Below, piece by piece: positions 1 to 64,000 of a stretch of 64,000 nt of DNA. Source of the DNA: Tubiluchus corallicola (taxonomy: Eukaryota; Animalia; Priapulida); the NCBI GenBank assembly GCA_030141605.1, contig JAQGDQ010000044.1, forward strand, positions 496,001-560,000, given 5' to 3'. Position numbers and translations under genes: made by a program. The notes beneath the pieces are model-generated. The model was not told the DNA's origin. It saw only the letters and a program-made list of their open reading frames with translations, and did no database searches. Every line of letters starts with the position of its first letter. Within the stretch, counting starts at the first letter, position 1.

Positions 1-340
1 GATAAACTTTAACGAAGAAACCTCACGAACTGGCCCAAGGTGAGGCTGTCCAGCATAATTAAAGTCAAAAGTAAACAGCAGGAGCATAGCCTTTACGAAA
101 ACAGCTTAATGTTATGTTAACGGTAACGGTTATTGTTGGAAACACGGGCTCTTAACTTGAAGCTGGTTAATTAGTGACAGGCGGTATGGGCTATAAAATA
201 TTTTGGCATTGAAAAGCGTAAATTCGGGTGATTATTGCTCTTTTATTTGAATAAAAGCAATAAGATGCAGCGAATTCGTAGACTGGGTTTTGATAACTTA
301 AATCTTTGCAAAATGAACTTGTGGTAAATGGTAATTACTG

Positions 341-714
341 TAAAATAAAGACCCGCACTTGAAATTCAGCTTAATCTCCGTATTAATCATTGTCATGTAA
401 CTTAGACATAGACATAAAAGAATGTACTTGTGCCAAATGGCAAATATTGCAAATGATTCTAATGCGTGGTGTAATTCATTTCTTGTTTGAGGCCGTTCTT
501 CTGTTGGTCTGGGTAGCTTTTAATATTTTTGTAGTTGTTGCTTGTAATTAGTAGAGAGTAATTAGTATTTTGTGGGTGTAAAGTAATTATTTTAGTAATT
601 GTTATATGGAAATTTTTAATGCTGAATTAAAAGGTGAATTGAATTGAAAAAGTGCGTGTACAACACATTTTATGATGTTATTGTTGTTGTCGTCGTCATT
701 GTGGCTGTCGCTGT
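341..714. repeat. 374-bp inverted repeat, left arm (partner 1879-2252)
   Basis: 341-714 is the reverse complement of 1879-2252; no mismatch found by eye. It contains a GAATT-repeat tail typical of LINE 3' ends. Confidence 0.9.
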
Positions 715-1383
715 TGGGGAGATACACCAAAATGATAGGCAGGTTCATTATAAATAAAAAGAATAGTAATAAATAATATAATTGTTGTTGTACGTTACAG
801 TTATAGTATTTGCCTTTCTTCTGCTTAGTTTTTTTTTGTATTTTGCGCTTATTTAAATCGTATTGCAGCGGACAATATCAAGTAGCTTGAAACAAACATT
901 TGAAGAATCGTCGTTAGACGGCAGCAGCAACATGGCGATGACGATGTTACAAACTGCAGTATAAATATTTGAGTCTTGTTATGTCTCTACTGTGCAGTTT
1001 AAACTTCAGTGCAAGTTTCAAGCTATTTAGGGCATTTTAGGCTTAATCTCTTGACACTTATAATACGCTTATCAGCAATCAAATTCAGAACTAGCAGTTG
1101 TAGTACTTTCATTGACTATCACAAAAATGATATACAAAAACAATAAGGACAAAAAGAGTAGCTGCCGACAAAAGACGAAAAAACTTAACAAATTCTTATA
1201 ACAATTAGTAAAAACAGTCATAAAAATAAAAACAAAACAATGCACATCAAAAAATTATTACTTACAAACAAACTCAATTGAAATGTACTAAAAATTTAAA
1301 TTCATGCTGAACTGAATCTTATTGAACTTCCTCAGCAATCCGCATTTTATTATGTTTATGAATGCAGTTAAACTAAAAATCAG

Positions 1384-8217
<6,834 letters not shown>

Positions 8218-8689
8218 GTTGAGCCCAAACTTGAAGAAACTGGCTCAATTCTTTCTTGCTAATAATAAAGCACGAACTTTCGCACCATAAAATATGTCAC
8301 GCGCAGCTGTATAAGAAGCCAGGTATCGGGCTAAAAGTTTTTAAAATTTCGACACAATCGAGCACTGTCATAGACTGGTACACCTACATGTTCTACTAGT
8401 CTAATTTGCTGCATCTGTTATTAGATTCAATTGACCAGTTAGCTAATTAACAATGTGTGGACAAAGACTTTAATGTGGAATAGTATTAAAAGTTAAAACC
8501 CTAAAAATGCAGGTACTGTAAGTCTGTTAGATCTAATTTTTGTAGATTTTTAAATGAACTGTTATGTTTTGATAATTGTTACGTTACGTTATTTTGGACG
8601 TGGATTTAAATCTACAATTCGAAATCTACAATACATATTAAATTTAATGTCTGCAGCAAATTAAATTTTGCTAATTTTGATAAATCATT

Positions 8690-8930
8690 TTGATAACATA
8701 CAAAGCAATCAATGGTCAGACTCCTACGTATGTGTCAGACCTTCTTAAATTATAAGTCCCTCGTAGAGCATTAAGATCTAGCTCAAACAGAAGTAATCTT
8801 GAGGTGCTAAATCGTTTAGCGCTTAGTGTACTGTCCAAAACCGTGGAATTCTCTGCCATTACCATTCTGTCAGACCAAGTAGCTCAATAATTTAAAAAAA
8901 TCCGAAAACTGATTATTTTTATGAAGCTTT
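8690..8930 (+). mobile_element. Decayed CR1/L2-clade LINE 3' fragment
   Basis: Frameshifted traces of the C-terminal RT motifs RALRS, PKPWNSLP and FKK..KT..F. Confidence 0.45.
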
Positions 8931-9460
8931 CAACAACTAAGTAATTTCTGTGCTTTTGATGTCGGTGCGATGTGACGCGCGTGGTGTGCTGTAGGCGGTG
9001 TAGTTGTTTGATGTGGTTTGATGTGGATGGTGTGGCGTGGCTAGTACGGTATGGGTTATATGGGTGAAGGTAGTGTGGTGTGCAAAGTGTGGTATGGGGA
9101 AATGGGATGAGAGTTGTCGTTGCGTTTTTATATGCAAATTTTTTGGTTAGTAATTAATATTAAGGTAACAGCCTTACATGCCAGCGCATTGTCATCTCCG
9201 TCCTTGCTGTAGTACTTGTGTCTGCAGAGTTCATCTATAGACAACGATAACTTAATTATCAAAGCGCTAACAAAATATTATTCCTCGTCAACTTGTATCA
9301 CCCATATCATATAGGGCGAAGCCAGGATTAGGCAGTTAAATCTCTTGTCAGCTGCAGGATAATACTTCTAAATGTCAATAATCAAGTAATGTAGTAATAG
9401 AGTATTTTGATGAGTTTCTTTGGAGGTTGACCTAACTATAAAAGTGTACCTACAGAACGC

Positions 9461-9603
9461 ATAGGCACGTGGCAAGTAATAAGTGCCAGTGATCCTGAGT
9501 CGCGGTTATACTTTCTCGTTTATCCGCAACCGCAAAATCCGCATATGTACAATCCCCATCCGCAAAAATGTAAGCAAACCTGAACTTGCCACGTGTGCCC
9601 TAT
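9461..9603. mobile_element. Small MITE-like element
   Basis: Terminal inverted motifs TAGGCACGTGGCAAGT and ACTTGCCACGTGTGCCCTA with internal ATCCGCA repeats; no TSD found. Confidence 0.4.
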
Positions 9604-10426
9604 TGTCAAAAACTGTTTTTTGGACGAAGCTAAGAGTTATAATCAATAATCAATTACTAGGCAGACGTAGCAAAGGAAAACTGAACGACAACTCACACAA
9701 CACGATGTACATACATCACCCCAATATATCATACACACTGGCTTGAGAAAAAAACTGTAATATTTGTAATTATAGCAATGTAATTATAGTAATTTATACC
9801 AGCATCAGCTAGTATATCCGACCCCTAAAAGGATTAAATTTTAGCGTCTCTTATGTTGATTATTACTGCATTACGCAGCCTACGATAATTGCGGTTAAAA
9901 TTTGAAACTGAGTTTGCGTCTATTAACATTTATAAGCATTAGCTAAACGTGATACTTTCATCCAGGGGATGAACAACATTACGCGGATCGATGCAACTTT
10001 TTCTTAAGCGAAGCTAGGACGGCGCTTTTCGAAGTTTTCCTGGCTTGCAAACCATAAAAATTCGTGAGGATTCCTGCTTGGTATTTGACATCCCTAGGGC
10101 ATTCGTTTCTCTTGTCTTGGAAGATTACTTCTGACAAGCAGAGTTATAATAAAGAACGTAAACTATAAACATCAAGTGTGTAGTTATTCATCAGTGGGTT
10201 AGGCTTAGGCCTACATCTGGATTATCATCTTTTTTTTTGTATACTGTTATGATTCTACAGTTGTTTATGTTATTTTAGTTCGTTTTTCCATTAAGTTAAA
10301 GGCTACTGTTAAAATAAACTTTTATCAACAAACAGCTTCGGACTTACACTATCATGCGGTGTATTAGAATTGGAGTCGGTACGCAATTATACTACAGATC
10401 ACAAGTTTTATGTCGACAACATAATC

Positions 10427-11282
10427 CAGGGCCGTATTAACAACATAAGCAGACTAATCACGTGCTAGATAAATCACGTGCTAATCACGTGCTTAGGGTA
10501 CCAAGGCTCAAGGACGTACCAGGCTAGTAAAAAATAAATCGAAAACAGATAAAATTTTAATAACGTATGTGAACGACCATTAAAGGCTTTCACAGGTCAA
10601 AATGTGACGTAAAGGGCTAAACGAATATTTGGCAGGGTTGTTTTTCATACCATTGTATAGCATCATAGTAGAGTATACATCTTTTACCATCATCATGTTT
10701 TCACCCATTGTCATGGCGACTGTAACCCCAACATTTGCAATGGCCGTTTAATCAAAATGGCTCATACAGTTCCTGTTTAACACCATTCTAAGTTGTTTTA
10801 CTTTTAGCAGGCATCATACCTTCTTTTTGTGGCTAATTTATTTAATTAAAATTTGATTTTGAAGTCAATAAATAATTTAAGTAGAATAAATCTCATATAG
10901 CGCAGTAGAGTTTGTTATACGTATAATTTCGCCTGATTTGTATGACGTAATACGCATGATTTGAGCTGCGAAACGTTTTTTCCCGTATGATCCGTTTTTC
11001 GTTATGTAAATTATAATTTCTGATGCCTGCGCATGAAAATTAACGCCCAATTTCATATACTTCAACATACCAATATATAGATACATCTGATTTTCAGTTC
11101 CATTATTTGCATGATAATTTATTTTTTTGACTGTCAGAAATCTTGCTTGTGTCATGAAGTATATTTCAGTTGCCATTTTTCTAAAAGATCATGATTGTGA
11201 TTATATGATTGTGCAAAGGAGACAGCCGGGGCACTAGGTGCTGGGTGCGCTGAGGGCACCAATACATGTTAATAGGGCCCTG
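10427..11282. mobile_element. Putative non-autonomous hAT-type element
   Basis: 15-bp TIRs CAGGGCCGTATTAAC and GTTAATAGGGCCCTG (1 mismatch); no clear 8-bp TSD. Confidence 0.5.
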
Positions 11283-11651
11283 ACTTCACTGGTCTGCTAT
11301 TGTCTTTTTTATCAGGTCGACTGTGCAACTTGGCGCGCATCGCCCTGTACAGGTCCCTATCCGCGATGTCACATGTTCTTTTCGTAATAATTATTATGTG
11401 CTTATATATTCCTTCGACACGTTGAACGAACGAATTTTCACAAACTAGAAACTTGAACTTCAACATAAGGACAGGTGTATATGTATCTGAATGAGGTCAA
11501 TCTCACACTTTGCCGTTACGGAATCTCATTTTTCTTGATCTACATTATGCCCAACAACTGTATAGAAACAATTAACACATTATAATTTAATAATTTATGC
11601 AAACAGGGTTTTTAACATTTTAAATTTAGACATTTTAAATATATAATGAAC

Positions 11652-11800
<149 letters not shown>

Positions 11801-12097
11801 ACTCACATATATATATAGCACGTGATTTATCCATAAAACTTGTGATCTGTGATATAATTGTGTACCGACTCCAATTGTAATACACTGCATGATCCGAAGC
11901 TGGTTGTTGGTAAAAGTTTATTTTAACAATAGCCGTTAACTCAATGGAAAAACGAACTAAAACAACATAAACAACTGTAGAATCATAACAGCATACAAAT
12001 AACTACACACTTGATGTTTAAAGTTTACGTTCTTTATTATAACTCTGCTTGTATATATATCATGTATATACATACTGCTAAATATATATGTATATAA

Positions 12098-13525
12098 TTA
12101 GAGATGATGTGCGTACATTTCTCCATGAATGATATATTTTGCATTTCGAAATGTCACAAAGTTTTTAGTAGCGTTTTCGATTATCTGTCCTGGTAGAGAT
12201 TGCAGTTCCTTGGGAAAAGGTGGCAAATCTCCTACTTTCGTCAACTGTTCAATAAACGCAATGGGCCCGAATTCCTCCGACATAAAATGATGTGTTTCTC
12301 TTCCCCTAAACCACTCACATTTTTTTCTTTCAACGAGTTCAGCTTCTGTATCAGCGTTCATTTCCTCTTCAGTGGGCAACTCTAAAGTTCCGTCTAGGAT
12401 TTTCAAAGCAAGAGGAACCTGCCAACATGCCATTGAAGTTAGAGGACAAACAGGTAAACCAATAAACATTATGTTAGGATGTTTTGTACATACTGTATGT
12501 TTGAAAAGAGGTGACACTTTAAAATCTTCTACTGTTATTCCACAATCCGGGTGCAAGAAAGGGTATGAGTACTTGTATCCCGTGCAAAAAAGAATGGAAT
12601 CTGCTGTAATAGATTCACCATCAGTTAGTTTAATACTAGATTTCTCAACTGAAGCAAGCGTTGATGATGCAACCATAAAGTTTGTCGGCAAGATTCCGTT
12701 TGCTTGTTGTTTCCTAAAATTGAAGAAGTCCCGATCAGACGCACATACCGTTATGGTAGTAACTTCACACAGTTCAAGACCAATGTCAAACGCTGATGGA
12801 CCTCCGCCTACAATAACTACATGTTTATTTGCAAATGATGGTGCACAACGGTATTGACAACTGTGTAAAATTTGTCCTTCAAATTCGTGTAGACCATCTA
12901 TTTTCGGAATATAAGGATCTATAAAAGCGCCTGTGCAAATTAGAACCGAATCAAAACAAAATTCTTCAATGGTTTTATCTCGAACGTTCTCTACTGTTAT
13001 TAATAATTTTGGAAACTTTTCTTTTAGCGTGACTGGCCTTATCATTTTGACTGCTGTGTTGGTTCTGATGTACTGGCGAATGTTGTACTGATTCGTAAGG
13101 CTTTGTAGATATTCGAAAAATCTTTGATGAGGAACAAATTCATGTTTATCTGCATCTGAAGGCCACGGCTGTCCTGCCAAACACATAAGAGCAATTGGAA
13201 AATTTGTTACTAAATTTCTATACACTGCACTATGTATTCTATGTCCTTGCTCATCTAGTTTTGTGTTGTCTGTGTACAGCCAAGTTCCACCTACAATAAA
13301 AAATAAATCCTTTATTGTAACTCATTTATTATCCTCTGTCCTCATTTATTAAAACAAACTAATTTTTAAACATAATGCTGTGACGCTAAGCCACTTACCA
13401 ACATCGGAGTTTCTTTCAAACACTACATGATCAAAATCCTTTCGTTCAGATAGAATCTGGGATGCAACAAGCCCAGATGCACCAGCACCAATAACTGCAA
13501 CTTTTTTCTTTTTTGGGTGACTCAT
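12098..13525 (-). CDS. FMO: Flavin-containing monooxygenase (class B, soluble; senecionine N-oxygenase/FMO GS-OX-like), 439 aa, 2 exons
   Basis: Exons 13525-13399 and 13290-12098 (GT-AG, 1320 nt in total). Motifs: FAD site VIGAGASG, VGGTW, YRNLVTN, FMO fingerprint FEGQILHSCQY, NADPH site VGGGPSA, FCTGY. No C-terminal TM. Confidence 0.93.
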
Positions 13526-13953
13526 TGCCGCCACTGATTCGCCCAGTGATTCGGAAATATTAACAATTTTGAAAAATGCTTTGGGCAGGTACTAGCCACA
13601 ATTCGAACTTTAATCTTTGAACTGTTACCAGAGGCGTGTTCCACCAGGTTCAAAGTTCACATTCAGAGCCATAAATTGTTACTCATTCCAAGTGAAACGT
13701 GGTACACTCAATCTCCATATTTACACATTCAGTTTATGGTATAGGTTTAATATTAAGCCGTTTAGGTCATTTTGCCATCAAACAAACAAAATTTCATCAC
13801 TGTAAGTAACTGTTTCTACTTGCACAGCCCTGGAAATTACCCATAGTCAGTAGGTAGGGAGTAATTGCACTCTGAGAGCTGTATTTGTTAGTGTACGAAA
13901 TAATTAAAATTTGTCTAAAAGAAGCAAAGGGACCAAATTAAAGAAATCAGTCA

Positions 13954-13961
13954 TGACGTCA
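13954..13961. promoter_or_regulatory. CRE palindrome TGACGTCA about 430 bp upstream of the FMO start codon
   Basis: Exact motif match only; function unverified. Confidence 0.2.
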
Positions 13962-15884
13962 GTTGCTCTTTTCTAATGGTGATGCACTAGACATTCATAC
14001 CGAGTAGTCGAGTGGTGGTCGTGTGTACTTAACCACCAACTTAAGCAACAACTAGCCAACTTATTAAATAGATAGATTCAGAATGTAGCATCTGGCTTCT
14101 TATATATATATATATATGGTTTCATCTGTCATATATATATCTCCTCCTCCGGCAGCCGTATATCTACTTAGGAGAGAAAGGATATATGCTCATGCAAAAA
14201 TAGTAAAGGCACCACTGCCTCATCTTAGGATTATCCTTAATAATAAACAAGGTACGGTCCTGCTACAATAATCTATGCTCACCAGGCTCGCTCGATGAAA
14301 ATGCTGGATTCTCGTTTGCGGGACGTCAGAGGGTATTGAATAGATCTGTAAATTGTGCAAAGTGCGTAAATTAATTTGTATTTATTCAGCCACCACATTG
14401 CTTATGTTATTAACGCTTAAAATACAATTGAGGGCAGGAATGGCTCACTCATCAGCGTGCTCGCTTTCCGTGACAGAAGGTCAAAGGTTAATTGTGTTTA
14501 GCAGACAGTGACAAATTCTTAAAATACTGTATTACTGATTTCTTTACCAAAGACGCGGATTTGTCGAACTAGTCAGTGTAATGATTCAATTCAAATTTTT
14601 GTTCTCGTAACTAAGACTATACAAAATACAAATACAGTAGTAAATTAAATAAAATACAATGAAATAAAAGATTAAAATGTAAATACAGGATTAGTAAATT
14701 AAGAGCTAAATAAATTTTAGAAAGTAATTATGTAATATTTCATTCCATTTCACAAGAAAGCAAGAGCTGACAAGTCTATGCGAATTAACAATAGCAGTTA
14801 TAATATCATTGCCAGTGTGCAGTAATAACTTTGCAAATACATAAATGTACTTGCCTTTGGATTCAAGAAAATAAATTTGGGCGAAATGTTAATTTAATTT
14901 AAATTTGCATTTGCACGATGGCTATATAGAAATTAAGCAGGGAAAGGACCTTTGCCGAAAGTTGTTGAAACAGCTTTGTATTTGGCGTCTTAGCACAACA
15001 AAAAGTCCTTTACAATTACTTAAATTAACCTAATGTCTAAGAACGTTCAATATGACTCTTGTTTTACTTACAGTGATGAACTATAATTCAACTTCTACCA
15101 TACTTAGATTAATTTAAAACATGCTTTTACACAATTACATGGCATCTTTATTATCCTTCTACACGTGTTTCACAGTACTAAGGGATTCACCAGGGACTAT
15201 AAAACAAATCAAACATCATTATTCCCCAAAACACTGTTATACGAAAGTTACACAGGTTATGCAATAAGTATCAGTTATAGACATTTCAAAAAACTGGCCA
15301 GAAGTCTACTACATTCTCGCAAAAAGCTAAATATTTTCACAGAATTAATTTCAAACTTTATCAAAACATCAGTAATATAGCCTCCAGCACTCTCAAAGCA
15401 AAAAAGATTTGGTTTTAGCCAGAATAGATACGTCAAACTTTTATTTGGCTTGAATTAGACAGTTCTTGCATAATGGTTTGCCATAATTAGCCAAACAGGA
15501 TGACGTAGTAATGACGTGTCCTACAGGATGACGCAGTTCGAAATAGTGCTGACACGTTATATTAAAAAATCACGTGACCACATATTGTTTTCCATTATTA
15601 TTTTCTCACGTCAGTAAATACTTGCGCCTTTTCATTTTATATCCATATCATAACTACTCACGAGAGATGATTGCTACTATTAGCGTTGAACTCGAGCGAT
15701 TATCATTATTATGTTATGCCATTGACACAGCAAATTGAAACTTTATAATACCTGCAGCCATGCATGTTATTACAGTCTGTAGGAATATGAAGCAGGACTT
15801 GGAACTAGATACACTTGGTTAAACGTTTAAAACTACAAAACTGACTCATCTAGGGTGTTTTTAGTTTTAACCACATACTTGCCT

Positions 15885-16150
15885 CATTTCGTCTCTTCTG
15901 ATCCCAGCTCGTCTTTTGTTTCCTCTCATCTCATTTCATCTGATTTCTCCTCTCCTCTCCTCTCTTCCCCTCTTATCTTCTCTCTTCTCTTCTCTTCTCC
16001 TCTTTTTTCCTCTCCCTCCTCTCTTTTCCTCTCCTCTGCTCTCGTGTCCCTCCTCCTCTCCTCTACTCTCTCCTCCTCTCCTCCCTTCTGCCTTCCTCTC
16101 CTCTCCTCTCGTCTCTTCTTTCTTTTCCATTTCCTTCTGTTTTCCTTGTC
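15885..16150. repeat. Polypyrimidine (CTCTC/CTT-rich) low-complexity tract
   Basis: Direct reading; it explains the Ser/Leu-rich and Glu/Arg-rich ORFs. Confidence 0.9.
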
Positions 16151-16419
16151 GCTTCTCGCCTGTCTCACCTCATACATGTCATTTGTTAATGAGTCCTCTA
16201 ATGTTTACAAATAACATAAGAAAAAGCACAGAAAGTGTAGCGATGTAAGTAATAAACAAAAGTTCTGTTATACAAATGACCGTTATATTAAAGTTTCATA
16301 CACTAAGTGTTAAAAACACGAATTTAGTAGCAACACCACATTGCCTCACCCCAGCCCATGATCAAAAATGCCCCGATTTCGGGCACTTCACTTGACGACA
16401 TAGAGAAACTTAGAGATTT

Positions 16420-17716
16420 TATCACGTTGCTTTCTTATCGTATAGTGTAATCGTGATTTATATCTATAGATTGTATATTGATTTTACAGATTCGCTTTTT
16501 GTTTGTTCGCTACAAGGTAATTTTATCACCTGGCTCCGAGGGCTATAGTTGAGTCTATCAGGCAATAATTCTGTCCCTCAAGACTGTCACTTCGACCTTT
16601 GCGTTGTGAGTGAAGGTCTTCTTCCCTCAAGCTATCGAGCGTCGCTCCCGCAATTGAGCTTAAGTTAATTAATGCAATGCGAATCTCTCAGGTTCGTATC
16701 TCGGATTTAGTGTTGCTTTACTTTGAACGCTCTTAATCATACAAGAACTCGTTATTTAACGTGTCAAAGTGAATCGACTTTATTCATTTACAGAATTTAC
16801 TCTATCTAGATTGCTGTACAAGATTTGCCCTTATACGCTTGTAGGCGTTTGCAATTAATGTATAGCTCCCGAAAGATGCTCATGCAATTCGCTTGACAAT
16901 TATTCAGTATGCTGCACTTAAAGTGCTTAATACAATGTGAACTACAGTTATGCAGAGTTACTCTCAGATACAAATGTGTTAAGAACACTTAACTTGGTGG
17001 ACTGACCACAATGCACCCAGTACACTTGGTCAACTCCAAATAGATTTATGAGACTCTCGTTGATCCAGTGCTCAGTCTATTGCTGAGAACGCAGAACTCT
17101 CCATGCTGGTGTCAAACGATGCTGTCTCGGATTCCTTGTCAGATTCTCCTCTCTGACGCGTGTGTGACTTCGTGTCGCACACCGGCGTCTCTCTCCCTTT
17201 CTCCAAAACTCAGAGCTTATATCCTGGAGAGCTGACCTTGCAAATTTCGCGCCATACGCAATCAGGCGACAGGTAACATTCCTGGATCCCTGGTATCCCC
17301 TGCCATGCGATTTACGATCAGCAAGGTGGCCTTCGAATTCCTTTGCTCCGGGGGATCTTTCCCCGTCGTCGGCGACTCTTTGGAACTTCTCTTCCTCCGA
17401 TGTCTTCGAGTGCCGGTAGAGACTTTGGTGAAGTCCATAAAGTCATCTTCAAAAGATATTTCGCTTTTCCCGACTTTTTGTTAATTAAGTGCAACTCTGC
17501 ATACGGCTATAAAGAACAATAATGTCCTCACTTAAACAGACACCTGTTTACCTTCAGTAACCGATAAAAAACACACCTGTGGAATAATTTGCATCTCATT
17601 AAATCCGTGCTTATCAGCTGGATGAGTTCCTCTATCAATCAATAAATTTATCTTATCAAATCAGGGAGGTATGAGATTTATTACCAAATTATTGATTTAT
17701 AAAGTTATTCACGACA
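16420..17716 (-). mobile_element. Solo LTR (about 1.3 kb) of a Gypsy family related to the element at 32893-45660
   Basis: Colinear blocks shared with the 44147-45660 LTR: GCTATC..TCCCGCAATTGA, ATGCAGAGTT.CTCTCA, CACTTAACTTGGTGGA.TGACCA, GATCCAGTGCTCA, ACACCTGT and the TTATTCA..ACA end. 4-bp TSD ATTT at 16416-16419 and 17717-17720. Minus-strand termini TG...TA. Confidence 0.75.
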
Positions 17717-18063
17717 ATTTCCTTTTATGAAAAATATTATTTAGAATTAAAATTATATTATCAATTATATTATATTATCAATTTGCTCTTTCCTTTGTCG
17801 GGTTCCTTCCAAATCTTATTATTGTACTGGTTAGAGAACATTAAGTCGAAATCAATTTTCTATATTTATATTTTTAATATTATTTTATTAACTATAAGAG
17901 CTATTTATTTAAATGATGCTTGTTTATAGATGCCCGTTTTATGTGATGTGAGCTTAAGATTCTTGGTTTAATTATGTTATTATAAAACGTGGTGGTTCTC
18001 TATTTCTGACCGGGTAGAGGTAAATAGCTGTAAGCAAGTTTCTGCTTCTGTGAGCGTGCTCCT

Positions 18064-18213
18064 TCAGTTGAAACTGAATTGAAATTGAAACTAAAAATTG
18101 TTATTCCTGTTTTCTTACGCAACACTGCTTATAGGTTAACGTGTTTTAGTCATGTGACGCTTATTTTTGTTCTCTGTTTTGGGAGAAGCGCCATTCCAGT
18201 CTTGTATTTTGAG
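18064..18213 (+). promoter_or_regulatory. Possible initiator and non-coding first exon of the SLC6 gene
   Basis: Inr-like TCAGTT at 18064-18069, strong donor GAG|GTAAGT after 18213, and an acceptor TTCAG ending at 19858 just before the ATG at 19876. Confidence 0.35.
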
Positions 18214-19875
18214 GTAAGTAATATTATGTTTATATCCATTTAATATTTGATTTTTGTTTTTATACGAGTTTTAGTCGAAATTAGGAGTTAGTTGCTAAAG
18301 AAATCATTTATATGACTGCAGTGTGTTTGAATGTTTTAGGATAGTAAATTATTTAAAATATTTAACAAGGCAGAAGCAAGCAAACCGGCGAAGATTTCCC
18401 TTAAAGGACAGTAAAAGAGGATTCATAAAAATCTTCAATCACTTGTATGCTGTCTTATTGTGCACAGGGCTTCTATTAGCAACATTGCTGAATAAAACTT
18501 GAAGACTAAACTCTGACGATGACCGTTGTAGGCACGTCCATTTTAACGAACAGACGTTTCTAATGCGCAGTAATCCGCACATTTTTTTGTTTTCCAAAGA
18601 TTTTGCCAAGTGGCAATCCAACACGCTGTCAATCTAGGCGGCATGGCTGGACTTTCTACCTCCTCTTCCAGAAACTTCCACTAGGGAGTTCGGGAGTGAT
18701 TTTTCCTGTACTTAAGGTTTTAGAGAAGGCTTAAAAAGAAACTAATTGTAGAATCTAAGCTGCAGAATCTTAGTAAGTAAAAACAGCACCAATAACTAAA
18801 AATAATTTGCATTTTCTGGATATTTTGCTTTTTTCATTTTTGTTTTTTGTTTTTTCATATTTGGCGCTCTTATAGTTTATGCAAGTTGCCAGACTAGCTG
18901 CCAACAGGTACCTCTGCATCTGTGACTTTTTATTGAACAGTTTAGGTGAAATCTGACTGTATGGCTGGCAAATTAAATTGCAACAATAGTTACAGTAATG
19001 TATGCTCGTTCTTCAAGCAACTACAGAACAGGGTATGTTAATTAAACCTTTCGCCTAGTAATTATTACACGATTGTTTCAAAGTTAGCCACTGAATCGAA
19101 CTCGTAACTGTTTCTAAGCTGAGACAATGTTATAAATTACAAAACACAAAAAAATAATTTAGCTACAAGGCAGTCAAAAAATGCAACGAATTTGTTCAAA
19201 CTGTTGTGAACGAACGACTCAAATGATCAAATCATGCGTTTCTGATCAGCTGACATTTCAGGACTAGATGACCTAATTCTTGCGCAAACATGGCCGCTTT
19301 GTTAGCTGTTTATTTATTTTTTGGTAAAAAACAACATATTATGGCTTCCGTGAATATTTTCGCGTAGCGCAATGTCACAATAAGTTGATAACTTTCCATA
19401 ACAAATAAATTGAACATAAGTTGTATTAAAGTTTAGAGTCCCTTTAATTAAGGCGAGATATGGGCATGTGTAGGACCCCATCTACTTAAACATCAGTCGT
19501 TTTCCTGGAACTGCTGAGTTACTGTAATTTAAGGGAAGGTAGTTCAGATGTCGACCTACTTTTAAACGGGTACCTCCTGATATGTGGGATAATGGCATAC
19601 ATCGTATAGCTGCCTCTTCCTATAGAAAAAAATAAAGGCGAGCATTTTTCACACAAAATATTATAAATACAACATCAAAATAATATAAGCTCAGAGAGTC
19701 TCTTTTGAACATCTGTTTGCAGCATTATTTTGTGTTACTTGGTAATATGTTTAAATTACAGTTTCATGGACGAGTGGATTAAATGAATGCTGTTGTGCCA
19801 ATCACTGAAGGTATCAGTGATCTGTACAGTATGTGATATTTTAAATTTTGTGATTCAGGTTTATTAATACTCAAG

Positions 19876-22800
19876 ATGGGAAATAATAGAGAAGATGTGG
19901 AAAGCAACTTGGGCGGCGTGACGCCAGTATCATCTCAGGGTGGCGATGAGAACAAAGATAGAGGAAATTGGTCGGGGAACTTCGATTTCTTTCTCAGTTG
20001 TGTTGGTTATGCTGTGGGTATCGGAAACGTGTGGCGATTTCCTTACCTTTGCTACAAAAACGGAGGAGGTAACTTTGGGAAAAATTGTGTAAACTAATTA
20101 CCAAAACATTGTTGTAAGCAAGGCAACTTCAACGCCATTATTATCTCTGTGTAAATGAAGTGTCGGTCGGGGGAATTTAGCGGAGTGGTTTGTAAATACA
20201 ATTATACCTCAGCCATCAGCCTAAACTTGACTCTAGTATGTTACTAATCTCAGTAATTAAATCTTGATGGTTTGTTTCGTTGCAGGTGCGTTTCTTGTGC
20301 CGTATTTGCTGGCACTGGTTTTTTGCGGCTTGCCGCTGTTTTTCATGGAAGTTGCTCTGGGCCAGTTTTCTAGTTGTGGGGCAATTGAGGTGTGGAAGAT
20401 GAGTCCAATTCTTCAAGGTATGACAGAAGAATTACATACTTCTATCATAGAAGATCTAGTAGACAGATCTAAGTGTTGCTAAGAACAAGATCCTCTGGGA
20501 ACAGTGAAAAAGATTAAACAAAATGGTTAACAACTTTAATAGGTGGGGCATCTTTCATTGTCATTAATGGAATTTATTGTTGACCTTTATTCTTTACCAT
20601 TTGCTGAATTTTTTATATGAAAGTTTTAACTCGTAGGGCAACCATATTTTGCCCTGTTTGTAGAAAAGCTAGCATTTTGATTACTTAATGTGATGCATTT
20701 CATGTAAATCTCCGCTGTTAATACTGAATAATTTCCTCTAGTAAAAGTAATTATGCCAGTAAAAATGAATTTCCTGTAGTTTTTTCCTGTAAAGCACAAG
20801 AAAACCCTCCACCTACATAAAGCTTGAAAAGTTCGTCTTGAAATTTTATATCGCTTACCGTTTTATACTACTGCCTTTTTAAATACAGGGACTGCGCCGG
20901 CAGTAACGCTGTATAAAACATGTAAATTTAAAATCCCGCTCTGACGGTTATACGCAGCCATTTTGACGATAAATCATATGAAACAAGTTTAGATAACGCT
21001 GAGTAAAGTTTGAAAAAATAATCAAAGCATTCGTAACGCACATGTCGCTAAGCTAAGTAAAATTTTAAATAACTGCATCTTGCGAATAAGATTAAAAATA
21101 CATTTTTTCGGTTTGTGAGTGGGGCACCCTGGAGTGACCCTGAACGACATTTAACATATGGTGTAAAAATTTTAGGTAATTAATCATTTTCTTTTCTAGT
21201 CACATAATTCTTTCAAGCAGGTAAACGAAATGCAAAGTAAAGTAACATTAGGCCTAATGTGAAGGCTTTTAGGTTATTTTATTACTTCAGTGTTCTTTCA
21301 TTCTGTAAACCCCCCTATACTGTCCTTTTTAACTGCATTCATGTATGTATGTCTTGACTTGGCTTCTTTCTGTCATGCTCTACTGACAGAGCTAGTTTAC
21401 CTGGTTAGTTGGCAGTCTGTTCTTGGCTAAGAGAGTTGTTGTTGTTGTTTTGTCTCAGTTAAACCATTTATTTGTCAAGAGTAGTAGAGCCATGATGTAA
21501 GTTTATTTTGATTGTTCAGTCTGACTTTATTATTAATTTTCTTGTTTCTTTTTGGGCTCAAATTAGTTTGTTATATTTTGTTATGATTTTTTTACAGATA
21601 AAACGTAATAAAGCTACTCAAACATGAATTTTTTGACTTTGGGCATCATGAAGTAGTAGTCTCTCACAGTTTTATATCCTTCTACCATTCTTGTTGGGAA
21701 AACTACAGGACAGGAGGAGGTTTGCTGAATACAAAGTCAGACATGGACAGCAATGATGACTGCATTTGTTATACAGGACAAACTGTACAGCCTACAAGCC
21801 TGGTGTTGATGAGACAGTGACATTGAAAATTTGCAATACCTGGTTTGAGTTCTGCGACCTAGATTCAGCAGTAACTGGTTTATTTGACTAGTATAAATTT
21901 TCACAGCTTGTTTATAATGGCAGAGCCTAAATTTCATGAACTGGCTGAAAAGCAATACACAGAAGAAGAACTGAAAACAAAAACCAGAGAACAATTAAAA
22001 GAAATACTTCGTCAGAAAGGCTTAGCAGTTGGTGGAATTAAAGCTGAACTAGTGGAGAGAATTATTGCTCATCGTGTGCCAGCAGTGGACAGCCCACCCC
22101 CACAGGTAGTTTCAAGGCCGAAGCTACAGTCAGCCACATGCAGCAGCTACATGCTACAGGTAGCATGGGGGAGCAACACACCACAAGCACTCGGTCAAGA
22201 ATTTCCAAAAGTGGTTACTCGAGTTTTAAAACTGGTGGGAAGCTTTCCGAGAATTCTCGCAAGCTCAAGGACAATAAATTAAAGATTCAGCAGTGTGAAT
22301 TAAAACTGCAAGCACTAAAAGTGAAGCAAAAGCGGCTTGAAAATGAGAGTAATTTGGGAAGTGATATTCATAAACTGACTGCAAGCCAGAAATGTTTTAA
22401 AGTTAAATTTGACGAAGTTCCAAGTAAAGCTAAAGTGACAGAATGGTTTAAGAAGTCTTCAGTGTGTGATAGAATATCAGTAGACGAGGCTTATGTTACG
22501 TTAGCAACCAACGATCAGTATGCAACAGCTGCTTTGGTACTTGCCAATTCATTGAAGCAGACTGGCACACAACGACAGTTGGTGATCATGATATCTGCTG
22601 ACGTGTCTGACCAGGTGAAGGGTCTTCTTCAAAAGACTTTTGATCAGGTGGAGACGTTTGACATCATTGACAGTTTGGATCATGAAAATCTAAGTGCATT
22701 GGGACGACCTGAGCTGGGTGTGAGTTTCACGAAACTGCATTGCTGGAAACTTACACAGTTTAGTAAATGTGTTTTCCTTGATGCTGACACTTTGGTTATG

Positions 22801-25800
22801 GCAAACATAGATGATTTATTTCAGAGGCAGGAATTATCCGCAGCTCCTGATGTTGGCTGGCCGGACTTATTCAATTCTGGTGTTTTCGTGTTTAAGCCGG
22901 ATGTGACAACATATGAACAGTTACTAACATTTGCTTGTCAAAATGGTAGCTTTGATGGAGGTGATCAGGGACTGCTGGATATGTTTTTTCCATAAATGGG
23001 CAGGCGATTTCGACAAACGTCTTCCATATACTTACAATATGGTCAATGTTGATGATGATGCAAGATATGGTTACGTTCCTGCAATGCGCCAGTTTGAAAG
23101 AGATGTCAAGGTAGTACACTTTATTGGTCAGCAGAAGCCTTGGATGAATATGGATGTGCTGCGTTGCCATGAAGCATCGCATTTTTCTCGTTATGTAGAT
23201 GTTTGGAGACAAATATATCGGACACGTGTACAACCACTCATGCATGATTTTGGAATATTTCAGACATGAAAATCGCTCTGAAAATATGCCTCCCAGTAGA
23301 CAGATGAGAAACTCGAGTGCAATGGCTCCACATTTTATTCCACATCGTGCATCTCCAATGAACGGCAACAATATTCATATGGAGGGTTCTACTTCCAGAT
23401 TTGCTAATATTATGGATGAAACGTCCACATCACACAATCCTGACCTCAGTGCTATGATCAACTTTATGATGGAAGGTCAAAGACAGCAGAATAGTATCTA
23501 CCAGACACTACATTTGCCTAAAGTAGAAGTTGAAGTTTTTGATGGCAATCCATTACATTACTGGCGTTTTATGAGAAGACTAGAGGCTAGCATAGAGTGT
23601 TATACTACAGATGAGTCTGCAAGGTTTAGTCGGCTACTATAGTTGTGCACAGGTAGGGCTAAGCAAGTCATTGAAAGGTGCAACTATATGGAACCACACA
23701 CTGCATATGCCCATGCTAAGCGATTGTTGGCAGAACGCTTTGGCCAGCCCTACATCATAACACAAGCCTGGGTAAACAAAGTAAAAGAGTTTGGAAGCAT
23801 TATGCCTAGTGAACCAGAGAAATTACGTGACTTTTCTGATCTGCTAAATAGTTGTATAGAGACACTATGGTCAATGAATAGTCTCGGGGAGCTTAACACT
23901 CAAGCAAACATCTTGGACGTGATCAAAAAGCTACCATACAAATATCAAAGCAGATGGCAGACTAAGGTTACTCAAACTGCAAGGTTAGAATATAGGAACC
24001 CAGACATGTTTGATGTAAAGAACTTTGTTCAAGACGTTTCTGAAGAGATGTCTCATCCTGTGTATGGCTGCTTGTCTGATGCTCGAAAGGTCAGTAAGCG
24101 AGGGAGGCAGCGATAATGCCAAAGATTACAAAAGCAAAAAGGATCCTGTAAAGAGTTTTGTCAGCTATTCAAGTTCTTCAGTTGTAACTCCAAGTAAAGC
24201 GAAGAGACCTGACCAGCACTTTCAAAGACATGTCTAATGTGTAAGGAAAATCACCATCTCAGAGCTTGTGAAAAATTCAGGAAAATGACAGATGATGCTC
24301 GTCTCCAATACGTCAAGGAAAAACATCTTTGTTTCAATTGTCTAAATCCTGGCAGACATAGAGCAGCACAGTGTCGAAGACAAGGATGCAATCAAGCCAA
24401 TTGCAAAAGAAGGCATTCTGGCTTACTCCATGCAGCATTGGAAAGTTGGTTGCCATCAGATGCAAACAAGCAAAAGGGCACACAAACCAGTGAGGCAATG
24501 GAAGCTGATGCCACAGTATGTGCATCATCTGCACTTTCTATGAAGGAAAAATTGTTTTGCCAGTTGTCGCTGTAACTGTTACATCTGAAGGCAGCACAAA
24601 GTCCATATCTACTTATGCTTTTCTGGATGGGGGAAGCAATCATTCATTTTGCTGTAAAAGACTTTTGAAGACTACATCAGTTGAGGAAATTTCTCTTACA
24701 GTAAGAGGCAACAACAGTGGAGAGGCCAAAGAAGCCATTAAACTGAATACAGTTTATGCAATAGATGCCTTTCCAAGCCTCACAGAGAGTATCGTTAAAA
24801 AGACTGATTTGTCCACTTTAGATCATCTCAGTGACCTCTCATTTCCTGATGTAGACTTTAACTGCATCATGCTTCTCATTGGACAGAATGTACCGGTTGC
24901 CTTGGCACCTCTTGAAGTGAGACTTGGTTCTTCGCCAATGGATCCTTATGCCATCAGAACTGCACTCGGATGGACTCTAAATCGGCCCATAGGGGGCGGC
25001 AGCCAATCACTATGCTACATAGCCAATTACGCTCACGTTGACATAAACAATGATCACATACTGTCAACACAGGTTGAAAAATTTTGGAGATTGGAGAGAT
25101 GCATCAATGACGATGATGAAACTGTAACTCACTCAAAACAAGACAAGCGTGCACTAAAAATCTGGGAAAATAGTATAGTAAAAACTGCTGATAACCATTA
25201 TCAATTAGCCATTCCCTTTAAGGAGCACGATCCAAATTTTGAGGATAATCGACCAATGGCTGAATCCAGACTATCAAGTTTGAAGATCAGGCTTTCTAAA
25301 CATCCAGAACTGCACAAAAAGTATTCAGCAGAAATCTCCAATCTGTTAACTTGTGGATATGCTGAAGAAGTTGATGAAGATTCAGGCATCATGGGGAAGA
25401 TATGGTATATCCCTCATTTCCCAGTTTTTAATGTCAACAAGCCTGATAAAACTCGCATTGTTTTTGACTGCAGGGCCAAGTTTAATGGAGTCTCACTTAA
25501 CGATGTTGTCTTGCAAGGTCCTGACTTGACTAGCAAGCTCATAGGAGTTCTTATACGCTTTCATCTGGAGGACGTCGCTGTCATGGCAGATATTAAAGCC
25601 ATGTTTACCAGGTCCGTGTCAGGCCACTGAGATTCTTATATTGGAGAGACGGAAATCTGGAAGACACTGTAAAAGTTTATCGGATGACAGTTCATCTCTT
25701 TGGAGGTGTATGGTCTCCCAGTATTTCTTCTTTTGCCCTTGGACGCACAGCCACTGACAACGAAGACAAGTACGACAAGGAAATAACCCAGGCTGTTGAA

Positions 25801-27984
25801 CGGAACTTTTACATCGATGATTTTTTAAAGTCGGTTGATACTGTGGAAGCTGCTTGTAACTTAGTTCATCAAATGACTTCACTATTAGCTGAAGGTGGTT
25901 TCAACCTTACCGAATGGCTGAGCAACAAGAAAGAAGTCTTGGAAAGCATACCAGCAGAGAAACGTGGAAAATCGGTCAAAACCTTGGATTTGCATTACGA
26001 CAATTTACCTAGAGAGAGAGTCTTAGGAGTCGAGTGGGACATGCACAGAGACGTTTTTTATGTCAAAATCAAGCTCAAGCAGAAACCCTACACTAGAAGA
26101 CGAATGTTGAGCATTTTATGCTCGGTGTATGATCAACTGGGCTTCTTATCTCCCTATGTTGTTAGAGGAAAACTTCTCTTTCAGGAAGCCACTGTGCTTC
26201 ACAGGAAGTCTTGGAATGATGAATTGGACAGTGGTATCCAAGAAAGATGGCAGCGTATACAATGGAAAGTGACTTCTTAATTAATGCTATCCAAAGATTT
26301 GTTTGTCGAAGAGGCAAACCCAAGATGCTGCGATCTGATTGTGGCACTATTTTAACTGGAGCAGATCGTGAAATGAAGAGATCGATCGAGCAGTGGAACA
26401 ATGAGGACATTTCCAAGGCATTTCAAAAAAAGGGAATCGAATGGCGATTTAATGCTCCTCAGTCTCCACACAGTGTAGGAGTTTGGGAGCGCCTGATAAA
26501 GAGCGTAAAACGAACACTTACCTTTATCATGGACAAGCACACCATAGATGATGAAGCATTACATACATATTTTTGTCAGGTTGAGAATTTCCTGAATACT
26601 CGTCCGATTTCTGTAGTTTCAGATGACATTCGCGATTGCGAACCTCTGACTCCTAATCACTTGCTGTTGCTGCGCAATGGTCCTACTCTACCACCTGGAA
26701 AATTCACCGACTGTGATGTGTACTCAAGAAGATGGCGCCACATTCAACATATGGCCAACATATTTCGGCAAAGGTGGAAGAAGGAATATATAGTTATGCT
26801 CCAGCAAAGGTCTAAATGGAACAGAGCCAAGAAAAACCTCCAAGCAGGCCGATGGAACAGAGCCAAGAAAAACATCCAAGCAGGTGACATCGGCCTAATT
26901 AAAGATATCCAGACTCTGCGAAGCAGCTGGGCTCTGGGCAGAGTAATAGTAGCCAGTCCGGAAGAAGATGGTTTGGTGCGGTTTGCAACATTGAAGACAG
27001 CTTCTGGCATTCTAAGACGACATATTAATCAATTATGTTTAATTGAAGGACACATGTAATTTCTGTTGTAAACTCAATTTGGTAAATGCTCTTGTAATTA
27101 AAGTCGCATTTAAGGGGGCGGTGTGAAGGATTTTAGGTTATTTTATTACTTCAGTGTTCTTTCATTCTGTAAACCCCCTTATACTGTCCTTTTTAACTGC
27201 ATTCATGTACGTATGTCCTGACTTAGCTTCTTTCTGTCATGCTCTCCTGACAGAGCTAGTTTACCTGGTTAGTTGGCAGTCTGTTCTTGGCTAAGAGAGT
27301 TGTTGTTGTTGTTTTGTCTCAGTTAAACCATTTATTTGTCAAGAGTAGTAGAGCCATGATGTAAGTTTATTTTGATTGTTCAGTCTGACTTTATTATTAA
27401 TTTTCTTGTTTCTTTTTGGGCTCAAATTAGTTTGTTATATTTTGTTATGATTTTTTTACAGATAAAACGTAATAAAGCTACTCAAACATGAATTTTTTGA
27501 CTTTGGGCATCATGAAGTAGTAGTCTCTCACAGTAACATTAGGCCTAATATAATTTTAGGCCGAGACTAGCAGATTCACTGGCAAAATTATTGTAATATT
27601 GGTTCTCTGCATACTACAATCTACAAACTGCATGATAATTTACGAGGGCATCACCCTTCTGAACGTCACAAACTAATTTAAAGATTTAACGAAATTGAAT
27701 TTAAAAACCTATCAATATTTTCTGTTCTATTAAATTTGCGTTAAGATCCGCTATAAAAATAATCCAAAAAATCTAAAGTGTATTAATTTTGAACCAGACA
27801 CTGAATCTTATATGGCAAAAAGAATGCATGGAGTGTACTAAAAAATCAAGTAGTATCCACAAGAAGGGGAACGGCAGTCTCACATCAGATTAAAAAGTTG
27901 CATGGGCAGAAAGGTTGAAAACTACTGTATTGCGAACTGTTACACAATATAAGGTTAACATTTGTTCTCATTAGGTCTGTCTTC

Positions 27985-28018
<34 letters not shown>

Positions 28019-31000
28019 GGTGTTATTCAGGTGTGGTTTGTATATGGTTCAAAAAACATAATTTAGTTGTTGGAAAAATCTGTTTTCATAATTAAATGTG
28101 ATTACACTTGTGGGGCATCAAAATGTTATTTATTCCCAGAGGGGTTTTGAAAGGAATGATAATCACTGGTTTACAAAAGCATTTGTCCGCATTCCTGAGG
28201 ATTTGTTGGGTCGAAATTTTCCATTTTGAAGTTCGAAAATTTCCATTAGGTTAAAAACATTTTGCAGCCAACGTTTTACTGACGTTGCTATGATTATATT
28301 GCATTTTAACATTTAATGTTACGCAGTTAACTTGTTCTTTGACTTCGTCTAGATTACTGAGATTTATTATAGGCCTAGAAAAAAGTTTGTTTCCGTTTGC
28401 CGACAGACCATTTGACGTGCGACTCTATTTTTTTTGTTTATCAAAGGAATTTCTTGCCCACGCAAACTTGTAATTTGATACCCCAGTAGCAGTCAGATCA
28501 ATTGCAGTCCCAACTGCAGCCTGAACAGTTGTCTTAGAATTAATGAAACTCTCTGACAATGATTGCAAAGTGCAGACGTGAGTCATTATTTAGGCCAATT
28601 AGGTAAAAAAACTCAGTAAACTGTATTTAAGGAGAAAAATTTAATACTGAATTTATGTAAAAATGAAATCAAATAATTGAAGAAGATTCTGAAAAAAAGC
28701 GAGTTCAATCAGTATTCAACCAATATGTTGTGGTATCAGACCATGGTTAAAGTAAATGTAAGACAAAAGTGCGTTTGGGAGTCTGTATTGCCATACCGGA
28801 AGCGACTAACAAAAAGAACTTGTTAAGAGGCATAAGAAAGTGCCTCAACTGTGCAATTCAAAAAACTCCATAGTTTACCAGTATACTGCAGCATGTTTAC
28901 CTAATGCAATTTCATTTTGTAAGTCAGTACTTGCAATGAAAAATGTTTTAAAAGTAAAAAAATGAGGTAGAAAAACAAAATAATTAAAAAATGAAATTTT
29001 TCATAATGTTAACAGCTTATTATTTTGTACTGTGGCAGCAGTTAGCCAAGCCACACTTAATGTTATTCATACACTGTGATATGGTGATGAGAGTGACCAC
29101 AATGAGTGGGGTGGGGTGGTGTTACTACAGATACACGTTTATATTTATCTTTTGTTAATTAGTTAGAAACGAATTATTATTTTTTACAAATTACCATTAA
29201 AGCAAAAACCAAGTCTTTTGGGAAGTTGACCCACTGGGGTCACCGAAAGGACATCAACAGGGAATGTCTCAATCATAGCGAGTAATATATCAAATTAAAG
29301 CTTGGGGTGAAGCGGCTTTGACATTAACAAATGTTGGCCCACCTTGGGTCACCTAAAGGGCATTTTCAGGAAATGTGCCAAACATATTGTGTAATATATC
29401 AAATTAAAGCTTATTGAGACGCGGTTTGACGTGGTTCATTAAAACGTCAAGCGTCGTTCACAAATGACTTAATATTCTTTATTTGGCCAAAACCTTTTCC
29501 TCGTCGTCTTACATTTTTGATGTGTAGTAACCTTTGCGTAAAAAGCATGTCAAACTGAATGACCAAGGTCGAAAATTTTGGGCAATTTGTGGTCACTCAC
29601 AGGGCATCTAAAGAAGATGTTGCAAACAATTGTGTAATAATTATAGGGTACTTTAAGCTTGGAAACTCAGTACTAGAATCATAACTTTAATGATCTGTTT
29701 AAATGTATTTATGAAGATGCCAAATGCAAAGTTAATAGGAAGACAATAGAGAGCACAGCAGGATGTAACAATTCAGGGCATTATAATTAGTTGCCGATGT
29801 AAAGGCTCTATCAGAGTTTTTCTCACACTAACGCATTTGCATACTAGTAAGATGTCATCGCAATGTGATAACATATGACCCCCAATAAGCCAATTGAGCT
29901 TTTGTGCTTGAGCAATCATTCTAGCACAAGTCATACAAGTTTTTTGTGGTTATTGCAAATTTTTCTTCATGGGACCTACACCGTCATTGACGGTCTGGTT
30001 AATTATTTTGAAAACAATTTTTATTTGTCAATACAAAACAAAAGCTGTCAGTTAAAGCATCTCTTGTCACAGAAGCAGAATCTTACCACAGTTTTTGACA
30101 CAGTCAAGAACGTCCACTAGTTAAGTTTCTTTTACGTTTTTAAGCAAAGAATTCTATGTGCATATTTTGTATCGTGATTTCAATATTTTTAATTGTACAT
30201 TAAAATGCAATAAATGTTGTCCGTTCGAGGGTTGGTTCTTCCTTTAATTAATTTTTTTGTGAAAAAGCGGTGGACTCATCAAAATAAGATGTAATTTGGT
30301 TAGAAGATCTGGAAATTTCACACTGACATAGTCATGTGGCAATAAACTAAAATGTGAAGATAAAATTTTTAAAATGTGCCATTCATTATCAAGTATAATT
30401 ATTTTTTATGTTCTTTCAAAGATAAATTCTACACTTTTTTTCTCGTATCTTATTTATAGCACCAAAGATCTTTACTTAATTTGTTAGGTTCAATCTTTGA
30501 AAGTTGAAAAAAATGCAAAAAAGAATATTTATAATTTTTTTATAACATTGTACGTTAATTTAATACAGTGTCAATATTCCTCCAGTCGGAAGCTCTTGAG
30601 CTGCTGGGCATAAAAACTGCTAATTTCCAGAACATAATTAATTTACTTCTCGACAAAGGACTGCTGAATTGAAATGGTAACATAACCTCAACTCATGAAG
30701 ACTGGTGTAGAAAACCTTGTTCATATGTTCAACTGGTTAACTCCATTATTTGATTGTCCCACTCTCACATGTTGTAGGTGCTGGTTATGGAACAGTGGTA
30801 GTGACGAGTATATGCTGCATTTACTATAATGTGCTAATCGCATATATACTATTCTACATGGCCATGTCGTTTGCAAAGACTGTACCCTGGGCGAGCTGTG
30901 ACAACTGGTGGAACACCATCAATTGTGTCCGCAGAGGCGTTGAGGATGTTGGCTTGACACAGCCAAACAGCACGAATGTGTCCACGGATTACATAGCCAA

Positions 31001-34000
31001 TAACACCGCTGCAGATGCTATGATAGTGGCTCGCAATGGTACATCCACGACACCTAGCGAAGAGTTCTGGTAGTAAGTATTGCATTTTATGGCTTACTGT
31101 GTGAGGTGATGACTTCTTCCTAAATCACGATGGCAACTTGGAAATTTATCACAAAAATAAAGAGATTCAGTTAAAAAAATGAAATAAAGGATTCGAACAT
31201 TTGTTTGTTGAAAGTGCAAATAAAGTTAATGAGTATGTTTCTTTCATTCATTTAATAATCTTGCATAATTACATGACTGTACTTCATGGCAATGTTGCTG
31301 CCATCAATTTTTAAATGACCGTAAAATATGTGACCCAGTGGCCGTATGATTGTACTTGTGCCGAATCAGAGGCAATTTTGGAAACAAGTAACTGAACTGT
31401 AGTTTCATTTGCAAAGTAGTAGTAGTCGTAGTAGTAGTAGTAGTAGTGGTAGTAGTAGACAATTTGTTTAGACAATATTCAACATAGAATATTGCGCATG
31501 CAAAATGACAATTTCTCAAGGAGACTGTCACAAAAAACCTGTAAGGTTGCAGACGTGGCAGCGACTGGAAACACAGAATATTCTACAAGAGTTACAAGAG
31601 TGATATAAGAGTTATCATTACGAGAGTTATCATGCTAAGTTACATTAATGTAGTTGGCATACATAGCAACCAGGTAGATTACGTGAGTCACTATAAGAAG
31701 AGAGATAATTGCTCTTTTAATTGTTTAACAATGTAGCTTAAGCCATAATTCTTACTGTTAAACAAATAAAAATTTAATATTACTGGGGAACAGTGTATGT
31801 GAGAGACTGCTCAGCATACTTGGGTGTTTTACAATAATGCATCTGTAACTGTTGTCTTGTGGACAAAGTGGGTGGTAGACTATAATGATTTTCACAATTT
31901 TGCTAAACTGTTTTCGGTTTTTGCTGCTTTGCAAAACAGAGTGTTTTTTTTCTGTTAAGTGCTAGTCGCCTAGCTTGTTCAAGAGTGTCATAGCAGTTTC
32001 TGACTACATTCTCGCTTCATATGAAAATGCGCATTTTCGGTGAGATGTATAAAAACAAAAATTCTAACAATGTATGAGCTCAAAAAATCTGGCGCCCCTC
32101 AAAGGCTGGTGCGCTAGGCATTGCCTAGTTAGCCTATTGGTTAATACGTCCATGCTATTTGGCCGATTTCTTGGGCCCCGCACACACGCTCAAGCCGAGG
32201 ACGCTATAATGAATAACTAATGAGTATCCGCCGTACAAAGTTCTTGATATTATGAATTTAGCGAAACTATTCAGTATAACATCGTATATCTGTGTTTCAA
32301 CGTTCTTTTTACTGATCGTTTGTTTATTTAATTTGTAATTTTAGTTTATCGTCAGTTCAGTACTAAGTTCAGTTTTAAAAAAAGGTAATTAGTAAGCCCT
32401 AATGCATTAGTTGCGCCAAATGTACACCGAGCTTAGCACGTGATTTAGCTTTGTCCTAGGCGCCTAGCGCAGGTTTTCGGGCTAAAGGAAACAGGGTTTG
32501 CGCGGCGCTCGACCACTATTATAGTATGCAGGCGCATTTTCAAGAAAAGTGTTCGTTAAACTGCGACGAACCTACAGAATAACGTTAATCTAGTAGAGAC
32601 GTTTTACTATTAAAATACGTAGAGCGTTTTCAAAAGTGAAACTGATTAGAACTATACCTACGGTAAACAATTTCACAAGACAGACTAAATAATTTGGCAC
32701 TGCTATCTGTAGATAATTACACTGCAAAAATCATTGACATCACTGTGGCTAATGGTGGACCCTCTAGCCCTCAATACTTTTTGGCTGAGACTGGAGTACT
32801 ACACGAAGCAAGTGGCGGCTCGTAGCTAAAATTAGTGGCGGGTACTGCTTCAGAAAATTGTATTCAGGAACGTTACATAACTTCCAAACAGCTATTATCC
32901 CCTTCTTAATGATCCTGGATCCGAGTACCAGTTATCACTTTATTATCTTAGTCACTCTTTCATATACAATATTAATCTCCCTAATTAATATTGATTCTTA
33001 TCTGTCGCATGTGATCGTATAAAACTTGACTTAAGACTGAAGGAGGGGTTCACATCTAGTACATTAATTGCTATAAGGTTATTCACAACCCGGCTACTAG
33101 AGTTTAAGATAAAATCTATAGAGCAATGATTTCTTCTCACAAGATTGTTTCTACGACTCCGCGTTGTGAAAGAGTCTTAATCTCTAAAGCTATCTAGCAA
33201 AAGTTCCCGCAATTGAACTCGTAGAATACTTAATGTACCCAGTAAATCCTTAGATTCGTTTACAGAATTTGATGTTGCTTAACTGAGACACCTCTAAGCA
33301 TACTCGAACTAATCATTTATGATTAAACGAAATCCGTTTATTGTTTACAACAATTACTCTTAGTTTGCTAAATTACAATATATGAACCTAATCGCCAAAG
33401 ACGCTCACAATTTATAATTAGCTCCCAGAGATACTAAACAGTTTCCTTAACTAGTCTTTCACTTCGCACTTAAGGTGCTAATTTACAATGGGAAACATTT
33501 ATTACAATCAACTACACGTCACACTTAAGGTGTCTATTACTGTGATGAAGCTACTATGCAGAGTTGCTCTCAAGTTACGATAGGTTAAGTTCACTTAACA
33601 TGGTGGAATGACCAATGTCAACCGTTCAATTGGTCAATTCCGTTTCCGTTGTGACAATAATTCCTTGCCTTACAATAAATATATGCTTTACCAGCTAAGT
33701 GAGTTCCCATATTTTCTTAATAAATTTATCTGATCCAATTTGGAGGTCTCTTTATCAACATAATCTGATGAAGTTGATAACTTCATTAATTAATCACTTA
33801 ATTCATGATTCCGAAATTTATTCATAACAACTTTCCTCCCCTAAAACTCACTTAGATGTGGCTTATATTTAATGTTTCGCTACAAGGTCGCATCTCTTTG
33901 GAGCTCCTTAATTATACACGAATACTACATAACATGTTACATCCTTAAACTATTATGGGACATTCCGTCATGGAGGTCTTGGTGGCGGGACACCATTATC

Positions 34001-37000
34001 CATTGGTTTCCTTGACCGGGGTTCACGTATTCACTGTTCACGTATGCATTAGTGTCCTGAGTTCCTTCCTCAGCTACTCCCCTTGTGGTCTTTGCCATCT
34101 TCCATCTTCTTCCCGCCTTTTATCTGCAACGGTCCCATTATCCTGTAACATAAATACAATACGCAGTATCCTTGGTGTCATTTAAACATCTACATAGTTA
34201 ATACAACTATTCACATGCATCCCTTTTACCTAATTGAGTGGCTTCTTTACCATCATCCAATGCTACCAGCCTGTTAATTATGTTTGACTCCTACAATTTT
34301 GAATTATGTCTACCCTTAGATACATTCTTAGGCTTTCTCAGCCTTTTCCGGGTTAGTCTTTCGGGCAGATGGTTGAGGTACTTCCTTCAACTCTATCTCC
34401 TCGGGGTCCCCTACACGCTTTTTGGTCCTCTTGACCTTAACCCTGGGCCCTCGGTCGTCCGGATTCCCAGCGGGTGTACGTCCAGTCACCTTATTAGGTT
34501 TTTCGTCATCTGTCGGGTCGGAGTATATCCCGTACCCATTCTAGGTACCAAGGAATTCAAAACTAAAAGGCCACTTCTCCTCTTCCAATAGCACACCACT
34601 CCTACCATCAGAAGGATAGCCGTTATAGCCCCGATCAGGACCCATTTCCTAAAACCCGTCAGCCAGTCTGTGGCTACCGTCTTGCTTAACGCACGTCGTT
34701 GTCGTTTAAGTCGTTCTCCATTCTGTTTAATGGAGGTTTTAAGGTCGTCTAAGGATATGTCAAACTGGTCCCAAGTTTGTGGTACAGGCGGTTTTACATA
34801 TTCAGGGATCATGTCTACCGTGCCAGGAGTTATGTTTTGCAACTCACTCAACTCCTCATAGAACCTCTCAATCACTTCTCTCCTCGGCAACTCAATCTGG
34901 TTCTCTTCTAACCTTATTTGTGAGTTCCAGTAATAATAGGTAGGTAACTCGAAAGTCCTTGAGTGTACCTTACACCCATTCTTCATTACAATTAGTTTAG
35001 GTTCTACAATCCTCTCCTCTGAGGATGCTAATCGATCGGTACCAGGGATTGGGCAAGTATGTGTGATCAGAGTCTCGCCAAAAGGAGACACATACCAAGT
35101 CCCTGCAGTAATATAGGTCACAACTACCTCTGGTTGTTTAATTACCTTCACCCTACGCTCACAGGCTTCTAATATCTCTTCAGGCCTGTTACGAAACAAT
35201 ACGGCTGGACATGCCGTCGCGTAAGCAGTTGACCTTACTGGCACCTTTAGTTGGCACGGTTCTCTACTCTTATCTAGACACAATTCCGTGTCTCTATTCT
35301 CGGGCAAGAAGAACTTAGTCCTCTCTATATTGATACCAAAATATTTCCATCCTGGATTAAGGTAAATATAACCCGTAGAATTCGGCATTACCATAGGCAT
35401 AGGTACGATCTGGAACAAGTCGAACCTATCTTGATCTGGCTGTAGCGATATGAGGGCTAGCACCGCATATCCTCCAACAGTAGCTAATAACGTGACTTCC
35501 ATAGTCTCATAATAATACAGTAAATCTCCTTCCGGCCTTTCCGGCAAGGATAAAGTACTCGGTAACGCCTTCTGTATCTCGTACAGTGTATCTCGCAACT
35601 GTGCAGGTCCCAATAAAAGAGGTGACATCGTGCCTGACAATAAAGTAGACAACATGTCTGTCGTTTTGTGCACATTGTCAGTCAACCTTCACATAGTATG
35701 GGAAATATGCTGCATCAGCGCCATTATTTCTGTTAATGCCACCATCTCATGAGTCATTATCTGTGCGTGGTATGCAAATTCCACCTTAAGTTCCGCTAAA
35801 TTGTATTTTAACTCTGCAGTGTCATTTTGCAACAATATTATATGTTTGGCGTTTTCCTGACTCTGGATGTGTGTATAATTTATTAACGTCACAGACTTTT
35901 CAAGGATGTGCTGCATGGATTCTTGGGAGGCCTGTATCAGATCAAGCTTTCCTGCCAGGGCTTGTAAATCTTCCTCGGTTGCAGTACCTGTTAGGGCTTT
36001 AGAAATTTTCCCTAAGAAAGGAAGCAAGCTACGCCTTGTTCGGCTTCTTCTAGTCCTACCATCCAGGTTCATTCCGGATGAAGGTTCGGGCCTGGACTTA
36101 TTTTCGCTCGAGGATGGTTGACGATCTCCTGCTCTTCTAGACGCCAGGAGGTGCGCTATGTCATTCGTCTTCTGCCTGAGCCAGATAAGTGGAAGCGATA
36201 GTGTTTACTAACACTGTGATGGCTTCCGGGAACCTATCCGCCTGATGCAATGGGGTGTGGGGTTTATCCACACGTTTTGCAGGGTCCCAAGAATGATGCT
36301 TTAAGATAAGCATTTCCTGCTTCAAAGCTTCCAAGCAAAGTTCAACTGGGCTAATGTTTAGCTGCATTAATAGGGCCCATCAGGATTGAGATACTTTTAC
36401 TTCTCCTTTACGGATGAAGATTGCTCCGGGACTGGTCACTACATTGGCTTCACTGATTACCAACATGAGACTCCCGAACATCCACAGCACTATTCTGGAT
36501 TCCATATTCTGAAAAACAGTCCAAAACATCATAGCCTTGGAAAGGTCTGGACTCACTGTACACTTATTTATCATCATTCTCATATCTTATCTATATAGGT
36601 TAGGGGACTTTCCTCCCCCTGGAGTGGCCCTAACCTCTTTCATAAATTAGTAAGTTATTCCGCTCCAGCCTTACTATTTATCCATAGATCTGTTGCGCGT
36701 GCGCGGAAATTTAGTTCTTAACCTAATACGAGGTTAAGTGGATCAAGAGTTCAAAACTAGACTAAACCGCTTGCAAACAACATTGGATCTATTCCATTTT
36801 TATTCCCGCTATAGCGCTTTATAGCTATCAAATTTTACTTCGCATGCATGCCTTTAATTCTTACTGAACAGTCCTACTGTTCCTATTTATATCTCACGCG
36901 CATCACAAATTTACTTCCAGAGTAACGTTCAAGACCTTGGCCTCTAATTACCGCTACTTATGTCTTATGTTAACCACTGTGCACGGCGATTGGCAAACGT

Positions 37001-40000
37001 TACTTATGGTAGTATTTTCCTTTAAACTTTTCGCTTCTATTCTCCTCTTACTCTAATTGTAGGTCGGGTTTTCACTTGTTCGCATCTTCTGTTCGCTTTT
37101 AACATTTCTAACTATATTCTACTCTTATCTCGCGTACTATAAATATTTTCCCATTCTTACTCATTTTCATTCCTTCCTCTTCTTACTTGTTTTACCTAGG
37201 TATTCTTTAGTTATTCCTAATTTTTATTTTATTTTCTTTCAGACCAAGCTTCGACAGTTCTCCCTGTAGCATCATATTAACACAGCGTCCCATGTTAAAC
37301 AGTTGCAACTTAGTTCGTGCTGTTTGTGCTGCCCTCTGTAGCCTAACGTGTTAGTTGGCCATCCAACTCTGCTGACCACGCTTGACCTGTTATTTACCTA
37401 TATAATTATTATTATTCCGCGCGCCAGATGTCTCTAGTGTGTTGCTTAATTCAGTATGCTGCGACCTCGCATACTTTTCACTCACTTTCACTTTCCTTGA
37501 TAAATTATTCATGAGGTCATTATTGCGAACACCCGCGTCCTACTATAACTTTCACTTTCTAAGCCAGCGTGTCCAAACGCTGGTCCAATCCACAGGTTTC
37601 TGAACCTGGGTTGTTTCTCGAGACATATGAAGAACCTTTTCTAGGGGAGGGGGCCCTTCATCTTCATAATCAGACTCTATCGAACTACCTGTCTGTGAGG
37701 TTTCGCTATAGGTCATACTACTTCCGGTTCGTCTCGATTTTGCACTAACTTCAGAGAATTCGCTACCACTATCGATCCTTGTCCATTTGGTTTGGCTAGA
37801 GTGCGCTTCTTCCGGCATTAGCAGGGGTGGCGGCGAACTACTAGAGATCTCTGAAGTATCTTCTTCCCGTATTCCAGGGCGAGTATTCCAGCTGTCTCTT
37901 CTTCCTCGGACAACTCTTCGCCTAGGTCATTTCCTAACCTAACTTCCGGAATTTCCTCACCGTTCTCTCTATCTCTTTCTAAGAACGGGGCGTCAAAGGG
38001 GTCCCATGCCAAACTCTCGGCATTATCTATAGCCTTCTCGCTATCTTCCTTCCCTTGACTTAACGTTACTCCCTGTAACGTAGTTCCTACAGGAGCTGAC
38101 CCTTCTGGGGCTCACCTACTAACATTTTCTCCTACTTGAGAGACTTCGGGTTCAGAAACGCGGGCAACTCTACGCAGAGGTCTGCCTGCTCTATTTTTCT
38201 CTCGAGCTCCTGGTTTAGTTGACCAGGCAGCCGTGGGAGGTACTAATCGCAAATGCGTCACATGGCACGTTCTTACTCGGCCCGTGTCCATGTTCTTTAT
38301 CTTGTACCTATGTTTACCTAACCTTGTCAACACAACATAGTTACTTTCACAATATTGATTTAGTTTTCTTGAAGCTTTTGGCTTCATAGCTTGGTTATAA
38401 TAGAAGACAATATCGCCAGCCCTAAAATGGCGAGTCTGGGCCTTACGGTCATACAACTCCTTACACTTAGCTCTGGCCGCTTCTGTTCTCTTTTTCGCTA
38501 CCACAAAAGCTTGATGCATCGTTTGTAAATAATTCTCAAAATAATCCTCTCCCACATATTTATCCGGCTCTGCCAAATGGTTCTCTATCATCCCTCGGGC
38601 GCACGTGCAAAGAGAAGGTAATAGGGGAAATATCCCGACGTACTGTGTATGGAAGTGCGATAGGCTGCTAAGGCCCTTGGGATCTGTTTGTCCCAATCTA
38701 GGGGATTCTTGTCCGTTAGCTGCCGTAACAAACTCATTAACGTCGCATGTTGACGTTCTTCAATCTCATTTCCGGGAGGGTTATAGGGAGTTATGGTAAT
38801 GTGGCGTATCCCATAATGCTTGGTCAGCCTCTTGGTCATATTGTTGACATATGACCTGTCATTATCAGTGATCAACTTGATGGGGGCCCCATACCTACAA
38901 ATAATCTCATTTACAAAAGCCTCAGTAACTGTTTCGGCCCTTTTATCCGGAATACCCACGGCATTCACCCATTTGGTGGCCAGGTCCGTAAATGAAATTA
39001 TATATTTGTTGCCATTCTCTGTCATAGGTGATGGACCTATGATATCGGTTGCCACCGTTTGATAAGGCACGATTGGAATCGGTGCCTCTTGCATGGGGAA
39101 CCTTACCACATTTCTACTCTTCTTATTACAGACAGGGCGACTTTCTATAAACCTCTTGCAGTCCTGTCTAATGGTGGACCACCAAAATCTAATTATGACT
39201 TTATTAACCGTTTTTGCCAATGCAAAATGTCCACCAGTGAACGAACTGTGTACCTCCCTAATCACTTCATCTATTAAAACCGTCGGTACTACAATTAAAT
39301 AATAATTTCCCTCATTCGTCCCATATTTCTTATTGATTCGGCATAGTAAACCATCGTCATTTATCGCGTAATCTTCTAATAATCTATACGCCTCCTGAGA
39401 CTGTTTAGGACTCGTAATTACATGTGTCAAATGAGAAAGCGTCGCATCTTGACTCTGCAATAAAGCGAACCTTTTCTTATCAACCAACGCGTCCTTTAGT
39501 TTACCATCCGCTGTCAGCTCTGTGACCTCTGACCTGGTCACTTCCAGATTTGGCTCATTGCCATTTTCAGAATTCTCATTAATTCTATTTCTTTTCAGCA
39601 AAGCCTCCTCGCGCAATATAACCTTCCTTTTAGGGAACAAAATCCCTGAAGAATTGGCAGACTGAACCCAGTCAGCATCATTATACTCTAACAAAATAGG
39701 TCTACCATCCGCAGTATTGCTCACAGTAGCGCCCCCTGGGCGTGCTGGGTCCTTAAACGTGCTGCTCTCTGATGGCGAGAGCTATTTTCTCCTATCGCGG
39801 CTACTTGGTACTTAGTATCTCTTTTCTCTAGGCGGCGCCATTTTTCATCTAAATCTCTCTTAGTGAATGGTTTTTTCTCTGTCGCTTCCATTTTACTCAT
39901 AGGCAAACGACTATAGTGGTCGGCTGGATTCTTGCTGCCTGGGCAATATTCAATTTTCGCACTTTGTTGCGACAGTAACAACGCCCAGCGCTCTAACTTA

Positions 40001-43000
40001 GCATTTTTCAATTGCTTACTCTCCAACAGATACTGCAAACTCTTATGGTCGGTTCTAATTATATACCGACTACCATAAATAATGGTGTAATTTTCGGATA
40101 CCGTACACTATCGCATATAATTCGCGTTCTGAAGCTGTCCAACGCAGCTGCGTAGGCGTTAATTGGTGTGAGAAAAACTCCACAGGCCGTTCTACCCCAT
40201 TAATTTCCTGGGTCAATACACCTCCTACACTATACAGACTAGCGTCTGTGTATAGAATATATGGCCTTTCCGTGTCCGGATGAGTAAGTAGTTCCGGATT
40301 TAATAACGCAGCCTTTAATTCCTTAAACGCTTTCTCTTGCGCTTCTCCCCAACTAAACTTAACATTTTTCTTAGTTAATTCAGTCAATGGTCGAGCGATT
40401 TCCGCAAACCTCGGTATATTCGCTCGATAATAATTACAGCTTCCAATAAAACTTCTCACACCTCTCACATTAATTGGTCGGTCCATTGTCTGTACTGCCT
40501 TAGCTCTCTCGGAATCGGGTCTGAGGCCATCTTTACTAATAATATAACCCAAAAACTGCACATCAGGCTTAAAAAACTGGCATTTTGAAGGCTTTAACTT
40601 TAGATTAGCCTCACTTAGCCGTCTAAAAACTTCTTGTAAGTGGTCTAAATGTTCTTCTTGCGTTTTTGAATACACTAGAATATCATCTAGGTACGCTATG
40701 CTGAACTTGTCAGTGATTCCGTCTAATAGTTTATTGATCACGTGCGAAAACACTGATGGACTCGTTAAAAGACCCATGGGGCTACGTGTAAACATATAGG
40801 AACCATCCTGTGTGACGAACGCCGTCTTTGGCTGATCATCTTTATGGACAGGTATTTGCAAGAAACCTTGTCGCAAATCTAAACAACTGAAATATTTGGC
40901 GCCCTGTAGTTTATCGGTGAAGTTGGATAAAGTTCGACTAGGAAAGGCGTCGAACTTTACGCACTTATTAATCCATCAGCCTTTTTAACTAACAAACAGG
41001 GTGACGCCCAAGGACTATTCGCTGGCACCATTATCCTAGCTGCTAATAATTTACGAATAATCTTATTCAGCTCCTTCTCTAAATTATTCGGTACTCAATA
41101 AGGTCTAGAGCGCACTGGCTCAGCATCCCCTGTATCGATCCGCATCTCCGCGAGCTTGGTTTCTCCTAACTCTAAATCTGAACTGGCAAACACCCCTCTC
41201 CATGTTTTTAATAACCTTCCTAATTTAGACCGCCACAAAGGTGATAAATGATCCAATTTAAATTCAACCTCTGTCTTAGTTCCCGAAACCCCGTCATGAT
41301 ACCGCCAATGTCTATATGCGCCCTCGGCATCCGCCGACGAAACGCTTTTTGGAGGGCCATGCAGATGTTTTAATTCCAAAAACACCTTGCCTCCATTATC
41401 ATAATTTACTTCCAAAGGGTAATTACCCATCGCCCCACTGTGAGTTTTACTACCGCGTGCACTGCGGGACACCGCGTTCACCGCTAAACATGACGCACGA
41501 CCTCGAGACCTCTGCAAAACTCCCTTCTTCAGCGCGGGCCTGCAGTGAAGGCTACCATTCACAAACCTTCGCTGACTATTTTCTCTATTAATATCATCCG
41601 AGCCGCCTTGATTAACTTGACTATTCGCGAGCGCTATCGCATATATCTCTCTTTCACTTAATTCCTGCGCGGTGCCGAATATACTGTTCTTCCTAATTCT
41701 TATAGGTCTACTAGAATTGTTCCGTAATAGTAGTGAGCATTTTCGCCTCTCGTTTAACTCAACCAACCCAGCCTCAAATCCAACATCTGGGCGGTTCTTA
41801 AAAGTGGGCGCATTTTCTGCCATTTCTACACATAAAAGTTGACCCGGGGGTCGATCTCTTTGAATTCTAACTCGCAGCACCACTTCGCTTTGACTAGGGA
41901 CGCAAACGTTCTCATCCGCGAGCAGCAAATCTAATTCCTGCTCACTAATTTTCTCTAAAGCAAGTAAATGGGCTCTGTTGCCGATAACTAACAATTTTTG
42001 GCCACAGTCTAACGAAGCACCCATTCGGTGGAGTGCATCTATCCCTAGTATAGCCTGCTGTTTCATTTTTACAATTTGGTATTTAATTCGTATTTTGCTA
42101 TCGCCAAACTTCGTTTCTATAACCTTTGAACCGAGTACCGGCATTGCCATGCCGGTAGCGTCCTTTAAAGTTATTTTACTAACATCATACGGGCCCATAC
42201 CTAATTTTTTATATAACCCTGATGAGATGCACGACGTGGTTGCCCCAGTATCAACAAGCAACCTCGCCGGGCATCCATTCAACTCCACCACACAGGTAGG
42301 TTGGGAAATTATCGATTCCTGCCAACCTGTGGAGCTGTGCGTTCGATACGCACTCACGGTATCCCATTTATCTCTTCCTATACTATTTAACTTTAATCTT
42401 TTTCGGCACCCTTTAAGCGCAGTCCGCCTTTCTCCATTATCATTTCCGCTTTTACAACATTTACACGTACCAATCTTATTTATACTTCTATTCACATTGC
42501 CGCTCATCTCCTCTACACAATCTCGGCTTCTCACGGGGGAGACGACCCGCTGGGAGCCTAGCAGTTTTCCTGCGGCCTTCCACGGCCTATTCTCCCTTGC
42601 ATGACAGGACCCCTGTATCGACACTCCCTAGCAAAGTGTCCCGGTCTCTTACACTTAAAACATATATCCGCCTGCGTGGGCCTTCGTGGGTCCGGGTTCC
42701 ACCTGCCTAACCCTTGACGGCCGAATCCGGCGGGCTGAGACAGCTGCCTAGGTGCTGGCCCTCTGTGGGGAGGATTCCTACCTACCGGATGCTGTTTACC
42801 CTGGCGGTTCTCAGGAACCGTTTTCCTATTCTCAGGGCGACCTTGTCCCGGCCTTTTAGCATCTCCGGGCACCATCAGCTGACATACAGGGCTGTCATCT
42901 TCATTACTCGACTCAGTTGCTATATAATCAACTTCCATAGGCGTATCCATTCTCATCTGGTGAGCGACATGCTGACTCTTCAACCTCGTAATCTCATGGT

Positions 43001-46000
43001 TACTTTCATCGTCTCGGCATCTCGCATACGCCACCTCTAAGGTCAGGGGGTTGTGCTTAATTAACTTGGCTCTTAATTGATCATTTCTAAGTGATTCTAT
43101 CAATACATCCGTTAGAAACTGTTGCGCCAGGGGCTGGTCAATCTCTGTAGGTCTATAGGCCAATCTAGCATGGTACCAAATACGGTCAACTAACTGTCTC
43201 AAGGATTCCTGTTTCTTTTGCCTAAGATTCTTTAATTCTATCATGTGTTTTGTCAATTCCGCCCGGTTTACATACCGCTGTTCTAAATACGTTACAAATT
43301 GACTCCAGTTCATACCAGACCATAATTCCCTATTCGCATCTAAATACTGAGCGCAAGAACCGTCAACTGTCATATAAGCCAATCTTACACACACACCACC
43401 AGCATTCTGTGAGTCGGGTGAGATACAAAACCCCCTCCTAGTAATGCCCTGAATCCAAATTCTAAATCTCTCACTGCAATCAGATTCCTGACCTGAGAAC
43501 TTTGGCAGGTCGGCCAATGCGCTGCACAATGCCCATTGGTCCGTTATACTACCTAATTGGGAGGAGAGCCAGGTCGCTCTCTCCACCATCATGGGTACCG
43601 CCCCACCTACTTGAGCAGAGGTGTAAACCCCTGGGTTAATCGTCGCGTCTGGGAGAAGGCTACCTTCCGCCTTACTTTCCTCATCTCTTATACATTTCAA
43701 AATTATCGCATGCAAAGCTTGTACCTCTCCGCTTTGTTGCTCTAACCACCCGTCCGGCAGACTCCCGGATCGGATCCAGCTCTCAATTTGAGCTTCACTT
43801 ATTAATTCTTGAGGGTCAGACATAATCTACAGAATTTTATCGCAACACAAAATCGCAACACAAAATTTCCTACTGCTATAGTTCAGGCTGTTAGCACCTC
43901 TGACAATAAAAACCACCTACCAATTTGGCTTGGGGATCTCCAATAACTTCTAGAATCGCCTCCGTAATTGTCCTCCAATAAATTTCCAGCTGTGTCGTAG
44001 CTTTTCGACTTCCGACAGCTTTCACTTTCGACACACCTGAGAGTAAATGCAAGTAGTTCACAGCAGTTTACAATTTCAAACAAACCTTATTGATTACAAT
44101 AGTTAGTTAAACAACAAAACAAAATCCTGCGGTCACCGGCACCAGTTATTATCCCCTTCTTAATGATCCTGGATCCGAGTACCAGTTATCACTTTATTAT
44201 CTTAGTCACTCTTTCATATACAATATTAATCTCCCTAATTAATATTGATTCTTATCTGTCGCATGTGATCGTATAAAACTTGACTTAAGACTGAAGGAGG
44301 GATTCACATCTAGTACATTAATTGCTATAAGGTTATTCACAACCCGGCTACTAGAGCTTAAGATAAAATCTATAGAGCAATGATTTCTTCTCACAAGATT
44401 GTTTCTACGACTCCGCGTTGTGAAAGAGTCTTAATCTCTAAAGCTATCTAGCAAAAGTTCCCGCAATTGAACTCGTAGAATACTTAATGTACCCAGCAAA
44501 TCCTTAGATTCGTTTACAGAATTTGATGTTGCTTAACTGAGACACCTCTAAGCATACTCGAACTAATCATTTATGATTAAACGAAATCCGTTTATTGTTT
44601 ACAACAATTACTCTTAGTTTGCTAAATTACAATATATGAACCTAATCGCCAAAGACGCTCACAATTTATAATTAGCTCCCAGAGATACTAAACAGTTTCC
44701 TTAACTAGTCCTTCACTTCGCACTTAAGGTGCTAATTTACAATGTGAAACATTTATTACAATCAACTACACGTCACACTTAAGGTGTCTATTACTGTGAT
44801 GAAGCTACTATGCAGAGTTGCTCTCAAGTTACGATAGGTTAAGTTCACTTAACTTGGTGGAATGACCAATGTCAACCGTTCAATTGGTCAATTCCGTTTC
44901 CGTTGCAAGACTCCATTCGCAGATCCAGTGCTCAATTCTTTGAGGACGTAGATAGTTGTCTACGCTGGGTCTAGCGTGTCGTTGCTTCTCTCAGAGTTCC
45001 TGTAGTCTCTCCAGACTTGATCTCCTCTCTCCCTGCCTCACGATTCACCGTCGATACACGATTCACCACCCGACGCCTAACGATTAACCACGAGCCCTTG
45101 CAAAACACCATCTTATATACTCCAATGGAGTCTTCATAGCTTTGCACGCGGACGCGCGAGATGTCACCATAGGTCAAAGGTTCTGTTGTGGCTTGGTTGT
45201 TTATGACCATCCAGATGTCCAGGTCGCGTAGCCTCTCACCTGAGAAACTCTGCTTCGTCCTTCGCTTCTCGCTTGGGTCATAAACTTCTGTTTAAGAAAT
45301 GAGCTTCTTCCTGCTCCTTCCCAATTAAAGTCCAGCAACTCGCATTACATTACAGGAGGTATATACTCTTAACCACTCCATGTTATAAAATTCAGCTTCG
45401 CTTCTCTTAAATTCAAACACCTGTGACAAACTTTTCCTCTCTAAATGAACACCTGTTCTATTACTTGTAAACACATCTCTTGTGACAATAATTCCTTGCC
45501 TTACAATAAATATATGCTTTACCAGCTAAGTGAGTTCCCATATTTTCTTAATAAATTTATCTGATCCAAATTGGAGGTCTCTTTATCAACATAATCTGAA
45601 TAAGTTGATAACTTCATTAATTAATCACTTAATTCATATTTCCGAAATTTATTCATAACACAGCAAACATGGGAAGCAAAACAATGCATTTTTTACTTCG
45701 CAGCCGCAAAGCCAACTGTACCACTTAGAATTAAGGCTAAGATATACTTCTTGTTGTTGCTTATTCCTGGTCGAGATATTTGAATATTTCCGGGAAGCAC
45801 TAAACATCAATCTTCAGGTTTGCAGGGTAAAGGGTCCCACTAAAAATTTTCTAATTTGTGACTGTGCACTTAATGAACTCGTCTATTCTTATATATACAG
45901 GAGCCAGAATTGTTCGATGGTGGGGCAGCTCAAAATCACATAGATCAGCCATATATACGCCACGTGTAAGGTCACATATATAACATAATTTGGTTCCTTT

Positions 46001-49000
46001 TAAATCCCAAAATGTTTTTAAGTTAGTACTTTTTGCTTACAATTTGGCTCATGCAACTTTATCATTCCTGTGCATTTTGAGATTCTGAAAGTACTTTTAA
46101 AATTTTCGTTTTACCATTATAATGCAAACGTTTTAAACATGATTTAGCGTGGGTTATTTACTAATACCACTTCTTTTGCTATAATAAAATATTTCACTCC
46201 ATTGTCGCTGCTTACCAAGTGAGCATTCAGCGAATGACAATATAATGGAGTAAATTGAGGAGGGAAATGCTAATATTTTTGACCGAAATACAAGCTTTCG
46301 GATTTGTTTTTGCTTGATTTTTAATAAATAGTAGCAACAAAATTTTGTTGAAAGTTGCTTTTTACAAGCTCAAACTTTACTAAAGTATAAAACTAGTGCT
46401 GAAAATGAGATTGTTTATCGAAACGAAAATACTGCACTGCACGTCAGCCTTGACATGTCTTTCTTTTCGATGGTAATCAATTGACGCCTTTAAATATTAA
46501 GGGTGCCAGGAATGATACAAACCTAATTCTCTTTCCATATGCTTCCGTGCTCTTTTGAGTATTCACTGTAAAAACTATAGTTAGTTGCCTTACTGATCAA
46601 TCTGCTAACCCTGGGTTGGTGTTTGCGGGTGAGCGGAAATACATCTGCACTTCTGTACTTGTCATACAATTTTCTTTAGTGACTTTATATTGCAATTGAG
46701 TAGCTAGATTTGTATCTGTCAGATTGATCAGGCATAAATAATACCTCCCCCATTTCCCAAGTTTTTTAACTGAAGATTTGCAAAATTCGAAATAAAAGCA
46801 GCTGCACAGAGCTTACAATTTCTAGCCGTGGCTGGTTCCTGCGAATTATGCGACTGGCTATTTACATTCACGCTGTGTTTTGGCGGTGATAATTTTAGCA
46901 ATAAACAAAAGTTGGTGTGTTTGTTATCTTTAATTGACACCTTTTATTAAATTATAGTTATTCTCTAAAAATGATTTGTGGATAAAGACAGATAATCGCT
47001 TTTTCTGGTTTTGACTTTACACATTACCACTTGTAACAACGTATTTTCTGTAGTGTTCGCGTTGATGCAAACCTAGTAGTGGGTTACTGACGCGTAATGT
47101 TGTTCTGCCTTCTCGAAATGGCTTGGTTTGCAAAGCATAGGCTATTTGCTTTTAGAATTTTGAAAGTATGTACACTTTTTCACAAATTTGAATTTTCATA
47201 CACCATCATTTGTCACCTACGTAGAGATCTCATAAGAGCCAGTTTTGTGTGTAACTTCTGGCGTCTTTCACCAATCTATACTTTACAGCAATTTTATTTT
47301 GAATATCAACAACGGTTTGGACAGCCTAGATGGCGTTCACTGGAAGCTTCTATTATCTCTGTTCGTTGACTATCTTATAATTTTCCTCTGCATCTGCAAG
47401 GGAGTCAAATCTACCGGGAAGGTAATTAGTCATAATATATTAAATAACAACTAAAATTCAACACTTTTACGTTGCCTCCTTTAAAAGGTCACCTTCAGAA
47501 GAATGAATTATGTAACATTCCATTCTTTTTAATTGTTTTGTGGCGTGTTTATTGCATATTAGTAATTGGTAATTGTGCAAAGTGCTCTCGAGTGAATCCC
47601 GTGCATACAAAAGTCTATATCGCTTTGTCTCATGCAGTCAAGCAATTGATTTTAGTTTAAAATCTAACTGCACTTTTGTAATATTTTTGCATAGGTTGTT
47701 TACTTCACCGCTACATTTCCGTATGTAGTTCTAACCATATTTCTAGTGAAAGGAGTAACATTACCTGGTGCAGCTGATGGGTTGTATTACTATCTAATGC
47801 CAGATTGGAAGCTGATGCGTAATTTGGAGGTGATTAGGAGTTGCAACAGCTTATTAAATATCAGCCTTCAGTAGTAATTTTTTTTCCTATAGATGCGATT
47901 TTTTTATACTTGATCATGTTTGAACCGGTACTATACAAATTCTTTATTGTTATTTTAGGTGTGGGCATTGGCGTTCATTCAGATTTTCTTCTCACTCGGA
48001 CCAGGCTGGGGCGGCATCATAACCATGTCTTCTTATAATCGATTCCACAACAATCTGCTAATGTGAGTTTTTAATGGCCGTTGATGAGCTGAAATGTGGA
48101 TTTTATTAATGGTCGCTGATGAGCTGAAATGTGGATTGTATTAATGGTCGCTGATGAGCTGAAATGTGGATTGTATTAATGGTCGCAGATGGGCTGAAAC
48201 GTGGATTACATTAATGGTCGCTGATGGGCTGAAATGTGGATTGTATTAATGGTCGCTGATGAGCTGAAATGTGGATTGTATTAATGGTCGCAGAAGGGCT
48301 GAAACGTGGATTACATTAATGGTCGCTGATGGGCTGAAATGTGGATTGTATTAATGGTCGCTGATGAGCTGAAATGTGGATTGTATTAATGGTCGCAGAT
48401 GGGCTGAAACGTGGATTACATTAATGGTCGCTGATGGGCTGAAATGTGGATTGTATTAATGGTCGCTGATGAGCTGAAATGTGGATTACATTAATGGTCG
48501 CTGATGGGCTGAAATGTGGATTGTATTAATGGTCGCTGATGAGCTGAAATGTGGATTGTTTTAATGGTCGCTGATGAGCTGAAATGTGGATTGTATTAAT
48601 GGTCGCTGATGAGCTGAAATGTGGATTGTATTAATGGTCGCAGATGGGCTGAAACGTGGATTACATTAATGGTCGCAGATGGGCTGAAACGTGGATTACA
48701 TTAATGGTCGCAGATGGGCTGAAACGTGGATTTTATTAATGGTCGCTGATGAGCTGAAATGTGGATTGTATTAATGGTCGCAGATAGGCTGAAATGTGGA
48801 TTAATTATATCAATGGTCGCTGATGGGCTGAAATGTGGATTATATCAATGGTCGCTGATGGGCTTTTAATTGCAAATGCAACCTGCGGCATCCTGTTTGA
48901 AAATGGAGCCTCTTATCAACTTGTCACTAGCAGTGGCGTCGTGCCATAGGGGCCCGCCCCCCCCCAATTTTTTTAGAAAATGTCAAAAATTTGAAGGGCG

Positions 49001-52000
49001 TCAGCGGCTCGTAATGAGACCGGTAAGCAAATTTATTTCCGACTTTTTGACACGCAGCCAGCGCTCCATAAATGCGAACAGTATGAGCATGAGTATGTGT
49101 TTACCTGAAAGTCAGGATGTAGTTAATTTGTTTGCCTGTAATCTATCTATTCAGGAGGCAGGCAGGAACAGTTAACAAAGCAGCTCGTTTAGTAGCATTA
49201 GCGTCTTTGCACAAAAGACTGTTAGTTAACAAAACGGCTCAGTTAGCACTCGAGCTTCGTTCAGCAGTGTGTTATAATAGAGAATAAGTGAAATAATAGA
49301 GCAAAAACAATGCAAACATTGAAGTCATGTTGAGCTTGCCTAGTACCAGAGAGTCAGTTTGTCCAGCTAGCCTAGTACCAGAGAGTCGGTTTGGGAGATA
49401 CCAATTGATGAGCCACGGCTCAGCCACCTCCTGATTGGACATTAACGACTCTTTGCTACTCCTTAGTGACTCTTTCCCACGAGTTTGCTGCATAAAAGGG
49501 CGTGATTTTGAGCACATTTCATCATTTTTCTGCTGCTAGGAAAATCTTTGCTAGTTTTCGCTGAGATTTTAGCTATATTTCTTAAACGATGTCGAGGCAG
49601 TCCAATCTGACTTCATTTTTCAAGTCCAACCGTGTTCCCGACCCAGGTTCTACGGCGTCTGTATCTACTGTAACGTCGATTCCAACAGAACGAATCCAAA
49701 AGGATGAGTACATCCGTCGCGGGCCATTGCGGGACGTAGTGGATGCATACCCAAAGACCAAAATGGGAGGAAAATCGAGATAATTTCAGGGTCAGTGGTT
49801 CAACGATAGGTCATGGTTGGAATACGTAAAGGATATTGATGCTGCATTCTGTTTCCCGTGTCGTGTGTTTGGCGCATCGACTTACGTCGTGACGTTTCAA
49901 AAGACAGGATTCAGAAATTGGCATCGAGCGTTGGAAAGTAATAAGGGCTTCGACAAACACTCTAAATCTGCGGAGCATCAAGCCTGCATGCAGTCTTGGC
50001 AAGCATTTTTGACGACACCCCCCATCGACGCAGTATTAGATGCAGAGAGGAAGAGGCTCTTGGAGTTGGGCGACTCTGATCGGCAGAGACGACAAGACAT
50101 TCTCCCTATACTTGTGGATGTTACTAAGACGCTAGCAAGACTCGGATTCCTGACAGCTGATAAATACTTAATTAAGTTTCCGTTGCTATAGCTTTAAGTT
50201 AAATGCCATGTTAAATAAATCATTTTTCTTGCACGCAAAATACTGTTTATTTTTTTTCAAAACTAAATTTTCAAAATTTAAAATTAAAATTTAAACAGTT
50301 AAAATCCGCCATTATAGTCGCCCCCCCCCCAATTTTTTTGGGTGCAAGTCGCCCCTGGTCACTAGGCCTCTTGTTGGATACGTGCTAACATGTACCTCAT
50401 GTCATTGTATGGCCCTGTTCGTCCGCTTTCTAAACAGCTATATATCTCCTTCCGAGAGTCCCAGCTGGCGTCGCTAGAACGTTTTCTCTACAGGCTGTTT
50501 GGTCAAAATTTCGAAAAAACCGAGGGGGTTGTTTCCGTAGTTTTTAGTGTTGATTAAATTCAGTAACTAATAAACATCATCTTTTGTTTTTCGCTTCTGT
50601 TTTGCAGGGAAGCTTACTTGGTACCTGTCATCAATAGCTTTACAAGTGTTTACGCTGGATTTGCTGTATTTTCCATCCTAGGATACATGGCTAAGATAGC
50701 GCAAGTACCTGTTTCTGAAGTAGTTGCTGGAGGTATGCAAAAGTTAGGCTTGAAGTTTATCGATATTCGATAAGTCTTCTTTACTTTTTAGATTGTAATG
50801 TCTATAAAGTTGGTCTGAGTTTTTTCTAAATAGTCCTTGGGCGACCTTAGCTCAAAGTTCTGTTTTAGCGTTACTGTCGCCCAACAATATTTGCAAAAAT
50901 GAACTTTGATTGGCATTCTGGTTTTGTGTTGCTTTAAGAGCATGTGCTTATTCAAAAATGGGTCGCCTTGTTATCACTGATACCTGAAGTGAGCAAAACT
51001 GAAATCATGGGAAAAATGACAAAGTGTATTATATATCTATTTGCTTAAAGCTAGTTTTAAAGAATTCGCCCATGGATCCATTAACTGACTAGTTAGGACC
51101 AAAGAATATTTGGATGACAGATTTTTTTGGTTATTAATGATAACTTATTCCTCACTTCCAAACTGACACATCAGAAATGCACTGCCGTGAATTTTTATAG
51201 TGAAGCAGTGTGTTTTACACGAAATTTGACCTGTAAGTTAAAATTACGGTGTCATGATGAGCGTGCGTTAATAGTGGTTTTACAGAATTAAATGCATGTT
51301 ACCCATTTGCACAGAGACCAAATTGGCCTGAATCAATATGTTAGTTGTTAAATCTGGAATGCAGTCATCTATATCAGTTCACATCACGTCACTGTTTTCT
51401 GGATTAGTATATGTGACTTTTATTTATAATTTTAGGTCCAGGATTGGTTTTTGTGGTATACTCTGAGGCACTTACACATTTACCAATTTCACCTATGTGG
51501 GCCGTCTTCTTTTTTTTCATGTTATTTATGCTGGGTCTTGACTCACAGGTAATCCTGTTTTGTAAATTTATGACTTGTAATTTGTGCATGTTGCACATTT
51601 TTATATCCATTTTGTTTATCTTGTATGAGTTTGATGAATTTCTTATTATTTCAGTTTGTTACGATTGAGACTGTTATCACTGCTGTTTGGGATATGTTTG
51701 CAAGCAAGCTCAGGAAGGGTGCCAAAGTTTGGATCACTTTGGGAGTCTGTGTCTTCATGTTCATCGCTGCAATTCCAATGACGACTAGAGTGAGTGTTTA
51801 TTCTTAAGCAGTAGTTGTTGGGCTTATGTGCCATTGCACATGTAGTGTGTGGATTTTGCAAAATTATGATTGTTAAAATTTGTGGCTGTTAAACTAAAGC
51901 ATAATTTTTGGTATTTTAAATATTAGAATTTTTTGAGCATGTCCACTCTTCGCTGTCAATATAATTATTAATTTATTATAGGCTGGGTCATACATCTTTA

Positions 52001-53294
52001 CTATAATCGATTGGTATGCTACTGGTTACTCAGTCATGGTTATTTCCTTATGTGAAGTTCTTGTGGTAGGATGGGTTTATGGTAAGAAAACAATCCTTAC
52101 ATCATTCATCATGCACATTTCAGTAACAAAGTTTCCCGTAAAGGTAAAACATCTGATAACTAGTGATAATGATTTTAATGGCCTCTGGTTTGAATTTTGT
52201 CATTCATTTTACAGGAACGGAAAGACTCTTAGACGAAGTCGAATTTATGGTTGGTAAACGAGTCTACGGACGAATCGTGTTCACCATCTTATGGAAAGCT
52301 ATTGTTCCGTTATTACTTGGGGTTAGTATTAATTGAATAAATAAGACATTAGCTGCCTTAATTGCCAACACAACACAGTTGTTAAATATTATGCACTTGG
52401 CTTTTTCATTCTGTAGTTTAGATTGCCCTGTCATGGAAGTGTCTATACAATCGTTATTTACTGATGTAACAAAGTATAAGTGTTTTTCGTTTCTTTCAGG
52501 GAATTCTCATCGTTTCTGTTGTAACTCATACGCCCGTCACTTACTTGAACTATACATTCCCAACCTGGGCTATTGTCTTTGGATGGTCACTGGCAATGTG
52601 TTCAATACTGTGTATTCCAGTTTTTGCCATTTGTTATCTCGTCAATGGCAGTGGTACTGTCTTACAAGTAAGTACAAATTTTCTAATGTGAACGCTTCGA
52701 GTGTGAAGAGAGACTACTAGAGCATGGGATACCATCATTTTAACTAAGCAAAATTGATTTGTTCAACCAAGAGACAGAAAGACAAACTGATAGTTAAATC
52801 ACAGAACTTTGTTCGATTTGCATGAGTTTAGCCAGTGCTCCTTAATTTAATTATCTCTTCACGTGTTTTATTTGTTGAGCTTTGAACAAATTTTTATTCA
52901 AATCTCAAGGCGTTGGTGTGAGCTAAATGAATTGTGATATTCTTTAACTTAGTAATTGTTACCCAGGTGGAAGTAGTAACTTTAGTGTTAACTGAGACAT
53001 CCTGTTTGTTTACTTAGGATATTCAAGTTCTCTGTGACAAGTTAATGTTTTTGTATACTTCAGCGGTTGCGAAAGGGATTTACCCCTAGCAAAGAATGGG
53101 GTCCAGCAGTGCCTGCCATTCGAGCCGACTATGAGTGCTACTTTAAAAGAGGTGCCAAGTACTGTGCACCGGAAGCTGCTCAGCCTCAAGAGCTCAAGCA
53201 ACTTAACGCCAATTCAACTAATAATAGTGATGTTCTTACGTCAGATCAAAAACCTAAATCAAACGACTATATACCAGTAGCTTCGGTTGTATAA
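19876..53294 (+). CDS. SLC6 sodium/chloride-dependent amino-acid transporter (glycine/proline transporter-like), 13 coding exons
   Basis: Exons 19876-20068, 20286-20417, 30778-31072, 47289-47421, 47695-47829, 47959-48062, 50608-50732, 51436-51548, 51655-51789, 51982-52081, 52215-52321, 52500-52667, 53064-53294; all GT-AG and phase-consistent. Motifs: [99 protein letters not shown]-terminus SVV is PDZ-binding-like. Confidence 0.95.
21258..21668 (+). repeat. BEL 5' LTR (411 bp)
   Basis: TGTGAAGG...CTCTCACA; 6 differences from the 3' LTR counted by eye. Confidence 0.95.
21917..22482 (+). pseudogene. gag: BEL gag N-terminus: SAP domain plus Ser-rich/coiled-coil region (frameshifted)
   Basis: [35 protein letters not shown] is a SAP signature. 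It is followed, after a frame change, by [13 protein letters not shown] and a Lys/Leu coiled coil that runs in frame into the glycogenin domain. Confidence 0.75.
22483..23269 (+). pseudogene. GYG1: Intronless glycogenin (GT8) catalytic domain captured within BEL gag; one frameshift at the T-run 22984-22989
   Basis: [87 protein letters not shown], then in the next frame [28 protein letters not shown]. These are colinear with animal glycogenin from about residue 3 to about 260. Confidence 0.95.
23270..24520 (+). pseudogene. gag: BEL gag core (DUF1759-type capsid) and zinc knuckles, disrupted
   Basis: [33 protein letters not shown]...[30 protein letters not shown]...[10 protein letters not shown]. 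In-frame TAG at 23640-23642 plus frameshifts. Confidence 0.9.
24520..27059 (+). pseudogene. pol: BEL pol (protease, RT, truncated RNase H, truncated integrase)
   Basis: ORFs 24518-25630, 25684-26280 and 26247-27059. A large deletion near 26250 joins the RNase H N-part (WNDEL..QERWQR) directly to the integrase mid-core ([34 protein letters not shown]). A 36-bp tandem duplication lies at 26816-26884. Confidence 0.9.
27122..27532 (+). repeat. BEL 3' LTR (411 bp)
   Basis: Near-identical to 21258-21668; preceded by the PPT. Confidence 0.95.
31415..31458. repeat. (GTA)n microsatellite
   Basis: Direct reading. Confidence 0.85.
32893..33829 (-). repeat. Gypsy 3' LTR (937 bp; 577-bp internal deletion relative to the 5' LTR)
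   Basis: Matches 44147-44905 plus 45483-45660; the junction has TTG microhomology. Confidence 0.93.
34486..36583 (-). pseudogene. env: Envelope glycoprotein, class I fusion (baculovirus F/errantivirus Env-like), disrupted
   Basis: Signal peptide [16 protein letters not shown], tandem furin sites RTRRSRTRR (36031-36057), fusion peptide [22 protein letters not shown], heptad repeats, a Cys-rich ectodomain with N-glycan sequons, and [22 protein letters not shown]. Stops at 36380 and 35689 and a frameshift near 36160-36210. Confidence 0.88.
37552..42624 (-). pseudogene. pol: Gypsy pol (protease, RT, RNase H, integrase, acidic tail), fragmented
   Basis: [49 protein letters not shown] zinc finger (one Cys mutated to Arg), TDIIGP, ITDN, EERQH. 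Several stops and frameshifts. Confidence 0.93.
42558..43823 (-). CDS. gag: Gypsy Gag, 421 aa, intact ORF
   Basis: [25 protein letters not shown] (MHR-like), PMEVD and CCHC knuckle [14 protein letters not shown]. It overlaps pol in the -1 frame with a slippery G GAA AAC at 42570-42564. Confidence 0.92.
   Translation of the reverse strand: MSDPQELISEAQIESWIRSGSLPDGWLEQQSGEVQALHAIILKCIRDEESKAEGSLLPDATINPGVYTSAQVGGAVPMMVERATWLSSQLGSITDQWALCSALADLPKFSGQESDCSERFRIWIQGITRRGFCISPDSQNAGGVCVRLAYMTVDGSCAQYLDANRELWSGMNWSQFVTYLEQRYVNRAELTKHMIELKNLRQKKQESLRQLVDRIWYHARLAYRPTEIDQPLAQQFLTDVLIESLRNDQLRAKLIKHNPLTLEVAYARCRDDESNHEITRLKSQHVAHQMRMDTPMEVDYIATESSNEDDSPVCQLMVPGDAKRPGQGRPENRKTVPENRQGKQHPVGRNPPHRGPAPRQLSQPAGFGRQGLGRWNPDPRRPTQADICFKCKRPGHFARECRYRGPVMQGRIGRGRPQENC
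44124..44144 (-). other. Primer-binding site, tRNA-His-like
   Basis: Minus strand TGGTGCCGGTGACCGCAGGAT begins 2 nt inside the 5' LTR boundary; it is an imperfect match to TGGTGCCGTGACTCGGAT. Confidence 0.7.
44147..45660 (-). repeat. Gypsy 5' LTR (1514 bp)
   Basis: Minus-strand termini TGTTAT...ATAATA; about 11 differences from the 3' LTR over the shared 937 bp, counted by eye. Confidence 0.93.
48071..48863. repeat. 35-bp minisatellite, about 22-23 copies
   Basis: Unit TTAATGGTCGCTGATGAGCTGAAATGTGGATTGTA with recurring variants; head-to-tail, no spacers. Confidence 0.95.
48931..50357 (+). mobile_element. Internally deleted hAT transposon (ZMYM1/Tip100-like, TTF zinc finger)
   Basis: Termini CAGTGGCG and CGCCCCTG with a perfect 8-bp TSD GTCACTAG (48923-48930 and 50358-50365). 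Transposase N-terminus at 49589-50191 with one stop: FQGQWF..SWLEY...[11 protein letters not shown]...GFRNW...H..S.EH. Confidence 0.9.
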
Positions 53295-55391
53295 CTTCGT
53301 GTAGCGTAGTGTAATGTAAAGTCTTCTATATGATATTATTTTAACATGCACAAGTTTGTAGCGTTACAGATAACTCGATATGTGACGCTACTGAGACTTT
53401 TCTCCACATCAACGGTGATTTTTGTTCTGTGGAAGGTTCGCTTGTTGTGTCTGCGGACAAAGTTGTTGCTTGTGTTACAGTTATGTGCACCATGATGTCC
53501 AAAAGCAAAGCAAGCCGAATTGCTGGTGGCGGAATGTGGAAGTATATCATAATTGCATCTTTTTTCATTTGCTAAGCAGTCATCTGTTAGTTTCGCTTTT
53601 CGTTAGCATTAATTATTTGATGAATTGATCCCTACCTCATTGTAGTTTTAAAACAGTCAAAAATTTTCCACTTTCTCCGTGTTTCATATAAGTGAGTTTG
53701 CTTTCATGTTCTCAAACGTAAAAAGTTTTGTATGTAGCTTTGCATTAATTGGATTTCAATTCTGTATAAATTTTCAGTAATAATTCTTAGTTCTTTGCTA
53801 AGTGTTGTCATTAAGACAAAAGAGAGCGAAAATTTTTGGAAAATTTCTTAGGCATAATACCTGCAGATGGTACCTGAGTTTTGAGCTAAATAGCTGCTCT
53901 TTTTTAATATGAATGGTTATGTATAACATTTTGCGAATGGCTGTAAATTTCGCTATATTATATATTCCTTGCTTGTTTGTTTGTTAATGGAATCACAAGT
54001 GTTTACTTGATACAGTATTGTTATTTGCTGCAGCTTTACCACAATGTATTAAGAATTATGTGGTCTATTTTAATACATTCGTGGTGTTATTGCCTGGGTG
54101 AATAGGGAAAGAGTTGGTCATGTTTATTTATACTGAATTAGTGTATTGTAATTTGCCAGTTTAGTAATCACTTTTTTGTATCAATTAAAATGAGGGTTAG
54201 TAGATGCTGGCTTTTTGCTTTTTTCATTCATTGCTGCCTTGTAAGGCATGTCTTATCTCTTCTTTTTCCTTGGTAATCTAGTGTTTCATCTATGCTGATT
54301 TTTAATAGACTTTGACTTTTTGCAATTTAAAATGATGGCAAACCTTTTTCTTGCAAAATAAATTGCCTATTGCTGACAAAATTTCTTAAGACAATGTTAT
54401 TAAAGTTGTATATAAGTTAATTCGTTGAATCTCGTCGCATTGTATATTCTTTCATCGACACTTTTTTATTCTTTCGCGTATTGTCTGCTATGTTATAATG
54501 TAATACTCCAATTTTTGGCGTCAGTCTTTATCTTGATTATCATTGCAATACAAAGCAACGTCTGTTTGTTTAGCCTTCTTTATTTTTTGCCCAATTTGTG
54601 TACTTGCCTAATTTTTCCAATCACCTGTTCCACGTGAAATGTAATAATCAAAGTTAGGCAAATAAAAAATAAATGATATACGGCATTTCTTCGAAAAATA
54701 TATTTGCTGCCGACGAAGATTTCTGAATTTATTTCTTTCAATTTTATTGACTATAAGAATAACTTTGACTAAATGAGGCCATTTAAGGTCATCTGTAATA
54801 AATTTTACTAAATTTAATAATAAACATTGATTTTCAAACACTATGTACCTTTCAACATTAAATCACCTAAAATTGAGATGTCGCAATTATCATACGTGTA
54901 ATTATCATCACTCGTCATAATGTAATTATCAATTAATCTTTCAATTACCGCTATGACCTCTTCTGTGCAGTGAAATACGGAAACATTGTTCAATTTTAAG
55001 TTATCCAGAGCATAAATTTTCGTGATTGCTATTATACTCCAATAAAATTCAATTCAAAAGTGTGTAGCATTAGTAAAACTTGTTCTTAAACTTCCAGCTA
55101 AAGAACACGAATATAAAACGTGTTTTTCTGTTCCATCTACATAATTATGCTATTTTCTTCTGGCTCCCATAAAAAGTATAAATACATCATGGAATTAGAT
55201 GGTGCGCCCTCAGAAATACATCCTGTCTGCTGGAAATCATTCTTTGTAGGTTGTTGGCGATAGATGGGGCGACAAGCGTGTTCTTACACGTATATTGCCT
55301 GCTACACGTGTAGAACAGTTGCTATTGCTGAAGCTTTTTATTGCAGTAACTAACAAACTGCACGTAAATTTCAGGAAGTTTTTGAAATATA

Positions 55392-58300
55392 ATGATTTTT
55401 TTGAAACAGCTTGCTCTGTGTGTGACTTTACTTTTGCTGACATTTGCAGCATATAACTGCGGCTCCATATTGCCAGAAGAAGCTTGCGAGTTGATAGAAG
55501 ATAGTGCTGAAATCGATGTTGTACGAAACTTGCACAGAACAGGATTTCATAGGTTTGGAAATTGCACCCAATTTCAATCTTGATCCAATAATTGTGTTAG
55601 ACTTTTGTGGTAATTAGATAGTCATGAGGCCTCTATCTGTTGTAAAATTACATAAGTACTATTATAAATTATGTAATTTTACGACAGGTAGAGGCCGCAT
55701 GACTATCTAGATGCCCTATCGGAAATGCGTTATATGCAGTACTAACATGTAAATGAAAGTTGAGAGGTAAGGTTCTCTCTGCGTAATATCTACACGTCTC
55801 TATGCACATTGCTTAGCATGACAACATTATATGTATTTATTATGTCCTTGATCTGTATGTTTAAATTTAAACTTAAATCTCAATAGCTTTATCTTAATAC
55901 TCTCACCATTCCCTTGCTTACTTAAGCAACTTGGTATGCTCCATTTGTCACACCTAATTTTGAAATTTTCATCAAGATAATTGGGCATATAATTAATTAC
56001 TAAGAGCAACATTACTTACAGGGCGGTTGACTTTGGTAACTTTTAGTTTTTCGCCACCCTTTCACCAATCACTTGAATATCATTCACTCAGATAATTTAT
56101 TCATTTAATAATTTTGTCACTTTGTATCATATTATCGTTTCATGCTCTGTGTTTTCTTGTAAAAAGGTGATTAATAAAGATACTTACTTACTTGCTAACT
56201 CAGCTCATTAAGTCAGTGTATAAATTTCTTGTTTCTACTTTAATTAGCTTGACATTGTCTTTTGTTCGACCTTTTATTATCATAAAATGATAAACATTAG
56301 ATCAGATAGCCATCAAGTGTTTTTTTATTTTTTTCCAGAATAATGTTGGCTTGCCAGTCAGATCCTTGACACATTTTTGGGATGTTGTCTTAGACTGAAT
56401 TTTTTTTGCTGAGAATTGAAACAACATTTTTAAATGAGATATTTGAAATAAGAAAATGTAGATTTCACATAATTTGTTGAGTTTTTGGATGGCCTGGATG
56501 TAACAATACCTCATCATGTGTCATAATTTTAATGAACTAAATCTTTGTCATTTCTTGTTATTTTCCAGAGATCTTGAGACAATAGTTTACATTCGTGACG
56601 TGGAAGATTTAGAACAATGTCGTTTGTTGCTTATTGAGACTATACCTAGTGGAATATACCTTGATATGGATGAAATTTCACAAGTACAGAAAGCAAGACA
56701 TATAGAGGTTGTGATATAACATTTAGCTTAACATCTAAAAATGTTATTACAGAACAAAACATATGTTATTTGTCAGGTTACATTTTTAAGTGTTGACAAT
56801 ATCTGGAATTTACTGTTTTGCTGTAACACCCACATGTGACATGTACATAGGAGTAGACTGGAGTGCCCAGATAGTCGAATTTTTCTTTTGTGGGCTCCTT
56901 TGATGAACTATTTACCAGTAAAGTCTCCTAAAAATTGTGCATATTTTGGTAAAAAAATCAACTTCCTACAGTGTATGCAGTTGATGGCAGATAAGTAAGG
57001 ACACGGCAACTAACACCACACAAACCTCTTTGATTTTACCATAGTTACAGTTGATAGTTTTAGGCTTTAGCCACAAAAATTACCAGAACTAAAGCAACTT
57101 CTGTTTACACATGCATTGGGTATTACACACCAAGTGTGATTTTGTTAAAGCGTCTTGAAGTATTTTTAAAGGTGTTGTCTTAATCACAAAATTTGCAATT
57201 TTAGTGCACGTAAATGCATCAATGAAACTTCCAAATTTAGGAAAAGTGTCAGTTACAGCAATTCTGGGCCCCTGCCTTTTCCAGTGACACCCGATTATCC
57301 CATTCCATTCATGCATATACATGTGTATAGCAAAATACTAAATAAATAAGGGCGGCTGACCCAGTTTGCCACTACAAATCTTATCTTACATAGACATAGA
57401 CATAGACATTTTTATTTTCTCCAAATGTGTCACAAATTTCCATTTTACGAAAAAAACTTTACTTTATCCATGAAGATGGGCGAGGAAAGAACTTAGGTCA
57501 TCTAGTCACTCACCCCTTATAATGTAATATTGTAATAGCAGAAAAAAATTACCTTATCTTAAAACTACAGCAGCATTATTTTTTTAGGTTTATTCCAAAG
57601 ATAAGATAGACGTAGAAGCACCAGAACATTTATCAAAGGAACATACCGTTTATGTGTATGCCAACTTTAACATGTCGTCTCCTGGTGAACTAGTAGGACG
57701 AGTACTATTGCCCATTCACGGACGTTACCAGCGGGCTTCAAAGGGTGAATTCGTCGAGATCCCTATAAAGAATCCTCGATTATTAATCATCTGTGCAGAA
57801 TTTGGTAAGAAAACATGCGCGTTAAGAGATGTGTATGTAATCGTGATGCCCCAAACTTAAAATCCGCTGAATCTTTCCTCATCGAACTTGACTCGAACCT
57901 GAATCATACCTGTGAGATGCGAATCAAACCAAATCAGATATAATGTATTTGTGATAGCAATAATTTAGAAGCGTTCAATGCTGTTGCCATTATTTGGCGG
58001 CAATTACTATTTTTGAATGTGAGTACTGGTCTCCTAGTTATGTTTGTAAGAGTAAAATTTAGCAGATTATAAAGAGCGAAATGCAGTACTATTTGGTGTT
58101 TTCAAACTGTATTATTGAGAGGTGTATTGCACTGTGATTTATCATGCAGTATAAACTACTTTGTTCTTCTAGTGTACTTTTGTAGTAATTTTAAATGGCA
58201 GTGTTTTAAGTGGTTAACACAAAGTGACTGTGCTGGCTTCATTTGCCCCCAATTTTCCTTACAGATTACAAACTGCAAAAAGTTGGTCAGTCTCTCAGGG

Positions 58301-61300
58301 TATAAAGAATTACCACTAAATTGCTTTGGCATGGTTAGGTTTAAGATTAAATAAAAAAATATTCAATTCTGAATGAAACACAGCAAAGCAGACGGCGAGA
58401 GTGCATCGTCAGAAGGCATGCTATATATAGTCTACATCTCATAGTCTAGAGCTCCTGTAATTTAGATCTATAGTTTTTATAAAGTATAACCAATATTGAT
58501 AACTTTTTTGGGCTTCCCATTTTTTAGATGGCCTGATATAAAGTCGGTCATAAAACATTAGGTAAGAACGTTTGTTTTTTTTGTGTAAATTGTCAAATAT
58601 GACGAAACCTTAGGATGATTTCCTTGGCTAGGTCTTCTTTGGCTTCTTCAATGATGACATTCTAGTGTCTTTCTCTATATAATATGTGCAACATAAGAAT
58701 TAATGTATATTAGACTTCTAAAGTGCGTGTTTTGAATGTTAGTGTTTAGCTTTGGAAATTAAATTTGATATTGTTCTTTGTTAATTACGCTTTGATTGTT
58801 GTTCCCAGGTCCTGCAGGATGCAAAGAACATGTACAAAAAGCTCCGTGTAATCCTGTGTCAAAGGGACAGTGTAACTGGCTGCCTATACTTTATAGAACG
58901 GTAAGGTTTTGCTAGTTTTCCATTCAGAGATTTCTTCGGCTGCACAACCAGCATATATCATATGTAACAAACACCTGAGACTTAATTTTCTTTCAATTTA
59001 ACATAAGTGGTTCGCAATGCTGCTGGTCTCATTGCCAGAGTTGGAAAATATGATCACATTGCACCAATTCTAATAGAGTTAAAGTTCCAAATTCAATTTA
59101 AAATTCTTTGTATCACCTACAAAGTACATCATGGTTTAGCGAATGCATATCTTACTGATCTTTGATACACCATAGCATAGATGGAATACTTCATTCTGAT
59201 AAATTTATTTATGTCAGGCAGTTCCAAATACAGTATTCTTTGGTGAAAAAGCTTTTCTGTCTGCACTTCATGTCTCTGTAATAACTTACCTGTTGCTGTA
59301 TGCTCTGCAAACTTATTAGATTCTCTTAAACAAAATCTTAAAACACATTTGTTTAGCTTGTACTTTTCACAGTGAATTAATTTCTAATTTTTCTCAAACG
59401 GAGGCAAGATGATTTTTCATATACTACCCCATTTTCAAGTCCGATAAAAAGTATACATTTTAACACATTTGATACTGCAAAAGCATTTCTGATAGTAAGT
59501 AATAGATTAAAAACTTAATTAACGACGGGCGAGTCCAACTGTTGATAATATCAGACTATCTGATATTAGACTACTGTAACTTTAAAACCAAGTGCCCTAC
59601 AAGTTGAAATTTAACAGCCTGATACTACAATACTGACTTTTGACCGTCAAAGTTACAAGTTTATAGCTTAACGTATGGTCGTAAAACTGTTACCTGTTAA
59701 AAATTTAAGTGCTTGAACAATTTCAACTAATCATCATTTGAAAAATAAGGTATTAATAAAGATTTTTTGTCAAGAAAGTGGAACTTAAAGTGAGACAGGA
59801 TGATTTTTCATATACTGCACCACTTTCTAGTCCGAAAAGTGTACATTTTAACACCATTAATATTGTAAAAGCGTTTCTGATAATTAAAGAATGGATTAAA
59901 AACTTAATTAATGGCGGACGAGCTCAACTATTGATTACTCACAAACTAGCATAATTTTCAACAGCAAAAATATTCTACGAGTGTGTTGCACGTGTTTGTG
60001 AAAGCGATAGTTGAAGTACAGTGCTACTGGAAGATATTCAGTGTGTTGTATTAAAACTAGGCATGTTTTATGATAAAAATCAAATTTCAAATTTACCGCT
60101 GTGCTCGCGCATGAGCTGTCGAATGTGCGTATTTTGTCAGAAACTAACACAGCTGAACTGAGAGGTACAGTACCTGCTTTTGTGTAATGCGTTTCTGAAA
60201 GGCAGGCGCTAGTGCCCGTCTAACTACGGAATGGCGAAATGCACGTAACAGCAAACAACTAGTGGCACAAATGCAAAGTTGTATTTGTGTGGTAATAATT
60301 CTTTCACGTAAGTTCTTTCATGACAATTCTCTCTCATTTTTGAAAAAAATGTGTGTTCCCTTTCAATATTTTAAAGAATAGATTGTTTTGACCTGCAGTT
60401 TAAGATTGGGTCCGATTTTGCTTTAATGTATTTTAAATTTTAATGTATCTTATGAATTTTAAATATATTTAATTGTTTAGCGTTCAGAGATTTTAAATGA
60501 TGTAGTGCTCTGTACAAATAATTTTTTCATTCATTCATTTGTGACACAGACCATCAAATGTTGTCTGGTTTTTGCAATTCTAAATTAAATGAAGGATTAT
60601 TTAGTGCTTATTGCGTGCCTAATCAATTATTCTAATAATTTGCTGAATTGGCCTGAACATGCAGATTAGGCTCAACTGTAGATCATATAAAAATTGTCTT
60701 TCTTGATAAAATCTGATGATAAATGCGATTTATTAACTGGAAAATAGTGCTTTGTCAGTTTAGTGAAATTACTCTAGAGTTCACTTCTGTCCTTTGCAGA
60801 ATTTGGGAACTAACACTTGACTAACTTTGTGAATGCAACAATTACAACTTAGCCAAATGAACATTTTTTACATTTCTTCTCCACTAACCCTGCCGTTAAA
60901 CAGAGTTGCGTTTTGTATTTTTGAAATGTAGTTATCATTGGATTTTAAAAACAACTACTGCAGCAGGATTTACCTGAACTAAATTGGAGTTCATTTGATG
61001 CTGAAATATCTGTCATTTGCAAATATCCAAGTATTTTATTCATCTCAGTAAACTCGACTTTAGAAGCTTGTTTTGAGCAAAGCCACTACCAGGCTACTTT
61101 ACTCTCCAAATAAACACATATTTGTTAAAAATAATTGTGTAATTCATGAATTCTGTTTTCTTGTGTTCGATGTTAAAAGTTTGCATTTTTGATAACAGGT
61201 GGCGCTATGCATTTTATTGTTTCAGACGCGCAGAAATTTGAGCATGAAGCTTCCTGTCGCTCAGATACAACATGCTTGGCCGGTTACTATGGTTACGGGC

Positions 61301-61375
61301 ATAGTAACAACAGTTGGCTGCACATTCCTCATTGTTTTTGTGATTGCAAAGAAGACAAGACGAAAGAAAGAATGA
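55392..61375 (+). CDS. PIGX: Phosphatidylinositol-glycan biosynthesis class X protein (GPI mannosyltransferase I subunit), 5 exons
   Basis: Exons 55392-55552, 56569-56707, 57588-57804, 58809-58900, 61226-61375. Signal peptide, GFHRDL, CRLLLIETIPSGIYLD, DVEAPEHLSKE, LPIHGRYQR, NPRLLIIC, APC..C.W, C-terminal TM and a basic tail RRKKE, all colinear with PIG-X. Confidence 0.92.
55615..55709 (+). repeat. 95-nt hairpin (41-bp stem, 13-nt loop) in PIGX intron 1
   Basis: Arms 55615-55655 and 55669-55709 are complementary, with 3 non-Watson-Crick positions. Confidence 0.85.
59005..59360 (+). mobile_element. Decayed CR1/L2 LINE 3' RT fragment
   Basis: Traces of RNAAGLIA..KYDHIAPIL, FKILCITYK..HGL, EKAFS, NNLP and KQNLKTHLF. 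Confidence 0.65.
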
Positions 61376-61631
61376 CTGATACTTGCTCAGGACCACTGAT
61401 GTGTTACTATGGATACTGTGATATTGAACAGCTCACCGGCAGCTTTCTCGGACATATGTTCAAAATATTGCTGTTGCTACTAACTCTATTAATTACTTTG
61501 TCTTTGATTTAATTTGTCAAGGTGCAAGAGGGAGGTGCTAAGTATAAGATGTTAAAGAAAAATTACTAATGGTGAAGCTTACATTTTACTTTTGCACTTA
61601 GTTTTATAATATCCATATGAAATGTCAAATA

Positions 61632-62451
61632 CAGTAGTCGCCGCTTAATAGACTCAATCACTTGATTGACTCAAAAACGCCTGGAACGGGCCTCTTCTAC
61701 TCAAATATACATAAAAACTATCAGTAATTGACTCAAATAACTTCGCTTAATTGACTCAATATTTTTCCTTCACGTACTTAAAATAAGACATTTGTACGTG
61801 TCCAAAGAGCCATTCCTACTTTTATGTCATCTTTACTTCCCTTTTGTGCACTACATATGTAGAAACAATCAGGCTAAGTACTGTTTTGCTTGCAAACAGG
61901 TACGTTTATCATGCGCTAATATGCTAGCATAGTGGTTTTGCTTTGAATCTGTTACCCGCTCGCCCACTCCAATTAACCTCGTTACCCAAAGAATTTCTGG
62001 AAGCTAAACATCTAATAACTTGCCTAGCGGTTTCCTTTTGATGTTTTAGTTGCGAATCACTCTTTCCGGCTTAATGAGTTAATAGTCAAAGATGCAGGTA
62101 CAGTACATTTACTGGCTATGTCATGAAGCAATATAAGTGAGCAGGCGATTCAGAACTGTTTTAGTCATGCCCAGTTCAGACGTGTGTGATTTAGAAAAGT
62201 ATACTTTTTAATTTATTGTTAATTCGCTTATATAAATTAATATTTTAAAATATTTTTTTCTAATTTTTAACTGCACAAAGGAATTTAGGCATTAGTTCGT
62301 TTCTAGAATTGATTAAAAGCCTTTGCAGTGCATAGTAAGCTGATGACTCATACTTCTATAGTAGTAATACTACGCCCATCGGTTAATAGGTTCAGTCGGT
62401 TAATTGGGTCAAAACACGTCGGTCCCAAAGTCTATTAGGCGGTGACTACTG
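61632..62451. mobile_element. Tc1/mariner-pogo (Tigger-like) MITE, 820 bp
   Basis: 23-bp TIRs CAGTAGTCGCCGCTTAATAGACT and AGTCTATTAGGCGGTGACTACTG (2 mismatches) with TA duplications at 61630-61631 and 62452-62453; subterminal TTGACTCA repeats. Confidence 0.85.
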
Positions 62452-64000
62452 TATTTACATAAATTGTTTGTCATGAAGACTAACGAAAATTAATGAAAAC
62501 GAATAACGAAAGTCTATGCAGCTGATTGAATCAACAGTAGGTTTAGCTATGATACTGTACATATGTGCATTATGTTATGACCCATAATAAGTTGTAAAAA
62601 CAATCTTCTAAGCTGTGGACACTGTTTACAACAAATGGGACGGGGGCTGGCGACAGCAGTATTACAAGTGTTTTTTATATTGAAAAATGTCATGTTGGCA
62701 GGACTTTGAGAAATCATATAAAACTGTGTTTCGTAGTAACAAGTTTCGTATTAACCATTAGTGAATAAAGTGATTAGATAGGTTTTATTATAACCTTGGC
62801 AGGGACATACTAAAATCATCGTACTACCAAGAGTTTCATTATAAGCCAAATTGTATTACCGGCATTTGACTGTATAACTTTTTTTCACTCTTATCATGTT
62901 AAGTGTTCAGAACATCTATGTGGTAAATGTGCCAAAATATTTCTGTAGTAATTTTTATATTTGCATCGACATGGAAATGAGCTCGAGCCAGACATTTAGC
63001 TACTGAATGCAGATGATATAAATGTATGTTACTTTGTGTTTACGTATTTATTGAGCCACACTATTGTGTTTTTTAGTGACTCGTCTCATCTGCTGGACCC
63101 ATTTGTAGTTATGAGTTCTGTAAAAATATCAATTTTTAATATTCAGCATTCCTCTCTTTTGAGTTTTTTAGTTATAGTGTTAATAGATAACATCCTGTAT
63201 GATAAACTGTTCATTTATCATCACTTGTTGTTCATCATCATTTGTCATCATCAAACAAACTACTCTATTTTGTATATTATTTATGTTAATTGTCTGGATG
63301 GCTTACTTTTTGATGTTTTTGCCATGTATTGGTTCTCCAAACATATCTCCAAATTATAAATGCAATTATATTGTTTCAAAATTGTGACGTGTGTTGAATA
63401 AAAAATAAAGTTAAAAAGTTAAATGTTAAAATTATTAATATGCTGCAAAACTTGGCTTTTACAAATTAATTACTGTTGTGTGCTTTGTTACTGTTGGCAT
63501 TTTTCAAGTGTAAATAAATATGTATTAAACGGTTTCAAACAATTATATCAGTTTTGTTTACTCGTTTGCGAAGTGTGAAGAGGCCGGTTTGCTGTAATAC
63601 GCTTTTTGGTTGTTTGAAAAAGAGCTGTAGCTCAACTTGTAAAACATTGTTCTCAGCCTGTAGCTTGGAAGCTGAAATTTGGCCATAGTAGCATTTTATT
63701 TCTCAAAGCCTATGTGATCGGGGGACAGAGTTGAGTAAGCGGAAACCAGAAACACGCGTAACTCCAGTTATATGAGCATTCCTGATTAGCTTGAGTAGTT
63801 ATTAACCAGGATTAGGACTAGATAATGTATGTCAGTAAAGAAAAGACAGTTAATTTTTTATACAATAGTTTTGTCATGGACAGAAATCAAGCAAAGCAAC
63901 ATGTGCAAGCTCTGTATTTGAAATGGACTGATTTGTACCCTTGACAACACATACATGGTATAAACATTACAGCATTCATATACACCATGGATGGCTATTG

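Follow-up and report, generated by a model that had tools for sequence, protein, structure and literature searches.

A BEL/Pao retrotransposon family of the priapulid Tubiluchus corallicola carries a conserved glycogenin-derived domain within Gag

The window, by which we mean the whole 64,000-nucleotide stretch of Tubiluchus corallicola DNA that was analysed (contig JAQGDQ010000044.1, positions 496,001 to 560,000), contains a BEL/Pao element of 6275 bp in total whose TG..CA LTRs differ from each other by 6 mismatches (Table 1). An earlier note on this DNA had described two 411-bp LTRs with a SAP domain, coiled coil, glycogenin, capsid and zinc knuckles between them, and this layout was confirmed by LTR comparison and domain profiles. 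Pfam domains found in the element are SAP (PF02037), GT8 (PF01501) in both pieces of the glycogenin, DUF1759, Peptidase_A17, rve and DUF5641.

Table 1. Features of the element and its flanks, in positions of the window.
Feature	Position	Strand	Evidence or remark
Left copy of exact 16-bp duplication	21242..21257	+	only n=16 matches among lengths 4-24 compared
5' LTR, 411 bp, TG..CA, AATAAA at 21607	21258..21668	+	
Gag start codon (ATG 21917) and SAP domain (21971-22072)	21917..22072	+	PF02037, E 1.7e-8
Gag Ser-rich stretch, coiled coil and linker, upstream of the captured domain	22135..22482	+	weak profile match, E 0.004; open frame into glycogenin
Captured glycogenin GT8 catalytic domain, intronless, without synthase-binding tail	22483..23265	+	PF01501 and structure matches
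Acceptor arm, three-residue acidic insertion before acceptor Tyr (23066-23068)	23036..23080	+	
Remaining Gag linker and capsid region (DUF1759); stop at 23640 in the window copy	23270..24100	+	Gag profile, E 5e-22
Three Cys/His knuckles (nucleocapsid)	24231..24431	+	
Protease (LDGGS 24623), reverse transcriptase (YIDD 25810), first third of Peptidase_A17 region	24509..26271	+	broken near 25600
Integrase core (rve) and DUF5641, beyond ~1.37-kb deletion	26256..27059	+	domain profiles; deletion relative to sibling contig X5 record 30
Polypurine tract	27112..27121	+	sequence
3' LTR, 411 bp	27122..27532	+	
Right copy of 16-bp duplication	27533..27548	+	exact match to left copy

The element has DUF1759, Peptidase_A17, DUF5641 and three Cys/His knuckles, which we take to be markers of BEL/Pao. 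Target-site duplications of BEL/Pao elements are short, 4-6 bp, whereas the exact duplication on either side of this single insertion has 16 bp, which is unusually long for an LTR element; the left copy and the bases next to it contain a 12-bp palindrome. As in other BEL/Pao elements, gag (capsid, nucleocapsid) is followed by PR, RT, RNase H and IN, with RNase H seen mostly through a sibling contig, and a ~10-nt polypurine tract precedes the 3' LTR. The length of the LTRs and of the whole element fall within the ranges given for Belpaoviridae (LTRs of 0.2-1.2 kb, genomes of 4.2-10 kb; PMC8742986). Belpaoviridae are also described as having, after the 5' LTR, an 18-nt site to which tRNA-Arg or tRNA-Gly binds as primer (PMC8742986); in the element, inspection by eye revealed no TGG-type start directly after 21668. 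The element differs from BEL/Pao in the ~260-residue host enzyme domain within its Gag.

The nearest Gag relatives are ~42-44% identical, and the one that is named comes from a sea cucumber. SAP is present in 5 of the 43 relatives scanned with Pfam and is therefore native to some of them. On a profile of the relatives' Gag N-terminal parts, the two flanks of the glycogenin match consecutive positions, 129-199 (E 0.004) and 222-337 (E 5e-22), and this part of Gag comprises 575 residues in the element versus a median of 279 in 60 relatives that were selected to have 200-420. The glycogenin had been said to be in frame with the upstream Gag sequence; indeed, a single open frame, 22048-22995, passes from the Gag linker into it. 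In codon composition, the domain could not be told apart from the remainder of the element.

The two glycogenin pieces match the structures of rabbit and human glycogenin-1 with E values of 1e-68 and 9e-14 and jointly cover residues 2 to ~268, the identity to glycogenin-1 being ~62-67% over the first 170 residues. The sequence is that of a GT-A fold with DXD, His and Lys ligands for donor and metal. The functional motifs listed in the earlier note were found again, in agreement with the coordinates that it gave: TNDQY at 22507, DAD at 22780-22788, GGDQG at 22957, YGYVP from 23066 and HF..KPW at 23117-23143. Of 23 residues regarded as key positions of glycogenin, 22 are kept, including D102-A-D104, K86, D160, D163, Q164, Y195, H212 and K218. 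The dimer contacts Y197, D160 and W128, named as such in the available text of PMC12267440, are kept as well, together with the Y-x-Y-x-P-A pattern around the Y195 and Y197 equivalents. The C-terminal tail, which binds glycogen synthase according to the same text (PMC12267440), is absent, as had been claimed: a profile of 83 glycogenin C-tails scored at best -2.3 bits over the element's six frames and a median of 55 bits on the 229 of 240 natural glycogenins that it matched. A weak by-eye likeness to the tail at 23380-23420 was rejected by this profile. The domain is therefore glycogenin-derived rather than a full glycogenin, and host glycogen synthase would be recruited poorly. Compared with glycogenin-1 (GYG1; CAZy GT8; PDB 1ll2, 3t7m), the listed catalytic residues, the acceptor Tyr and the dimer contacts are the same, but the domain sits inside Gag without the synthase-binding tail, has three additional residues in its acceptor arm and lies on a long branch with no resolved sister group.

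The window copy is broken in gag-glycogenin at ~22090-22130, at the T-run near 22984 and near 23250-23270; these frameshifts, already noticed earlier, are real in this copy and absent from its siblings. Further breaks in gag and pol include the stop at 23640 and lie near 24100-24215, 24550-24575 and 25600, and ~1.37 kb are deleted near 26256, with loss of most of the RNase H region, which a sibling contig contains as additional length. The 5' junction of the glycogenin domain is crossed by sibling contigs from three studies. One of them crosses both junctions (X3 record 18, 22294-23363, at a depth of 69.9 versus 9.99 for unique flank), while X2 record 11 spans 22088-22828 and X5 record 27 spans 22441-23080. 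In depth the domain matches the remainder of the element (roughly 4-7 copies), and X1 and X3 show several near-identical copies. A sibling without the domain was not seen among 24 X1 and 5 X5 records: at neither junction did any of them show a joint or a loose end. Run X6 gave no match over the domain, which speaks neither for nor against its presence. X5 contigs include SAP and capsid, and their pol is longer than that of the window copy. In the diverged X5 contig, the codon immediately preceding the domain (22480-22482) is an ATG, which is absent from the window copy and the X1 majority, so the earlier statement that the glycogenin has no start Met holds for the window copy but not for the whole family. 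The glycogenin domain lies in frame between coiled coil and capsid across the family, not just in the window copy, and the fusion is neither a misassembly nor a one-off. Both outcomes named beforehand as fatal to the fusion failed, misassembly because sibling contigs span the gag-glycogenin junctions, and a one-off capture with neutral decay because siblings carry the domain and it evolves under strong purifying selection instead of decaying from a near-identical host mRNA.

Between the window copy and the X5 lineage, which are ~10% diverged, dN/dS is 0.07-0.08 at a dS of ~0.44-0.6, calculated over 70 of the ~260 glycogenin codons from one X5 contig at depth 15; the 7 linker codons directly upstream of the domain give 1.1. 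Changes found only in X5 are silent in 16 of 22 cases versus 7.0 expected (P 5e-5), as are 4 of the 5 differences that split the window copy from X1 and X5. Moreover, the domain has diverged less from X5 (70/809 letters) than have Gag and Pol (397/3447; P 0.02). On these 70 codons the glycogenin domain is under purifying selection inside the element; this selection and the presence of the segment in siblings bear out the view that an mRNA was captured and retained as a Gag domain and is not a later pseudogene insertion. A search for host glycogenin yielded no long match at 80% or more, and the capture therefore looks old. A tree of 96 rows (the element, 45 named and 50 unnamed glycogenins; quick search) did not resolve the donor. 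Nor did an FMO gene of the host help to place the host, its best named match standing at 35%.

The acceptor arm, counted between the N188 and Y195 equivalents, has 9 residues in the element versus 6 in 234 of 240 natural glycogenins (the other 6 were not matched). Siblings share the three-residue insertion, with no gap there in X1 record 7 and X5 record 9, and the acceptor Tyr (Y195 equivalent) is kept. Given an arm longer by three residues, self-glucosylation by the domain is no more than likely. In the available text on each, mimivirus R707 keeps its Tyr and does not self-glucosylate well (PMC9614988), and human GYG2 keeps its Tyr with poor self-glucosylation (PMC12267440). Eight other near-invariant positions are changed in the domain, versus a median of 0 in natural glycogenins. 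The apparent loss of F171 is an artefact of the piece being cut at a break, and an apparent gap at C131 is also an artefact, the residue there being Leu. The branch of the domain in the tree measures 0.78 changes per site versus a median of 0.17. A test that counted 9 of 92 positions, F171 among them, showed no greater sparing of the key residues than of other invariant ones (P 0.31), so that catalysis is statistically inseparable from conservation of the fold or the dimer.

The earlier note knew of no described Gag-glycogenin fusion, and our searches agree with it. The 240 natural glycogenins comprise the best 120 of 668 long matches (551-2000 aa) and the best 120 of 2319 near-length matches, and neither set contains a fusion; given its size range, the first leaves a full Gag-Pol polyprotein of >2000 aa outside. 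Eight non-glycogenin pieces of the element gave 0 matches to the 240 glycogenins, and none of the best 150 Gag relatives (out of 2372) contained the glycogenin domain (Pfam on 43 of the 150). Three metagenome loci had no Gag or Pol matches above chance, 0 viral contigs were returned, and the ESM Atlas returned only GT8 clusters with scores <=0.80. These searches cover the best-ranked matches, with more distant fusions outside them. The literature search likewise found no such fusion; Repbase, Dfam and supplements lie outside it and could hold such a family.

We favor, with a probability of about 50%, the reading that this family carries a captured glycogenin core in the gag linker, kept across diverged copies, that is likely an active UDP-glucose transferase adding short glucose chains to Gag particles. 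The conservation of the domain between diverged copies suggests that it still transfers glucose. The domain would have been acquired long ago, when reverse transcription switched template to a spliced glycogenin mRNA. Gag assembly would bring the domains together as dimers, and these may glucosylate their own Tyr or neighbouring Gag, probably on the outer face of the particle as the domain is N-terminal to the capsid. More speculatively, the glucan could be extended by, or docked to, the host glycogen machinery, particles might then behave like glycogen granules, and they might in this way reach or persist in germ cells or avoid disposal. The longer acceptor arm, the eight changed near-invariant positions, the long branch, the P value of 0.31, the poor self-glucosylation of R707 and GYG2 despite their Tyr, the loss of the tail and the small number of codons behind the dN/dS all count against a glucosyltransferase acting in this manner.

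The same arm could instead belong to an active glucosyltransferase that has been re-aimed, no longer feeding its own Tyr and carried by Gag to a host restriction or silencing protein, another protein of the element or the element's nucleic acid. The insertion is family-wide in an otherwise length-invariant arm, the donor site is intact despite the long branch and the eight changes, and glycogenin relatives with other acceptors exist, namely R707 (available text of PMC9614988) and the Skp1 galactosyltransferase (structure 6mw5). We nevertheless regard this as unlikely, though credible, since the Y195 and Y197 equivalents and their surrounding pattern are kept and no candidate target is known. 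Somewhat less credible is a pure binding module, which would dimerise Gag or pair with host glycogenin and tether Gag to glycogen particles, catalysis being incidental. The kept dimer contacts (as named in the available text of PMC12267440), the lost tail and the failure of catalytic residues to stand out from other invariant ones (P 0.31) would suit it, but every listed donor- and metal-binding residue survived 0.78 changes per site, and a pure binder would be expected to lose some.

That the domain is a mere passenger, captured by template switching and tolerated without benefit to the element as it folds and keeps the frame open, appears very improbable. Such captures are described as common and often in frame in the available text of PMC5131818, and that of PMC5408684 reports extra enzyme ORFs in rotifer LTR elements without clear departure from neutrality. 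Here, however, a dN/dS of 0.07-0.08 at a dS of ~0.44-0.6 stands beside 1.1 in the adjacent linker, the domain is less diverged than Gag and Pol, and no sibling lacking it was seen, though in-frame loss would presumably be easy. We consider it marginally less probable still that selection acts for the host, one or more copies having become additional glycogenin genes and the diverged X5 contig being such a gene. The X5 ATG at the domain start, with a spacing found in 14 of 226 natural glycogenins, and the depth of that contig, for which there is no single-copy baseline, could be taken in its favor. Yet X5 contigs also carry SAP, capsid and the longer pol, X1 and X3 show several near-identical copies, the differences of the window copy from X1 and X5 are 4/5 silent though neither the window copy nor the X1 majority has the ATG, and the synthase-binding tail needed by a host primer is absent. 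Finally, an assembly artefact, consistent with the absence of any contig spanning the whole element among those listed, has been largely refuted by the independent assemblies across the junctions and retains a negligible chance.

Enzymes of cellular origin have likewise entered rotifer LTR retrotransposons, whose extra ORFs encode a dUTPase, a GDSL esterase and a DEDDy exonuclease (available text of PMC5408684). These enzymes are separate ORF3s or pol domains that act on lipids or nucleic acids, without clear departure from neutrality within the genome in that text, whereas the enzyme described here transfers sugar and belongs to Gag, at a dN/dS <0.1. LTR-mediated retrocopies, as presented in the available text of Tan et al. 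2016 (PMC5131818), are also intronless host coding sequences within an LTR element, on the sense strand and in frame, and by analogy the capture route is likely the same; those retrocopies are young and flanked by discontinuous element pieces, whereas the present capture is old and family-wide in a family with complete pol. R707 is, similarly, a UDP-glucose transferase of the glycogenin type that a virus carries and that has been proposed to glycosylate viral proteins, but it is a free-standing protein of a giant DNA virus, is 26% identical to glycogenin-1 and does not self-glucosylate well (available text of PMC9614988), whereas the element domain is 60%+ identical to glycogenin-1 and forms part of a retroelement's capsid precursor.

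Judged from sequence, the chances are even that this retrotransposon has made the host's glycogen primer its capsid-associated glycosyltransferase, which would provide a self-made glucan outside the secretory pathway, letting particles pass as or ride glycogen granules, or would glucosylate a host defence protein. To our knowledge, most host sequence captured by LTR elements rides along only briefly, and the enzymes that such elements have retained work on nucleic acids or membranes. In the present family, Gag retains a metabolic enzyme that transfers sugar, under constraint at least as strong as that on the element's own genes, which points to a new step in the poorly understood BEL/Pao life cycle, either particle glycosylation or the use of glycogen granules. 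How priming works could also be studied on this naturally occurring glycogenin, whose acceptor arm is altered and whose synthase tail is missing. If the favored reading is true, the element would have its own means to sugar-coat its particles, and retroelement replication would be directly linked to glycogen metabolism.

The glycogenin sequence lies in the gag of a BEL/Pao element that has an exon of an SLC6 transporter gene on either side. The two LTRs of the element, each 411 bp with TG..CA ends, differ by six mismatches, and the Pfam domains run 5' to 3' in the order SAP, GT8 (twice, in two frames), DUF1759, Peptidase_A17, integrase core and DUF5641. Against glycogenin-1 structures the GT8 pieces have E values of 1e-68 and 9e-14, and together they span residues 2 to about 268; the motif coordinates of the earlier note were all correct on re-reading. 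The window copy is dead, as it carries at least seven breaks and a pol deletion of about 1.37 kb.

Coordinates of the element and other features of the window
Feature	Position	Strand	Remark
Inverted-repeat element	341-2252		perfect terminal inverted repeats, 374 bp, 1164 bp apart
Flavin monooxygenase	12098-13321	-	nearly all in a single open frame
SLC6 (sodium:neurotransmitter symporter) exons	about 19960-20076 and 30771-30983	+, as element	PF00209
Interspersed repeat	about 20790-21240		very high copy; abuts 5' LTR upstream
BEL/Pao element	21258-27532	+	LTR to LTR
Flanking duplication	21242-21257 / 27533-27548		exact, 16 bp
Ty3/gypsy-type LTR element	about 32889-45660	-	Gag knuckle, protease, RT, RNase H, integrase, envelope gene
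Tandem array	47931-48895		35-bp unit

The flanking duplication is longer than the 4-6 bp target-site duplication of BEL/Pao elements. It overlaps a palindrome and starts just past the end of the interspersed repeat, whose summed depth in X1, a deep public sequencing run, reaches 861,000; it may reflect aberrant integration or a family trait. The element fits the ICTV description of Belpaoviridae (PMC8742986) in features other than the primer site. All six LTR mismatches fall in the first 125 of the 411 bases (21258-21382 versus 27122-27246; chance about 0.0008 for a region picked post hoc), which suggests that two templates recombined or that gene conversion took place. In summed X1 depth, LTR-like sequence (21362-21615, 27204-27457) exceeds the internal region 20-45 times and probably represents many solo LTRs or related families. 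Elsewhere in the window, the inverted-repeat element is a young non-autonomous DNA transposon, and the Ty3/gypsy-type envelope gene matches baculovirus F (PF12259) and is interrupted by a stop. The flavin monooxygenase has a best match of only 48% (35% for the best named one), indicating a poorly sampled host lineage.

Sibling copies were compared as assembled contigs of public runs, X1 and X3 being from one sample, possibly the one that yielded the window, and X2 and X5 from other studies. Record 18 of X3 crosses both gag-glycogenin junctions (22294-23363, depth 69.9, 28 other letters and 2 gaps), and the 5' junction is also crossed by X2 record 11 and X5 record 27. The misassembly considered in the earlier note thus finds no support, and we regard an artefactual fusion as exceedingly improbable. 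Siblings lacking the domain would be expected to show up as joints, or as loose ends where the 5' junction lies; neither occurs in the 24 X1 and 5 X5 records over 22420-23330. The sole loose end near the 3' end of the domain (X5, 23235) continues in what, by eye, resembles the last glycogenin codons. Depth in the main X1 contigs is 799-1283 over the domain, 1020 over upstream Gag and 1167 over pol versus about 195-250 on unique flank, and in X3 it is 61-80 over the domain versus 10, roughly 4-7 copies with depth being no copy number. The frameshift caveat of the earlier note holds for the window copy, which has three breaks between SAP and capsid, mutations or assembly errors. Higher-depth sibling contigs lack these three breaks, so the usual form of the family is likely open at those points; the window copy also has a stop at 23640.

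To place the domain we used a Gag N-terminal profile built from 60 of the 150 nearest relatives (best 150 of 2372 matches). The piece 5' of glycogenin matches profile positions 129-199 weakly (E 0.004), the 3' piece matches positions 222-337 (E 5e-22), and 575 residues precede the capsid piece versus a median of 279 in the 60 relatives (selected for 200-420). Because the flanks match successive profile parts, the domain of about 260 residues was inserted into a low-complexity Gag linker with little lost. SAP, present in 5 of 43 relatives scanned with Pfam, is native to the lineage, and glycogenin is found in none of those best 150.

The domain is intronless, which, together with template-switching capture of mRNA as described in PMC5131818, points to capture of a spliced mRNA. 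The earlier note reported no start Met; this stands for the window copy but not for an X5 contig, which has an ATG at 22480-22482 directly 5' of the domain. Met occupies the same spacing in 14 of 226 natural glycogenins, so this ATG may be the start codon that came with the capture and has since disappeared from the window copy's lineage. Among the pieces listed from filtered X1 contigs, 80-90% identity matches along the domain are only short DAD-motif stretches, and hence none of them reveals a host gene nearly identical to it. Among the protein matches listed, the best share 62-67% identity, and a quick 96-row tree gives the domain its longest branch (0.78 versus a median of 0.17) and resolves no sister group. 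Matches confined to the surroundings of the DAD motif (22732-22814) come from two X1 contigs and one X5 contig, which run on, judged by eye, into glycogenin-like sequence of greater divergence with no intron there, one with a stop; these are older glycogenin-bearing elements, retrocopies or the host gene.

Divergence from X5 is about 7-13% along the element, and lower in the domain than in Gag and Pol (8.7% versus 11.5%; P 0.02). The dN/dS estimate covers the first 70 of about 260 glycogenin codons and one X5 contig; the differences come from 40 of 75 rows, in which X5 rows run in position order from 22462 to 22692 and then end, an order from which this stretch was treated as complete. These codons hold 27 differences (6/2/19 by codon position; dN/dS 0.07). 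The 22 X5-only differences give dN 0.035 and dS 0.44 (ratio 0.08), with 16 silent versus 7.0 expected under the observed transition bias (P 5e-5). Seven linker codons upstream have a ratio of 1.1, and five differences set the window copy apart from both X1 and X5, four of them silent. As the window and X5 lineages have the 5' junction in common, this selection dates from after capture. The comparison across copies that the earlier note called for therefore argues against neutral decay, and a mere passenger is improbable.

Of 23 positions regarded as key to glycogenin (numbering of a mammalian glycogenin-1, P0139), the domain keeps 22, among them T11, Y15, K86, D102-A103-D104, N133, D160, D163, Q164, Y195, Y197, H212 and K218; the C131 equivalent is Leu. 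The key residues show no significantly stronger conservation than other invariant positions (P 0.31). The domain also keeps W128, D160 and Y197, which PMC12267440 names as dimer contacts of glycogenin. Three features count against a plain glycogenin: eight near-invariant positions are changed versus a median of 0 in natural glycogenins, a C-tail profile finds no glycogen-synthase-binding tail, as the earlier note had read, and the N188-Y195 acceptor arm has 9 residues versus 6 in 234 of 240 natural glycogenins (best 120 of 668 and best 120 of 2319; the other six unmatched). The arm insertion is family-wide, since sibling contigs have no gap there. The domain is glycogenin-derived rather than a full glycogenin. 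A retained Tyr is no guarantee of self-glucosylation, as mimivirus R707 and human GYG2 show (PMC9614988, PMC12267440). Re-aiming of the transferase at another acceptor is a minority reading, a dimerisation or glycogen-tethering module is somewhat less likely, and host co-option is slightly less probable even than a passenger.

LTR elements that retain captured enzymes are already known (PMC5408684). Among the openly accessible papers listed in literature searches, none pointed to a glycogenin or glycosyltransferase in Gag, and passages of PMC3118150, on the superfamily scheme, mention no extra Gag domains.

Across the contigs compared the domain is family-wide, in frame and under selection, with its predicted active site intact, and it very probably benefits the element in some manner. 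We favour, at a probability of about 0.5, a mechanism in which Gag multimerisation would pair the glycogenin domains as dimers N-terminal to capsid, a side that faces outward in related particles. The dimerised domain would then attach a short alpha-glucan to the Gag that carries it or to a neighbouring one. The gains, more speculatively, might be to ride on or pass as glycogen granules, germ-line targeting, or shielding.
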